Below, piece after piece: positions 1-64,000 of a DNA stretch of 64,000 bases. Position numbers and translations under genes: made by a program. The notes below the pieces were generated by a model. That model was not told the DNA's origin. It did no database searches and saw nothing but the letters and a program-made list of their open reading frames with translations. The stretch's first letter is position 1, and each line of letters opens with the position of its first letter. The stretch is from the NCBI GenBank assembly GCA_903905475.1, contig CAIVGK010000009.1, forward strand, positions 538 through 64,537, in the 5' to 3' direction. The DNA comes from an uncultured Burkholderiales bacterium (GTDB lineage: Bacteria > Pseudomonadota > Gammaproteobacteria > Burkholderiales > Burkholderiaceae_C).

Positions 1-627
1 CAGCGTCTCGAGGCTGCGCCCCGTGCGGTCGCACAGCATGCGTGCCTCGTAGTCGTTGACGGCCACCCAGGTGGCCTGCGCGACGAAACGATTGAGCTCG
101 TCGCCGTCAAACATCGGCAGCCCCTGACCGGGGTCAAACACGAAGGGAATCTTCGCTGCAGCGAGTTGCTGCGCGTGCTCGATCATCGCGTCGCGCCCAT
201 CGGGCGCGATGATGGCGATGCGGATGTCAGCCCGGTCAGGCACCGGCGTGAGCTGAGCTGACTGCATGGCGCCGGGGTGGAATGCCGTGATCTGGTTGTT
301 GTTGCTGTCGGTGATGATGATGGCTTGGGCGGTGAAGCTGTCGCTCTCGATGCGCACGTGATCCGTGCACACCCCCCAGTGGACCAGGCGTTGCAGGTAT
401 TGCGCGCCGTCACTGCCCAGGGCTGCCAGCACCAGTGGCTCGCCGCCGAGCTGGCTGAGCGTGTAGGCGATGTTGCCGGCGCAGCCGCCGAACTCGCGCC
501 TGAGCGTGGGGACCAGAAACGACACGTTGAGGATGTGCACCTGTTCGGGCAGGATCTGTTCGGCGAAGTGGCCGCCGAAGGTGGTGATGGTGTCGAACGC
601 GAGTGATCCGCAAATCAGGGCAGGCAT
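1..627 (-). CDS. PfkB-family carbohydrate/adenosine kinase (C-terminal part lies outside the window)
   Basis: My own minus-strand translation from ATG at 627 reads MPALICGSLAFDTITTFGGHFAEQILPEQVHILNVSFLVPTLRREFGGCAGNIAYTL... It stays open to position 1. It is absent from the ORF track because it runs off the edge. Confidence 0.75.
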   Translation of the reverse strand, partial: MPALICGSLAFDTITTFGGHFAEQILPEQVHILNVSFLVPTLRREFGGCAGNIAYTLSQLGGEPLVLAALGSDGAQYLQRLVHWGVCTDHVRIESDSFTAQAIIITDSNNNQITAFHPGAMQSAQLTPVPDRADIRIAIIAPDGRDAMIEHAQQLAAAKIPFVFDPGQGLPMFDGDELNRFVAQATWVAVNDYEARMLCDRTGRSLETL

Positions 628-650
628 GGAGGCTCCGGGGAACGGGGGAA

Positions 651-1574
651 TCAGGGGTAGAACACTTCAACGGTGTAGCCGCTCACCTTGCTGCCGGTGA
701 CCGCCAGGCTCAGCCGAAGGGGGGTCTCGACTCCGGGCTGGAGCAGTGGCGCCAGGCCTTCGAAGTCGGTGGGCAGCAACGCCCGACGCGACACCACCTC
801 ACCGTGGGTGTCGGTCAGCGACAGATCGAGCGCGGGCATCGCCACCGGCAGCAATCCGCGGTTCTGCAGCGTCACGACCAGCTTCAACGCGTCGGGAGCG
901 TCGGCGCGTTCGGCTGCGCTCAGGGCCGAGTTTTCGATGCGCACCGACTCGATGCGATGCAAGGGGTCGATGCGGCATCCGGCCACAGCGCAGTAGCGCT
1001 TCAAGATGGATTGCGACGCGGGCCACTGGGCCGCGATCTGGTGGCGAAAGTGATGCGCTGCCTGGGCGATCAGACCCAGCAACATCAACAGCGCCAACAG
1101 GCCCAGCGCCAGGCGCACCGGGGTGCGCTGCCACCGCTGGTCCCGGTCGGACTGAAGCACGAAGCCCGGCGCATGCGCCGAATCGGCCATCGGCTCGAAC
1201 CGTGTGCCGTCGGTCTGGGCGCGCTCAACGAGGGTGCCCTCGGGTTCAGCCGCGGGGGCGTCATCGCCCTCCCGGGCTGACTCGGCGCTCGGACTCGCCG
1301 CGAATGAATCGGTCGAATCTTCCGGTGTCTGGTACCCGACTTCCGGCGCAGGCGGTGACGCCTCGAAGTCGTTGGCGTCAGGCTGGCCAGCGAGCGGCGC
1401 GGCCGGCTCCTCCCATGCAGCTGGGGCGTCGTGTTCCAGATCGAACAGCCCTTGCTCCGCATCGAACACCGCATGGCAACGACCGCAACGCACCCAGCCC
1501 TCGGACACCTTGAGCTGGTCCAGAACGACGCGAAATATCGTTCCGCACGAGGTGCAACGGGTGGCGAAGCTCAT
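651..1574 (-). CDS. Zinc-ribbon (MJ0042-type) / DUF3426 membrane protein
   Basis: The N-terminus has a CxxC...CxxC finger (MSFATRCTSCGTIFRVV...VRCGRCHAVF). An acidic/Pro linker, one TM helix and a DUF3426-like C-terminus follow. Confidence 0.7.
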   Translation of the reverse strand: MSFATRCTSCGTIFRVVLDQLKVSEGWVRCGRCHAVFDAEQGLFDLEHDAPAAWEEPAAPLAGQPDANDFEASPPAPEVGYQTPEDSTDSFAASPSAESAREGDDAPAAEPEGTLVERAQTDGTRFEPMADSAHAPGFVLQSDRDQRWQRTPVRLALGLLALLMLLGLIAQAAHHFRHQIAAQWPASQSILKRYCAVAGCRIDPLHRIESVRIENSALSAAERADAPDALKLVVTLQNRGLLPVAMPALDLSLTDTHGEVVSRRALLPTDFEGLAPLLQPGVETPLRLSLAVTGSKVSGYTVEVFYP

Positions 1575-1596
1575 CGCCGAATGATGCCACGCGGCC

Positions 1597-2499
1597 TCAC
1601 GCGGGCCGATGTGCCGTCATCAGGATCCAGCCGTCCTCGGCGTCGCTCGTGACGAGCGACAGCCACGGCGCGTAAGCCTCGGTCAGTTCAGCGGCCTGTC
1701 GATCCAGGATGCCTGCCAGCACCAGGTCACCGCCGGCTTGCACATGGGCGCACAACAGCGGCGCCATCAACTTCAGCGGCGTGGCCAGGATGTTGGCCAG
1801 CACCAGCGGGTAGGGGCCGCATGCGATGTCGGGCAGACCGGCCTGCACGGTCGCCCCGTTGTCACGGGCGTTGTCGACCGTGGCCTGCACGGCGTCGGGG
1901 TCGATGTCGACCGCCTCGATGCCTCGGGCGCCATGCAGCGCGGCACCGATGGCGAGGATGCCCGATCCACAGCCGTAGTCGAGCACCCGCGACCACTGCG
2001 CGCTGCGCTCGGCTGCGTGCTGCGCGATCCAGCGCAGGCACATGCGGGTGGTCGGGTGGGTACCGGTGCCGAACGCCATGCCGGGGTCGAGCCGTATCAC
2101 CCTTTGCGCCTCGGCAGGCGTTTCGTGCCAGCTCGGCACCACCCAGAAATCGGGCGTGATCGGCACCGGCGTGAATTGCGACTGCGTCAGCCGCACCCAG
2201 TCCTGATCGACCAGCGGCGTGATCGACTGCAGTTGCACCGCACTCGCCCAGTCCTGCGCGAGCAGCAGCTCGGCGGCTTCCTGGGCCGCCCGCTCGTCGT
2301 CGAACAGCGCCTTCACGATCGAGCGATCCCAACCCTTGCGGGCCACGGGCATGCCGGGCTCACCAAACAGCGCGCGCTCGGCCTCGGTGTTGGCGTCGGC
2401 ATCCTCGACGGACACCGACAGCGCACCGAGCTCGTCCATCAGCGCATCGCTCACCGATTCGGCCTCGTCCTGCGGGCACAGCAGCAGCAACTCGACCAT
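1597..2499 (-). CDS. prmA: Ribosomal protein L11 methyltransferase
   Basis: N-terminus is MVELLLLCPQDEAESVSDALMDELGA and the SAM motif is VLDYGCGSGILAI. It lies downstream of accBC. Start taken at ATG 2499; GTG 2511 is possible. Confidence 0.85.
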   Translation of the reverse strand: MVELLLLCPQDEAESVSDALMDELGALSVSVEDADANTEAERALFGEPGMPVARKGWDRSIVKALFDDERAAQEAAELLLAQDWASAVQLQSITPLVDQDWVRLTQSQFTPVPITPDFWVVPSWHETPAEAQRVIRLDPGMAFGTGTHPTTRMCLRWIAQHAAERSAQWSRVLDYGCGSGILAIGAALHGARGIEAVDIDPDAVQATVDNARDNGATVQAGLPDIACGPYPLVLANILATPLKLMAPLLCAHVQAGGDLVLAGILDRQAAELTEAYAPWLSLVTSDAEDGWILMTAHRPA

Positions 2500-2529
2500 G
2501 TCAGTACCCACTTGAGGTGGCAGTGCAGA

Positions 2530-3879
2530 TCAACGCTTGTGCCCGCTCATCCACTCCTCCAGGTAGTGGATGCTGGTGCCGCCTTCGACGAACTTGGCAT
2601 CGACCATCAACTCGCGGTGCAGTGGAATGTTGGTCGAGATGCCTTCGATCACCGTCTCGGACAACGCGATGCGCATGCGCGCCAGGGCCTGCTCGCGGGT
2701 GTCGCCGTGAACGATGATCTTGCCGATCATCGAGTCGTAGTGGGGCGGCACGAAGTAGTTGGTGTAGGCGTGCGAATCGACGCGCACCCCCGGTCCGCCC
2801 GGCGGGTGCCAGGTGGTGATGCGACCGGGCGACGGCGTGAACTTGTACGGATCCTCGGCGTTGATGCGGCACTCGATCGAGTGGCCGCGCGTTTCCACCT
2901 GGCGTTGCGTGAACGGCAGCTTTTCCAGCGCGGCAATGCGGATTTGCATTTGCACGATGTCGATGCCGGTGACCAGTTCGGTCACGGGGTGCTCGACCTG
3001 GATGCGCGTGTTCATCTCGATGAAGAAGAACTCGCCGTTCTCGAACAGGAACTCGAAAGTGCCGGCGCCTCGGTAGCCGATCTTCTTGCACGCGGCGACG
3101 CAGCGCTCGCCCAGTCGCTCGATCGCGCGACGCGGAATGCCTGGCGCTGGCGCTTCTTCGATGATCTTCTGGTGGCGCCGCTGCATCGAACAGTCGCGGT
3201 CGCCCAGCCACAGCGCGTTGCGGTGCTGGTCGGCGAGCACCTGGATCTCGATGTGACGCGGGTTCTGGAGAAATTTCTCCATGTAGACCGCCGGGTTGCC
3301 AAACGCCGCGCCGGCTTCGGTGCGGGTGGTCTGCACCGCATGCAGCAAGGCGGCTTCGGTGTGCACCACGCGCATGCCGCGTCCGCCGCCGCCGCCCGAG
3401 GCCTTGATGATCACCGGATACCCGATGGCGCGCGCGGCCTTGACGATTTCGCGTGGGTCTTCGCCGAGCGCGCCTTCGCTGCCCGGCACGCACGGCACGC
3501 CGGACTTGATCATGGCCTGCTTGGCCGAGACCTTGTCGCCCATCATGCGGATGCATTCGGGGGACGGGCCGATGAAGGTGAAGCCACTGCGCTCGACACG
3601 CTCGGCGAAGTCGGCGTTTTCGGACAGGAAGCCGTAGCCGGGGTGGATGGCCTCGGCGTCAGTGACTTCGGCCGTCGAGATGATCGCCGGCATGTTGAGG
3701 TAGCTGAGCGATGACGCCGCCGGTCCGATGCACACCGCCTCGTCGGCGAGCTTGACGTACTTGGCCTCGCGGTCGGCTTCGGAATAGACCACCACCGACT
3801 TGATGCCGAGCTCGCGGCAGGCGCGCTGAATGCGCAGCGCGATCTCGCCGCGGTTGGCTATGAGTATTTTCTTGAACAT
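2530..3879 (-). CDS. accC: Acetyl-CoA carboxylase biotin carboxylase subunit
   Basis: Begins [26 protein letters not shown] with an ATP-grasp fold throughout. Start is ATG 3879, inside the longer ORF 2530..3954. Confidence 0.95.
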
Positions 3880-3892
3880 CAACGAACCCGGC

Positions 3893-4339
3893 TCACTCGA
3901 CGATGAACAGGGGCTGGCCGAACTCCACCGCCTGGCCGTTCTCGCACAGCACACGGGTGACCTTGCCCGTCTTGTCGGCTTCGATCTCGTTCATGATCTT
4001 CATCGCTTCGATGATGCAGATGGCCTCGCCTTCCTTGACCTCCGAGCCGATGTCAGCCAGCGGCTTGCCGCCGGGGCTCGCGGCACGGTAGAAGGTTCCG
4101 ACCATCGGGGACTTCACCACGTGGCCGGTTTCCACCGGCGCTTCGGCCACGGCGAGTGCCACGGGCTGAGCGGGCGCCAGCGGCGGCGCTACCGCGGGCG
4201 CCGGCACGTGGCTCGCCATGGCTGCGCGCGGATCGGCCTTGACGATGCGCACCTTGCCTTCGGCTTCGGTGATTTCGAGTTCCGAGATGTTCGATTCCGA
4301 TACCAGATCGATCAGCGTCTTGAGTTTGCGTAAGTCCAT
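3893..4339 (-). CDS. accB: Acetyl-CoA carboxylase biotin carboxyl carrier protein
   Basis: Begins [13 protein letters not shown] and has an Ala/Pro linker. The biotinylation motif [12 protein letters not shown] is present. Confidence 0.95.
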
Positions 4340-4443
4340 GCGAGAGCTCCAACAGGGTGTCTGGTCAGACGTGGGACAGAGGGTTCGTGCTGCGCTGCGC
4401 CGGGATGACCCTCGGTGCGGCGCGTCACTGAGAGATTGACGAT

Positions 4444-4881
4444 TCAGCGGCCGGCGTGGTGCATCGCGTGATCCAGGGCCAGGCGGTAGCCGTCGGCGCC
4501 CAAGCCACAGATCACGCCCACCGCCAGATCGGAGAAATAAGAGTGGTGGCGAAACGGCTCACGCCGGTGAATGTTCGACAGGTGCACCTCGATGAACGGA
4601 ATGCTCACCGCGGCCAGGGCATCGCGCAGACCCACGCTGGTGTGGGTCAGGGCGGCCGGGTTGATGATGATGAACTGGCTGCCATCGGTGCGCGCAGCCT
4701 GCACACGGTCGATCAGCGCGCCTTCGTGGTTGCTTTGAAACGTGTGCACCACCGAGCCGGACTGGGCCGCTGTTTGCACCAGATCGGCGTCGATCTGCTC
4801 AAGCGTTCGGCTGCCATAGACGCCGGGTTCACGGGTTCCCAGCAGGTTCAGGTTGGGTCCATGGAGCACGAGAATTTGCAT
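4444..4881 (-). CDS. aroQ: Type II 3-dehydroquinate dehydratase
   Basis: [23 protein letters not shown]... is a typical AroQ sequence. Confidence 0.95.
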
Positions 4882-5024
4882 GAAGATGATTCGGCGGGCC
4901 TCTCGGATGCCGGGTCGCTGGTCTGCAGGGGGAGGACTTTACGCTGCTTGAGGTGCGTTGGCGTTTTTTGCAGCCAAATTAACGCCATGCGGCATTTCGG
5001 CCGCCGCCGGACACCGGTTCGGGG

Positions 5025-5552
5025 TCACCCAGCGGTCAAGCCCGCCCAGCGGGTCAGGTCGGCGGGCTTCAGCGCCCCCAGTTTGCGCTCGATCACCCGG
5101 GCGTCGCGCCCCAGCACCACGGTGAAGGGCAGCGAACCTTCGGGGTTGCCCAGCGTTCGGGCCAGCTCGGTGCCTTCCAGCCCCGCCAGGCCGATCGGAA
5201 AGCCCACCGGACGCCGCGCGAGGAACTCGCGCACCGGCGTGGGGCTGTCGATCGCGAGCCCGACCACGTTCCAGCCGCGGACTTGCTGCTGGCGATGGAA
5301 CTCGTCGATCAGGGGCATTTCTCTCACGCACGGCGGGCACCAGGTGGCCCAGAAATTCAGCAACAGCGGCGCGCCGCGCAGGCTCGCCAGCGCCAGTTCA
5401 CCGCCGCCCGGTTGCTCGAAGCGCAGCGCCCAGAACTCGGCGCCGGGGGCGTCGCCAGCGGCGCCACTCACCCAGTGGCGGCTGGCAAAACCAGCACCGC
5501 CCGCCAGTGCCGCAGCGGCCACCCCACCCAGCACCCAGGTGCGTCGATTCAT
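5025..5552 (-). CDS. TlpA-family thiol:disulfide interchange protein (thioredoxin fold)
   Basis: A signal/TM segment (MNRRTWVLGGVAAAALAGG) is followed by the FWATWCPPC motif. Start is ATG 5552, inside the longer ORF 5025..5963. Confidence 0.85.
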   Translation of the reverse strand: MNRRTWVLGGVAAAALAGGAGFASRHWVSGAAGDAPGAEFWALRFEQPGGGELALASLRGAPLLLNFWATWCPPCVREMPLIDEFHRQQQVRGWNVVGLAIDSPTPVREFLARRPVGFPIGLAGLEGTELARTLGNPEGSLPFTVVLGRDARVIERKLGALKPADLTRWAGLTAG

Positions 5553-6148
5553 GTCGGGTTCTCCATTCGCTGTTGCAGCGCGGGCAGGTCGCCGCGCTGG
5601 GTCTGTCCGCTGGCATCGGGCTTGAGGCCGCCGCGCAGGTCGTCGTGATCGAGCACCGTGAGGAACACGGTGACTTCCTCGCCGAGCGCGCGGCTCGGGC
5701 TGCTCACGCGCAGCACATCGACTGGCAGGTTGCGCGGGCCAGACTGGCTGCCGATGTCGAAATCGATGCCCCGGTTGAGCATGCCCATCTCGGCGGCCTT
5801 CGGGTCGTCGCAATACAACTCGATGTGCACGCTCGACAGCCGCGTGGCGGTGCCGCGCCACACCGCGCCCGTCAGGTGCGGCCGAAACTCGGCGAGTCGC
5901 TTCATCCAGGCCGCCGCCACGTCGCGCAAGGCGGCGAGTTCGGCGGGTTGGGTGTCGGCGCAAAACAGCGCCAGGTAGGCGCGCACCTCGTTTTCCACGG
6001 CGACGTTGTCGGGCAACGCGGCCGCACGGGTGCTGCGCTTGCCCAGATCGCGCGCGGCCCGACGTTTGGCCGGCCCGTACTCCAGGCCTTCCTCGACCAC
6101 CAGGCGGGCGGCGCTGGCGGCGATCTCGGCGGTCAGGTCAGACGACAT
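5549..6148 (-). CDS. Conserved hypothetical protein
   Basis: The 199-aa ORF has coding-like composition and overlaps the downstream tlpA-like start by 4 nt. I recognise no motif. Confidence 0.55.
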   Translation of the reverse strand: MSSDLTAEIAASAARLVVEEGLEYGPAKRRAARDLGKRSTRAAALPDNVAVENEVRAYLALFCADTQPAELAALRDVAAAWMKRLAEFRPHLTGAVWRGTATRLSSVHIELYCDDPKAAEMGMLNRGIDFDIGSQSGPRNLPVDVLRVSSPSRALGEEVTVFLTVLDHDDLRGGLKPDASGQTQRGDLPALQQRMENPT

Positions 6149-6166
6149 GGTGGGCTGGCAGGCGGG

Positions 6167-6922
6167 TCAAGGCAGCTCGACGGCGCCCATGCGCGCGGAC
6201 ACCGTGGCCGCGCGCGACAGCAGGTAGGGCGAGTCGGGACGTTTCTCGAAGCGCTTGGGCGCGGGCAGCATCACGGCCAGCCGCGCCGCGGCCATCGGGG
6301 TGAGCCGCGCCGCGCTGGTGTGAAAGTAGTGCTGCGCCGCGGCCTCGGCGCCGAAGATGCCTTCGCCCCACTCGACGCTGTTGAGGTAGATCTCGAGGAT
6401 GCGACGCTTGTCGAGCATCGCTTCGAGCATGAAGGTGAGGATGAATTCCTGCGCCTTGCGCGGCAGGCTGCGCTCGCTGCTCAGGAACAGGTTTTTCGCC
6501 AGTTGCTGGGTGATCGTCGAGCCGCCGATCACCTTGGGCTCGACCTTGCGCGGCGTCTTGGCTTCGAACCGGGCGTTGATCATCTCGGCGCGGGTTTGCG
6601 CCTTCTGGTTGCGCTCCCAGGCCTTTTCGAGCGCGTCCCAGTCGACGCCGTTGTGCTCGGCGAAGCTGGAGTCCTCCGAGGCGATCACCGCGCGCTTGAG
6701 GTGGGGCGAGATGCGCGCGTCGTCCACCCAGCGCTGACTCCAGCCGAGCGTGTGCTGCTCGCTCAGCAAGCGCCAGATCTCGGACCGCTGGAAACTCGTC
6801 GACGTCGGGTCGACCACCGCCATCAGCGCAATGCGCAGCGCAAAGTACAGCTGCAGCGCGACCAGCGCCACCGCCACCAGCGCGGCGAACCGCAGCCATG
6901 ACGCCCGCGGGCTTTTCTTCAT
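6167..6922 (-). CDS. mtgA: Monofunctional biosynthetic peptidoglycan transglycosylase
   Basis: Begins MKKSPRASWLRFAALVAVALV with a TM segment. GT51 motifs are present (IASEDSSFAEHNGVDW, GGSTITQQLAKN). Start is ATG 6922. Confidence 0.9.
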   Translation of the reverse strand: MKKSPRASWLRFAALVAVALVALQLYFALRIALMAVVDPTSTSFQRSEIWRLLSEQHTLGWSQRWVDDARISPHLKRAVIASEDSSFAEHNGVDWDALEKAWERNQKAQTRAEMINARFEAKTPRKVEPKVIGGSTITQQLAKNLFLSSERSLPRKAQEFILTFMLEAMLDKRRILEIYLNSVEWGEGIFGAEAAAQHYFHTSAARLTPMAAARLAVMLPAPKRFEKRPDSPYLLSRAATVSARMGAVELP

Positions 6923-7854
6923 GGCGCCTTGCCCGCAGCCAGCCGCTGCTGCAGCGCCACGAGCACCGGGGCCGTGGCAGGCCGCACGCCGCGCCAGACG
7001 AAAAACGATTCGCCCGCCTGCTCGACCAGCATGCCCAGCCCGTCGCGCCCGAGCGCACCGTGGGCCGCAGCCCACTCCATGAAGGGCTGCGCTGCCGCGC
7101 CGTACATCATGTCAAGCGCCAGCGTGCCGGTGCGCAGCGACGCGGCCGGCACCGGCACGCCGCCCGAGTGCAGGCTGCTCGCGCTGGCGTTGACCACCAC
7201 GTCGAACCCGCAGCCAGGCTGCTGCAGGCTGGCCACGCGCAGGCTCACGCCGTGCGTCGCGGCCCAGTCGGCGTGCCGCGCGGCCAGCGCTTCGGCCTTG
7301 TCGGCGGTGCGGTTGCACAGCACCAGCTCGGCGGGCCGGGCGGCGATCAGCGCGCCCAGCGCTCCGGCCGCCGCGCCACCCGCACCGACCAGCAGCACGC
7401 GCACACCCGCCAGCGGCACGCCGGCGTTGTGTTCGATGTCGCGCACCAGACCGGCACCGTCGGTGTTGTCGGCAAGCCAGCCGCCGGCGTCGAAGCGCAA
7501 CAGGTTGGCCGCTTGCGCCAGGGCGGCGCGCTCGGTGGCCTGTGCGCCCAGCGCAAACGCCTCGAACTTGAACGGCACCGTGACGTTGCAGCCGCGCGCC
7601 GGACCGGGTGTGGCCGGGCCGGCGGCCGACGCATCGACAACAAACTCGCCCACGCTGCCACCCGGCGCATCGGCGAAGGCACGGATCGCCTGCGCGAAGC
7701 CGCCCTCATCGAGCGGACACAGCAATCGTCCGTAGCGCAACGTCTGAGCGGTGGCCGCCGCAAACAAGGCATGGATGAACGGCGACTGGCTGTGCGCCAC
7801 CGGGTGGCCGGCCACGGCGTAGTGGTCGATGGGGGTCATCAAGGTGTCTTTCAA
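6919..7854 (-). CDS. aroE: Shikimate dehydrogenase
   Basis: Contains YAVAGHPVAHSQSPFIH and VLLVGAGGAAAGAL (Rossmann). It overlaps mtgA by 4 nt. An alternative start is ATG 7839. Confidence 0.85.
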   Translation of the reverse strand: MKDTLMTPIDHYAVAGHPVAHSQSPFIHALFAAATAQTLRYGRLLCPLDEGGFAQAIRAFADAPGGSVGEFVVDASAAGPATPGPARGCNVTVPFKFEAFALGAQATERAALAQAANLLRFDAGGWLADNTDGAGLVRDIEHNAGVPLAGVRVLLVGAGGAAAGALGALIAARPAELVLCNRTADKAEALAARHADWAATHGVSLRVASLQQPGCGFDVVVNASASSLHSGGVPVPAASLRTGTLALDMMYGAAAQPFMEWAAAHGALGRDGLGMLVEQAGESFFVWRGVRPATAPVLVALQQRLAAGKAP

Positions 7855-8711
7855 CGGGAGGAGGGGCTTTGCACCGTGGTCTCGAGGCCATCCTCGCGGG
7901 TGAAGCGAAAGCGCGAGGTGACCACCATCTGGTCGAATTCCGCCCTCATCTTGGCCGAGAACGGGCCGAACGGACTGGCCGCGCGCACGATCGCGATCGC
8001 CTGCCGGTCGAGCGCCCTGGATGGCGACGGGCGCACGACCTCGGTGTCGATCACGCGGCCCGCCGCGTCGATCGTCACGTTCATCGTCAGCTCGCCGTAC
8101 AGCTTTTGCCCGCCTTGTTCGGGGAAATGGCTGGTGCCACGGTCTTCGATCTTGCGGCGCAGCCGGTCGTAGTACTGCGCGTAGGCGACCTCGCGCGTGG
8201 CCGGGCTGATGTAGCGCTTCTTCGGCCGGGCGTTTTCCTCGTTGACGCGCTTTTCGATCTGCGCGAGCAGCTGCACCAGCTGGCGCCGCTTGTCTTCCGT
8301 GGCCCGCTCGCTCAGCGAGCCCTCGTCGTGGCTCGGATCGAACGACGGCATCAGCGCGAGTTCGCGGCGCACCTGCGTGAGCAACTGCTGCTGGGCTTGT
8401 TGCAGTTGCTCGATTTGCTTGCGCGAGGTTTCTTCCGCGTCACCGATCTCGGCTTGCGCCGACGGCAGCAGCGGCGACGTGGCCCGACCGGTGGCGGCTT
8501 CGCCGCCGCCGGCGAGCGAGACCTGCGCGACCGCCTGAGCGTGCTCCACCGGCGCGCTCGAGCGCGAGTTGACCAGGATCACCTCGAGCGGCGTGTCCTC
8601 GAAAAGGCGGTTGAAGCGTTCGGGATCGACGAAGCGGATCGTCAGCAGCGCTGCATGCACCGCCAACGAAAAGAGCAGCGCCACCCACAGCGTCGACAGC
8701 TTGCCGAACAT
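7851..8711 (-). CDS. TonB-family protein (C-terminal TonB-like domain)
   Basis: An N-terminal TM segment (LSTLWVALLFSLAVHAALL) and a coiled-coil middle are present. The C-terminus resembles TonB_C (YGELTMNVTIDAAGRV...AIAIVRAASPFGPF). Confidence 0.65.
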   Translation of the reverse strand: MFGKLSTLWVALLFSLAVHAALLTIRFVDPERFNRLFEDTPLEVILVNSRSSAPVEHAQAVAQVSLAGGGEAATGRATSPLLPSAQAEIGDAEETSRKQIEQLQQAQQQLLTQVRRELALMPSFDPSHDEGSLSERATEDKRRQLVQLLAQIEKRVNEENARPKKRYISPATREVAYAQYYDRLRRKIEDRGTSHFPEQGGQKLYGELTMNVTIDAAGRVIDTEVVRPSPSRALDRQAIAIVRAASPFGPFSAKMRAEFDQMVVTSRFRFTREDGLETTVQSPSSR

Positions 8712-8735
8712 GCGCTCAGGTATCGGTTCGGGCGG

Positions 8736-10820
8736 TCAAGGGAGCGCCACCGCCGCCTCTGCAGCGCCTTCGGCTGGCGCGTCCTGCAAGTCGATGGCCA
8801 GCGTGAGCGGCCCTGCCGCATCGGCACCGTCGTCGGCCGCTTCATCGGGCTCCACGGCGTCATCGGCTTCGCTGGTGGGGTCGTCGATGCGGGCCAGCAC
8901 GCTGGCGTGCAGATCGAGCGTGAGCAGGTCGCTGCCGGTCAGGCGCACGCGCACCCGGGCACCGCGCGGCAGGGCCTCGGCACCAAGCGCGCGAAACACC
9001 AGCGGCAGCGTGTCGGCGCGCACCAGACCGTCTTTCATCACCGCAGCTTCGAGCTCGGCGACGCCTTCTTGGGCCAGATGCTTGAGCGTCCAGTAGCGCT
9101 CGATCGCCGACTGGAAGGCGTTGTAGGCGCTGTAGGCGGCCTCGAAGCCCGAGATGATCGCGAACAGCGCGGTGTCCTTGGGCTTGAACGGCGCGGCCAG
9201 TGCGGCGGTGCGCCCGTGCCGCACGCAGGCAATGATCTGCCACTGGTTGACCAGATCGACGTAGCGCCGCAGCGGCGAGGTGGCCCAGGTGTATTGCGCG
9301 ACGCCCATGCCAGCGTGCGGTGCCGGCCGGGTGCCCATGCGCACCTTGACGCCGGGCGCCATGCTGGCCTGGCTGCGGTAGATGCCCGGCACGCCGTTGT
9401 TGGCGATCCAGCCGCCCCAGGTGCTGTTCGCCAGGATCATGGCCTCGGCCACGATCAGGTCGAGCGACGAGCCGCGAGCCCGCGTGCTGATGAGCACGCG
9501 CTCATCGCCGCGCGGTGCATCGGCCGGCTCGGCGTCATCTGCGGCCTCGAGGCGGAAGTTGTAGTCGGGACGGTTGAAGTTTTCGGGCTTGCCGCGCAAC
9601 ACCTCTCGAGCGGCCTTCAGGTGCCGCGCGAGCCGGTAGGCAAAGGCCAGCTCGGGGGCGAAGTCGTAGTCGGCCGGCTGCTCGCCGGTCAGCGTGGCTT
9701 CGGTGATCACGCCGTCGAGCTGGTCGTGCCGCAAGTTGGCGGCGATCGGCACCCGGTCGAGCCGGGTCTCGCTGGCGGTGACTTCCAGCGTGGCTTCGTC
9801 CATCGTCACGTACAGCGACACGGCCGGGCATTCGCGTCCGGCCATCAGCGTGTAGACCTGCACCACGTCGTCGGGCAGCATGGTCAGCTTGTGGCCTGGC
9901 ATGTAGACGGTGGAAAAACGGTCGCGCGCCAGCTTGTCGACCGCACTGTCGGGTGAGATGGCCAGCGCCGGTGCGGCGATGTGCACGCCAAACACCACGG
10001 TGCCGCTGCCCAGGCCTTGCACCGACAACGCATCGTCGATCTCGGTGGTCTGCGAATCGTCGATCGAAAAGGCCCGCACCGAGGCCAGTTCGAGCGACTC
10101 CCTGATCGCGGGTGCTTCGAGTGGCGGGAAGCTGGTGCCCTTGGGAAAGTGCTCGAACAAGAAGCGCTTCCAGTGGAACTGGTACGGCGAATCGATGGCG
10201 CCGGCGCCGGTCAGCAAGTCGAGCGGTGCCTTTTGCGAGCGCCGGGCCGCTTCGACCACGGCCTTGTACTCAGGGCCGTTCTTGTCGGGCTTGAACAAGA
10301 TCTTGTACAGCTGCTCGCGCACCGGCGCCGGGCACACGCCCGCGGCGAGCTCGACCGCCCAGGCTTCGATCTGCGCGACTTGCTGCTTCTTGCGCTCGAT
10401 GCCCAGCAGCGCGGCTTTCACGGTTTCTTCCGGTGCTTTCTTGAAGCTGCCCTTGCCGAGCCGGCGAAAGTAGTGCGGCGCATCGAACAGGCGAAACAGC
10501 GCGGCCGTGTGCTGCACAAGTCCCGCCTTGGCATCGAAGTAGTCGCGGGCCAGATCGGCGAAGCCGAATTCGCCTTCGGGGGCGAATTCCCAGGCCAGAT
10601 CGAGATCGATCTCGCGCGCCAGGGCCTGCGCCTCGGCCACCAGTTCGGCCGGTTGCGGCTTGTCGAACTTGAGCATCACGTTGGTCGACTTGACCTTCAC
10701 GCGCTTGCCGGAATCGAGTTCGACCTGCATCGAACTGTCGGCTTCGGACATCACTCGTCCGGCGTGGAACTTTCCTGCTTCTTCATAGAGGGCGTACATA
10801 GGCGAGGAATTGTCGTCCAT
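8736..10820 (-). CDS. RNB-domain 3'-5' exoribonuclease (VacB/RNase II family)
   Basis: The RNB catalytic motif IDDSQTTEIDDALSV is present and RYVDLVNQWQ lies near the C-terminus. Start is ATG 10820 or 10799. The upstream part of ORF 8736..11369 overlaps the yqaA-like gene in another frame and is rejected. Confidence 0.85.
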   Translation of the reverse strand: MDDNSSPMYALYEEAGKFHAGRVMSEADSSMQVELDSGKRVKVKSTNVMLKFDKPQPAELVAEAQALAREIDLDLAWEFAPEGEFGFADLARDYFDAKAGLVQHTAALFRLFDAPHYFRRLGKGSFKKAPEETVKAALLGIERKKQQVAQIEAWAVELAAGVCPAPVREQLYKILFKPDKNGPEYKAVVEAARRSQKAPLDLLTGAGAIDSPYQFHWKRFLFEHFPKGTSFPPLEAPAIRESLELASVRAFSIDDSQTTEIDDALSVQGLGSGTVVFGVHIAAPALAISPDSAVDKLARDRFSTVYMPGHKLTMLPDDVVQVYTLMAGRECPAVSLYVTMDEATLEVTASETRLDRVPIAANLRHDQLDGVITEATLTGEQPADYDFAPELAFAYRLARHLKAAREVLRGKPENFNRPDYNFRLEAADDAEPADAPRGDERVLISTRARGSSLDLIVAEAMILANSTWGGWIANNGVPGIYRSQASMAPGVKVRMGTRPAPHAGMGVAQYTWATSPLRRYVDLVNQWQIIACVRHGRTAALAAPFKPKDTALFAIISGFEAAYSAYNAFQSAIERYWTLKHLAQEGVAELEAAVMKDGLVRADTLPLVFRALGAEALPRGARVRVRLTGSDLLTLDLHASVLARIDDPTSEADDAVEPDEAADDGADAAGPLTLAIDLQDAPAEGAAEAAVALP

Positions 10821-10855
10821 GCCCCAGCCGCGGCCGGCTGGCGGGGCCTTTGGCG

Positions 10856-11398
10856 TCAGGGCGAGGCGAGGCCGGGAAAGACCCACAGCAGCGCCGCGGT
10901 CATCGTCACGTAGCGGGCGAACTTGCCGATCGCCATGTAGACCACGCACGGCCAGAACGGCAGCTTGAGCCATCCCGCCACCGAGCACAGCGGGTCGCCC
11001 ACGACGGGCAGCCAAGCGAGCAGGCAGGCCTTCGCCCCGTAGCGCTCCAGCCAACGCATGGCTTTGCGGTGCGCGCTCGTGGGGTCCGGTGTCTTCGCGC
11101 CCGCACCGCCAGATTGCGCCTCGCGTTTGGCGTGAAGCTTGCGCACGGCGTTGCCTGCGCCCAGCCCCATCCACCAGCTGACCATGCCGCCCAGCGTGTT
11201 GCCCACGGTGGCCACCAGCACGGCCGGCCAAAACAGATGCGGGTTCAGCTTGACCAGGCCGAACACCGCCGGCTCGGAGCCCAGCGGCAGCAGCGTGGCC
11301 GAGATGAAAGACACCACGAACAAGGTGCTCAGGCCGACTTCCGGCAAGGCCAGAGTGACCACCAACCACGCCAGCAACGGCTGCATCCAGGCTTCCAT
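10856..11398 (-). CDS. YqaA/DedA-family inner-membrane protein
   Basis: Contains MEAWMQPLLAWLVVTLALPEVGLSTLFVVSFISATLLPLGSEP and LAWLPVVGDPLCSVAGWL. Start is ATG 11398. Confidence 0.8.
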   Translation of the reverse strand: MEAWMQPLLAWLVVTLALPEVGLSTLFVVSFISATLLPLGSEPAVFGLVKLNPHLFWPAVLVATVGNTLGGMVSWWMGLGAGNAVRKLHAKREAQSGGAGAKTPDPTSAHRKAMRWLERYGAKACLLAWLPVVGDPLCSVAGWLKLPFWPCVVYMAIGKFARYVTMTAALLWVFPGLASP

Positions 11399-11494
11399 CT
11401 CAGGGATTATCGGGATGCCGACCAGCGCTCCGTCGGGGCGGAACCCGACGCTATACTCTGCCTCCTTTTTAAGCAGATACGGCCCCTCCACCCC

Positions 11495-12595
11495 ATGAAC
11501 ATCGGCCACATCTCGCTGACAAACAACCTGTTTGTCGCGCCGATGGCAGGGGTCACCGACCGGCCGTTCCGCCAGTGGTGCAAGCGCCTGGGGGCCGGCT
11601 ACGCAGTCAGCGAGATGGTCACTTCGCGCCGCGAACTGTGGACCAGCCTGAAGACCAGCCGCCGCGCCAACCACGACGGCGAGGTCGAGCCCATCTCGGT
11701 GCAGATCGCCGGCACCGACCCGCTGATGATGGCCGAGGCTGCGGCCTACAACATCGATCGCGGCGCGCAGATCATCGACATCAACATGGGCTGCCCGGCC
11801 AAGAAAGTGTGCAACGTGTGGGCCGGCTCGGCGCTGATGCAAAACGAGCCGCTGGCGCTGGCCATCATCAGCGCCGTGGTGGCCGCGTGCGAGCCGCACC
11901 GCGTGCCGGTGACTTTGAAGATGCGAACCGGCTGGTGCCACGACGAGCGCAACGCGCTGGTGCTGGCGCGTGCGGCCGAGAGCGCCGGCATCGCGATGGT
12001 CACGGTGCACGGTCGCACCCGCGAGCAGGGCTACCGCGGCTTCGCGGAGTACGACACCATCGCTGCGGTCAAGGCCGCGCTGCGCATTCCGGTGGTGGCC
12101 AATGGCGACATCGACAGCCCCGAAAAGGCCCGCGAGGTGCTGCGCTACACCGGTGCCGACGCGCTGATGATCGGCCGCGCGGCGCAGGGTCGGCCGTGGA
12201 TCTTTCGCGAGATCGCGCACTTTCTGGCCACCGGCGAACACCTGCCGGCCACGCCGGTGGCGCAGGCGCGGCAGTGGTTGCTCGAACACCTGCTCGACCA
12301 CTACAGCCTGTACGGCGAGCGCGCCGGCGTGCGCACCGCGCGCAAGCACATCGGCTGGGCGGTGCGCTCGCTGCCGGGCGGCGAAGCGTTTCGCACTGAC
12401 ATGAACCGGCTCGAGACTTGCGAGGATCAGATTCGAGCGGTGGGTGATTTCCTCGGCGAACTGGCCGAACGCCAAGCGCTGTGGCCGGCGATCGCCCCAG
12501 GGTCGGCCCATGAACACGAGGCCAGCACCGCCCCAACGTCCTGCGATGCCCCCATCGCCGCCGCCAACCACGCTTCCATTCGATTGACAGCATGA
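11495..12595 (+). CDS. dusB: tRNA-dihydrouridine synthase B
   Basis: Begins MNIGHISLTNNLFVAPMAGVTDRPFR and contains DINMGCPAKKV. The gene order dusB-fis is classical. Confidence 0.9.
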   Translation: MNIGHISLTNNLFVAPMAGVTDRPFRQWCKRLGAGYAVSEMVTSRRELWTSLKTSRRANHDGEVEPISVQIAGTDPLMMAEAAAYNIDRGAQIIDINMGCPAKKVCNVWAGSALMQNEPLALAIISAVVAACEPHRVPVTLKMRTGWCHDERNALVLARAAESAGIAMVTVHGRTREQGYRGFAEYDTIAAVKAALRIPVVANGDIDSPEKAREVLRYTGADALMIGRAAQGRPWIFREIAHFLATGEHLPATPVAQARQWLLEHLLDHYSLYGERAGVRTARKHIGWAVRSLPGGEAFRTDMNRLETCEDQIRAVGDFLGELAERQALWPAIAPGSAHEHEASTAPTSCDAPIAAANHASIRLTA

Positions 12596-12831
12596 GCACC
12601 AAGCGACAAATAGAAGACTGCGTCCGCGACCGCCTGGAGGACTACTTCACCGACCTGGACGGCATCGAGCCGGCGGCGATGTACGACATGATCCTCAAGG
12701 TGGTCGAGCGCCCGCTGCTCGACGTGGTGATGAAGCACGCCGATCAAAACCAGAGCCGCGCCGCCGAATGGCTGGGCATCAACCGCAACACGCTGCGCCG
12801 CAAGCTCCTCGAGCACAAGCTGCTCGACTGA
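12592..12831 (+). CDS. fis: Fis-family DNA-binding protein
   Basis: The 79-aa product has the C-terminal HTH QSRAAEWLGINRNTLRRKL. It overlaps the dusB stop by 4 nt. Confidence 0.9.
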   Translation: MSTKRQIEDCVRDRLEDYFTDLDGIEPAAMYDMILKVVERPLLDVVMKHADQNQSRAAEWLGINRNTLRRKLLEHKLLD

Positions 12832-12834
12832 ACC

Positions 12835-12878
12835 GGCGTCAGACCCAGGCGGCCGCGCTGCCTTCGCCTGACGCCTTT
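12835..12878 (+). terminator. Candidate intrinsic terminator after fis
   Basis: The stem ggcgtc/gacgcc with inner stem aggcg/cgcct is followed by ttt. The U-tract is short. Confidence 0.4.
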
Positions 12879-12912
12879 GAACGTCTTTCTCGATCACTCT
12901 TCAGGATCTTCC

Positions 12913-14517
12913 ATGCACGCGCTTATTTCCGTATCCGACAAGACCGGCGTCCTTGAATTGGCACGCGGCCTGGCCGCGCTGGGCGTCCAACTGCTGTCGA
13001 CCGGCGGCACCGCCAAGCTGCTCGCCGAGGGCGGCCTGGCCGTCACCGAGGTGGCCGACCACACCGGATTCCCCGAGATGCTCGATGGCCGCGTGAAGAC
13101 GCTGCACCCGAAGATCCACGGCGGCTTGCTGGCACGGCGCGACCTGCCCGAGCACCGCGCTGCGCTCACCGAGCACGGCATCGACACCATCGACTTGCTG
13201 GTGGTCAACCTGTACCCGTTCGAGGCCACGGTGGCCAAGCCCGGCTGCACGCTCGAAGACGCGATCGAGAACATCGACATCGGCGGCCCGGCGATGGTGC
13301 GTTCGGCGGCCAAGAACTGGGAGCATGTGGCGGTGCTGACCGACGCGGCGCAATACGCCGGCGTGCTCGCCGAGCTGCAAGCCCATGGCGCGGTGCAGCG
13401 CTGCACGCGCTTTGCGCTGGCGGTGGCTGCCTTCAACCGCATCTCGAACTACGACGCGGCGATCAGCGACCACCTGTCGTCGTTGACGCTGGCCGTGGCA
13501 GGCGAGCCCACGCGCAGCGAGTACCCGGCGCAAAGCAACGGCCGTTTCGTCAAGCTGCAAGACCTGCGCTACGGCGAGAACCCGCACCAGAGCGCCGCGT
13601 TCTACCGCGATTTGAACCCGGCGCCCGGCTCGCTGGTCACCGCCGTGCAGCTGCAGGGCAAGGAGCTGTCGTACAACAACATCGCCGATGCCGATGCCGC
13701 CTGGGAATGCGTCAAGTCGTTCGGCCCGGCCGACGCAGCCGCGGCGTGCGTGATCGTCAAGCACGCCAACCCGTGTGGCGTGGCGCTGGCGGCGAGTGCT
13801 GCCGAGGCGTACGCGCAAGCCTTCAAGACCGACCCGACCTCGGCGTTCGGCGGGATCATCGCCTTCAACGTCGAGGTCGATGCCGAAGCCGCCCGGCGCG
13901 TGGCCGCCCAATTCCTCGAAGTGCTGATCGCCCCGTCGTACACCGTCGAGGCGCTGGCCGTCCTGTCGGCCAAGACGGCCACGCGTGTGCTGCGCATCCC
14001 GCTCGACGGCGTCGACCGCGCCGGTGCCACCGCCTGGTCGCGCGGGCGCAACCAGCAAGACATCAAGCGCGTGGGCTCCGGGCTGCTGATCCAGGGCGCC
14101 GACGACCACGAGGTGCTGCGCAGCGAGCTGAAGGTGGTGACCCGCTTGCAGCCCACCGAAGCGCAATGGGTCGATCTGCTGTTCGCGTGGAAGGTCGCCA
14201 AGTACGTCAAGAGCAACGCCATCGTGTTTTGCGGCGGTGCCATGACGTTGGGCGTCGGGGCCGGGCAGATGAGCCGCATCGACTCGGCACGCATCGCCAG
14301 CATCAAGGCCGCCAACGCCGGGCTGACGCTGGCCGGCTCGGCGGTGGCGAGCGATGCGTTCTTTCCGTTTCGTGACGGGCTCGACGTGGTGTGCGACGCC
14401 GGGGCGACGTCGGTCATCCACCCCGGCGGATCGGTGCGCGATGGTGAGGTGATCGCCGCTGCCGACGAGCGCGGCATCGCGATGGTGCTCACCGGGGTGA
14501 GGCATTTCCGGCATTGA
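12913..14517 (+). CDS. purH: Bifunctional AICAR transformylase / IMP cyclohydrolase
   Basis: Begins [17 protein letters not shown] and contains GGTAKLL and [11 protein letters not shown]. Start is ATG 12913. Confidence 0.95.
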
Positions 14518-14539
14518 GCCGGGGCCTCATCACCGACCC

Positions 14540-15088
14540 ATGCGCATCCTGGGCATCGACCCCGGTCTGCGAACCACCGGCTTTGGCGTCATCGAGTCCG
14601 AGGGCGCCCGGCTGGCCTACGTGGCCAGCGGCACCATCAAGACCGACACGGTCGACATCGGGCAGCTGCCCGCACGGCTGAAGATCATCTTCGACGGCGT
14701 GCGCGAGGTGAGCGCACGCTATTCGCCAGACTGTGCCGCGGTCGAGATCGTCTTCGTCAACGTCAACCCGCAGTCGACACTGCTGCTCGGTCAGGCGCGT
14801 GGCGCGGCCATCACCGCTCTGGTCAGCGCCGGGCTGGAAGTGTCCGAGTACACCGCGCTGCAGATGAAAAAAGCCACCGTCGGCCACGGCCACGCCCGCA
14901 AGGAGCAGGTGCAGGAAATGGTCATGCGGCTGCTGGCGCTGCCTGGCCTGCCCGGCAAGGACGCGGCTGACGCGCTCGGGCTGGCGATCTGCCACGCCCA
15001 TGCGGGCGCCTCGTTTGCCGCGATGGCCAAGGGCGCGACGCTGGCACGCCGCTCGCACGCGCAGTTCAAGGGCGGGCGCACCTACTGA
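14540..15088 (+). CDS. ruvC: Holliday junction resolvase RuvC
   Basis: [19 protein letters not shown]... shows typical RuvC length and motifs. Confidence 0.95.
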
Positions 15089-15154
15089 CCCTCGCGCTCA
15101 GTGCTGTCGCACGCCACCTACAATTTTTGTCTGAGCGCAACGAAAGCCGAACCG

Positions 15155-16090
15155 ATGAACCCTGAGTCGCCCCCACCCGCCAACGAGCCTTCTGCATCGA
15201 CGGTCGATCTGGCCCATGTGTCGCCACGCGACAAGGCCGAAATCCTGGCGCAGGCACTGCCCTACATCCGCAAGTTCCACGGCAAGACCATCGTGATCAA
15301 GTACGGTGGCAACGCGATGACCGATCCTGCGCTGCAGCAGGACTTTGCCGAGGACGTGGTGCTGCTCAAGCTGGTGGGCATGAACCCGGTGGTGGTGCAC
15401 GGCGGTGGCCCGCAGATCGAGGACGCGCTGGCCAAGATCGGCAAGAAGGGCACCTTCATCCAGGGCATGCGGGTGACCGACGACGAGACGATGGAAGTCG
15501 TCGAATGGGTGCTCGCCGGTCAGGTGCAGCAAGACATCGTCGGCCTGATCAACGTGGCTGGCGGCAAGGCCGTGGGCCTGACCGGGCGCGATGGCGGCCT
15601 GATCCGGGCACGCAAGCTGCGCATGCACGACCTCAACGACCCCACCAAGGAATACGACGTGGGCCAGGTCGGCGAGATCGAGTCGATCGACCCGAGCGTG
15701 GTCAAGGCGTTGCAGGACGACCAGTTCATCCCCGTGATCTCGCCGCTGGGCTTCGGTGCCAACAACGAGAACTACAACATCAACGCCGATGTGGTGGCCG
15801 GCAAGCTCGCCGAGGTGCTCAAGGCCGAAAAGCTGATGATGCTGACCAACATCCCCGGCGTGCTCGACAAGAACGGCCAGTTGCTGACCAACCTCACCGC
15901 GCGTGAGATCGACGACCTGTTCGCCGACGGCACCATCAGCGGCGGCATGCTGCCCAAGATCGCCAGCGCGCTCGATGCGGCCAAGAACGGCGTCAACACG
16001 GTGCACATCATCGACGGCCGTGTGCCGCACGCGATGCTGCTCGAGGTGCTGACCGAGCAGGCCTACGGCACGATGATCCGTTCGCATTGA
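15155..16090 (+). CDS. argB: Acetylglutamate kinase
   Basis: Contains [21 protein letters not shown] and [10 protein letters not shown]. Start taken at ATG 15155; ATG 15101 is possible. Confidence 0.9.
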
Positions 16091-16761
16091 AGCCAGTCGG
16101 GCGTCGGGTCTGGCTGTTCGACCTCGACAACACCCTGCACGACGCCAGCGCGGCGTCGTTCGCGCCGACCAACGTGGCGATGACGCAGTACATCGTCGAC
16201 CACCTGGGCGTGTCGCATGAAGAGGCCGGCTCGCTGCGCCAGCACTACTGGCTGCACTACGGCGCCACGATGCTGGGGCTGGTGCGCCATCACGGCGTGA
16301 AGGCCTCGCACTTCCTCGAGACCACGCACGAGTTGCCGGGACTGGAGTCGCGCCTGCGCACCAGCGCGCACGACCGCGCCGTGCTGCGCCGGCTTCCCGG
16401 GCGCAAGTACATCCTGACCAATGCGCCGCGCAACTACGCGCTTCGGGTGCTCAACGCGCTGCGTCTGGCCGACTGCTTCGATGGCGTGATCAGCGTCGAG
16501 GACATGCGCATGTTCGGCCACCATCGGCCCAAGCCCGACGCGCGCATGTTTCGCCACATGGCTGCGCGATTGAAGGTGCCGCCGCACCGCTGCACGCTGG
16601 TCGAAGACACGCTCGAGCACCAGAAGTCCGCGCGCAGCGTGGGCATGCGCACCGTGTGGATGCAGCGTTACTGGCCGGCTCAAGCAGGCGTCCGTCCCAG
16701 TAAAAAGCCCGCGTATGTGTGTGCCAGAATCAAATCACTGCAGCGTTTGTTGGCGCTGTGA
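16087..16761 (+). CDS. HAD-family pyrimidine 5'-nucleotidase
   Basis: HAD motif I ([13 protein letters not shown]) is present. It overlaps the argB stop. Confidence 0.8.
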
Positions 16762-16820
16762 GCGCCCTCCGACGTCCCATCGGCGGTGACTTTTGAGTCG
16801 ATTTCAGTGGTGCCCACGCG

Positions 16821-17489
16821 ATGACCAGCCGCCCCGAAGACGCCGTCCCTGACAGCGCTCTCAATACGCCCGCCGCAGCCCCCGAATCCAACCCGTCCAG
16901 CGATGCGCGCAAGCGCCCCAAGCCCGGCGAGCGGCGCGTGCAGATCCTGCAAACGCTGGCGACCATGCTCGAGCAGCCCGGCGCGGAGCGCGTCACCACT
17001 GCGGCGCTCGCGGCCCGTCTGGGGGTGAGTGAAGCCGCGCTGTACCGGCACTTCGCCAGCAAGGCGCAAATGTTCGAAGGGCTGCTCGACTTCATCGAAA
17101 CCAGCGTGTTCACGCTGGTCAACCAGATTGCCGAGCGCGAACCGGCCGGCGCGCAGCAAGCGCGTCGCATGGTCAGCGCGCTGCTGCAGTTTGCCGAGAA
17201 GAACCCGGGCATGGTGCGCGTGATGGTGGGCGATGCGCTGGTGTTCGAGCACGACCGGCTCGGCGCGCGCATGGTGCAGTTCTTTGACCGCATCGAGTCG
17301 CAGTTGCGCACCGGCTTGCGCCAAGGCGGCGATGCGGCGGGGTCGCTCAGCGCCTCGGTTGACGCGCAGGTGCAAGCGTCGCTGCTGACCGCGTTTGCGG
17401 TCGGCCGGCTGCAGCGCTACGCGCGCTCTGGATTCAAGCGCCAGCCCACCGAGCAGCTCGAGGCCGCGCTGCGGCTTATCGCCCTGTAA
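16821..17489 (+). CDS. slmA: TetR-family nucleoid occlusion factor SlmA-like
   Basis: Contains RRVQILQTLATMLEQPGAERVTTAALAARLGVSEAALYRHFASKAQMFEGLLDFIE, the SlmA-type HTH region. Confidence 0.75.
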   Translation: MTSRPEDAVPDSALNTPAAAPESNPSSDARKRPKPGERRVQILQTLATMLEQPGAERVTTAALAARLGVSEAALYRHFASKAQMFEGLLDFIETSVFTLVNQIAEREPAGAQQARRMVSALLQFAEKNPGMVRVMVGDALVFEHDRLGARMVQFFDRIESQLRTGLRQGGDAAGSLSASVDAQVQASLLTAFAVGRLQRYARSGFKRQPTEQLEAALRLIAL

Positions 17490-17574
17490 GCGTCGAGGCG
17501 CTCGGGGCGTCGCGCCCCATCCCCGTCGCTACACTGCCGGCCACCCGAGCACTGCGCTGTTGCGCCCCATCTGT

Positions 17575-18453
17575 ATGCCGACCTTCCCAGACCCCTTGCT
17601 GCATCTCGTGGCGCGCGCCGAGTCGCTGTTGTCGCGCCTAGAAGCCGTGTTGCCGCACCCCCTTGCGGCGCCCGACTGGAGCGCTTCGACGGCGTTTCGC
17701 TATCGCCGGCGCAACGGCGCTGCCGCGCTGGAGCCGGTGCGCCACATGGCGCCAATCCGGCTGACCGATCTGGTCGAGGTCGAGGCGCAAAAGGAACGCC
17801 TGCTGCGCAACACCGAGCAGTTCGTGGCGGGCCGTCCGGCCAACAACGTGCTGCTGACCGGCGCACGGGGCACCGGCAAGAGCTCGCTGATCAAGGCGTG
17901 CCTCAATGAATTTGCGCCGCAGGGCCTGCGTCTGATCGAAGTCGACAAGGCCGATCTGGTCGACCTGTCCGATCTGGTCGATCTGGTGGCCGAGCGGCCT
18001 GAGCGATTCGTGGTGTTTTGCGACGACCTGAGCTTCGACGAGGGTGAGCCCGGCTACAAGGCGCTGAAGTCGGTGCTCGATGGTTCGGTGTCGCAGTCGA
18101 GCGACAACGTGCTGATCTACGCCACCAGCAACCGCCGCCACCTGCTGCCCGAGTACATGGCCGAGAACCTGACCTACCAGCACAAGGAAGACGGCGAGGT
18201 GCATCCCGGCGAAGTGGTCGAGGAAAAGATCTCGCTGAGCGAGCGCTTCGGCCTGTGGGTGAGCTTCTACCCGTTCACGCAGGACGAGTACCTGGCGATC
18301 GTGGCGCAGTGGCTGCAGGGCTACGGCATCGGCGAAGCGGCGATTGCCGCGGCGCGCCAGGAAAGCCTGGTCTGGGCGCTCGAGCGCGGCTCGCGTTCGG
18401 GGCGTGTGGCGTTCCAGTTCGCCAAGGACTACAGCGGCAGGAACGCGGCTTGA
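17575..18453 (+). CDS. AAA-type ATPase, DUF815 family
   Basis: Walker A is LLTGARGTGKSS and Walker B is VVFCDDLSF. Start is ATG 17575, inside ORF 17395..18453. Confidence 0.8.
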   Translation: MPTFPDPLLHLVARAESLLSRLEAVLPHPLAAPDWSASTAFRYRRRNGAAALEPVRHMAPIRLTDLVEVEAQKERLLRNTEQFVAGRPANNVLLTGARGTGKSSLIKACLNEFAPQGLRLIEVDKADLVDLSDLVDLVAERPERFVVFCDDLSFDEGEPGYKALKSVLDGSVSQSSDNVLIYATSNRRHLLPEYMAENLTYQHKEDGEVHPGEVVEEKISLSERFGLWVSFYPFTQDEYLAIVAQWLQGYGIGEAAIAAARQESLVWALERGSRSGRVAFQFAKDYSGRNAA

Positions 18454-18881
18454 GCGCCACGCCGCGCACGCCGATCGATGTGGCGGTGGGCGTGCTCATC
18501 GACGCAGACGGCCGCTTCCTGATGACCTCGCGGCCCACCGACAAGGTCTACGCCGATCACTGGGAGTTCCCGGGCGGCAAGCTCGAACCGGGCGAGACCG
18601 TGGCGCAGGCACTGCGCCGCGAGTTGAACGAGGAACTCGGCATCGACATCGGGCAGGCGCATCCGTGGCAGGTGGAGATCGTCGACTACCCGCACGCCTT
18701 GGTTCGGCTGCACTTTTGCAAGGTCTACGAGTGGGTGGGCGAATTCGAGATGCGCGAGGGCCAGGCGATGGCCTGGCAGCAGTTGCCGGTGACGGTGCGA
18801 CCGGTGCTGCCGGGCACGATCCCGGTGCTGCGCTGGTTTGCCGAGGAGCGCCACCATGTGGGCCCCACGCACGCCGATTGA
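18450..18881 (+). CDS. NUDIX hydrolase (MutT-like 8-oxo-dGTP diphosphatase)
   Basis: The Nudix box GGKLEPGETVAQALRRELNEELGI is present. The start is uncertain; TTG 18450 overlapping the upstream stop was chosen. Confidence 0.75.
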   Translation: MSATPRTPIDVAVGVLIDADGRFLMTSRPTDKVYADHWEFPGGKLEPGETVAQALRRELNEELGIDIGQAHPWQVEIVDYPHALVRLHFCKVYEWVGEFEMREGQAMAWQQLPVTVRPVLPGTIPVLRWFAEERHHVGPTHAD

Positions 18882-18923
18882 CCCGGCGCAAGGGCCGCGC
18901 CGTGCCGTTGCTACACTGACCTG

Positions 18924-19313
18924 ATGACCTGGATTGACGATGTGAAGTGGGACGCGCAGGGCCTGGTACCGGTGATTGCGCAAGAGCTCGGCAGCAACGA
19001 TGTGCTGATGTTTGCGTTCATGAACCGCGAGGCGCTGCAGCGAACAGCCGAGCTCGGCGAGGCGGTCTACTGGAGCCGATCGCGCGGTCGCCTGTGGCAC
19101 AAGGGCGAAGAGTCCGGCCACATCCAGAAGGTCCACGAGATGCGCATCGATTGCGACAACGATGTGGTGCTGTTGAAGGTCGAACAGCTCGGGCACGAGC
19201 CTGGCATCGCCTGTCACACCGGGCGCCACTCCTGTTTCTTCCAGCGCCACCAGGACGGTGGCTGGCACGCGGTGGATCCGGTGCTCAAGGACCCGGAGCA
19301 CATCTACCGATGA
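18924..19313 (+). CDS. hisI: Phosphoribosyl-AMP cyclohydrolase
   Basis: Contains [16 protein letters not shown] and [10 protein letters not shown]. Confidence 0.95.
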
Positions 19314-19681
19314 ACCCGTCTGAACAACCCTCGCCGCTGTCGCAAGACGTGCTGGCCCGCCTGGCCGAGGTCATCGAAGCACGCAAGGCCGGTGACCCGG
19401 ACAAGAGCTACGTGGCGCGCCTGTTCCACAAGGGCACCGACGCCATCTTGAAAAAGATCGGCGAGGAGGCCACCGAAACCGTGATGGCCGCCAAGGACGG
19501 CGACCCGCAAAAGCTGGTCTACGAAGTGGCAGACCTGTGGTTTCACTCGATGCTGGCGCTCAGCGCCTTCGGTCTGAAGCCGGCTGACGTGCTGGCCGAA
19601 TTGCAACGCCGCGAAGGGCTCTCGGGCCTGGAGGAGTTCGCCGCGCGCAAGCTCAAGGACCGCGAGTCCAGCGGCACATGA
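19310..19681 (+). CDS. hisE: Phosphoribosyl-ATP diphosphatase
   Basis: Contains [24 protein letters not shown] and EVADLWFH. It has an ATGA overlap with hisI. Confidence 0.9.
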
Positions 19682-20058
19682 ACGGCGCTGCCGACCTGCG
19701 CGAACCGGACGAGTCGCTCAAGACGCTCGGCCACATCAGCTACCTGCTGCACACGGTGGTGGCCGTGGGCGCGGTGCTGCCGGGCGTGCAGGCCAGCGTG
19801 GCATTGCTCATCGTGGCCTTCGTGCTCGATCTGGTGAAAAGGGCCGATGCCGAAGGCACCTGGCAGGAGTCGCACTTTCGCTGGCGGATTCGCACGGTGC
19901 TGTGGGCCGCAGGCCTGTACGTGCTGACGTCTCCGCTGTGGCTGCTGTTGCTTGCTCCGGGCTGGATCGCCTGGGGCTTGGTGTCGATCTGGTTCCTCTA
20001 CCGCGTGGTGCGCGGCTGGCTGAACCTGAACCGCAATCAATCGATGCCACGGCCTTGA
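19678..20058 (+). CDS. Small integral membrane protein (conserved, unknown function)
   Basis: The 126-aa product has 3-4 hydrophobic helices. It overlaps the hisE stop by 4 nt. Confidence 0.6.
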
Positions 20059-20080
20059 ACACTGAACCTTGGGTGCTTTG

Positions 20081-20428
20081 ATGACACACGATCCAAACTG
20101 TCTTTTCTGCAAGATCGTCGCGGGCCAGATTCCGAGCCGCAAGGCCTACGAAGACGACGACCTCCTGGTGTTTCATGACATTCACCCCTGGGCACCGGTG
20201 CACTTGCTGCTCATCCCTAAACTGCACATCGCCACGCATGCCGACGTGACACCCGAGCACGCCGTATTGTTTGGAAAAATGATGACGCTGGTGCCCAAAC
20301 TGGCGCGCGAGGCGGGTGCGACCAACGGTTTTCGGACCATCATCAACACGGGCCGCGACGGCGGGCAGGAGGTCTACCACCTGCACATGCATCTGATCGG
20401 CGGCGCACGGCCGTGGAAGCAGGGCTGA
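20081..20428 (+). CDS. HIT-family (histidine triad) nucleotide-binding protein
   Basis: Contains CLFCKIVAGQIPS and the histidine triad HLHMHLIGG. Confidence 0.9.
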   Translation: MTHDPNCLFCKIVAGQIPSRKAYEDDDLLVFHDIHPWAPVHLLLIPKLHIATHADVTPEHAVLFGKMMTLVPKLAREAGATNGFRTIINTGRDGGQEVYHLHMHLIGGARPWKQG

Positions 20429-20463
20429 CCTAGAATCCGCGGTCCTCTACAGGGAGTTAAAGC

Positions 20464-20700
20464 ATGGGAACATTCAGCATCTGGCATTGGCTGATCGTCT
20501 TGGTGATCGTGGTGCTGGTCTTCGGCACCAAGAAGCTCAAGAACATCGGATCAGACCTCGGCGGTGCCGTCAAGGGATTCAAGGACGGCATCAAGGACGG
20601 CAGCGCGTCGGCTGACGCAGCCACCCCGACGCAGCAAGTCACCGCCGAGAAGTCGACGGATGCCAACACCGTCGACGTGGAAGCCAAAACCAAGTCGTGA
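20464..20700 (+). CDS. tatA: Twin-arginine translocase subunit TatA
   Basis: The sequence reads [42 protein letters not shown]. Confidence 0.95.
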
Positions 20701-21191
20701 TTGATTTCGGGTTCGACAAGCTCGCGCTGATCGGGGCGGTGGCGCTGGTCGTCATCGGGCCCGAGCGACTGCCACGCGTGGCTCGCACGGTGGGTCACCT
20801 GCTCGGCAAGGCGCAGCGTTATGTGTCGGACGTCAAGGCCGAGGTCAGCCGATCGATCGATCTCGAAGAGCTCAAAAAGATGAAGGGTCATCTTGAAGAG
20901 TCGGCCCGGGATGTCGAGCAGACGGTGGCGAAAAACATCCACCAGACCAGTGCCGAACTGCACGAAAGCTGGAACCCGACCGCCGGCGATGGGCACACCG
21001 AGATCAATGAACACAACCGCTATGACACCTTGCTTCGGCCGGTGCCGCCGTATCGCCATCCGAAGAAGCAATGGCGGCTCAAGCGTTCAGCCATGCCTCA
21101 GTGGTACAAGCAGCGCCACGGCATTCGCGGCAAGGCGCAGTCGGGCGCGGCACGCGTGGCGCGCTTTCGTCCACCGCCCTCGTCGGTCTGA
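20697..21191 (+). CDS. tatB: Twin-arginine translocase subunit TatB
   Basis: Begins [38 protein letters not shown]. Confidence 0.9.
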
Positions 21192-21980
21192 TTGATGGCT
21201 GCCAACCGTCCCGGCCCTGACGAACTCAGCGGCACCGAGCAGCCCTTTGTCGCGCATCTGATCGAGTTGCGTGATCGCCTGGTCCGAGCGGCCATTGCGG
21301 TGGGTGTGGTGTTTGGCGTGCTGTGCCTGTGGCCAGGCCCCGGCGGGCTCTATGACCTGCTGGCCGAGCCCCTGGTGGCCAACCTCCCCAAAGGGGCGAC
21401 GCTGATCGCCACCAACGTGATCTCGCCTTTCGTGGTGCCGCTGAAGATCACGCTGATGGCCTCGTTTCTGCTGGCGCTGCCCGTGGTGCTCTACCAGGTG
21501 TGGGCGTTTGTGGCGCCAGGCCTGTATGCGCACGAGAAGAAACTGGTCCTGCCGCTCGTGGTCTCGAGCACCTTGCTCTTTCTGGCCGGCGTCGCGTTTT
21601 GTTACTACTTCGTGTTCGGCCAGGTCTTCAAGTTCATTCAGAGCTTTGCCCCCAAGAGCATCACGGCCGCGCCTGACATCGAGGCTTACCTGAGTTTTGT
21701 GCTGACGATGTTCATCGCCTTTGGTGCCTCGTTTGAGGTGCCCGTGGTGGTGGTGGTGCTGGCACGCATGGGGCTGGTGACCATCGAAAAGCTCAAGGAG
21801 TTCCGCAGCTACTTCGTGGTGCTCGCGTTCATCATCGCAGCCGTGCTCACGCCGCCCGACGTCGTGTCGCAGTTGGCACTGGCGATCCCGATGTGCCTGC
21901 TCTACGAATTGGGCATTTGGGCGGCGCGCATCTTCATCAAGCACACCCAGGCACCGGCGGAAGAAACGCCACCAGCGTGA
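21192..21980 (+). CDS. tatC: Twin-arginine translocase subunit TatC
   Basis: Contains FVAHLIELRDRL, has six TM helices, and contains LTPPDVVSQ. Confidence 0.95.
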   Translation: MMAANRPGPDELSGTEQPFVAHLIELRDRLVRAAIAVGVVFGVLCLWPGPGGLYDLLAEPLVANLPKGATLIATNVISPFVVPLKITLMASFLLALPVVLYQVWAFVAPGLYAHEKKLVLPLVVSSTLLFLAGVAFCYYFVFGQVFKFIQSFAPKSITAAPDIEAYLSFVLTMFIAFGASFEVPVVVVVLARMGLVTIEKLKEFRSYFVVLAFIIAAVLTPPDVVSQLALAIPMCLLYELGIWAARIFIKHTQAPAEETPPA

Positions 21981-22036
21981 GCCCCTGGCAGCGTGAGCTG
22001 GGGCCTGAAGCGCCCCGACCCATGGGCCCGCCTGTC

Positions 22037-23194
22037 TCAGCGCCTTGTGACAGCCAGGGATTTGGGTCGCTGAGCCGCGGTGACCTTCAGCGTCAGTGTT
22101 GCCTTGCCCCGCTGGATCACTAACGCAGCCTGAGACTGCGGCTTGAGCGATGCGACGGCATTGAGCAACTGCGACGTGTTGAGCACCCGCTTGCCATCCA
22201 CTTCGAGCACCACGTCTCCGGGCAGCATGCCGGATTCACCGGCCGGCCCGTCTTGCAGCACGCCCGTGATCAGAACCCCCTGACTCACAGGCAGGTTGAA
22301 GGTCTGCGCGATCTCGGGGGTGAGGTCGCGTGGCTCGATACCGATCCAGCCGCGGGTGACCTGTCCGTTTCGCACCAGGCCCTCCATGACGTGTTGCGCG
22401 GTGTTGGCCGGAATGGCAAAACCAATGCCCATGCTGCCGCCAGAACGCGAATAGATGGCGGTGTTGATGCCCATCAGATTGCCGTTGGTGTCGACCAGCG
22501 CACCGCCCGAGTTGCCCGGATTGATGGCGGCATCGGTCTGGATGAAGTTCTCGAAGGTGTTGATGCCCAGGTGGTCGCGACCCAGGGCGCTCACGATGCC
22601 GGCTGTCACCGTCTGCCCCACGCCAAACGGATTGCCGATGGCCAGCACCACATCGCCCACCTGCAGGCTGTCGGTGTTGCCGAAAGCCATCACGGGCAGG
22701 CGGTCCAGGTCGATCTTGAGCACCGCGACATCGCTGTCCGGATCGGTGCCGACCACTTTGGCCGGGGCGCTGCGTCCGTCGGTGAGCATCACGTCGATGT
22801 CGCTGGCGCCGTCAATGACGTGGTTGTTGGTGAGCAGGTAGCCTTCGCTGGAGACGATGACGCCCGAGCCGAGCCCGACCTGGGCCTGCCGGTCGCGATC
22901 GCCGAAGAAGAAGTCGAACCAGGGGTCGCCCTCGTGCGGGTTGCGCGCCGGGGCCTTGCGCGTGGTGATGCTCACCACCGCTGGGGTCGCACGCCGGGCC
23001 GCGGCGCTGTAGCCGGTGGTCGAGGTGGCACCTGCTGTGGTCGTGGCTGCGGGTGCTTCGACCATCGGCAGCAACCCGGGAACCGGCGAACCCGGACGGT
23101 TTTGCAGCCAGTCGGGCTTGAGCGTGGCGATCACGAAAACGATGGCCAACGCGACCGTGACGGCCTGGGAGAAAATGAGCCAGGTTTTTCGCAT
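22037..23194 (-). CDS. Periplasmic trypsin-like serine protease with one PDZ domain (DegS/AlgW/DegQ-like)
   Basis: The catalytic triad contexts are TNNHVI, DSDVAVLK and GNSGGALV. One C-terminal PDZ domain is present. Start is ATG 23194. Confidence 0.85.
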   Translation of the reverse strand: MRKTWLIFSQAVTVALAIVFVIATLKPDWLQNRPGSPVPGLLPMVEAPAATTTAGATSTTGYSAAARRATPAVVSITTRKAPARNPHEGDPWFDFFFGDRDRQAQVGLGSGVIVSSEGYLLTNNHVIDGASDIDVMLTDGRSAPAKVVGTDPDSDVAVLKIDLDRLPVMAFGNTDSLQVGDVVLAIGNPFGVGQTVTAGIVSALGRDHLGINTFENFIQTDAAINPGNSGGALVDTNGNLMGINTAIYSRSGGSMGIGFAIPANTAQHVMEGLVRNGQVTRGWIGIEPRDLTPEIAQTFNLPVSQGVLITGVLQDGPAGESGMLPGDVVLEVDGKRVLNTSQLLNAVASLKPQSQAALVIQRGKATLTLKVTAAQRPKSLAVTRR

Positions 23195-23206
23195 GAGGTT
23201 GAGTCT

Positions 23207-23956
23207 GTGGCCCAACGATCGGACGTCGATGTGTATCTGTCAGCCCTGCTGCAGAGCGCGAGCTTCAAGGATTATGGGCCGAACGGTTTGCAGATCGAGG
23301 GCCGGCCGCAGGTGTGCCGCCTCGTGTCTGGCGTCACGGCCAGCCTCGCATTGATCGACGCGGCGATCGAGGCCGAAGCCGACGCGGTGCTGGTGCATCA
23401 CGGACTGTTCTGGCGCGGGCACGACGGCTGCATCACCGGCTGGCTCAAGCAGCGCGTGCAGCGGTTGCTGGCCCATGACATCAACCTGTTGGCCTACCAC
23501 CTGCCGCTCGATGCACACCCGCAATTCGGCAACAACGCGCAGCTCGGTTTGCGCATGGGTGTGAGTGCCGATGCGCGCTTTGGCGAGCAGTCGTTGGGCT
23601 TCATCGGCACGCCCGAGGCGCCATTGACGGCGAAGGAACTGCTCGAACGCCTGGCGCGGATGTCGGGTCGCAAGCCGGCGCTCATCGAGGGTGACGGCAG
23701 GCCGCTGCGCCGCCTCGCTTGGTGCAGCGGCGGCGCGCAGTCGTACTTCGAAGCCGCCATTGCAGCGGGGGCCGACGCCTTCGTCACGGGTGAGATGTCC
23801 GAGCCGCAGGTGCATCTGGCGCGTGAGACGGGCGTCGCGTTCATCGCCTGCGGCCACCACGCGAGCGAACGCTATGGCGTGCAGGCGCTCGGGGAGCATC
23901 TGGCCGCGCAGTTCGACATCGAGCACCGCTACATCGAAATCGACAACCCGGCCTGA
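23207..23956 (+). CDS. Nif3-like dinuclear metal-centre protein
   Basis: Contains YLSALLQSASFKDYGPNGLQIEG, AVLVHHGLFW and ACGHHASE. The start is uncertain (GTG 23207 or 23231). The long upstream part of ORF 22253..23956 is antisense to the protease gene. Confidence 0.8.
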   Translation: MAQRSDVDVYLSALLQSASFKDYGPNGLQIEGRPQVCRLVSGVTASLALIDAAIEAEADAVLVHHGLFWRGHDGCITGWLKQRVQRLLAHDINLLAYHLPLDAHPQFGNNAQLGLRMGVSADARFGEQSLGFIGTPEAPLTAKELLERLARMSGRKPALIEGDGRPLRRLAWCSGGAQSYFEAAIAAGADAFVTGEMSEPQVHLARETGVAFIACGHHASERYGVQALGEHLAAQFDIEHRYIEIDNPA

Positions 23957-23972
23957 GCGCCGCTACCCTCAC

Positions 23973-25019
23973 ATGACAAATCTGGCCCCGTCGCGCGTGG
24001 CGCCCATCGCGATCACCATGGGCGACGCCTGCGGCATCGGGCCCGAGATCATCGCGCGCCTGTACCGCGGCGGGTTGGCTCGCGGCTGTTTCGTGGTGGG
24101 CGATGTCGACGTGATGCGTCGCGCTGCCGCCTGGACCGGCGAGATGCTGTCCGTGGCTCGCATCGATGAGCCTGCGTCGGTGTTCGACGTCCCGGCGAAC
24201 TGCATGGCGGTGCTGCAAGCCGAGGGGTTGACCGACGGTCTGGCGACGTTGCCCGTGGGTCGAATCGACGCCAGAGCCGGGGCGGCGGCGGCCCGGTGCA
24301 TCGAGCAGGCCGTGAGCTTGGCGATGCGTGGCGAGGTGGCGGCCATCGTCACCGCGCCGATTCACAAGGAAGCCCTGGCCGCCGCTGGCGTGGGGTTCCC
24401 CGGGCACACCGAGATGCTGCAGGCGCTGGCCGCGTCGCCAGGCCAGCCAGTACTGCCTGTGCGCATGATGCTGGCCAATGCCGAGCTGCGCGTCGTGCTG
24501 GTGACGATTCATCAGTCGCTGCGGCAGGCGATCGAGGGGGTGACGTTTGACGCAGTGCTTGAAACCCTGCGCATCGCCCACCGCGCGGCGGCGGGTTGGG
24601 GCATGACCACGCCGCGCATCGCGGTGGCCGGGCTGAACCCGCACGCCGGCGAGGGCGGGCTGTTTGGCGACGAGGAATTGCGCATCATTGGCCCGGCGGT
24701 CGCGGCGGCCCGTGCCGAAGGGATCGATGCGCGCGGACCCTTCGCGCCCGACACGGTGTTCATGCGCGCCCGCCATGCCCCCGAACACCCGGGTGAATTC
24801 GACATCGTGATCGCCATGACGCACGACCACGGACTGATCCCGGTCAAGTACCTGGGCGTTGAGCACGGCGTCAACGTGACGCTGGGTTTGCCCTTCGTGC
24901 GCACCAGCCCGGATCACGGCACGGCGTTCGACAAGGCCGGAACGGGCAACGCCGATCCCTCGTCGATGGCTGCAGCCCTGGCAATGGCCAGGCGACTGGT
25001 TCAAGCCGCCGCAGGCTGA
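23973..25019 (+). CDS. pdxA: 4-hydroxythreonine-4-phosphate dehydrogenase
   Basis: Contains IAITMGDACGIGPEI, PGHTEML and NPHAGEGG. Confidence 0.9.
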   Translation: MTNLAPSRVAPIAITMGDACGIGPEIIARLYRGGLARGCFVVGDVDVMRRAAAWTGEMLSVARIDEPASVFDVPANCMAVLQAEGLTDGLATLPVGRIDARAGAAAARCIEQAVSLAMRGEVAAIVTAPIHKEALAAAGVGFPGHTEMLQALAASPGQPVLPVRMMLANAELRVVLVTIHQSLRQAIEGVTFDAVLETLRIAHRAAAGWGMTTPRIAVAGLNPHAGEGGLFGDEELRIIGPAVAAARAEGIDARGPFAPDTVFMRARHAPEHPGEFDIVIAMTHDHGLIPVKYLGVEHGVNVTLGLPFVRTSPDHGTAFDKAGTGNADPSSMAAALAMARRLVQAAAG

Positions 25020-25031
25020 ACCGCACGCGGC

Positions 25032-27539
25032 TCACTGCATCGTGGTGACCAGCTCGGCGAGTTGCTTGCGTGTCCTCGAGGTGGCGCGCTCCAGCAGGTA
25101 GCTGCTCTCTAGCGCGCGCAATCGCTGCGCCTCGCACATGCGCAGCAGCATGCGCGCGGTGAGCGACACGGTTTCCTGCAGGTTGCGCCCGTGCGTGAAG
25201 ACAAAGAAGCTGCGCCCCGGGCTGACATAGGTGAGGCGAACTTTCTGCCACTGCTCCTGAATCAGCATCTGATAGGCGAATCCGATGTGCAGGTGATCGA
25301 CCAGACTGGCGCCGCTTGAAGGCTCGGCGGGGTCGGCGCCCACCAGATCGAGGTTGATGTCGACCCCGAGGTTCAGCGGCTTCAGCGGGGCGGGTGCAGG
25401 CTCGTCGCTCAGGTCGATGTCGATGTGACCGGACCAATCGACGGCCTGGTCTTCGAGCAGACCGACCTGTTTGGCCTCTTCCGGTGAAAAGCGCTGTTCG
25501 ATGTCGGTCGACGGCAAGGCTGCGTCGAACCGCGAGGGCTCGGTGGGCGCCGGGATGCCGCTGTTGAAAATCGACTCCAGTTGCTTGGACATCAGGTTGT
25601 AGTCGAGCTCGGTCATGGCCGGCACCTTGAGCGACTCCGCGTGAAGCGGCAGCAACTGCGCGAGGAACTCCTTTTGCGCCGGCTCGGGCCAGCCGATCAG
25701 GTGCATGCCTTCATTGAGACCACGCATCAGCCCTGGCAACTGCATCAGGAAGCGCTTGCGCATGGCCAGTGAGCCCTTGGGCTGAACGCTCATCACCAAT
25801 TCGCGCGCCACATGTTGCAAGCGTCGTGTGGTTTCGCTTTGCGGCCCATGCTGGCGGCTCGCCTGAACGAGTGCCTGGCTCCACACCTGACAAATGAAAT
25901 CGCGCAAGAACTCTGCCACCGGAATCGCCGACAGCAAACCGCGCAAATGGGTCAGATAGCGCTGTTGCACGCGCAGATCCGACTCCTTGGCTTGCAACAC
26001 CGCAATTGCACCAGCGTGCTGGTCGCTTGATGTGGCCTGGGCCGCGGTGAAGCCTTCAAGTTCGTCGAGCTTGGAGGCGTAGAGCTCGACCTGATCGAAG
26101 TCACCCTCGATGATGTCTTGCACCAGTGCTTGCACGCGTTCGACAAACTCCTTGCCGGGGCCGCCGGCGAAATCATCGAAAGCGCAACTGAGCGAAGCGA
26201 TCCGGTTGATCAGCCGACGCACCGGGTGACGCCGGGATGAAAAAAAGCTGGCGTCGACCAGCGCCACGCGCAGCACCGGCAGCTGCAGCCTGGCGATGTG
26301 TCGAGCCATTTGTGGCGGTACCCGCGTGTCCGACAGAATCTGATCGAACAAGCTGCCCACCACATCAATCACCATGTGATCGAGCTTGCCTGGCGAGGCC
26401 TGCATCAGCTCCTCGCGGTGGGCTCGAATCAGGTTGACCGCCATCAAACCGGCCGCCGCGTCGTCGGCCGGCGGGCGCAGTGCGTCCTCATCGGTGGGCG
26501 TCATGTGGCCCGCGCTTGCGGGGGCGTGGGTGGCGTCTGGATCCGCGGGTGATGACTGGCCGGCCGCGGCAGGCCCTCCGCGCCACGACGCCGTATGGCC
26601 GCGATCCGCGGGCTGGCTGGCCAATTGGTTCAGCCGCCTCAGCAGGGACATCAGCTGGCCGTCAGCCGCCGCCACGCCGGTGCCGGCCACTTCATCGCGA
26701 GGACCCGTGCCGCTGCCTGATCCTGAGTCTCCTGAGCCAGTCCCTTGTCCTGTCGCGTCATGCCCGCGTCCGGGGTGGGATGCCAGCGCATCGCGCTTCG
26801 ACGTCTGGAAGTCCGCGTTCCCAGTCCGGGATGCTCCCGTCTCACTGCGCGAATCCCCGTACCCGGAGTGGCCCCCTGCACGCGGCTTGCCCGGGATGTC
26901 GGCGCTGCGTGGTGCCAGCGCGACGGGAGTCAACCCGCGCGACTTCAGGTCGGCGACGATGGCGGCGTAGCAAGCCACCATGCCTTGAGCCATCGCAGCG
27001 CCGAATTCGCGGGCCAGTACCCGGCGCTCATCGACATCCTCGGACACGGCTTCAATCGCGCTGTAAGTCGCTTCGCCAATGATCGATGGGCGCAGCGGAT
27101 TGCGATCCCTGTCACCGTCGCCCGGCCCGGTGATTCGGGCCAGATAGCCGGCGAGCTCACGCAACTCGTTGTCGCAGGCGTGGTTGATCTGCTGCCCGAA
27201 ACGGTCCGAGGCCATCTGCTCTTCGACAGCACTGTCATCGACCAGACTCAACGACGCCCAATCCGTGTCCGCCGAGCGCCGTGTGTCGTCACGCGTTGCC
27301 AGGGTTTGCCGCATGCGTTCATCCAGACGTTGACTGAACCGAGCCTGGAACACCCCCAGTTGACGGTGCAGCGCCAGCTGAGCGGCGAACATGACGTTGC
27401 GATCGAGTGCCTTCGAGGCCGACTGCGACTGGGCCGCGAGCGTGAGGCACACGCGCTCGGCCACCGCTGCTGCCGTCGCATGGATCAGCCCGACCGCGGC
27501 TTCCAGTTCGTCTGGGGGTCTGGAGCCGAGTGGGTTCAT
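25032..27539 (-). CDS. DUF1631-family large protein of unknown function
   Basis: The 835-aa ORF has a central Gly/Ser/Asp/Pro low-complexity stretch (GQGTGSGDSGSGSGTGPRDE). Its overall layout resembles DUF1631 proteins of beta/gamma-proteobacteria, from recollection only. Confidence 0.7.
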   Translation of the reverse strand: MNPLGSRPPDELEAAVGLIHATAAAVAERVCLTLAAQSQSASKALDRNVMFAAQLALHRQLGVFQARFSQRLDERMRQTLATRDDTRRSADTDWASLSLVDDSAVEEQMASDRFGQQINHACDNELRELAGYLARITGPGDGDRDRNPLRPSIIGEATYSAIEAVSEDVDERRVLAREFGAAMAQGMVACYAAIVADLKSRGLTPVALAPRSADIPGKPRAGGHSGYGDSRSETGASRTGNADFQTSKRDALASHPGRGHDATGQGTGSGDSGSGSGTGPRDEVAGTGVAAADGQLMSLLRRLNQLASQPADRGHTASWRGGPAAAGQSSPADPDATHAPASAGHMTPTDEDALRPPADDAAAGLMAVNLIRAHREELMQASPGKLDHMVIDVVGSLFDQILSDTRVPPQMARHIARLQLPVLRVALVDASFFSSRRHPVRRLINRIASLSCAFDDFAGGPGKEFVERVQALVQDIIEGDFDQVELYASKLDELEGFTAAQATSSDQHAGAIAVLQAKESDLRVQQRYLTHLRGLLSAIPVAEFLRDFICQVWSQALVQASRQHGPQSETTRRLQHVARELVMSVQPKGSLAMRKRFLMQLPGLMRGLNEGMHLIGWPEPAQKEFLAQLLPLHAESLKVPAMTELDYNLMSKQLESIFNSGIPAPTEPSRFDAALPSTDIEQRFSPEEAKQVGLLEDQAVDWSGHIDIDLSDEPAPAPLKPLNLGVDINLDLVGADPAEPSSGASLVDHLHIGFAYQMLIQEQWQKVRLTYVSPGRSFFVFTHGRNLQETVSLTARMLLRMCEAQRLRALESSYLLERATSRTRKQLAELVTTMQ

Positions 27540-27575
27540 CTCAGGGATGGCGGCGACCGCTTTCGCTCCACCGAA

Positions 27576-28001
27576 TCAGCGCTTCAGCGCGTCGCGGATT
27601 TCCCGCAGCAGCACGATGTCTTCGGCTGGCGCGGCCGGCTCGGGAGCCACTTCCGGCGTGGTCGGCGCCTCGTTTTTCACCCGGTTGACCGCCTTGACCA
27701 TCATGAAAATGATCAGCGCCAGGATGATGAAGTTGATGGCAACCGTCAGGAAGCTGCCGTAAGCCAGTACCGCCCCCAATTTTTTGGCCTCCACCAATGT
27801 GGTGACGTTTTGGCCCGCAAGTGGGATGAAGTAGTTGGCGAAGTCGAGGCCGCCCACGACCTTGCTGGCCACCGGCATGATCATGTCCGACACCAGAGAG
27901 TCGACGATCTTGCCAAAGGCCCCGCCGATGCTCACGCCGACGGCGAGATCGACGACGCTGCCCTTCATGGCGAACTCTTTGAACTCCGAAGTAAATCCCA
28001 T
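27576..28001 (-). CDS. mscL: Large-conductance mechanosensitive channel
   Basis: Begins [33 protein letters not shown]. Start is ATG 28001. Confidence 0.9.
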
Positions 28002-28245
28002 GGCGCTCGCTCCAAGACAAAACGAAACGGGCCCGACCGGACCCGTGCGTGCGCTCACCACGCATCACGCCAGCAAGTATTGCCCAACACGGCCACTCGA
28101 TTGGCCGCTGCCGCTGGTGCGCATCGCCTACGGCGAGCCCTTGGCGCCCCTGTCTTGCGGTGACGGGTCGGCGGCCGTTTTCATGCTCAAAGTACACCGC
28201 TAGAATCCTCGATTACTTCAGATCCGAAGACCTACGTGAGGATGT

Positions 28246-28845
28246 ATGAGCCAGCAGCAAGTTGATAGTTCAAAGCGTACTTGGTTGATCGCGTCCGGTT
28301 GCACCGGGGCCGTCGGGGGCTTGGCGGTAGCGGTGCCCTTCGTCAGCACCTTGCAGCCGTCGGAGCGTGCAAAAGCGGCCGGCGCGTCCGTGGAGGTCGA
28401 CATCAGTGCGCTCAAGCCGGGAGAGAAACTGGTCGTCGAGTGGCGTGGCAATCCAGTGTGGATCATCAAGCGCACGCCTGAGCAACTCGCTGCGTTGCCC
28501 AAGACCGATCCACTTCTGGCGGACCCGCAGTCGCTGCGCAAGCCAGATGAGATGACGCCGGTGTACGCGCGCAACGGGCATCGCTCGATCAAGCCCGAGA
28601 TCATGGTGGCCGTGGGGATCTGCACGCACCTGGGATGCTCACCCTCCGACCGCTTCACGCCCGGTTCGCAGCCCTCCCTGCCGGACAGTTGGGCTGGCGG
28701 CTTCCTGTGTGCTTGCCATGGATCGACCTTCGACATGGCCGGTCGCGTTTTCAAGAACAAACCGGCACCGGACAATCTGGTGGTGCCGCCGCACATGTAC
28801 TTGTCTGACACTCGGCTTCTGATCGGTGATGACAAGAAGGCCTGA
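28246..28845 (+). CDS. petA: Ubiquinol-cytochrome c reductase Rieske iron-sulfur subunit
   Basis: The Rieske motifs CTHLGCSP and CACHGSTFD are present. Confidence 0.95.
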   Translation: MSQQQVDSSKRTWLIASGCTGAVGGLAVAVPFVSTLQPSERAKAAGASVEVDISALKPGEKLVVEWRGNPVWIIKRTPEQLAALPKTDPLLADPQSLRKPDEMTPVYARNGHRSIKPEIMVAVGICTHLGCSPSDRFTPGSQPSLPDSWAGGFLCACHGSTFDMAGRVFKNKPAPDNLVVPPHMYLSDTRLLIGDDKKA

Positions 28846-28882
28846 TGGCAAAGCAGTAACGGCAATTTCAGGAGATCACAAG

Positions 28883-30283
28883 ATGGCCACCTTCAAGGAA
28901 GCCCCAGTCAATGCAACAGCGGCAGAAAAGCTGTTGACATGGGTTGACAACCGGTTCCCGGCGACGAAGCTCTACAACGAGCACCTCGCCGAGTACTACG
29001 CACCGAAAAATTTCAACTTCTGGTACTTTTTCGGCTCGCTGGCTTTGCTCGTGCTGGTGATTCAGATCGTCACCGGCATCTTCCTTGTCATGCATTACAA
29101 GCCGGACGCCGCACTGGCTTTTGCGTCGGTGGAATACATCATGCGCGACGTCCCATGGGGCTGGCTGGTGCGCTACATGCACTCCACCGGCGCCAGCGCA
29201 TTTTTCGTTGTGGTCTACATGCACATGTTCCGCGGGATGATCTACGGCAGTTACCGCAAACCTCGCGAGCTCGTCTGGATCTTTGGCTGCGCGATCTTCC
29301 TTTGTCTGATGGCGGAAGCCTTCATGGGTTACCTGTTGCCTTGGGGCCAGATGAGCTACTGGGGCGCCCAGGTCATCGTGAACCTGTTCTCCGCGATCCC
29401 TTTCATCGGTCCTGATCTGTCCTTGTTGATCCGTGGTGACTACGTGGTGAGCGATGCCACCCTGAACCGGTTCTTCAGCTTCCATGTGATCGCTGTGCCA
29501 CTGGTGCTTTTGGGTCTGGTGGTCGCGCACATCATTGCCTTGCACGAAGTGGGTTCGAACAACCCGGATGGCGTGGAAATCAAGGCCAAGAAGAACGCTG
29601 CGGGACTGCCGCTCGACGGAATCCCTTTTCATCCGTATTACACGGTCCACGACGTGCTCGGCATCAGTGTGTTCCTGCTGATCTTCTCTGCGATCATCTT
29701 CTTCGCGCCAGAGTTGGGGGGGTACTTCCTCGAGTACAACAATTTCATCCCGGCCGATCCCCTGAAGACACCGCTGCACATTGCGCCGGTCTGGTATTTC
29801 ACGCCTTACTACTCGGTACTTCGCGCAATCACGGCGGAAATGATGTACGTGCTGATGGCATTCGTGTTGCTTGGGGCAGCCTTGGCTGTCCTCAAACTGA
29901 AAATGTCTGGCCTGTCCAAGCTCGTGGTGATGGGTGCTGCTGCCGCGCTGGTCGCGATGATGTTTGCTATCGACGCCAAGTTCTGGGGCGTGGTCGGTAT
30001 GGGTGGGGCAGTGGTCATCCTCTTTTTCTTGCCGTGGCTTGACCACAGCGAGGTGAAGTCGATCCGCTACCGACCTGACTGGCACAAGTATTTCTATGGC
30101 GTGTTCGTGATCAACTTCCTGATCCTTGGCTATCTGGGTGTCCAGCCGGTATCTGCGCTGGGAGAACGTCTCTCGCAAATCGGAACGGTGATCTATTTCG
30201 GGTTCTTTTTGTTGATGCCGTGGTGGAGCCGTTTGGGACAGTTCAAGACCGTTCCGGACCGTGTCACGTTCGCTGCTCACTGA
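28883..30283 (+). CDS. petB: Cytochrome b
   Basis: Contains MATFKEAPVN and NFNFWYFFGSLALLVLVIQIVTGIFLVMHY. Start is ATG 28883. Confidence 0.95.
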   Translation: MATFKEAPVNATAAEKLLTWVDNRFPATKLYNEHLAEYYAPKNFNFWYFFGSLALLVLVIQIVTGIFLVMHYKPDAALAFASVEYIMRDVPWGWLVRYMHSTGASAFFVVVYMHMFRGMIYGSYRKPRELVWIFGCAIFLCLMAEAFMGYLLPWGQMSYWGAQVIVNLFSAIPFIGPDLSLLIRGDYVVSDATLNRFFSFHVIAVPLVLLGLVVAHIIALHEVGSNNPDGVEIKAKKNAAGLPLDGIPFHPYYTVHDVLGISVFLLIFSAIIFFAPELGGYFLEYNNFIPADPLKTPLHIAPVWYFTPYYSVLRAITAEMMYVLMAFVLLGAALAVLKLKMSGLSKLVVMGAAAALVAMMFAIDAKFWGVVGMGGAVVILFFLPWLDHSEVKSIRYRPDWHKYFYGVFVINFLILGYLGVQPVSALGERLSQIGTVIYFGFFLLMPWWSRLGQFKTVPDRVTFAAH

Positions 30284-30303
30284 TCATCAAGGCTCGTCAG
30301 GAA

Positions 30304-31071
30304 ATGAAAAAACTCATCTGCTCACTGCTGATTTCGATGTTCGGTTTGTCGGCTGCCCACGCATCGTCTGGGGGCATGGCTTGGGACAAGTTTCCCGTGG
30401 ACAAGTCGACGGATGTCGTCGCGCTTCAAAGCGGGGCTGCGACTTTCGTCAACTACTGCCTGAACTGTCACAACGCGGCTTTCATGCGCTACAACCGCCT
30501 TCGCGACATTGATCTGACAGAAGCGCAGATCAAGGGCAACTTGATGTTTGCCACCGACAAGGTCGGCGACACGATGAAGGTCTCCTTTGATCCCAAGAAT
30601 GCCAAGGATTGGCTCGGTGTCACGCCTCCGGATTTGACGCTCATTGCGCGGTCTCGCGCCTCGTCGCAGGGTACCGGTGCCGATTACCTTTACACGTTCT
30701 TGCGCACGTACTACCGCGACGAGACCAAGCCGACGGGTTGGAACAATCTGGCCTACCCTAATGCCGCCATGCCTCACGTGCTTTGGGAGTGGCAGGGCCA
30801 ACGGGTTGCCAAGTTCGTCGAAGAAAAGGATCCCCACGACGCATCCAAGGCAGTCCACCGTTTCGCCGGCTTCGAAACACTGACCAAAGGCACTCAATCC
30901 CAAGGTGAGTTCGACGAGTCGGTCGCCAACTTGGTGGCCTACCTGAACTGGATGGGTGAGCCAGCGCAGGCCGCGCGCACACGCCTCGGGGTGTGGGTGT
31001 TGCTGTTCCTGTCCGTCTTCACCGTGATGGCCTGGCGCCTCAACGCTGCTTTCTGGAAAGACATCAAGTGA
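30304..31071 (+). CDS. petC: Cytochrome c1
   Basis: A signal peptide (MKKLICSLLISMFGLSAAHA), the heme motif CLNCHN and a C-terminal TM anchor are present. Confidence 0.9.
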   Translation: MKKLICSLLISMFGLSAAHASSGGMAWDKFPVDKSTDVVALQSGAATFVNYCLNCHNAAFMRYNRLRDIDLTEAQIKGNLMFATDKVGDTMKVSFDPKNAKDWLGVTPPDLTLIARSRASSQGTGADYLYTFLRTYYRDETKPTGWNNLAYPNAAMPHVLWEWQGQRVAKFVEEKDPHDASKAVHRFAGFETLTKGTQSQGEFDESVANLVAYLNWMGEPAQAARTRLGVWVLLFLSVFTVMAWRLNAAFWKDIK

Positions 31072-31114
31072 TTTTTCGCCCGTCCGGTTCCCCGCGGGGG
31101 AGCCGGGCCACCGC

Positions 31115-31157
31115 GCAGTGGGCCGCCCTGTTCAGGGTCTCCACTGCGTTTTTGTTT
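31115..31157 (+). terminator. Intrinsic terminator after petABC
   Basis: The stem gcagtgg...ccactgc has inner ccct/aggg pairing. It is followed by gtttttgttt. Confidence 0.6.
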
Positions 31158-31183
31158 GCTGATCCCATTAGGAGCTCGCCCAC

Positions 31184-31795
31184 ATGATGGTGCTCTACTC
31201 CGGCACGACCTGCCCTTATTCCCACCGTTGCAGATTCGTGTTGTTTGAAAAAGGCATGGATTTCGAGATCCGTGACGTCGACTTGTTCGCCAAGCCGGAA
31301 GACATCGCGCTGATGAACCCCTACAACGAGGTGCCGATCCTCGTCGAGCGCGATCTGATCTTGTACGAGTCGCACATCATCAACGAGTACATCGATGAGC
31401 GCTTCCCACATCCGCAGTTGATGCCCGGCGATCCCGTGGCACGTGCGCGTGTCAGGCTGTTCCTGCTGAATTTCGAGAAGGAGCTGTTTGCGCACGTGAA
31501 CCTGCTCGAGTCCCGCGGCGTGAAGGCCACCGACAAGCAACTGGAAAAAGCCCGTGCTCAGATCCGCGATCGGCTGACACAGCTGGCGCCGATCTTCGTG
31601 AAGAACAAGTTCATGCTTGGCGACGACTTCTCGATGCTGGATGTGGCCATTGCACCGCTCCTGTGGCGACTGGATTACTACGGCATCGACATGTCGAAGA
31701 ACGCGGTGCCACTGCTGAAATACGCCGAGCGGATTTTTTCGCGGCCGGCCTACATCGAAGCGCTGACGCCGTCTGAAAAAGTCATGCGCAAGTGA
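31184..31795 (+). CDS. sspA: Stringent starvation protein A (GST-like)
   Basis: Contains MMVLYSGTTCPYSHRCRFVLFEKGMDFEIRDVD and ESHIINEYIDERFPHPQLMP. Confidence 0.9.
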   Translation: MMVLYSGTTCPYSHRCRFVLFEKGMDFEIRDVDLFAKPEDIALMNPYNEVPILVERDLILYESHIINEYIDERFPHPQLMPGDPVARARVRLFLLNFEKELFAHVNLLESRGVKATDKQLEKARAQIRDRLTQLAPIFVKNKFMLGDDFSMLDVAIAPLLWRLDYYGIDMSKNAVPLLKYAERIFSRPAYIEALTPSEKVMRK

Positions 31796-31832
31796 TCCGT
31801 TTGACCGCTTGTACATGTCTTGATTTGGCTGG

Positions 31833-32378
31833 ATGAAGCAAACTCCAGCGCCTCCCTCGTTGGGTCCCAACGGGACGTCAACACGCCCGTACCTCGTCCG
31901 TGCACTGCACGAATGGTGTTCGGACAACGGCTTCACGCCTTACATCGCCGTGTTCGTGGATGCGGGCGTGAAAGTGCCGATGGAGTACGTCAAGAACGGA
32001 GAGATCGTCCTGAACGTGGGTTTCGAGGCGACCACAGGGCTGGAACTGGGCAACGAGTTGATCGAGTTCAAGGCCCGATTTGGTGGCAGCTCGCGTGACA
32101 TATCGGTTCCCGTCGACCACGTGACTGCGATCTATGCTCGGGAGAATGGCCAGGGCATGGCGTTCCCCGTTCCGAGCGACGCGGCTCCTTCTGCAAAGGG
32201 CGTGGCAGAAAAGCCTGTTCTGCCCGACAAGACGGAGCGTGGTGGTGCGGTATTGAGGCTGGCCTCCGGCAGTGAGGACTCGAAATCCCAGCCGGGTGTG
32301 ACGGCGTCACCCGACGACGAGCCGCCCCCAGAGCACTCGCCGCCAGCCGGTCGACCCTCCTTGAAGCGGGTCAAGTAA
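31833..32378 (+). CDS. sspB: ClpXP specificity-enhancing factor SspB
   Basis: Contains RPYLVRALHEWCSDNGFTPYIAV and ends with the C-terminal tail PSLKRVK. Confidence 0.9.
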   Translation: MKQTPAPPSLGPNGTSTRPYLVRALHEWCSDNGFTPYIAVFVDAGVKVPMEYVKNGEIVLNVGFEATTGLELGNELIEFKARFGGSSRDISVPVDHVTAIYARENGQGMAFPVPSDAAPSAKGVAEKPVLPDKTERGGAVLRLASGSEDSKSQPGVTASPDDEPPPEHSPPAGRPSLKRVK

Positions 32379-32421
32379 ATCGAGCTGTCGGGACCAGCCC
32401 AAGAACTAGAATTTTTCAAAA

Positions 32422-32497
32422 GCCCTTGTAGCTCAGTTGGTAGAGCAGCGGTTTTGTAAACCGAAGGTCGCGGGTTCGATTCCTGCCGGGGGCACCA
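32422..32497 (+). tRNA. tRNA-Thr (anticodon UGU)
   Basis: The 76-nt cloverleaf was folded by hand. Acceptor stem is GCCCTTG/CGGGGGC, D arm GCTC-AGTTGGTA-GAGC, anticodon loop TTTGTAA and T arm GCGGG-TTCGATT-CCTGC. The CCA end is encoded. Confidence 0.9.
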
Positions 32498-32530
32498 CAC
32501 CAAACCAAGCGTGCGTGCGACGCTAAGAAC

Positions 32531-33256
32531 ATGACCACACCGGATAAGTCGACCGTGGGCGATGGCATCGCCGCTGCAAATGCTGGCTGGACGTTCGGCA
32601 ATGACGTGGCCCGGACGTTTTCAAGCCATGTCAGCAAGTCCGTGCCCCTTTATCAAGAGGGCCACGACCTCATCTGCGCTTTGTCGGACTTCTACGTGCA
32701 GGACACCTCGGTTTGTTACGAGCTGGGCAGTTCTACCGGAATTCTCAGCAGCAAGCTGGCGCGCCGCCACGCGACCAAGAAGGCGCGCTTCATCGGGATC
32801 GAGACGATCCCGGAGATGGTCGCCCAGGCGCGCGAGGAGTCGGGCCCGCTCCAGAATCTGGAGTTTGTTCAGGACGACATCAACCTGTATCAGTACGAGC
32901 CAGCCGACCTGATCGTGTCTTTTTGCACCATTCAGTTCGTTCCGCCTCACCTGCGACAGGCTCTTTTCGACAAGCTTTATCAAAGCCTCAACTGGGGCGG
33001 GGCCTTGTTGATTTACGAGAAGGTCAGAGCGCCAGATGCGCGCTTCCAGGACCAGATGAGCGCGATCTACACCGACTACAAACTCGAGCGTGGTTACTCT
33101 CCGGAGGAGATCATCGCCAAGGCGAGAAGCCTCAAGCGTGTGCAGGAGCCGTTTTCAACCCAGGGCTACATCGACCTCTACAAGCGCGCGGGCTTTGTGG
33201 ACATCATGAGCGTGATCAAGTGGGTGTGCTTCGAGGGCTTTTTGGCCGTCAAGTGA
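32531..33256 (+). CDS. CmoA-family SAM-dependent methyltransferase (carboxy-SAM synthase-like)
   Basis: It aligns by eye with E. coli CmoA. Matching segments are WTFGNDVARTFSSHVSKSVPLY, SFCTIQFVPPHLRQALFDKLYQSLNWGGALLIYEK and RGYSPEEIIAKARSLK...YKRAGF. Confidence 0.75.
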   Translation: MTTPDKSTVGDGIAAANAGWTFGNDVARTFSSHVSKSVPLYQEGHDLICALSDFYVQDTSVCYELGSSTGILSSKLARRHATKKARFIGIETIPEMVAQAREESGPLQNLEFVQDDINLYQYEPADLIVSFCTIQFVPPHLRQALFDKLYQSLNWGGALLIYEKVRAPDARFQDQMSAIYTDYKLERGYSPEEIIAKARSLKRVQEPFSTQGYIDLYKRAGFVDIMSVIKWVCFEGFLAVK

Positions 33257-33259
33257 GGC

Positions 33260-33278
33260 GGGCACGTTCAACGTGCCC
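33260..33278. terminator. Perfect 7-bp hairpin between convergent genes (possible bidirectional terminator)
   Basis: The sequence is gggcacg-ttcaa-cgtgccc. There is no U-tract on either side. Confidence 0.35.
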
Positions 33279-33289
33279 AGGCCATGGAC

Positions 33290-34007
33290 TCAGCCCTTGA
33301 CGTAGCCGCTTTTCTTGAGCGCGCGAACGCCGAGGTAAAGAGTCACCCAGGCCACGAAGATTTCGCCAATCGCAAGCCCTGAGGGCAGTTCGCTCGCGCC
33401 ACCCGCGCTGAACTGGCTCCACCAGTAAAGGGCGAGCATGGCCGCCAGCAGCGTGAAGGTGGTGTTGTATTCCTTGACCAGCACGCGTTTCCAGTTGAAC
33501 CGCATGCCTGCGGTGGACTCACCAAAACCCGAGAGGCGTGGAAGCCAGCGCCGAACCCGCTGCATGTAGTCGGCGTACTCCCCCCCAAACTTTCCGAGCA
33601 GGTAGGACTCCTCCGCTGCAACGATGCAGGCGTAGGTGACCAAGATCGCGGGGATCACGATCAGGATGAATGCGTAGGAGTGGACGATCAGCGCCAGCCC
33701 GACCGCCATGAGAATATTGCCCACATACAGGGGATTCCGGGAGTGAGCGAACATGCCACCTTGCACCAGATTGCTGGCATAAGGCCTGCTTGTTCTTTCC
33801 GCCCCGAACGATGTACTCGTAGCCGATCGTCACCATGCGCAGCAACTGACCCAACACCGCGATCAACACGCCCGCTGCCACAAAAGCGCCGCCCCACTGC
33901 GGAGCGATCACCGCATACCCCGGCAGGCTGAGCGCCATCGCGACCAGAAACAGCACGGGCCCCAGCACGTTGCGGTAGCGAAATAGGAACTGGCCGATTT
34001 GGGTCAT
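33290..34007 (-). pseudogene. ICMT/PEMT-family membrane methyltransferase, disrupted by a frameshift
   Basis: The N-terminal frame (ORF 33519..34007) reads ...IVRGGKNKQ. The family motif YASNLVQGGMFAHSRNPLYVGN continues in the frame of ORF 33290..33766. The frame change lies at about 33782-33785, where 4 nt (gcct) sit where 3 are expected. Confidence 0.7.
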
Positions 34008-34093
34008 CGAGTTTTCAGGCTAGAGCACCGGAACGGCACGGGTTATCAGCGAGCTTCGATTGTGGCTCATGGGTCGGACGGCCCGTTCGCCGG

Positions 34094-34408
34094 TCAACCC
34101 GAACGCGCCTTGATGCGCACCCCGGCCTTGGCGTAACCCTGATCGGCCAGCCGGGCTTCAATCGCTGGCTGAAGGTGGCGCAGTTTGGCCGCCACGCTGG
34201 CATTGGCCGCAAAGAGCGTCCATCCCTCATCGTCGATCGGGCCGGGTGCCACGTGCGGCTTGAGCAAGTCGGGCAGGCAGGACTGGATCGCGGCAAACCG
34301 CCTCGATGAGTCTTTCAACCGCTGGCGCAGCAAAGCAAGCGGCGCGCTTCGATCGATGGCGTCCGCGAGCGCCAGGGCGTTGGGAACCATGGGGGCGGTT
34401 TTGCTCAT
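34094..34408 (-). CDS. DUF721 (DciA-like) protein
   Basis: A small basic protein divergent from secA. The sequence is DUF721-like (LRQRLKDSSRRFAAIQSCLPDLL...WTLFAANASVAAKLRHLQPAI). Start taken at ATG 34408. Confidence 0.6.
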   Translation of the reverse strand: MSKTAPMVPNALALADAIDRSAPLALLRQRLKDSSRRFAAIQSCLPDLLKPHVAPGPIDDEGWTLFAANASVAAKLRHLQPAIEARLADQGYAKAGVRIKARSG

Positions 34409-34644
34409 GACGCGTCTAGTGTAGGGACAGCCCGGCACCCGCCACTGAGGCTCTCATGGCACGCCTCGCAGTCACAATGGGCGACGGCGCAACGGTAAAC
34501 TTCCCCAGCTGTAAGCCCGGCCGGGGAGTTGCCGGCGCCCACATCCCGTGCCTCGTGAGCGAGTCACGCCAAATTCACCAGGAATGCGCCTCAGTCGGAG
34601 CTCGATGCCCCGAAGGTGGCGCAATTCGAGCATCCCTTCAACGC

Positions 34645-37401
<2,757 letters not shown>

Positions 37402-37417
37402 GGATGAGGAGCCTGTC

Positions 37418-38659
37418 GTGCCGGTCAATCTGCAAGCGCCCATCCCCGCTGAACTGAAACCCGTGGCCGGGGTCCGCCTCGGCACCGCAATGGCCGGTGT
37501 GCGCAAGGCCAATCGCCGTGACGTGCTGGTTGTTTGCCTGGCCGAGGGGACGCAGGTGTCGGGCGTGTTCACCACCAACCGGTTTTGCGCGGCGCCGGTT
37601 CAACTGTGTCGGCAACACCTGGCCGGGACGGCTGCTGGCAAGCCGGGCATTCGGGCCCTGCTGGTGAACACCGGCAACGCCAATGCCGGAACCGGCGAAG
37701 ACGGGCTCAGGCGCGCGCAGTCAACCTGTGTCGCCCTGGCGGGGCTGCTGCATCTGGAGCCCGATCAGGTGCTGCCGTTTTCCACCGGCGTGATCATGGA
37801 AACGCTGCCCAACGAGCGCGTCGAGGCCGCACTGGGCGCCGCGCTGGCTGATTTGGATGGCGGCCACTGGGCCACCGCCGCCGAAGCCATCATGACCACC
37901 GACACGTTGCCCAAGGCGGCCTCGATGCAGGTGCAAATCGGTGGCAAGACGGTCACCGTGACTGGCATCAGCAAGGGCGCCGGCATGATCCGGCCCAACA
38001 TGGCCACGATGCTCGGCTTCGTGGCCACCGATGCCGTGCTGGCGCCGGGCTTGCTGGACACGCTGGTGCGTGACGCGGCCGACCGATCTTTCAACCGCAT
38101 CTCGATCGACGGCGACACGTCGACCAACGACTCGTTCATCCTGATCGCCACGCAGCAAGCGGGGCACGCGCCCATCGAGCGGCTCGACAGCGCCGAGGGC
38201 GCCGTGTTGCGCGATGCGGTGGTCGCGGTATCGACCCGGCTCGCGCAGGCCATCGTGCGTGACGGCGAAGGCGCCACCAAGTTCATCACCGTGCAGATCG
38301 ATGGCGGCAGCACGGAGGTCGAATGCCGTCTGGCAGCCTACGCCATCGCGCATTCGCCGCTGGTCAAGACGGCGTTTTTTGCCAGCGACCCGAACCTGGG
38401 ACGCATCTTGGCCGCGGTTGGCTATGCGGGCATTGCCGATCTCGATCAGACGCTCATCGACCTGCACCTCGACGATGTGCACGTGGTGCGCCAGGGTGGT
38501 CGCCACCCGGACTACCGCGAAGAAGACGGGCAGCGCGTGATGAAGCAAAGCGAGATCGCGGTGCGGGTCAACCTGAACCGTGGCGCCGCCAGCGCGACCG
38601 TGTGGACCTGCGACCTCAGCGTCGACTACGTCAAGATCAACGCCGATTACCGCAGCTGA
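37418..38659 (+). CDS. argJ: Bifunctional glutamate N-acetyltransferase / amino-acid acetyltransferase
   Basis: Contains [10 protein letters not shown] and the autoprocessing region [17 protein letters not shown] start at 37418 is preceded by gaggatgaggag. Confidence 0.9.
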
Positions 38660-39468
38660 GAGCCTTGCGTCCCCTCGACGCGGTCGATGGCGTCGGTGAT
38701 CAGTCCATCAACGCCCCACCGCAGGAGTTGCTCCGCCACAACCGAGTCGTTGACGGTGTAGCCCATGACGAACAGGCCCGCCGCGTGAAGCCGTTTGACC
38801 CCTGTGGCGTCCAGCAGTGGGTGATCCATCACCACTGCGCAGCAGCCCAGCGCTTGGGCCTGCTCCAACCACCCGGGCACCCGTTCGTCGAGCAACAGCG
38901 CCCGTGGCAAGTGGGGCGCAGCGGCGCGAGCGGCTTCCAGCGCCGAGACCGAAAACGAACTCAGCAGCGGCGCCCGTGGCTGCCCCCGCCACAGCCGGGC
39001 CGCCTCGGAGGCCACGCAGGCACCCGTGCGCGCCTCATGGCCCGGTGTGGGCTTGATCTCGATGTTCAGGTCCGAACCGGTCTCGAAGCAAAAGCGCGCA
39101 ATCTCGGACAAGCTCGGAACCGGCTCGCCAGCGTGCACGGGGCTGTGCCACCCGCCGGCATCAAGCTGCGAGAGTTCAGCCCAGGTCTTTTCTTCGGCAA
39201 TGCCGGGCTCACCGGTGGTGCGCTTGAGTTCGGTGTCGTGCATGAGGAAGGCCACGCCGTCGGAGCTGATCTTGACGTCGCACTCAAAGGCATTGAATCC
39301 ATGCTGCGCGCCCAGAAGGAACGCCGCCAAGGTGTTTTCTGGGGCCATGCGGCCCGCGCCGCGGTGCGCCCACCAGCGGGGATATGGCCACGCGGCTGGG
39401 TCGGGGTTGGCATCGACGGGTGTTTGTGGAGTCATCGTCCGGTGTGCCTGGGGGTGGGTGGGCGTCAC
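38647..39468 (-). CDS. Glycerophosphodiester phosphodiesterase
   Basis: Contains [18 protein letters not shown] and [17 protein letters not shown]. An alternative start is ATG 39435. Confidence 0.85.
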
Positions 39469-39631
39469 AGTGAAACCCCGTGGCGCTTTCGCAAGAGACC
39501 CTAGAGACTGGGCTGCGAGAACTTACCGTGTATTTTCCGTGCTGCAATAACGCCAACCCCGCATTGCTTGCGTGCGGTTTCTCCTCTGATTTCGCTGCTC
39601 GCCTTCAGGGCAGTGGCCACGGCTCTTACCC

Positions 39632-42600
39632 ATGAACGCACCCACGCTCCTTACCGAACTGGCAGCCGCCACCCTCCCTGCGCACGGCTCGGCGCGGTTG
39701 CGCGAGATTCCGTACAACTACACGTCGTTTTCCGATCGCGAGATCGTGCAGCGTCTGCTGGGTGCGCGTGCGTGGGAGTTGCTGGGGCGTTTGCGCGGTG
39801 AGCGTCAGACCGGCCGCTCGGCGCGGATGCTCTACGAGGTGCTGGGCGACATCTGGGTGGTGCAGCGCAACCCCTATTTGCAGGACGACCTGCTCGACAA
39901 CCCGCGCCGCCGCAAGCAGCTGATCGATGCCTTGCATCACCGGTTGGGCGAGGTCGAACGCCGAGTCACCACGTCGCAAGGCGATCACCATGGTGACGTC
40001 AACGAGTTGATCAAAAGCGCCAGCCTGGCGGTGCACCGGTTTGCCAAGCAGTTCGACGAGGTGGCTCGTCTGCGTCGAAGCGCCAGCAAGTTGCTCAACC
40101 GCTGCACCGCGTCTGACAACGTCAAGTTCGATGCCTTGTCGCGCGTGTCGCATGTGACCGACGCCACCGACTGGCGAGTCGAATACCCGTTCGTGGTGCT
40201 CACGCCAGACACCGAAAGCGAGATGGCCGCTCTGGTGAAGGGCTGCGTCGAGCTGGGGCTGACGATCATCCCGCGTGGCGGCGGTACCGGGTACACCGGC
40301 GGCGCGATTCCGCTGATCTGGAACAGCGCGGTCATCAACACCGAAAAGCTCGAGGCGATGACCGAGGTCGAGATGCGCCGCCTGCCGGGACTGGACCGCG
40401 AGGTCGCCACGGTGTGGACCGAAGCCGGCGTTGTCACCCAGCGCGTGGCCGATGCCGCCGAGCGAGGCGGATTTGTCTTTGCCGTCGACCCGACCTCGGC
40501 CGAGGCCTGCTGCATCGGCGGCAACATCGCGATGAACGCCGGCGGCAAGAAGGCCGTGCTGTGGGGCACGGCGCTCGACAACCTGGCCTCTTGGCGCATG
40601 GTCACGCCCGAGGCCAAGTGGCTCGAGGTCACGCGCTTGAACCACAACCTTGGCAAGATCCACGACGTGGCCGTGGCCAGCTTCGAGCTGAAGTACTTCG
40701 ACGCCAGCGGCAAGACCCTGGAGCGCACCGAGCGGCTCGACATTCCGGGCAGCACCTTCCGCAAGGAGGGCCTCGGCAAGGACGTGACCGACAAGTTCCT
40801 GGCTGGCCTGCCAGGCATTCAGAAAGAGGGCTGCGATGGCCTGATCACCAGCGCGCGCTGGATCGTGCACAAGATGCCGGCGCACGTGCGCACGGTGTGC
40901 CTCGAGTTCTTTGGCAACGCCAAGGATGCGGTGCCCAGCATTGTCGAGATCAAGGACTACATGTTCGCGCAGGCCAAGGCTGGCGGTGCGGTGCTGGCAG
41001 GCCTGGAGCACCTCGACGACCGCTACCTGAAGGCCGTGGGTTACGCCACCAAGAGCAAGCGCGCGCATGCCGCTGGCAACGCCTCTGGCCTGCCGAAGAT
41101 GGTGCTGTTCGGTGACATCGCCGGCGACGATGCGGACGTGGTGGCGCGCGCCACCAGCGAGGTGATCCGCATCGCCAACAGCCGCGCGGGCGAGGGTTTT
41201 GTGGCGGTGAGCCCCGAGGCGCGCAAGAAATTCTGGCTCGATCGCAAACGCACTGCGGCCATCAGCAAGCACACCAATGCGTTCAAGGTGAACGAGGATG
41301 TGGTGATCCCTCTGCCACGCATGGGCGAGTACACGGAGGGCATTGAGCGCATCAACATCGAGCTGAGTCTGCGCAACAAGCTGGCGCTGCTCGATGCACT
41401 GGAAACGTTCTTCCTCAAGGGATCGCTCCCCCTGGGCAAGACCGACGATGCGGTGGAAATCGCGTCGGCCGAGTTGCTGGAAGACAGCGTGGCGCAAGCC
41501 TTGGCGCTGATCGGGGGGGTACGCGCGCTGTGGCAGCGATGGCTGTCGCACCTCGACACGCCGTCAGCACAGCGACTCGTGGCTGACGACAGTGCCTCGG
41601 CGTCCGGTTCGCAGGACGAGCGAACCTATTTCGCGCAGCTGCAGGATCGCACCCTGCGCGCATCGTGGAAATTGCAGGTCCGCGCGCCGCTGCAGTCGAT
41701 CTTCTCGGGGGCATCGTTGTCGCCGATCCTCGAGGCTTGCCAGAAGATCCACGCCGAGGTGTTGCACGGGCGGGTCTGGATCGCGCTGCACATGCACGCG
41801 GGTGATGGCAACGTGCACACCAACATCCCGGTCAACAGCGACGACTACGACATGCTGCAAACCGCGCATGAGGCCGTCGCTCGCATCATGGGCCTGGCGC
41901 GCCGGCTCGATGGCGTGATTTCCGGCGAGCATGGCATCGGCATCACCAAGCTCGAGTTCGTCACCGACGACGAGCTGGCCGACTTCGCGGCCTACAAGCA
42001 GCGCATCGATCCCGAGGGGCGTTTCAACAAGGGCAAGTTGTTGCGCCCCGGCGCCGCCCATGCCGCTGGCGAGGGGGCTTCAACCGAGCTGCGTGCGTCT
42101 GATCTGAGCCAGGCCTACACGCCGAGCTTCGGGCTGATGGGGCATGAGTCGCTCATCATGCAGCAAAGCGACATCGGCGCGATCGCCGACAGCATCAAGG
42201 ACTGCATGCGCTGCGGCAAGTGCAAGCCGGTGTGCGCCACCCATGTGCCGCGCGCCAATCTGCTGTACAGCCCACGCAACAAGATCCTCGCGACGTCGCT
42301 GCTCGTCGAAGCGTTCCTCTATGAAGAGCAGACGCGCCGCGGCGTGAGCCTGAAGCACTGGGAAGAGTTCGAAGACGTCGCGGACCACTGCACCGTGTGC
42401 CACAAGTGCGCGAGCCCATGCCCGGTGAAGATCGACTTCGGCGAGGTGTCGATGAACATGCGCAACCTGTTGCGCAAGATGGGCCAGAAGAGCTTCCGGC
42501 CGGGCAACGCCCTGTCGATGGCGTTCCTCAACGCCACCAGCCCCGACAAGATCAACCTGATGCGCAGCGCCATGGTCGGCGTGGGCTTCAAGGCGCAGCG

Positions 42601-43669
42601 GCTGGCCCATGACCTGCTGGGTCGGCTGGCGCGAAAGCAGACCGCTGCGCCTCGGGCCACCGTGGGCACCGCGCCCATCAAGGAACAGGTGATCCACTTC
42701 ATCAACAAGAAGTTGCCGGGTGGGTTGCCCAAAAAGACCGCGCGCGCCTTGCTCGACATTGAGGACAAGGATTACGTTCCGATCATCCGCAACCCGGCCA
42801 CCACCACGGCCGACACCGAGGCGGTGTTCTATTTCCCGGGCTGCGGCTCAGAGAGGCTGTTCTCGCAAGTGGGTCTGGCCACGCAGGCCATGCTGTGGCA
42901 CGCTGGAGTGCAAACGGTCTTGCCACCGGGCTACTTGTGCTGTGGCTATCCGCAGCGCGGCAGCGGGCAGTTCGACAAGGCCGACAAGATCATCACCGAC
43001 AACCGGGTCTTGTTCCACCGCGTGGCCAACACGCTGAACTACCTGGACATCAAGACGGTGGTGGTCAGTTGCGGCACCTGCTACGACCAGCTGCAGGGTT
43101 ATCAGTTCGACAAGATCTTCCCGGGCTGCCGAATCATCGACATCCACGAGTACCTGCTCGAAAAGAACATCACGCTGCAGGGGCAGGGCGGCTACCTGTA
43201 CCACGACCCCTGCCACAGCCCGATGAAGCTGCAAGAGCCGATGAAGACGGTCAAGGCGCTGGTGGGTGGCAGTCACCCCGAGGCGGTTCTCGAAAGCAAG
43301 CGCTGCTGCGGTGAAGCCGGCACGCTGGGCGTGACCCGTCCGGACATCTCGACGCAGATTCGCTTCCGCAAGGAAGAAGAGCTGAAGAAAGACGAGCAGG
43401 CCCTGCGGCGGATCACGGCAGGGTTGGTGCCGGATCGTGAGGGCGTTGCAGCCGTCGCGCCCTCCGCGGAAAAGGGCAACCTGAAGATCCTCACCTCGTG
43501 CCCCAGCTGTTTGCAGGGGCTCAGCCGCTACGGCGGTGACCTGCAAAACGGGCTGCTCGAGGCCGACTACATCGTGGTCGAGATGGCAAACCAGTTGCTC
43601 GGCGCGGATTGGATGCCCGAGTACGTGGAACTTGCCAATCGGGGTGGCATCGAGCGGGTCCTGGTGTGA
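39632..43669 (+). CDS. DUF3683 / FAD-linked oxidase / 4Fe-4S / CCG-domain fusion oxidoreductase (YdiJ-like)
   Basis: The 1345-aa product has an FAD-binding PCMH region ([16 protein letters not shown]) and two ferredoxin motifs ([29 protein letters not shown]). It also has CCG motifs ([23 protein letters not shown]). Confidence 0.85.
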
Positions 43670-44112
43670 GCGACCTGCAGGGCGGGTGTGCGTTGTGTCA
43701 GTCGACCGGCGGTGTGCTGGTCGCGACGGGCCCGCACTGGCGGGTGATCCGGGTCGAGGATCCCGCCTTCCCCGCGTTCTACCGGGTGGTGTGGACCGAG
43801 CATGTGGCCGAGTTCAGCTCCCTGTCGGGTTCCGCGCGTGCCGAATGCATGAGCGTGGTGTGCGCCGTCGAACAGGTGCTGCTCCGGGTGTTGCGTCCCA
43901 CCAAGGTCAATCTGGCCGCGCTGGGCAACGTCGTTCCCCACCTGCACTGGCATGTGATCGCCCGGTTCGATTGGGACAGCCACTTTCCACAGCCGATCTG
44001 GGGTGAGGCGCAGCGCCGCGTTGAGTCGGCGACTACGCGGCTGGCGGCCACGCTGCCCGAGTTGGACCACGAAGTTGCCACGGCGGTCGGTGATTTGAGC
44101 TGCGGAGACTGA
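43666..44112 (+). CDS. HIT-family protein
   Basis: The histidine triad [12 protein letters not shown] is present. The GTG start overlaps the upstream stop (GTGA). Confidence 0.8.
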
Positions 44113-44172
44113 CGGGATGATTCAGCCGCCTCGATACACTCGATCGAATCGAATACGCACCCGACGTCTGCC

Positions 44173-44586
44173 ATGGCCGGTCTGAGCGCTGACTCTCCAC
44201 ACCCCACGGCCCTGACCGTGCACCGGCAATCGAGAATGCTGGAAATCGGGTTTTCCGACGGCCGTGAGTTTCGGATTCCATTCGAGTTGATGCGTGTTTA
44301 TTCACCGTCGGCCGAGGTGAAGGGCCACGGCCCGGGCCAAGAGGTCCTGCAAACGGGAAAACGCGAGGTGGATGTCGTCTCGCTTGAGCCCGTAGGTAAC
44401 TACGCGGTGCAGCCGGTTTTTTCGGATGGCCACAGCACCGGCATCTTCACCTGGGACTACCTGTACTTTCTCGGCTCCCAGCAAACGCAGTTGTGGCAGC
44501 AGTATGAAGAGCGGCTGGCCGGTGCGGCTGTCGAGCGCGACGCGCGCATGCTGCCTGCGGCGGGCCCGTCTTGCAGCAGCCACTGA
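44173..44586 (+). CDS. DUF971 protein (gamma-butyrobetaine hydroxylase N-terminal-like)
   Basis: Contains LEIGFSDGREFRIPFELMRVYSPSAEV and VFSDGHSTGIFTWDYLY. Confidence 0.75.
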   Translation: MAGLSADSPHPTALTVHRQSRMLEIGFSDGREFRIPFELMRVYSPSAEVKGHGPGQEVLQTGKREVDVVSLEPVGNYAVQPVFSDGHSTGIFTWDYLYFLGSQQTQLWQQYEERLAGAAVERDARMLPAAGPSCSSH

Positions 44587-44610
44587 CTTCATTCACCTTG
44601 CGAGCGCAAT

Positions 44611-45342
44611 TTGAGCAACACCCACTTCGGATTCAAGACGGTCGACGAAACGCAAAAGGCCGGGCGGGTGCGTGGCGTCTTCGACTCGGTGGCGTCGAAG
44701 TACGACGTCATGAACGATCTGATGTCGATGGGCCTGCATCGTGCCTGGAAGGCCTACACCGTGTCGGTGGCCAATGCGCGCCCTGGCGATCGCGTCCTCG
44801 ATATCGCAGGCGGCACCGGCGACTTGGCTCGGGCATTTGACAAAAAGGTGGGCCCCTCGGGTTTGGTGGTGCACACCGACATCAACGAGGCGATGCTTCG
44901 ACAAGGCAGAGACCGCCTGACCGATGCAGGGGCGCTCCTGCCCACGTCGATCTGTGACGCCGAGACATTGCCATTTCCCGAGGCGACCTTTGACATCGTG
45001 TGCGTGGCCTTCGGCCTGCGCAACATGACTCACAAGGACAAGGCGCTGTCAGAGATGAACCGGGTCTTGCGTCCCGGCGGGCGCTTGCTGGTGCTCGAGT
45101 TTTCGAAGGTGGCGCAGCCGCTGCAAAAGCTGTACGACTGGTACTCGTTCAAGGTGTTGCCACAGGTCGGGCAGTGGGTGGCCGGTGATGCCGAGAGCTA
45201 TCGGTATCTCGCCGAGTCGATTCGGATGCATCCTGCTCAGGCGGAACTCAAGGCCATGATGAAGACGGCGGGTTTCGGTCACGTCGATGTCCACAACTTG
45301 AGTGCCGGGATCGTCGCGCTGCATGTCGGCATCAAGTGTTGA
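44611..45342 (+). CDS. ubiE: Ubiquinone/menaquinone biosynthesis C-methyltransferase
   Basis: Contains [44 protein letters not shown] and [10 protein letters not shown]. Confidence 0.95.
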
Positions 45343-45571
45343 TTGATCAAGCGCCCGAGGCGCCCCAGCTGCATCACGCGGATGCCTGTCACGGCGTCTG
45401 ATACCCCCTAATCGGGGGGGGTGCGAATTGACCTTTGGCGGCTACAGTCGGCCGCCTTCTGTGCCGATATCCTCACCAGCCACCCTGGCGGACCGCAATT
45501 ATCCGGCGAGGTTTGGCTGTTCGCCGGTGGCCGTTTGTGGGTGCGTATCAAAGTAATTCCGGAGTTTTTGA

Positions 45572-46654
45572 ATGTTTTCAGGAACCAACTTGGTGGTTGA
45601 AATACGCAGTCTTTTTGTCCGGGTGTCTGCGCCTCTTGTTGGGGTTGTCATCGTTGCGGGGCTGCTGGTTGGATGCGGTGGCGGCGACAAGAAGGAAAAG
45701 ACGGCATCGCAGACGGCTGCCAAGGTAAACAAGGAAGAAATCACGGTCCACCAGATCAACAACGTCTTGCAGCAGCAAAGGGGACTGAAGCCTGAGATGG
45801 CGGCTTCTGCCAGCGTTCAGGTTCTCGAGCGCCTGATTGATCAGGAACTGGCGATACAAAAAGCGCAGGAACAAAAGATCGATCGCGATCCGCGGGTGGT
45901 TCAGCAAATTGAATCTGCTCGGCGCGAAATCATTTCTCGTGCCTATATCGAGAAAGTCGGGTCGGGTGTTCCAACACCAACACCAGCCGAAATCAAGGCG
46001 TACTTCGACAGCAAGCCAGCGCTGTTCAGTGCGCGCAAGGTCTATTCGTTTCAGGAATTGATGATTGAGGCGGACGCCGGACAAATCACAGCCTTGCGCG
46101 AGGCCTTGGCTGCGGCCAAGGACATTAATGCATTCGCGGAATATCTGAAGGCCAATAACTTCAAGTTTGGCGGCAATCAGGCCAGTCGAGCAGCTGAACA
46201 GTTGCCGCTGGCGAGCTTGGACGAGATCGCCAAAATGAAGAACGGCCAGGCCTTGTTCAGCGTGACCCCCAAGGGCGCCCAGGTCACCGTGCTGGCCGGC
46301 ACTCGGGATCAGCCTGTCGATGAGGTTCGCGCCCAGCCGGCCATCGAGCAATTCTTGCTGAACGAGCGCAAGCGCAAGGTGGTCGAGGACGATTTGAAGG
46401 CGCTTCGCAAGGCAGCGAAGATCGAATACGTGGGCGACTATGCCGGCGGGGCACCCAAATCGCTCGAGGAGAAACTGAACGTTTCGCCCACCCGATCACC
46501 TTTGGTGGATTCTTCGGCCTCAGCCGCTGAGTATGTTCCGCCAGCGCCAGCTCCGCTGGCTTCTGCCCCTGTCGATACAACACCTGCAGAGCCCTTCGCC
46601 GCATCAGCCCCGACCGGGAAAGCGCTGGAGATGGGCCTGAAGGGTTTCAAGTGA
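45572..46654 (+). CDS. epsD: EpsD-family peptidyl-prolyl isomerase-like lipoprotein
   Basis: A hydrophobic leader ends in the lipobox LLVGC. The body is SurA/PpiC-like and the tail is Pro/Ala-rich. It sits first in an epsD-E-F-G-exosortase order. The start may lie slightly downstream of 45572. Confidence 0.65.
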   Translation: MFSGTNLVVEIRSLFVRVSAPLVGVVIVAGLLVGCGGGDKKEKTASQTAAKVNKEEITVHQINNVLQQQRGLKPEMAASASVQVLERLIDQELAIQKAQEQKIDRDPRVVQQIESARREIISRAYIEKVGSGVPTPTPAEIKAYFDSKPALFSARKVYSFQELMIEADAGQITALREALAAAKDINAFAEYLKANNFKFGGNQASRAAEQLPLASLDEIAKMKNGQALFSVTPKGAQVTVLAGTRDQPVDEVRAQPAIEQFLLNERKRKVVEDDLKALRKAAKIEYVGDYAGGAPKSLEEKLNVSPTRSPLVDSSASAAEYVPPAPAPLASAPVDTTPAEPFAASAPTGKALEMGLKGFK

Positions 46655-46705
46655 CCTGCAAGTTGTCCATTGCAAGACTGCTCGAATATCAAGGAAGGCT
46701 CAGCC

Positions 46706-47512
46706 ATGGTTGCCAGGCGAATTTTCTCGACGTTTGTTTTTCTCTTTGCCTGCACGGGCGCCTCGTGGGCTCAAACGCCAGACACGTCCGAGTACATCCT
46801 CGGCACTGGCGACGTGATCAAGGTCACGGTTTACCAAGTGCCAGATTTGAGCGTGGAGGCTCGGATTTCTGAACTGGGCCGGATCACCTTCCCGCTGCTG
46901 GGTAGCGTGACAGTGGGGGGAAGCACGCCAACGGGCGTCCAGGACAAGATCGCCAAGGCGCTCAGAGACGGCGGCTTCGTCCTGAAACCGCAAGTGATCG
47001 TGTCGATCCTGCAGGTCAAGAGCAATCTGGTGTCGATTCTTGGGCAGGTCGGGAAGCCCGGTCGCTACCCGATAGAAACGGCAAATACCAAGGTGTCCGA
47101 GATCATCGCTGCGGCGGGTGGCATCCTGCCCGGTGGGTCTGACGTGGTCACGCTTGTCGGCACCCGCAATGAGAAGGCTGTGCGACTCGAAATTGACGTG
47201 CCGGCCATTCTCCAAGCGGGGAAAAACGAACTCGACGTGAATGTCATCAACGGCGACATCATCTACGTGGCTGTCGCACCCACCGCCTACATGTACGGCG
47301 AGGTTCAGCGCCCAGGCGTCTTCCCAATCGAGCGCGGCATGAGCGTGCTGCAGGCGCTCGCTCATGCGGGCGGCCCTACCCCTAAGGGTACCGAGCGTGG
47401 CATGCGTGTTCACCGTCGGGATGCCAAAGGCACCGTGCAGATTCTTGACTTGAAGATGGCAGACATCGTTGAACCCGGCGACGTGATCTACGTTCGCGAA
47501 TCGATTTTTTAA
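46706..47512 (+). CDS. epsE: Outer-membrane polysaccharide export (OPX) protein, short EpsE type
   Basis: A signal peptide, a Poly_export motif (YILGTGDVIKVTVYQVPDLS...GRITFPLLGSV) and two SLBB-like repeats are present. The protein ends at ...YVRESIF with no C-terminal helix. Confidence 0.85.
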   Translation: MVARRIFSTFVFLFACTGASWAQTPDTSEYILGTGDVIKVTVYQVPDLSVEARISELGRITFPLLGSVTVGGSTPTGVQDKIAKALRDGGFVLKPQVIVSILQVKSNLVSILGQVGKPGRYPIETANTKVSEIIAAAGGILPGGSDVVTLVGTRNEKAVRLEIDVPAILQAGKNELDVNVINGDIIYVAVAPTAYMYGEVQRPGVFPIERGMSVLQALAHAGGPTPKGTERGMRVHRRDAKGTVQILDLKMADIVEPGDVIYVRESIF

Positions 47513-47523
47513 GGCGTTCTGGC

Positions 47524-48933
47524 ATGACGGCTGGTCAGATCCTGCGAATTCTTTGGGCTCGAAAGTGGCTGTTTCTGACCTTGTTCCTGGTCGTCGCCGT
47601 CGCGGGAGCTGCGTACACCCTCACGCGGCCGAAGGTCTATGTGGCGAATGCATCGATGGTCGTGGATGCGCGGCCCGATCCATTGCTCGGCGCTCTGGCC
47701 GTACCTGCGAACATGGCCACCCAGGTCGAGATCGTCAGGAGCGACAAGGTGGCCACCCGAGTTGTCAAGATTCTGGGCGTCGAGCGTTCGCCCGAGGCGG
47801 TGCAGCAGTGGCGGGAAGAGACGCAAGCGAAGATCCCGCTTGACCGCTACTTCGCGGACCTTTTGGGGCGCGGGCTGGTCATCGAACCGGGGCGCGGCAG
47901 CAACGTCATCAACCTGACTTTCAGCGCTCAGGATCCAGCCTTTGCGGCGTCTGCGGCCAATGCCTTCGTGCAGGCGGCCATTCAGGTGTCGATCGAGCTT
48001 CAGATCGATCCGGCCAGGCAGTCAACGCCATTTGTCGAGGCTCAGGTCGGCGCAGCTCGGAAGACGCTGGAAGATGCGCAGGCCAAGCTCTCAGAGTTTC
48101 AGAAATCAAAGGGCATCGTCGCCTCCGATGAGCGTGTCGACGAAGAGACTTCCAAATTGAATGAGTTGTCGAGCCAACTGGCCGCCGCGCAGGTCCAGCG
48201 GGTCGAATCGTCTGGACGGCAACGAGACAGCGGTACCGAGGTCTCTCCCGATGTCCAGCAAAGTGGTGCTGTTCAGTCGTTGAAGAACCAGCTCGCGGCA
48301 GCCGAACTTCGGTTGGCAGAAGTCAGCGATGTCATGGGTGCGAACCATCCGCAACGACAGCAGATCCAGGTTCAGATTGCGAGCCTGCAAAGGCAAGTCG
48401 CTGACGAGGTGCGCCGTGTGTCAGGTGGTGCTGCCGTGGCCAGCCGTGCCAGTTCGAAGATGGTGACCGAGTTGCATTCCTTGCTTGAAGACCAGAAGAA
48501 ACGTGTGCTTGCTCTGCGAGCCGACAAGGATCAGATCTCCATCCTTTTGCGCGACGTTGAAACGGCCAATCGTGCTTACGACGCCCTGAGCCAACGCTCG
48601 ACACAGGTGAACCTGGAGTCGCAGAACAACAAGTCTCCGTTGCGGGTGCTGAGTGTGGCGGTTGAGCCTTTCGAGCCGTCGTTGAAGTCGACCGCCAAGG
48701 GAGTGATCGTCTCGTTTGGCGGGGGCTTGCTGCTGGGTTTTGCGGTTGTGATGCTGCTGGAGTTCTTGGACCGCAGGGTTCGAGGCCCGGAAGATCTGGC
48801 GATGCTCCACGGCGTGCCGGTCATCGGGGTGCTGCGCCCGGCCACCTCGAAGCGGAGGATTTTTCGCCGGCTTTCTGCGGCTAACGCACCGCCCGGCGGA
48901 GCCCCGTTACTGACAGGCACCGCACGTCCATGA
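47524..48933 (+). CDS. epsF: Polysaccharide co-polymerase / chain-length determinant (EpsF type)
   Basis: The N-terminal TM segment is WLFLTLFLVVAVAGAAY. A long coiled-coil periplasmic region and a C-terminal TM segment (GGGLLLGFAVVMLLEFL) follow. Confidence 0.85.
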   Translation: MTAGQILRILWARKWLFLTLFLVVAVAGAAYTLTRPKVYVANASMVVDARPDPLLGALAVPANMATQVEIVRSDKVATRVVKILGVERSPEAVQQWREETQAKIPLDRYFADLLGRGLVIEPGRGSNVINLTFSAQDPAFAASAANAFVQAAIQVSIELQIDPARQSTPFVEAQVGAARKTLEDAQAKLSEFQKSKGIVASDERVDEETSKLNELSSQLAAAQVQRVESSGRQRDSGTEVSPDVQQSGAVQSLKNQLAAAELRLAEVSDVMGANHPQRQQIQVQIASLQRQVADEVRRVSGGAAVASRASSKMVTELHSLLEDQKKRVLALRADKDQISILLRDVETANRAYDALSQRSTQVNLESQNNKSPLRVLSVAVEPFEPSLKSTAKGVIVSFGGGLLLGFAVVMLLEFLDRRVRGPEDLAMLHGVPVIGVLRPATSKRRIFRRLSAANAPPGGAPLLTGTARP

Positions 48934-49832
48934 AGGTCAACTTCAACAATCTGCCGGCTGTTTCCAGGGCCAATCGATCCATCGGTGCCATCCTGATGGA
49001 TGCGGGGCTTTTGTCGCCCGAGGACGCTGAGCGCATCCTGCTGCTCCAAAAGGAAAAGAACCTCAGGTTCGGTGATGCGGCGATTGCTCTGGGCATCCTC
49101 ACCGAGGCTGACATCCAGTTCGCGTTGTCCCGGCAGTTTTCTTATCCGTATCTGCGCTCGGTGGATCAAAAGAAACCGGTCAGTACGGAACTCATCGCCG
49201 CCTACCAGCCGTTCAGCCCCTGCGTGGACCAACTCCGGGCCATTCGAAGTCAACTGATGATGCGTTGGTTCGACAAGACCGAGCAGCGTCAGGTTCTTGC
49301 TGTCGTTGGCTCTGCGCGAGGAGAAGGCCGAAGCTACCTGGCCGCCAATTTGGCGGTGGTCTTTTCTCAACTCGGCGAGCGAACCCTCCTGATTGACGCT
49401 GATTTGCGTCACCCACGCCAGCACGAGATGTTCATGCTGGACAACGGTACGGGACTGTCGACCGTGCTGTCGGAGCGTTCCCGCGACGAGGCCATCGTTC
49501 GGATCACCGATTTGGTCGGCCTCTTCGTGCTACCCGCAGGGCCGACGCCGCCCAACCCGTTGGAACTGCTCTCGCGCCCGCTGTTCGATGACTTCATGAC
49601 CCGCATGCGCAGCACCTTCGACGTGGTCATTCTGGATACATCGAGCCTGTCAGACGGGGAGGATGGCGCCATGGTCGCCATTCGTGCGGGCGCTGCCATT
49701 GCTGTCGCCCAAGCCACGCAAACTCGGGTGGCGGACTTCAACGATCTGGTTCAAGGGTTGATGAACGCCGGTGTTTCGGTCGTCGGCTCGGTGTTGAATG
49801 AAGTCGTGGCGGATGAAAAGCCGAGCAAATGA
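48930..49832 (+). CDS. epsG: EpsG-type BY-kinase homolog with N-terminal MshEN/T2SSE_N-like domain; Walker A atypical
   Basis: The P-loop is VVGSARGEGRS, Walker A' is LLIDADLRHP and Walker B-like is VVILDTSS. The N-terminal 53-aa tandem motif lies at residues 17-69. It has an ATGA overlap with epsF. Confidence 0.8.
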   Translation: MKVNFNNLPAVSRANRSIGAILMDAGLLSPEDAERILLLQKEKNLRFGDAAIALGILTEADIQFALSRQFSYPYLRSVDQKKPVSTELIAAYQPFSPCVDQLRAIRSQLMMRWFDKTEQRQVLAVVGSARGEGRSYLAANLAVVFSQLGERTLLIDADLRHPRQHEMFMLDNGTGLSTVLSERSRDEAIVRITDLVGLFVLPAGPTPPNPLELLSRPLFDDFMTRMRSTFDVVILDTSSLSDGEDGAMVAIRAGAAIAVAQATQTRVADFNDLVQGLMNAGVSVVGSVLNEVVADEKPSK

Positions 49833-50719
49833 GCGGTATGCCTTCACTGCGCGCTGCCGGGCGGGATGAATCCGGGTCGATGTCGCCGTGGTGGGTCGCG
49901 CTTGCGGGTTTGGCGGTCATGTACATCCCCATGTACTGGGCGGCCGCTGGTGGTCTGTGGCAAAGCGATGAGCATGCCCATGGAGTGATCGTCCTCGTGG
50001 TGGCGATGTGGCTTTTCTGGACGACAAGGAGAGGCGTCGCCAGTGCTTGCCAGTCACCATCACCGGCGATCGGGTGGTTGCTTTTCCTGTTCGGGCTTTG
50101 CGTGTACTTGGCTGGGCGGGTGGTCGGGATCACCATCCTTGAGTTTTCCTCACAGCCGCTGGTGCTGGCCGGGTTGTTGCTGGTACTCAAAGGGCCAAGC
50201 GCACTGAAAGTTGCTTGGTTCCCAATCGTCTATTTGGTTTTCATGATCCCCTTGCCGGGCATCTTTGTGGACGCTGTCACCGGGCCATTGAAGAGCTGGA
50301 TTTCAATGATCGTCGTGGAGATGCTTCATTGGGCCGGCTACCCGATCGCCCGCAACGGGGTGACGATCACTGCGGGGCAATATCAGATGCTCGTGGCTGA
50401 CGCCTGTTCGGGCTTGCATTCCATGTTCAGCTTGTCCGCCCTTGGCACCCTGTTCATGTACATCATGGATCGACGGGTCCTGCTACACAACGCGGTCATG
50501 GTGGCCGCCATCCTTCCGATTGCATTCGCCGCGAACATCATCCGCGTGATGGTTTTGGTGTTGGTCACTTACCACCTCGGCGATGAGGCCGGCCAGGGTT
50601 TTTTGCACGGCATGGCCGGAATGTTTCTGATGCTGGTCGCGCTGGGCAGCTTTTTTGCGCTTGATGCCGCACTGGCTGGCATCGTTGGCGGGACGGCGGG
50701 AAAACCGGCGATTCGTTGA
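49829..50719 (+). CDS. xrtB: Exosortase (EpsH/XrtB type by context)
   Basis: A polytopic membrane protein with the catalytic contexts ADACSGLHS (Cys), ANIIRV (Arg) and TYHLGD/FLHG (His). It overlaps the epsG stop. Confidence 0.8.
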   Translation: MSGMPSLRAAGRDESGSMSPWWVALAGLAVMYIPMYWAAAGGLWQSDEHAHGVIVLVVAMWLFWTTRRGVASACQSPSPAIGWLLFLFGLCVYLAGRVVGITILEFSSQPLVLAGLLLVLKGPSALKVAWFPIVYLVFMIPLPGIFVDAVTGPLKSWISMIVVEMLHWAGYPIARNGVTITAGQYQMLVADACSGLHSMFSLSALGTLFMYIMDRRVLLHNAVMVAAILPIAFAANIIRVMVLVLVTYHLGDEAGQGFLHGMAGMFLMLVALGSFFALDAALAGIVGGTAGKPAIR

Positions 50720-50769
50720 TCGATCGCCAACTGTCACTGCACAACCCATGAGTACCGCTGAGCCTAAGC

Positions 50770-52326
50770 ATGCCTGAGCATCTGCGGGCGCTGATCGTGA
50801 TCCTGGGGCTGGCCAGCGCAGTGTTCGCCTACGTCCACAGACCTGCTTTTGGCCTCCCCATCGATTCAGTTGACCTGCGCCGCCGCCGCAATCTCTGGTT
50901 TGTGGTCACACTGATTGCGTTTCTGTCGCACAACTTCTGGATCTATGTGATCGGTGTTGCTGCGGTACTTCTCGTGCAGCGAAAGCACGAGCCCAACCCA
51001 CTGGCCATGTATCTCATGCTGTTGTTGGCCGTGCCGCCGTTTTCTGCGGCCATTCCGGGCCTCGGACCTATCGCGCAACTGTTTGAACTCAACCATCTTC
51101 GGTTGATGTCTCTCGCGATCTTGCTGCCTGCTTGGTGGTCACTACGATCCGACCGCTTACCCAGGGCGTTCGGATACTGCTGGGCAGATCGTTTTCTTTT
51201 GGCGTACCTGCTTTATCAAGCAGCATTGAACTTGGGCGTGGGCAACTTCACGAACGGGCTTCGGCAGGGCGTGCTGTACGGTTTCACTGACGTGTTCTTG
51301 CCGTACTACGTTGCCAGTCGAGGCTTGCGCAACCTTGCCGCCCTCCGTGATGCCGTCGCCTCTTTGGCGGTGGTGGGTTTTGTGCTGAGCGGCATCGCCT
51401 TATTCGAGTTCCTGAAGCATTGGCTGCTCTACGCCCAACTTGACTCCGTGCTCGGTGTCAGCTTCGGCATGGGTAACTACCAAGGCCGAGGCGATCTCGC
51501 TGTCATTCGAGCCAATGCCAGCCTAGGGCATGGCATTGCACTCGGTTACGTGATGGCCATTGCCTCGTTGCTGTACCTTGCCCTCGCGCCCTTGCCGGGC
51601 AAGGTCTTGCCGCGGTGGATCGGATCCGGGATTCTCATGGTGGGTTTGCTGGCTGCGCTGTCCAGGGGGCCATGGGTCGGCATGGCCGTTGGGGTCTGCG
51701 TCTTTGTTTTGATGTCAGCCCATCGCTCTCGGGATGTGTCCCGCCTTCTCGGGTGGGGCGCAATAGGCTTTTGTGTGCTGCTGGTGTCACCCTATGGAGG
51801 CACTTTGGTTAACTTGCTTCCGTTCATCGGGACAACCGATGCCGGAGGGGTCGAGTACCGTCAGCAACTATTCGAGGCGTCCCTGCTGGTGATGAAGCAG
51901 AACCCTTGGTTCGGCGGTGGTGACTACATCGGCGAACTGGCTGCGCTGGGCATGGTCCAAGGCGAAGGAATCGTCGATCTCGTCAACACCTACCTTGCCG
52001 TGGCTTTGACGCAGGGGCTGGTCGGTCTTGGGCTGTTCGCTGGGGTCTTCGCCTCCGCGGCTGCTGGGCTTTTGTCGGCGTGGCGCCGCGTCGGTGCTGA
52101 CTCCGATCTTCACCGGTTCGGCCGCGCCTTGTTGGCTGCGCTGGCAGCTGCCCTGGCCATCATTGCCACCATGAGCCCGATTCTTTGCGTGCCGACCATG
52201 TATTGGCTGCTCGCGGGGCTTTGCGTGGCGTACGCGCATTTGGCTGAGGCATCCAACTTGACCATTTCCAGTGTGCCGGGTGTGCCCCCCAGACACACTC
52301 CTGCCAGGCCTGCCGTGCCCACGTGA
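50770..52326 (+). CDS. O-antigen ligase / Wzy-like polytopic membrane protein
   Basis: The 518-aa product has at least 10 TM helices. A Wzy_C-like loop (LSRGPWVGMAVG) is present. Confidence 0.75.
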   Translation: MPEHLRALIVILGLASAVFAYVHRPAFGLPIDSVDLRRRRNLWFVVTLIAFLSHNFWIYVIGVAAVLLVQRKHEPNPLAMYLMLLLAVPPFSAAIPGLGPIAQLFELNHLRLMSLAILLPAWWSLRSDRLPRAFGYCWADRFLLAYLLYQAALNLGVGNFTNGLRQGVLYGFTDVFLPYYVASRGLRNLAALRDAVASLAVVGFVLSGIALFEFLKHWLLYAQLDSVLGVSFGMGNYQGRGDLAVIRANASLGHGIALGYVMAIASLLYLALAPLPGKVLPRWIGSGILMVGLLAALSRGPWVGMAVGVCVFVLMSAHRSRDVSRLLGWGAIGFCVLLVSPYGGTLVNLLPFIGTTDAGGVEYRQQLFEASLLVMKQNPWFGGGDYIGELAALGMVQGEGIVDLVNTYLAVALTQGLVGLGLFAGVFASAAAGLLSAWRRVGADSDLHRFGRALLAALAAALAIIATMSPILCVPTMYWLLAGLCVAYAHLAEASNLTISSVPGVPPRHTPARPAVPT

Positions 52327-52362
52327 GCCTTTCTCACCGCACGCGCCTATGCCCTTCGTACT

Positions 52363-53385
52363 GTGAACAGAACCCCAGCATCCGCCGCTGCCGATACGAG
52401 GGGTGTTCGCCGAGCCTGTGAGGCTGAGGATGAACCTCGGGTTTCAGTCATCATGGTGAACTACAACACGGCTGCGTTGATTCGGCCGATGGTGGACGGT
52501 CTCCTCGCGTCCGCCGCTGGTTGTGGCGCGGTCCAGATCGTGGCCTTGGACAATGCGTCACGCGACGATTCTTTGGTAGCCCTCAAATCACTCGGGGACC
52601 GGGTCGATCTCATCGTCAACGCACACAACGTGGGCTTTGGACGCGCCAACAATCAGTGCCTTGCCAGGACACGAGGCCGCTACGTGTTGCTTTTGAACAC
52701 GGATGCATTCGTTGCCCCGGATACGCTGGGTCAAACGTTGGACTACATGGATTCCAACCCAAAAACTGGCGTGCTCGGCGTGCGCTTGGTGGGTCGAGAC
52801 GGCGTGCTCCAGCCCTCCTGCCGGTACTTCCCGACAGTTACCAACGTGTTCCTCTCCCGAACCGGGCTTGCCCGGTGGTTCCCGTGGATTCAGTCCATGG
52901 ACGACATGTCATGGGATCACGCCAGCGACCGACAGTGTGATTGGGTGCCCGGTTGCTACTACCTCGTGAGGCGCGAGGTGATCGATCAAGTTGGATTATT
53001 CGACCCGCGATACTTTCTGTACTACGAGGAAGTGGATCACTGCCGAGCCGTGAAAGCGGCCGGTTGGGATGTGACCTATTTTCATGACACGACGGTGGTG
53101 CATATCGGTGGTGAAAGCGCCAAGTCCGACAGCGATCTCACCCAGGGTGCGCGCCAGATTTCAGTGCTGCAAATCGAAAGTGAGCTGCTGTACTTCCGGA
53201 AACACGCTGGTCTTGGGGGGCTGTTTGCGCATCTGTGCCTTACCGTGCTGGCCGCCTTGATCCTGAACCTGAAATCCGCTCTCAAGGGCCAAGGCGCCCG
53301 AGGTTTGGGGGCGCCTTGGGGCCACGTTCGGCAGGTGTTCACCCTCGCGCTACTGACGCGCTGGGGCACCCAGCCCACCCGATGA
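52363..53385 (+). CDS. Glycosyltransferase family 2
   Basis: Contains VSVIMVNYNT, LDNASRDDS and LLLNTDAF. The start is uncertain; GTG 52363 was chosen. Confidence 0.8.
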   Translation: MNRTPASAAADTRGVRRACEAEDEPRVSVIMVNYNTAALIRPMVDGLLASAAGCGAVQIVALDNASRDDSLVALKSLGDRVDLIVNAHNVGFGRANNQCLARTRGRYVLLLNTDAFVAPDTLGQTLDYMDSNPKTGVLGVRLVGRDGVLQPSCRYFPTVTNVFLSRTGLARWFPWIQSMDDMSWDHASDRQCDWVPGCYYLVRREVIDQVGLFDPRYFLYYEEVDHCRAVKAAGWDVTYFHDTTVVHIGGESAKSDSDLTQGARQISVLQIESELLYFRKHAGLGGLFAHLCLTVLAALILNLKSALKGQGARGLGAPWGHVRQVFTLALLTRWGTQPTR

Positions 53386-53909
53386 TTTCTGCACGACACA
53401 TGTTTTCGAACATCCGTGCAGACTTGGCCGCTCACCGGGGCGACTGGGGCGCGCAAGGGTTCTGGGCACTTGTGGTCTATCGCTTCGGCCGGTGGCGGTG
53501 TGGCCTGAAAGTCACCGTGGTGCGCAAGGCCCTCTCGCCGCTGTACCGGTTGGCCTTCAAGTTCGTCCAGATCGTCACAGGCATCGAGTTGCCCTGCGAA
53601 GTCGATATCGGACGCAACTTCGTCATCGATCACTCGGGCGGGATCGTCATCAGCGGGTATGCGAAGTTCGGTGACAACTGTCGCATCCGCAACGGCGTGG
53701 TGGTGGGCCTGAGTCGTGTCGATGACCCTTGCGCACCAGTCATCGGCAACAACGTCGATATTGGTGCCGGCGCGAAGTTGCTGGGCCGCATCAGCATTGG
53801 TGACAACTGCCTGATCGGAGCCAACGCCGTCGTCATTCGCGACGTGCCAGCAGACTCGATCGCCGTGGGCGTTCCTGCCGTCATCAAGCCCCGAAGCGCA
53901 ACGAGATGA
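53382..53909 (+). CDS. Hexapeptide-repeat O-acetyltransferase (serine acetyltransferase-like)
   Basis: Left-handed beta-helix repeats are present (IGRNFVIDHSGGIVISGYAKFGDNCRIRNGVVVG...IGNNVDIGAGAKLLGRISIGDNCLIGANAVV). It has an ATGA overlap with the upstream GT2. Confidence 0.8.
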   Translation: MISARHMFSNIRADLAAHRGDWGAQGFWALVVYRFGRWRCGLKVTVVRKALSPLYRLAFKFVQIVTGIELPCEVDIGRNFVIDHSGGIVISGYAKFGDNCRIRNGVVVGLSRVDDPCAPVIGNNVDIGAGAKLLGRISIGDNCLIGANAVVIRDVPADSIAVGVPAVIKPRSATR

Positions 53910-54901
53910 GCGTTGACCCTCCGATTGACGATGTCGCCCTGGTTGCCATCGGCCGCAACGAAGGCGACCGGCTGAGACGGTGCCTTGAATCCTCGGTGGG
54001 CCGAGTGTCTCGTGTGGTCTATGTCGATTCAGGTTCCACCGATGGATCGGCCGAACTCGCCGCTCGGATGGGCGCTGAGGTCGCGGCCCTCGACACCGCT
54101 TTGCCGTTCACCGCCGCTCGGGCGCGCAATGAAGGTGCCCGCAGGGCACTGCGTGGCCGATCGGGGACACGTTATCTGCAGTTCGTCGATGGAGACTGCG
54201 AAGTCGCCCCCAAGTGGCTCGGTCAGGCCAAGTCATTTCTGGATGCGCATCCAGCGGTCGTGGCGGTATGCGGGCGCCGCCGCGAGCGCTTCCCCGATCA
54301 ATCGATCTACAACCGCCTGTGCGATACCGAGTGGGACACGCCGGTCGGCTCGACGCGAGCCTTTGGTGGCGATGTCATGGTTCGAGTCGACGCGTTCAAT
54401 GCGGCCGGTGGATATCGTGATGAATTGATCGCGGGCGAAGACCCGGAACTCGCCATTCGACTTCGACAGGCCGGTGGTCAGTTGTGGCGTTTGGACATCG
54501 AGATGACCTTGCACGATGCCGCGATGACCCGATTCAGTCAGTGGTGGAAGCGCTCTGTGCGCGCGGGCTACGCGTTCGCCTTGGGCGCCTTCATTCATGG
54601 CGCCCCACCGGAGAGGCACTGGGTTCGAGAGTCCCGTCGCGCTTGGCTGTGGGGGCTCCTGATACCGCTCATGGGTGCGGCCGGACCTCTTTCGGGGCAT
54701 CCAATGCTCGCCGGGGTGGTGGCATTGCTCTATCTGCTGCAGTGGAGTCGACTTTTTGTCTCAACTGAAGGGACGTTATTTGTCAAATTGGCGCGCTCGA
54801 CATTCCTCGTTCTTGGAAAGTTTGCGGAGGCTGTAGGGCAAGTCAAGTTTTGTTGGCACCGCATGGCCGGGGTTCAAGCCAGGTTGATCGAGTACAGGTA
54901 A
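53906..54901 (+). CDS. Glycosyltransferase family 2 (GT-A) with C-terminal membrane segment
   Basis: Contains VALVAIGRNEGDRL, VDSGSTDGS, FVDGDC and AGEDPEL. It overlaps the acetyltransferase stop by 4 nt. Confidence 0.75.
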   Translation: MSVDPPIDDVALVAIGRNEGDRLRRCLESSVGRVSRVVYVDSGSTDGSAELAARMGAEVAALDTALPFTAARARNEGARRALRGRSGTRYLQFVDGDCEVAPKWLGQAKSFLDAHPAVVAVCGRRRERFPDQSIYNRLCDTEWDTPVGSTRAFGGDVMVRVDAFNAAGGYRDELIAGEDPELAIRLRQAGGQLWRLDIEMTLHDAAMTRFSQWWKRSVRAGYAFALGAFIHGAPPERHWVRESRRAWLWGLLIPLMGAAGPLSGHPMLAGVVALLYLLQWSRLFVSTEGTLFVKLARSTFLVLGKFAEAVGQVKFCWHRMAGVQARLIEYR

Positions 54902-54909
54902 TTTTTTGT

Positions 54910-56169
54910 ATGACCCGTCCCGCCATTGCTTATTTGGTCAACCAATACCCGAAGGTCAGCCACAGTTTCATTCGGCGGGAGATCCTGGCGCTTGAGCGGC
55001 TGGGCTTCGTCGTTCACCGCTGGGCCTCTCGTGGATGGGATGCCGATTGTCCTGACCCCGCTGACTTGGCTGAGCAGCGCCGTACACGCTATTTGCTGGC
55101 TGCGAGTCCTTTGAGTTTGTTGGCTGCGTTGCTGCGCACGCTTTTGACGAACCCGAAAGCGTTCATTGCCTCTGTCAGGCTGGCATGGCAGTGCAGCCGA
55201 GGCAGTGAGCGCCCATGGCCGGTTCATCTCGCTTATTTGGCACAGGCTTGTGTTGCCTGGAAATGGGCTCGCGAGGTCGGCGTGACTCACGTGCACGCAC
55301 ACTTTGGCACCAACCCCGCCGAGGTGGCCATGCTGTTATCTGCGCTTGGCGGCCCGCCATTCAGCTTCACGGTTCATGGCCCTGAGGAGTTCGACAAACC
55401 CAAGTCGTTGCACCTGCAGCGCAAGATCCAGCACTCGGCCTTCGTCGTGGCGATCAGTTCTTACGGTCGCAGCCAGCTTTACCGTTGGGCTGCGCTCGCC
55501 GATTGGCCCAAAGTGCAGGCCGTGCATTGCGGCATTGATGCCCAGTTCACCGACCGGGTGCCGCAGCCGATAAAGCCTTGGGCTCGGCTTGTGTGCGTCG
55601 GCCGACTTTGCGAGCAGAAGGGGCAGTCGCTGCTGATTCACGCGATGCAACTGCTGCTGAAGCAGGGGGTCGCCTTCGAATTGGTCCTGGCCGGCGATGG
55701 CGAGATGCGGATCGAGATCGAGGCGCTGATCCGGGCGTGCAGCTTGACCGAAAGGGTGCGCATCACCGGCTGGATCAGCGGTGAGCAGGTATCGCATGAG
55801 CTGGAGGCCGCCCGCGCCCTGGTGCTCCCCAGTTTTGCCGAGGGGCTGCCGGTGGTCATCATGGAGGCCATGGCGCTTGGCCGGCCGGTCATCAGTACCT
55901 TTGTGGCCGGAATTCCAGAGTTGGTGCGGCCCGGGGAAAACGGTTGGCTGGTTCCGGCTGGCGATATCGAGGCGCTCGCAGACGCGATGCGCGCTTGCCT
56001 CCAAGCCCCCCCGGATCAACTGAATGCCATGGGTGCAGCCGGACGCGAGCGTGTTCTGCAACGGCATGGCGCCGATGTCGAGGCGGCCAAGTTGGCCGCG
56101 TGCTTTCAGCAATCGGCCTCTTCGGCCGATATGCCTGCCATGCCTTGCACGCCCGGAAAACCAGGATGA
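54910..56169 (+). CDS. Glycosyltransferase family 4 (WcaL-like)
   Basis: Contains IAYLVNQYPKVSHSFIRREI. The GT-B C-terminal motif is LPSFAEGLPVVIMEAMALGRPVIST. Confidence 0.8.
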   Translation: MTRPAIAYLVNQYPKVSHSFIRREILALERLGFVVHRWASRGWDADCPDPADLAEQRRTRYLLAASPLSLLAALLRTLLTNPKAFIASVRLAWQCSRGSERPWPVHLAYLAQACVAWKWAREVGVTHVHAHFGTNPAEVAMLLSALGGPPFSFTVHGPEEFDKPKSLHLQRKIQHSAFVVAISSYGRSQLYRWAALADWPKVQAVHCGIDAQFTDRVPQPIKPWARLVCVGRLCEQKGQSLLIHAMQLLLKQGVAFELVLAGDGEMRIEIEALIRACSLTERVRITGWISGEQVSHELEAARALVLPSFAEGLPVVIMEAMALGRPVISTFVAGIPELVRPGENGWLVPAGDIEALADAMRACLQAPPDQLNAMGAAGRERVLQRHGADVEAAKLAACFQQSASSADMPAMPCTPGKPG

Positions 56170-57404
56170 ACAGCGAACTGCCGACGGTATTGGGTGCCGT
56201 CGTGAGCCTGCTGTTTGGTGTCCTGTGGGTTCCGGTAGCAGTGTTTGCTCTTCAAGTATTCGCGGCGAGGCCACATCAGTCCAAGCAGGGGGGATCCCCC
56301 TCGGCAAATGGCGTGAGCCTCGATGACTCTGAATCCAGGCCGCGCCCGCGGCTTGCCGTGCTGGTACCCGCACACAACGAGGCGGTCGGTATCGCCGCGA
56401 CCTTGATCGACGTGATCTCGCAGCTGAACGCGGGCGACCGATTGCTGGTGGTGGCCGATAACTGCAGCGACGCTACGGCTGATGTGGCGCGGCGCTGCGG
56501 CGCAGAAGTGATCGAGCGTGAGCACGACACCTCGCGCGGGAAAGGCCACGCACTTGATTTCGGTTTGCGGCATCTGGCTGCGGAGCCACCCGAGGTGCTG
56601 ATCGTTGTCGATGCCGACTGCTCCTTGGACGTCGGCGCCTTGCAGCGCTTGGCGGCGGCATGCGCCAGAAGTCAGCGTCCGGTTCAGGGCAGGTACCTGA
56701 TGCACGCTCCGGTGAATGCTCCGCTGCGCCTTCGCGTGGCCGCTTTCGCCTGGCGGGTCAAGAACTGGGTACGTCCGTTGGGAGCATCCCGCTTCGGGAT
56801 GCCCTGCCCGTTGATGGGTACGGGCATGGCCTTCCCCTGGGTATTGATCAGCGGCGCGTCGCTTGCTACAGCTCATCTGGTGGAGGACATGAAGCTTGGC
56901 CTCGAGCTGGCCCTTGCGGGGGCGCCCCCACTGTTTGTGTCTGACGCGAGGGTGAACAGCGTTTTTCCGCTGGCTCGCGAAGCCGCTCAGGCGCAACGAG
57001 CCCGCTGGGAACACGGGCACCTCTCGATGCTGCTCAGCGAGGGTCCGAGTCTCCTTGCCCGGGCTCTGGTGACTCGGGATCGGCGTCTGGCGGCCATGGC
57101 GCTTGATCTGATGGTGCCGCCGGTGACGCTGTTGTTGGGTGCGGTGCTGCTGACGGTGGTCATCGGTGCGGCCTTGCTCCCTGTGGCCTCGGCGCTGCCG
57201 GCCTGGATTGCCAGCGCTTGCCTGACGCTGATGCTGGCCGCTCTGGTGAGGGCTTGGTGGCTGGTCGGGCGTGACTTGTTGTCGGTGAGCGATCTGCTCC
57301 GTGCGCCGGCCCACGCCCTGCTTAAATTCCCGCTCTACTTGAAGTTCATCACCAACCGCCAAAAGGATTGGGTGCGAACCGAACGACATGACGACAAGCC
57401 CTGA
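56166..57404 (+). CDS. Membrane-embedded GT2 with synthase-type D,DxD,ED,QxxRW signature
   Basis: An N-terminal TM segment is present. Motifs are VVADNCSD, VVDADC, GTGMAF, VEDMKL and QRARW (56994-57008). C-terminal TM helices follow. It has an ATGA overlap with the GT4 gene. Confidence 0.8.
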   Translation: MNSELPTVLGAVVSLLFGVLWVPVAVFALQVFAARPHQSKQGGSPSANGVSLDDSESRPRPRLAVLVPAHNEAVGIAATLIDVISQLNAGDRLLVVADNCSDATADVARRCGAEVIEREHDTSRGKGHALDFGLRHLAAEPPEVLIVVDADCSLDVGALQRLAAACARSQRPVQGRYLMHAPVNAPLRLRVAAFAWRVKNWVRPLGASRFGMPCPLMGTGMAFPWVLISGASLATAHLVEDMKLGLELALAGAPPLFVSDARVNSVFPLAREAAQAQRARWEHGHLSMLLSEGPSLLARALVTRDRRLAAMALDLMVPPVTLLLGAVLLTVVIGAALLPVASALPAWIASACLTLMLAALVRAWWLVGRDLLSVSDLLRAPAHALLKFPLYLKFITNRQKDWVRTERHDDKP

Positions 57405-58515
57405 CCTCGATCCGGCTGCGTCCTTGCGGTCCACCCACGAAGCCAGTGGACATTCCGTCGACTTCGGCCGCAACCTGTGTGTGGTGCTGGGGCTGCCGTT
57501 TGATGCGATCGATCTGGACACGGCTGTCGCCCGCATTCGGGCCGCCGTGGCGTCTCGCACCCGGCTGTTCATCTCGACACCCAACACCAACTTTGTCGTC
57601 GCGGCCATGCGTGACAGAGCATTTCGAGACTCTGTCTTTCACAGTGACATGAGTCTCATGGACGGGAAACCCTTGGTATGGGCAGCCAGACTGATGGGTA
57701 TTCCCGTGCCCGAGCGGGTGAGCGGGGCAGACGTATTTGAAGCCTTGGGTCGACCAGGATCGGCCCCGATGTCTATCTATCTGTTTGGCGGACAACCAGG
57801 TATCGCCGCCAGAGCGGCGGCGAACATCAACGACGCTCATGGACCCTTGAGCTGCGTCGGGTTCGACGACGCTGGCTTTGGACGTGTCGAAGACATGAGC
57901 GACGACGCCACCATCGATCGCATCAATGCCAGCGGAGCGGACTTCCTCGTGGTGTCGCTGGGCGCGGCCAAGGGCCAAGCCTGGATCGAACACAACCTGC
58001 CCCGGTTGCAGATCCCTGTGGTCAGCCACCTGGGTGCCGTCGTGGGTTTCGTTGCCGGCTCTGTGCAGCGCGCCCCACCATGGATGCGGCGGTCGGGGCT
58101 GGAATGGCTGTGGCGGGTGAAGGAGGAGCCGCAGCTGTGGAAAAGATATGCCTCCGACGGACTGGTGTTTCTGCGGCTACTGGCTTTTCACCTGGTCCCG
58201 GATGCCCTGATGCGACGCAATGCCGGCCAATCGAACGAATCCGCAGAGAAGGTTTGCGAGATCAGCGAGTCTGAGACCGGCATGACGATGACCTTCACTG
58301 GCACGCTGGGCAGCACTGAACGACAGGCACTCAAAGAGATGTGTCACCTGAGTGCAGGTTCAACTCGCCCGCTCACAATTGAGCTTTCAAGCGTAGCCGG
58401 AATAGACAATTCCTGTTCTGCCTCTTTGATGCTGCTTCAAGCTCATCGTAGGCGCTGTGGCCTGAGTACTATATTTTTTTCTGTGCCCGGCCATATAAAG
58501 CTTCAGGGATATTAA
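57388..58515 (+). CDS. WecB/TagA/CpsF (GT26) glycosyltransferase fused to a C-terminal STAS-like domain
   Basis: The GT26 core is VLGLPFDAIDLDTAV...TPNTNFVV...MDGKPLVWAA...LEWLWRV. The tail (residues about 288-375) is TFTGTLGSTERQALKEM...LTIELSSVAGIDNSCSASLMLL. Confidence 0.75.
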   Translation: MTTSPDLDPAASLRSTHEASGHSVDFGRNLCVVLGLPFDAIDLDTAVARIRAAVASRTRLFISTPNTNFVVAAMRDRAFRDSVFHSDMSLMDGKPLVWAARLMGIPVPERVSGADVFEALGRPGSAPMSIYLFGGQPGIAARAAANINDAHGPLSCVGFDDAGFGRVEDMSDDATIDRINASGADFLVVSLGAAKGQAWIEHNLPRLQIPVVSHLGAVVGFVAGSVQRAPPWMRRSGLEWLWRVKEEPQLWKRYASDGLVFLRLLAFHLVPDALMRRNAGQSNESAEKVCEISESETGMTMTFTGTLGSTERQALKEMCHLSAGSTRPLTIELSSVAGIDNSCSASLMLLQAHRRRCGLSTIFFSVPGHIKLQGY

Positions 58516-58516
58516 A

Positions 58517-59866
58517 TTGGTTTCCGAATCCCGTGATGTAAAAAAACCACTCCGTCAGCGCGTGATAAATGCAGGAAGCTGGGCACTCGGCGGATATGTC
58601 ATTGGACAAGTTCTGCGTTTGGCAAGCAACTTGATACTTGCCCGCCTTTTGTTCCCAGAGGCTTTCGGGATCATGGCGATCGCCAGTGCCATCTACGTCG
58701 GTGTGGTCATGCTGACTGATGTCGGAATAGGCCAGAGCATCATCGTCCACCAAGATGGAGGCGACGACCTGTTTCTTGATACGGCTTGGGTTCTTCAGAT
58801 CATGAAAGGCGCGCTCATTGCGGTGGTCCTTTCGCTCGGCTCAGGGTGGGCTGCCTATTTCTATGAGGACAACCGACTGCAGGAAATTGTTCTTATCATT
58901 GCTGCGACTGCTTTGATTGGTGGATTTAATTCCACCAAACTTCAGACGGCCCATCGAAATATGCAGGAACGCCAATATTTCTGGGTCGGGCTGGCGGCGC
59001 AGGCTGTCAGTATCATGGTGATGGTCGGATTGGCGTTTCTTGGTAAAAGCCCATCCAGTCTCGCTTGGGGGGGCTTCGCAGGCGCTATTTTTACCTGCGC
59101 AACAAGTCACTTTTATTATCCTGGTCGCCTCAACCGGCTTCGTCTTGACGGGGGTCATGCACGTCAAATCATGAGGTTCGGGGGGATAGTCCTTGTGAGT
59201 TCGACATTAACATTTGCTTGTGGAGAAGGAAGCAAGTTGTTGATGGGTTCCCTCATTGACATGAAGGCGATGGGAGTGATCAGTATCGCGACCTCATTGA
59301 GTGGTCTTTGCGTCGGTGTGTCAACAATGCTTTCTGGGAAAATATTATTCCCAGCGTATGCTGAATTACACAGGGAGGCGGATCACGGTAAGTTGTATTC
59401 TGTTGTCGGCAGGGCGAGGGTGGTGCAGATGTTTTTTATATGGGCTGCATCATTCGTTCTACTTTTGATTGCAAGGCCGCTGATTGGGGCCATGTATGAC
59501 TCAAGATATTCTGAGGCTGCCTCAATAATTGAGGTCATGGCCATTGGGAACTTCGGGGTTGCGTTGAATATATCTTATGTATTTTTAGAGGCTGCAATCA
59601 AGCGCCCTGATCTGACAGTGAGGATTGTGTTGTCTATGGCATTGAGTCTATGGATTTCGGTTTACATTGGGCACCACTTCTGGGGTGCAAGTGGGGTTAT
59701 TTATGGCCTGGCTGCCTCTGGATGGATAAGTTATCCATTGGTTTCTTCGGTGTACAGAGGGGCTGGATTCTGGTACCCCCGTTCTGATCTGTTAATAATT
59801 TCCATGTCAGCGTTGGTAATGATGATTTATCTGTGCTTCGGGCCAGGGTTGAAAGTACTGAGCTGA
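58517..59866 (+). CDS. Wzx-type oligosaccharide flippase (MOP superfamily)
   Basis: The 449-aa polytopic product contains LASNLILARLLFPEAFGIMAIA. The TTG start lies 1 nt after the upstream stop. The gene is visibly AT-richer than its neighbours. Confidence 0.75.
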   Translation: MVSESRDVKKPLRQRVINAGSWALGGYVIGQVLRLASNLILARLLFPEAFGIMAIASAIYVGVVMLTDVGIGQSIIVHQDGGDDLFLDTAWVLQIMKGALIAVVLSLGSGWAAYFYEDNRLQEIVLIIAATALIGGFNSTKLQTAHRNMQERQYFWVGLAAQAVSIMVMVGLAFLGKSPSSLAWGGFAGAIFTCATSHFYYPGRLNRLRLDGGHARQIMRFGGIVLVSSTLTFACGEGSKLLMGSLIDMKAMGVISIATSLSGLCVGVSTMLSGKILFPAYAELHREADHGKLYSVVGRARVVQMFFIWAASFVLLLIARPLIGAMYDSRYSEAASIIEVMAIGNFGVALNISYVFLEAAIKRPDLTVRIVLSMALSLWISVYIGHHFWGASGVIYGLAASGWISYPLVSSVYRGAGFWYPRSDLLIISMSALVMMIYLCFGPGLKVLS

Positions 59867-60137
59867 GGCCCTTATCTTGGATTTCCATTGGCGCCTGGTA
59901 GGTTGGTATCATCAGTGTTGACGAGGCGTTACGATGATGGAAATGAGGGCTTAAAACTGACAGAAAATAGCTTGGCGGACTGAGTGGCGAACCCATTTTT
60001 ATCCGGCGGCTCCTCGTGCCTGCTTGCCCACTTGACTTGCGCCTAATTGGGGGTACGTCAACGTCACCCGACAAGCAGGGTTTCTCTGGGGGCTTTGATG
60101 GTATTCCCCAAGATTAGCCGATTCAGCGGGGCCAGAG

Positions 60138-61508
60138 TCAAGCCATAAATCCCAAGTTTGGCTTGGGAAATCTCCCAATGTTCGGCACAACGGTCGACAA
60201 GTCCGAGTTTGTCACGCCAAACCAAGACGCGAGCGTGGCTGCATACTCATCCACAGATGTAGTGGGAATCAATCGACCCTGCCCCGCGTCATCCGGACTT
60301 CCCAGCGATACCGTAGGGAAGCGGCCGTAGATCCGATTTCCCAAGACCGCATCACCCATGATGAAGTGGTGCCCACCCCACCCGTGGTCTGAGCCTTGAC
60401 CATTGCTTTGCAGGGCCCGGCCAAAATCTGACGCCGTAAAGCTGGTGACGCTGCCAGAAACACCCAAGGCAACGGTCGCCTGATAAAACGCTGTCATGGC
60501 GTCAGAAAGGTCCTTCAACTTGGCCGCTTGTCCATTCACGAGGTCGGCATGGAAGTCATACCCTCCCATCTGAACGTAAAAAATCTGCCGTTTTTGAGCC
60601 AATCCACCTCGAGCCCCGATCAAACGAGCCACCATTTTCAACTGATAACCAATATCGGTTGCGGGGAAAGGGATGCTCAGCGATACACCAGACAGAGCGC
60701 TGGTCACCAAAGATTCAGTGGCGACGGCACGCGATGAAACTTTGTTCAACTCGCCTTCCATCAAGGTGCCGGTCCGTGGTTCTGTGATCATCCGGCGAAG
60801 AGCGGTGGCACCGGCGGCTGAGCCAAAAAGGTCATTCAAGGCTTTCACCTTGACGGCCCCATTGGTCGTGACTTGGTACTGGATCGTGCTGTTGCCGACC
60901 TGAATGGAATTATTCCCCGCCACCGACATCGCGATCGACACTCCGCTGCCCGCGTTGAATGCGCTGCTGGTCAGATCGCCAATACGTCCCATCCAACCCG
61001 TACTGGATGCCCGATCGGGCAAGCCCGTCTGCCACGCGCCTGCCTGGTCCGAGTGGGAAAACAACTGAAAGGGCAAGGTGGCGGTGCCGCTTTTGTACTG
61101 TGCCTGGGTGGTGGGCGCGCACAGGGTCCCGACATTCGCAAGCACCGCGAGCTTTCCTTGATCAAAGACCGATTTCAAGCCGCTTAGCGAGCCATGCAAC
61201 CCGAGAGTGGGTCCGGTCCAGCCCGCAGGATTTATCTGTTTGAGGCTGGACACAGGCAAGGCCAGAGAGCCTCTTCCTTTTGCGTAGAGGTCGTACTCTG
61301 ACGCCCCGATGGGGATGATGGTGTTCGACTGATCGTTGCCTCCACCGAGGTAGATACACACCAGAGCCTTGTAGTCGCTGGCTTGCTGTGCGCCGGCTGC
61401 CCCCATGGCGAGCAAGTTGGCTGCGAAGGGTGTCCCAGCCAATGCCCCCAGCTTGGACGCCTGCCGAAGGAAGTTGCGACGGCTCGATGAACTGTTGAAG
61501 TTTTTCAT
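60138..61508 (-). CDS. DUF1501 protein (Tat-exported, sulfatase/alkaline-phosphatase-like fold)
   Basis: The twin-arginine leader is SSSRRNFLRQASKLGALAG. Motifs YLGGGNDQSNTIIP and GSDHGWGGHHFIMG are present. Confidence 0.8.
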   Translation of the reverse strand: MKNFNSSSSRRNFLRQASKLGALAGTPFAANLLAMGAAGAQQASDYKALVCIYLGGGNDQSNTIIPIGASEYDLYAKGRGSLALPVSSLKQINPAGWTGPTLGLHGSLSGLKSVFDQGKLAVLANVGTLCAPTTQAQYKSGTATLPFQLFSHSDQAGAWQTGLPDRASSTGWMGRIGDLTSSAFNAGSGVSIAMSVAGNNSIQVGNSTIQYQVTTNGAVKVKALNDLFGSAAGATALRRMITEPRTGTLMEGELNKVSSRAVATESLVTSALSGVSLSIPFPATDIGYQLKMVARLIGARGGLAQKRQIFYVQMGGYDFHADLVNGQAAKLKDLSDAMTAFYQATVALGVSGSVTSFTASDFGRALQSNGQGSDHGWGGHHFIMGDAVLGNRIYGRFPTVSLGSPDDAGQGRLIPTTSVDEYAATLASWFGVTNSDLSTVVPNIGRFPKPNLGFMA

Positions 61509-61516
61509 GATGGCCC

Positions 61517-63535
61517 TTACTTCTGGACGATGAAATCAGGCGAGACCAAAGTCAGTGCGACAGCACTTGACACTCGGCTGAAACCAGAATTCTGAGTCGC
61601 GGGAATCGTGCTGATCGCATCGATGATGGATTGCTTGGTGGTCCCGCTCATGCGGCCTGCAACGAGCAGCAGATTCAGGCGATCGACCAGTGCCACCGGG
61701 TTGGGAGCCAGCGCCATCTCCGCACTGTAGTCCGCCCCGAGATAGTCGGTCACAGACCCCCACTTGACGGCCACGTTATCTCTCCACCAGTTGGTTTGCC
61801 GCTCCGCCGATCCGATGATGAAGTTGGCATAGCCAGTCACTGTGGTTTCATGAGTGATGGCAAACTCAGGTCCGACCATGCCTTTATTCATAAGGTCGCC
61901 AGTCGGCGTGTACGTTGGGGTAAACCAATTGAACACACTCGGAGCTCGCAGAGGGTTTTGACCTATGCTGGAAACAGAATCCTCTAAATTCCAGATTGGG
62001 TACTTTCCGCTGGCCGACTTGACCTCAAAAGCACGCATGAAGTTCGCGTACCTGATCATCGGTTCGCGGAGCTTTCCCCAGAGCGGATCCGATACCTTTG
62101 AGGCATCGCGAGCCTCCGGATCCAACAGCACGGCCTTGATCACCGCCTTCATGTCGCCACGCACCCCTTGACCATTGTTGTTGAATGCGGCGGTAACTCT
62201 GGAGATGTAGGCCGGGCTGGGGTTGCTGGTGACGAAACGTTTGATCAGTTGGCTGCCGATGAAGGGGCCCACGTTGGGGTGATTGAACAGCGTGTCCAGG
62301 GCGATCTTGAGGCTTTGCTCTCCCGGAGTTCCGGCTGAAATCACGACACCTCGAAGAATGATTTTTCGACTGGTACTGTGGTACTGAGAGTACTGGACCA
62401 TATTCTTTTTATAGGTCACGCCGCTCCAACCGTTCCAGTCGGTAGCCCAACCCCAACCCGTGAAAACCTTGGCCATACCCATGACGTCGGCTTGAGAGTA
62501 AGTTGGTATATCCCTTCCATTCGCATCTTTCCTGCGCGATCCGTCCGGGTTCAGCTCCCATAGGCCGACTGTGAACAGTTGCATCAGTTCGCGAGCAAAG
62601 TTTTCATCTGGAAGACGGCCCGTGGTTGGATCTTCCTTCATGTTGCCCATATGGGACAAATACTTACCCATCGTTGGATGGGTCGCCACTTGCTCCAGCA
62701 ACGTGCGGAAATTGCCGAACGCGTTACTCGACAACATGTCGAGATAACTGGCATGGGCGTCCTTCTGAATTTCGACCGGACTGTTGACGGTACTGACAAC
62801 GAAAATCTCGCTCAGCGCAAAAGTCAAGCGCTGCCGCAGTTGGTCGGGAGCCAGAACGGCCTGCCGCCAGAAACTCTCCATCACCGCGTTGATGTGTTCA
62901 GAGTTGCAGGGATTGCATCCAGGTGGCCCCTTGCGTTCCATGACGTAAGCCCAGTGGGTGTCCATCGAGGGGGTCGCGAACTGGTTTTCAATCCATGCGG
63001 CGGGACCGGACTGGGCAACCGATGAAATGCTGCCCATATTGGGGCCGAAACTCGCTTGTACGAGAAAGCGCGATGCCTCCGTGGGGCTGATCGAGGTCGT
63101 GGCTGGTGCTGGTGCTGCAGCAACAAGCGTGGATGCCGGCAGGTAACAAGCTTTCGTCACCCCGACCTTCGGATCGCGGCCGAAGGTCCTGACATCGCAC
63201 CCGACTGCGCCCGCAGTGAAAGATCGCAAAGCGTAAGCGCCGGCCGCCCCAAAGGCCAACCTGGCGGGAGCCGTCAGCGTGCAGGTGCCGCCTTCGTTGG
63301 CACAGGGCTGGGCCAAGTAGGGCATCCCGGCAATGGAGAAGTAGAGACCGGCCGCAGGTGGCTCGTCCGCGAGCAGATCCTCGACAGACTGATCATCCAG
63401 GCCTTCGCTTCGCAAGTGTTCTGGGGCCTGCGGCACGCCGGTTGATCGCTCAGTCAACATCTCTGCGTCCGCCCACGGTGAGGTTGACGCTCCCAGGGCG
63501 CTCATCACCAAAAGTGACTTCAGCAAAATGTTCAT
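61517..63535 (-). CDS. DUF1800 protein with N-terminal Cys-containing extension
   Basis: The signal peptide is MNILLKSLLVMSALGASTSPWA. The DUF1800 core contains FWRQAVLAPDQLRQRLTFALSEIFVVS. It ends 8 nt upstream of the DUF1501 start. An alternative start is 63547. Confidence 0.75.
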   Translation of the reverse strand: MNILLKSLLVMSALGASTSPWADAEMLTERSTGVPQAPEHLRSEGLDDQSVEDLLADEPPAAGLYFSIAGMPYLAQPCANEGGTCTLTAPARLAFGAAGAYALRSFTAGAVGCDVRTFGRDPKVGVTKACYLPASTLVAAAPAPATTSISPTEASRFLVQASFGPNMGSISSVAQSGPAAWIENQFATPSMDTHWAYVMERKGPPGCNPCNSEHINAVMESFWRQAVLAPDQLRQRLTFALSEIFVVSTVNSPVEIQKDAHASYLDMLSSNAFGNFRTLLEQVATHPTMGKYLSHMGNMKEDPTTGRLPDENFARELMQLFTVGLWELNPDGSRRKDANGRDIPTYSQADVMGMAKVFTGWGWATDWNGWSGVTYKKNMVQYSQYHSTSRKIILRGVVISAGTPGEQSLKIALDTLFNHPNVGPFIGSQLIKRFVTSNPSPAYISRVTAAFNNNGQGVRGDMKAVIKAVLLDPEARDASKVSDPLWGKLREPMIRYANFMRAFEVKSASGKYPIWNLEDSVSSIGQNPLRAPSVFNWFTPTYTPTGDLMNKGMVGPEFAITHETTVTGYANFIIGSAERQTNWWRDNVAVKWGSVTDYLGADYSAEMALAPNPVALVDRLNLLLVAGRMSGTTKQSIIDAISTIPATQNSGFSRVSSAVALTLVSPDFIVQK

Positions 63536-63849
63536 TGGTGCTCCCACCGCTTAGGGTTGTCTATTCAGCCAGATCGGCCGGAATTCGAGAGATTTGGGGC
63601 GCCTGAAGGGCGTTTCTTTGACCATCGGGGAAGGCACACCGACATGGTCGGTCCGGCTGTGAGCAATGCCTGCGAGGATGGGTCCGTGTGCCGTTGCCCG
63701 ACAGAGCGAAGTCGGGGCGCAGTTCAGCGCGCACAGGGGTTTTGTCGGCACTTTTCAAAGATGCTTGAGGAAACAAACAATAATCTGTTTGCCGGCAATA
63801 CCGCTACCCTCGGCTTTGCCCGAAACTTCTAATTCAGGAGACTCTCATT

Positions 63850-64000
63850 TTGAAATCCAGCTCCTTGTTAATCGTTGCTGTGCTGTGTCTTGGTTTGGGC
63901 GGGTGTGGCGGCAACGGCGTGACATCCAGCGGCTCGTCGCTCGCCATCCCGTATGGCGTCGGGGGCTACGTGACGTCGGCGGACTGGTACTTCCCGACCC
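63850..64000 (+). CDS. Putative lipoprotein (5' fragment, continues beyond the window)
   Basis: An aggag motif lies 10 nt upstream of TTG 63850. My translation is LKSSSLLIVAVLCLGLGGCGGNGVTSSGSS..., which contains the lipobox LGGC. The frame is open to the window end. Confidence 0.5.
   Translation, partial: MKSSSLLIVAVLCLGLGGCGGNGVTSSGSSLAIPYGVGGYVTSADWYFPT

Follow-up and report, generated by a model that had tools for sequence, protein, structure and literature searches.

In the usual view, Wzx/Wzy polysaccharide pathways owe their timing to cycles of tyrosine phosphorylation in the kinase domain of the co-polymerase, but kinase-dead look-alikes are used in a growing set of these pathways. 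A stretch of 64,000 nucleotides from an uncultured Burkholderiales bacterium, here called the window, encodes a kinase-like protein, EpsG, with a predicted c-di-GMP receptor module at its N-terminal end. This raises the question of whether EpsG acts as a tyrosine kinase or is controlled by the second messenger.

The epsG gene and its genomic context

The operon epsD-epsE-epsF-epsG-xrtB (Table 1) is canonical, and its order is conserved in related genomes. A search started from an alignment of 25 EpsG sequences identified 80 species genomes with the same gene order, in which epsG has EpsF (76/80), EpsE (73/80), and XrtB (56/80) as neighbors. The gene shares an ATGA overlap with the epsF stop codon (48930-48933) and another with the xrtB start codon (49829-49832), and is thus translationally coupled on both sides. 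EpsF scores 414.6 bits against TIGR03017 (E = 4.4e-124), slightly under the cut-off of 422.75, and it ends 53 residues beyond TM2 with no P-loop domain.

EpsG is an ordinary member of the TIGR03029 family and routine for the window. It scores above the trusted cut-off of this NCBIfam equivalog model (349 bits versus 313.8), with residues 16-291 aligned to model positions 3-274 of 274. The AF2 model of the full-length protein has a pLDDT of 90.3 and a pTM of 0.84. The family is found in hundreds of species, mainly Betaproteobacteria and some Gammaproteobacteria, usually with exosortase B adjacent, and EpsG is about 40-58% identical to members outside the Sphaerotilaceae.

Table 1. Features of the eps gene cluster and of the EpsF and EpsG proteins (positions in the window)
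Feature	Position	Strand	Basis
epsD, EpsD-family peptidyl-prolyl isomerase	45572..46654	+	TIGR02925, 231 bits (cut-off 108.9)
epsE, outer-membrane polysaccharide export (OPX) protein	46670..47512	+	TIGR03028, 310.5 bits (cut-off 262.65)
epsF, PCP (Wzz/GNVR) co-polymerase partner, translationally coupled to epsG	47524..48933	+	TIGR03017, Pfam Wzz
EpsF cytoplasmic juxtamembrane tail DRRVRGPEDLAMLHGVPVIGVLRP, residues 416-439, CapA-activator-like	48769..48840	+	sequence compared with CapA fragment
epsG, 300-aa MshEN_N + BY-kinase-like P-loop protein	48930..49832	+	ORF with ATG start, TIGR03029, AF2 model
MshEN_N motif I, residues 17-40, SIGAILMDAGLLSPEDAERILLLQ	48978..49049	+	NF053729, sequence matches to PilF/MshE
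Spacer KEKNL, 5 residues, 41-45	49050..49064	+	length fits published 24-5-24 MshEN_N architecture
MshEN_N motif II, residues 46-69, RFGDAAIALGILTEADIQFALSRQ	49065..49136	+	NF053729, sequence matches to PilF/MshE
Aromatic linker FSYPYL, residues 70-75, conserved, closes MshEN_N module	49137..49154	+	family columns
E/DxxRxxR ring-interface motif DQLRAIR, residues 100-106	49227..49247	+	aligns with CapB EKFRGIR
Variant Walker A GSARGEGRS, residues 127-135	49308..49334	+	Arg134 (CGA, 49329-49331) in place of catalytic Lys
Walker A' LLIDADLR, residues 153-160, intact	49386..49409	+	family columns
Walker B VVILDTSS, residues 232-239, Asp-Thr kept, PP replaced by SS	49623..49646	+	family columns
C-terminus GSVLNEVVADEKPSK, no Tyr cluster	49785..49829	+	end directly after last strand
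xrtB (epsH), exosortase B	49829..50719	+	TIGR03113, 323.4 bits (cut-off 275); Pfam Exosortase_EpsH, 8.9e-67
Wzy_C/O-antigen-ligase-like membrane protein, candidate polymerase	50770..52326	+	Pfam PF04932, E 1e-12
MOP/Wzx-type flippase, last gene of eps cluster	58517..59866	+	NF007773 MOP flippase, E 1.8e-20, below cut-off

The N-terminal MshEN_N module

The preliminary description had read residues 17-69 (nt 48978-49136) as two repeats of 24 residues with the spacer KEKNL and had matched them to the published c-di-GMP-binding pattern of MshEN. The repeats are present exactly as quoted, and the match is supported by the NCBIfam model NF053729 (“c-di-GMP_motif, MshE-related”), which aligns with EpsG residues 18-69 at model positions 2-53 of 53 (E = 7.6e-11, 41.6 bits, cut-off 38). 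In sequence searches, the isolated N-terminal fragment matches PilF GSPII (8.3e-10) and MshE of V. cholerae, 5HTL (1.4e-5), the latter in an alignment of 60 residues without gaps. The AF2 model of the fragment (pLDDT 85.9) has as its best fold match in the PDB 5HTL_B, which is MshE with c-di-GMP (TMq 0.87, rmsd 1.6 Å, 33% identity), and the EpsG model contains a four-helix bundle (helices 18-24, 30-43, 47-54, and 59-69). The match clearly exceeds chance, and these alignments and models identify the N-terminal part of EpsG as a true N-subdomain of the MshEN_N/GSPII type.

The Pfam T2SSE_N/MshEN model, which the preliminary description had proposed as a check, gave no match either to the whole protein (E ≤ 1) or to residues 1-80 (E ≤ 10). 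The probable explanation is that EpsG contains the N subdomain only: the MshEN_C (T2SSE_N1) subdomain is absent, and the kinase-like domain begins around residue 85. Because the NCBIfam model, the sequence matches in the PDB, and the fold search agree, the miss was not counted against the assignment. The Pfam search of EpsG gave sub-threshold matches to CbiA/ParA/AAA_31 and weak chance matches to FumaraseC_C and DUF4388.

Sixteen positions in MshE could be mapped to EpsG, of which 10 are identical (G11, G18, L29, Q32, R38, G40, D41, G47, L58, and Q61 in MshE numbering), three are conservatively replaced (L10 by I, L39 by F, and L54 by I), and three are changed (R9 to S, D12 to A, and L25 to A), all in motif I. 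The Arg of the first repeat is displaced by one residue to Arg16, immediately upstream of the motif, while the second repeat keeps its Arg (R38 in MshE), as had been described. Mutation of G11 or G40, which correspond to G19 and G48 in EpsG, abolishes c-di-GMP binding in MshE, and changes of Arg9 or Gln32 cost at most 5-fold (PMC5013675). By alignment, the residues on which c-di-GMP binding by MshE depends most are preserved in the EpsG module. The L25A change by itself lowers the affinity of MshE for c-di-GMP more than 10-fold.

The module is conserved throughout the family, with 131 of 133 members matching NF053729. Among 150 diverse cluster representatives, the conserved residues in motif I are G19 (143), L22 (139), G26 (124), and Q40 (124), and those in motif II are R46 (97), F47 (145), G48 (143), L66 (140), and Q69 (144). 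Identity within the family falls to about 40%, and the most conserved columns of the domain are the Gly, hydrophobic, and Gln positions of the ligand contacts. The residue following G26 is mostly Lys or Arg in the wider family, which in the alignment resembles I19R, one of the changes listed for the non-binding XpsE.

The kinase-like P-loop domain

The C-terminal 215 residues of EpsG adopt a BY-kinase fold in the model, with a Foldseek match to CapAB (E = 4.7e-18) and further matches to Wzc, Etk, BceF, and VpsO. The same five proteins lead the PDB sequence matches (2.7e-30 and weaker), and the Wzc kinase domain superimposes on the model with an rmsd of 1.7-1.9 Å over 205 columns. The P-loop GSARGEGRS, whose Arg134 (codon cga) lines up with Lys55 in the Walker A motif of CapB (APGAGKS), and the ILDTSS motif, which lies within the Walker B segment, are both as first reported. 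The only tyrosines are Y72, Y74, Y92, and Y136, so that the last 164 residues are free of them. This agrees with the claim that the last 60 or so residues contain no Tyr and that a tyrosine cluster is missing. Beyond the last β-strand the protein has 10 more residues and thus stops short of any place for a tyrosine cluster, and most family members end in VLNE[FY].

The preliminary description had called this ATPase core atypical for a BY-kinase and had asked whether its features are family-wide. The features themselves stand, but they are the norm across TIGR03029 and no peculiarity of this protein. Counted by alignment column, as regular expressions missed many variants, the Walker A Lys position is occupied in the 80 species genomes by Arg in 74, Gly in three, and Cys, Thr, and Val in one each, and never by Lys. 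In the 150 representatives it is Arg in 97, Lys in 15, Cys in nine, Ser in eight, Ala in seven, Thr in six, and other residues in the remainder, although the share of Arg may be inflated, since the query that served to rank the representatives by similarity itself carries Arg. No tyrosine cluster was found in the 80 species genomes or the 150 representatives; at most one Tyr follows the last strand in 149 of the 150, and the exception has three scattered tyrosines in a long C-terminal extension. A relocated catalytic lysine, as in WNK kinases, was also considered and rejected, as no column anywhere in the family alignment has at least 90% Lys.

The remaining motifs are strongly conserved among the representatives. 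The ring-interface residues R103 (146) and R106 (147) are kept in about 98%, and E100 in 131. The Walker A' motif has D156 in 148 (99%), Asp in 109 or Asn in 37 at D158, and R160 in 140 (93%). In Walker B, D236 is present in 139 (93%) and T237 in 131, with DTPA as the family consensus. Since the Walker A Lys position varies freely amid otherwise conserved motifs, its pattern of substitution speaks for catalysis being dispensable. With the ring motif, Walker A', the Asp of Walker B, and the Ser of the P-loop all conserved, EpsG probably still binds nucleotide and forms rings. In Rad51-K191R, which carries the same Lys-to-Arg change in Walker A, ATP is bound but not hydrolyzed (PMC1919488).

A regular-expression search for the signature of low-molecular-weight protein tyrosine phosphatases found none, whether in the window or within 6 kb on either side of the 80 related loci. 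Similarly, a six-frame scan of the window for GGDEF/EAL, PilZ, and PEP-CTERM patterns revealed no diguanylate cyclase or phosphodiesterase gene, and a local source of c-di-GMP is therefore not evident. The only GGDEF string in the window is spurious and lies antisense within epsG, and the PilZ-like strings run across stop codons or lie in non-coding frames.

Comparison with known systems

A close parallel is the EpsG protein of Methylobacillus sp. 12S and M. flagellatus (Mfla_2024), a TIGR03029 member from the methanolan eps cluster, which also combines MshEN_N with a P-loop domain in the gene order epsD-E-F-G-H. The supplement of Wang et al. 2016 (PMC5013675) lists the Methylobacillus EpsG, as a prediction only, as MshEN_N plus a non-T2SSE ATPase. 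The N-terminus of Mfla_2024 given there (...PEDAERI...KEKGLRFGEAA...SRQFNYPYL) aligns residue for residue. Two features of the EpsG protein studied here are missing from Mfla_2024: motif I closes with a Gln, and an Arg lies one residue upstream of the motif.

EpsG shares the 24-5-24 double motif and the four-helix bundle with MshE (5HTL), GSPII-B/C of T. thermophilus PilF, and Bdellovibrio Bd2402, and like the latter it has the N subdomain only. Isolated N subdomains bind c-di-GMP, as exemplified by the MshEN_N-only protein Bd2402 and by VcMshEN_N 1-62. In contrast to MshE and PilF, the domain attached to the module is not a hexameric ATPase of the T2SS/T4P type but a BY-kinase-like P-loop domain of the MinD/ParA type, MshEN_C (T2SSE_N1) is missing, motif I is less canonical, and binding is predicted.

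With the BY-kinases (S. aureus CapB/CapA, E. coli Wzc/Etk, BceF, and VpsO), EpsG has in common the fold, Walker A', the Walker B Asp, and the ExxRxxR motif. As in CapA/CapB, the PCP and the kinase-like protein are split, and EpsF carries a juxtamembrane activator-like tail that can be compared with the CapA fragment. EpsG differs from the BY-kinases in its Arg at the Walker A Lys, the missing tyrosine cluster, the lack of a nearby phosphatase, and the additional N-terminal second-messenger domain. BY pseudokinases are a described class that includes EcpK/EpsV of M. xanthus and HfsB/HfsA of C. crescentus (PMC12004946) as well as GumC of X. campestris (PMC9800525). EcpK, HfsB, and GumC likewise have the BY-kinase fold without the Tyr tail and the catalytic Lys, and in EcpK/EpsV and HfsB/HfsA a stand-alone protein is paired with a kinase-less PCP-2, for which a phosphorylation-independent scaffold function was proposed (PMC12004946). 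EpsG falls within the definition of a BY pseudokinase (PMC12004946), with EcpK and HfsB set beside it by description and motif pattern. However, EcpK has lost all Walker motifs, whereas in EpsG Walker A' is intact and the Asp of Walker B, the Ser of the P-loop, and ExxRxxR are still present. A ligand-sensor domain, as predicted for EpsG, is reported for no described BY pseudokinase, and neither “c-di-GMP” nor “MshEN” occurs in the text of the EcpK paper (PMC12004946).

A precedent for post-translational control of exopolysaccharides by an MshEN domain is E. coli NfrB, described as an MshEN-domain glycosyltransferase activated by c-di-GMP (PMC8669469), to which EpsG has a weak profile match via the MshEN region. 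NfrB is a synthase-dependent GT2, while any action of EpsG would be on a co-polymerase of the Wzx/Wzy type.

A model for the control of EpsG and its alternatives

EpsG is most likely a second-messenger-controlled “pseudokinase” and not a tyrosine kinase. For the protein studied here, we assign a probability of roughly 0.55 to the reading that it is a nucleotide-binding, non-autophosphorylating BY-kinase-like scaffold for EpsF that would be regulated by c-di-GMP. In an exopolysaccharide pathway of the Wzx/Wzy type that is linked to exosortase B, EpsG would then partner the co-polymerase EpsF on the cytoplasmic side, with the CapA-like C-terminal tail of EpsF as its putative docking site. Single-chain fusions (P0135, P0143, and P0202) have the domain order PCP-tail-MshEN_N-P-loop, in which a segment like the EpsF juxtamembrane tail precedes MshEN_N. 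EpsG may have kept nucleotide binding and ring oligomerization of the BY-kinase type, and would not undergo a cycle of autophosphorylation and dephosphorylation. Instead, the occupancy of MshEN_N by c-di-GMP would determine whether the EpsF/EpsG assembly is in a state competent for both polymerization and export, and exopolysaccharide output would thereby be coupled to c-di-GMP post-translationally. The broader proposal that the whole family consists of c-di-GMP-operated BY pseudokinases, in which ATP is a structural cofactor, a Wzc-like ring forms under EpsF, and c-di-GMP replaces the phosphorylation cycle in driving the co-polymerase to assemble and disassemble, is put forward tentatively and at somewhat less than even odds.

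Against the model stand the three contact positions at which motif I departs from MshE, including L25 to A, the Lys or Arg that mostly follows G26 in the wider family, the two conserved linker tyrosines, and the lack of an evident c-di-GMP source in the window. An alternative is that MshEN_N is a degenerate, non-binding relic, as in XpsE and GSPII-A of PilF, which serves only as an adaptor to EpsF or the membrane platform and leaves EpsG a constitutive scaffold. Slight deviations from the consensus are described as sufficient to abolish binding in GSPII domains (PMC12002112; also XpsE), in motif I the position-1 Arg is missing and Ala takes the place of Leu25, and the Pfam MshEN model gives no match. 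However, the disabling changes of the XpsE type (G11V, L29R, R38G, G40L, L54H, L58C, and Q61V) are all absent from EpsG, the NF053729 score exceeds its curated cut-off, and Bd2402, which also lacks the position-1 Arg of motif I, is listed as an experimentally verified binder. The strongest conservation at the ligand-contact columns fits selection on the binding site and not on the fold alone, and a relic is rather unlikely. That the Lys-to-Arg change and the short C-terminus could reflect decay confined to one lineage, or an artefact in the assembly or annotation of a metagenomic contig, might be suspected from the uncultured source and from the occurrence of the identical protein on ENA/JGI metagenome contigs. 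Yet 10 independent contigs carry the identical protein, and the same GEGRS P-loop and C-terminal end occur in 74 of the 80 species-level genomes, including those of cultured Caldimonas, Herbaspirillum, Methyloversatilis, Azoarcus, and Nitrosospira, and this explanation is refuted by the family survey.

The P-loop Arg is no proof that phosphotransfer has been lost, and 10% of the representatives keep the Lys. EpsG could still be an active tyrosine kinase, with Arg134 standing in for the Lys, with Y72/Y74, EpsF, or a sugar-precursor or priming enzyme as the substrate, and with c-di-GMP as a modulator. The strong conservation of all other motifs of the nucleotide site, the minority of members with GxGK[ST], and the two conserved linker tyrosines, which are both Tyr in 71 of the 80 species, are consistent with this. 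On the other hand, the presence of C, S, A, T, N, V, and G at the Lys position is hard to square with required catalysis, hydrolysis is lost in the corresponding Rad51 mutant, and a phosphotyrosine phosphatase signature is found in or near none of the 81 loci. The column of Y72 contains Tyr in 95 and Phe in 33 of the 150 representatives, and that of Y74 Tyr in 72, Cys in 16, Val in 15, and Phe in nine. Moreover, FSYPYL is at the position equivalent to the LGYPYV end of the PilF GSPII domains, and these domains are not kinase substrates. In view of these substitutions and this homology, Y72 and Y74 were judged unlikely phospho-acceptors, and an active kinase is improbable.

Implications for the EpsG family

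The MshEN_N-ATPase architecture of EpsG is already known as a prediction (2016), and so are BY pseudokinases as a class; the only new element is the joining of the ideas of a c-di-GMP sensor and a pseudokinase. We found no literature that joins BY-kinases or EpsG with c-di-GMP or MshEN beyond the 2016 supplement. The authors of the EcpK study suggested, as speculation only, that cycles of binding and unbinding take the place of the phosphorylation cycle (PMC12004946), and did not settle what drives such cycles where PCP-2 systems work independently of phosphorylation. The EpsG family, with a kinase-like scaffold and a predicted c-di-GMP receptor module of the high-affinity type, is a concrete candidate. 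If the broader, family-wide proposal is true, it would answer this question, and EpsG/EpsF would be the first second-messenger-gated Wzx/Wzy co-polymerase. If it is confirmed, the database names “tyrosine kinase EpsG” and “receptor protein-tyrosine kinase” would need correction, as would a recent account in which EpsG acts through its phosphorylation state (bioRxiv 10.1101/2025.09.08.674843), and c-di-GMP would serve as a post-translational checkpoint on Wzx/Wzy-dependent exopolysaccharide and on the formation of flocs and biofilms in many environmental and wastewater Betaproteobacteria.

The epsG gene and its genomic context

EpsG is encoded by a genuine open reading frame of 300 residues with an ATG start. 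At each end it shares an ATGA tetranucleotide with its neighbor: the start codon of epsG overlaps the stop of epsF, which lies upstream, and the stop codon of epsG overlaps the start of xrtB, which lies downstream. Translationally coupled genes of an operon typically overlap in this way, which implies that the co-polymerase, its kinase-like partner and exosortase B are coupled in translation. The sequence elements reported in the preliminary description were all recovered in place: the two MshEN_N motifs and their spacer (residues 17-69, read exactly), the P-loop GSARGEGRS with its CGA codon for Arg134, the Walker B-like motif VVILDTSS, and a C-terminus lacking a tyrosine cluster. EpsG has only four tyrosines, at residues 72, 74, 92 and 136, and in the AF2 model the protein ends ten residues past the last predicted strand.

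Genes of the eps cluster, neighbouring genes and sequence elements of EpsG and EpsF
Feature	Nucleotides	Residues	Strand	Model match or remark
DUF3683/FAD-oxidase/4Fe-4S/CCG/DUF3400 fusion protein	39632-43669	1345 aa		upstream of ubiE
EpsD-family PPIase	45572-46654			TIGR02925
EpsE OPX exporter	46670-47512			TIGR03028
EpsF co-polymerase	47524-48933			TIGR03017, E 4.4e-124; Pfam Wzz
EpsF cytoplasmic tail	48769-48840	416-439		DRRVRGPEDLAMLHGVPVIGVLRP
epsF-epsG overlap	48930-48933			ATGA
EpsG	48930-49832	300 aa	+	TIGR03029
MshEN_N motif I	48978-49049	17-40	+	
Position after motif I Gly	49008-49010	27		MshE I19
Spacer KEKNL		41-45	+	
MshEN_N motif II	49065-49136	46-69	+	
Aromatic motif FSYPYL	49137-49154	70-75		directly after MshEN_N
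P-loop GSARGEGRS		127-135		
Arg codon CGA	49329-49331	134		
Walker B-like VVILDTSS		232-239		
epsG-xrtB overlap	49829-49832			ATGA
Exosortase B	49829-50719			TIGR03113
Wzy_C-like membrane protein	50770-52326	518 aa		Pfam PF04932; no NCBIfam match
Wzx-type flippase	58517-59866			NF007773
DUF1501/DUF1800 pair	60138-63547		-	no NCBIfam match for either

The cluster is of the methanolan type; its Wzy_C-like gene is separated from the flippase gene by several glycosyltransferases and one acetyltransferase. The genes upstream (secA, argJ, the DUF3683/FAD-oxidase/CCG protein and ubiE) and downstream (DUF1501 and DUF1800) are unrelated to it, although for the DUF1501/DUF1800 pair, which lies just downstream, we regard this as probable. 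The Wzy_C-like (O-antigen ligase) gene directly follows exosortase B, where Methylobacillus has EpsI, and it is conserved beside XrtB in just 19 of 80 related loci. Scanning the window in all six frames with regular expressions gave no low-molecular-weight protein tyrosine phosphatase (LMW-PTP) signature, no GGDEF or EAL gene and no PEP-CTERM tail, and no priming phosphoglycosyl transferase or EpsA-type regulator was seen in a Pfam/NCBIfam scan of the cluster ORFs (45572-59866).

An MshEN_N module precedes the kinase-like domain

The resemblance of the EpsG N-terminus to MshEN is beyond chance. Residues 18-69 are recognized by the NCBIfam model NF053729 ([quoted passage not shown]), which aligns through positions 2-53 of its 53 and scores 41.6 bits against a cut-off of 38 (E 7.6e-11). 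The isolated fragment gave only four matches among PDB sequences, all to GSPII/MshEN domains: PilF (8.3e-10), V. cholerae MshE (5HTL, 1.4e-5), PilF GSPII (4.1e-5) and PilB (3.8e-4), and the alignment to MshE runs without gaps over 60 residues. AF2, run on the fragment as a single sequence, gives a four-helix bundle (pLDDT 85.9) whose best fold match in the PDB is c-di-GMP-bound MshE (TMq 0.87, rmsd 1.6 Å, 33% identity), followed by c-di-GMP-bound PilF GSPII-B structures. The Pfam T2SSE_N/MshEN model, which had been suggested as a check, does not match EpsG, probably because the protein contains the N subdomain only. This architecture was named MshEN_N by Wang et al. 2016 (PMC5013675) and can bind c-di-GMP alone, as found for VcMshEN_N 1-62 (Kd 0.35 µM) and Bd2402.

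EpsG is identical to MshE at ten contact or structural positions (G11, G18, L29, Q32, R38, G40, D41, G47, L58 and Q61), has conservative changes at three (L10I, L39F and L54I) and differs at three (R9S, D12A and L25A). Binding by MshE is lost on substitution of G11 or G40, weakens more than 10-fold when one of the conserved hydrophobic residues is changed, and weakens by at most about 5-fold with changes of Arg9, Asp12 and Gln32 (PMC5013675). Mapped onto EpsG, these effects indicate that the residues that matter most are kept and that motif I is somewhat weakened. Residue 27 is a Leu here, while Lys or Arg occupies this position in 112 of 150 family representatives; since I19R is among the changes listed for the non-binding XpsE, the affinity for c-di-GMP may differ among EpsG subclades.

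The module is followed by a Q-F-x-Y-P-Y-L motif that is strongly conserved in the family and holds the sole conserved tyrosines of EpsG (Y72 is Tyr in 95 and Phe in 33 of the 150 representatives). A similar ...LGYPYV closes the GSPII domains of PilF, and we regard FSYPYL as a probable cap at the C-terminal end of the GSPII N-subdomain, not as a phospho-acceptor.

The kinase-like domain has a BY-kinase fold

Residues ~85-291 match the catalytic domains of BY-kinases by sequence, with CapB at 2.7e-30 and also BceF, Wzc, Etk and VpsO. The AF2 model of EpsG is of high confidence (pLDDT 90.3, pTM 0.84) and matches the structures of CapAB (4.7e-18) and of the Wzc kinase domain (rmsd 1.7-1.9 Å over ~205 columns). 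In the HMMER alignment, Arg134 lies opposite the Walker A lysine of S. aureus CapB (…APGAGKS…). The family model TIGR03029 covers residues 16-291, and the MshEN_N module thus belongs to the family definition.

The features are the norm of the EpsG family

The preliminary description had presented the ATPase core as atypical for a BY-kinase, and had asked whether the GEGRS P-loop and the missing tyrosine cluster are family-wide. As a peculiarity of this gene the claim does not hold: three surveys show that the features of the EpsG in the window are the family norm, in which Arg predominates and the tyrosine cluster is absent throughout. The surveys covered 120 close homologs (at least 69% identity), the 150 top-ranking representatives (identity 39-69%) of clusters at 50% identity, taken from an exhaustive HMMER search, and the representative genomes of 80 species, most of them Burkholderiales, Rhodocyclales and Nitrosomonadales, with a few Gammaproteobacteria besides. 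Among the close homologs, every parsable P-loop reads G-E/D-G-R-S/T and the last 40 residues lack Tyr in 119 of 120. The Walker A lysine column contains R97, K15, C9, S8, A7 and T6, plus N, V, G and P, in the cluster representatives, and R74, G3, C1, T1, V1 and K0 in the genome survey; since the query behind all three sets itself bears Arg, the share of Arg may be somewhat too high. A relocated catalytic lysine was excluded, as no column anywhere in the family alignment reaches 90% Lys.

Other motif positions are conserved among the 150 representatives. This applies to the flanking P-loop positions (G133 in 140, S/T135 in 141), the ExxRxxR motif (R103 in 146, R106 in 147), Walker A' (D156 in 148, R160 in 140) and the Walker B Asp (139). 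Within the N-terminus, conservation is highest in the MshEN_N columns (G19 143, L22 139, F47 145, G48 143, L66 140 and Q69 144). The fold of the module is bona fide, and its key ligand-contact residues are under purifying selection. All but one representative (149/150) have at most one Tyr beyond the last strand; in the exception, a long extension holds three Tyr at scattered positions. Most proteins end in …VLNE[FY]. Among aligned family members, TIGR03029 is matched by 133/133 and NF053729 by 131/133. The 15 Lys-bearing representatives also contain MshEN_N and lack the tyrosine cluster, which indicates that loss of the tail goes with the MshEN_N fusion and that loss of the lysine is a frequent further step.

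In the genome survey, the neighbors of epsG include EpsF in 76 of the 80 loci, a pairing that we call obligatory, EpsE in 73 and XrtB in 56, and the LMW-PTP signature is absent within ±6 kb in all 80. Several independent cluster representatives, such as P0135 (749 aa), P0143 (772 aa) and P0202 (747 aa), are single polypeptides with the PCP co-polymerase, a linker, MshEN_N and the P-loop domain in this order. Their PCP part ends in a juxtamembrane motif, …RRRVRxxEDL…P[LV]L[GT]xLP…, which is the same segment as the EpsF tail. Some of these chains could be products of gene calling; the recurring order nevertheless places the sensor between the membrane-proximal tail of the co-polymerase and the kinase-like ring. 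Three representatives (P0132, P0137 and P0210) have two tandem MshEN_N copies ahead of the kinase-like domain. Other members have long low-complexity N-terminal extensions.

A proposed c-di-GMP-controlled scaffold

The computed basis for a mechanism is a BY-kinase fold with conserved nucleotide-site and ring-interface residues, from which the catalytic Lys and the tyrosine cluster are missing and near which no phosphatase is encoded. The EpsF tail resembles the C-terminal activator segment of CapA, which docks on CapB and activates it. By analogy, EpsG and the EpsF tail would bind each other in the manner of CapB and CapA. EpsG would also bind ATP with poor or no hydrolysis, and would oligomerize through ExxRxxR. 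The Walker A K→R mutant Rad51-K191R binds ATP with reduced affinity and does not hydrolyze it (PMC1919488), and the natural ParA/MinD-type variant-P-loop families NF047398 (“KGGVGR-motif variant AAA ATPase”) and NF040564 match the EpsG family weakly. The assembly state of EpsF/EpsG would then be set by c-di-GMP occupancy of MshEN_N rather than by tail phosphorylation.

We give this overall reading, a c-di-GMP-controlled, non-phosphorylating EpsF/EpsG scaffold, a probability of about 0.55. That EpsG is a pseudokinase is probable and the more secure part; binding of c-di-GMP is likely but less secure, and the gating of its oligomerization by c-di-GMP is a tentative proposal. The interpretation in the preliminary description is reasonable and agrees with every test run; its mechanistic step is an inference.

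The presence of MshEN_N in EpsG is already known from the literature and the NCBI model library. The main text of Wang et al. 2016 cites “exopolysaccharide biosynthesis in Methylobacillus sp.”, and the supplement lists EpsG (Mfla_2024) and prints its alignment, with c-di-GMP binding predicted only (PMC5013675). GumC has been described as a “pseudo-BY-kinase” (PMC9800525), and EcpK/EpsV and HfsB/HfsA belong to the discussion of a proposed “phosphorylation-independent PCP-2 subfamily” (PMC12004946). Compared with EcpK, EpsG keeps every nucleotide-site motif except the lysine. The study of EcpK (PMC12004946) leaves open what drives the proposed binding and unbinding cycles, and mentions neither c-di-GMP nor MshEN. 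In a preprint of 2025, EpsG is still said to act by way of its phosphorylation state (bioRxiv 10.1101/2025.09.08.674843), and among the papers searched we found none linking BY-(pseudo)kinases to c-di-GMP or MshEN, or testing EpsG with c-di-GMP. What remains of value is a hypothesis spelled out for the whole family, in which EpsG is a BY pseudokinase operated by c-di-GMP; testing it would cost little, and it concerns an unsettled issue in polysaccharide secretion.
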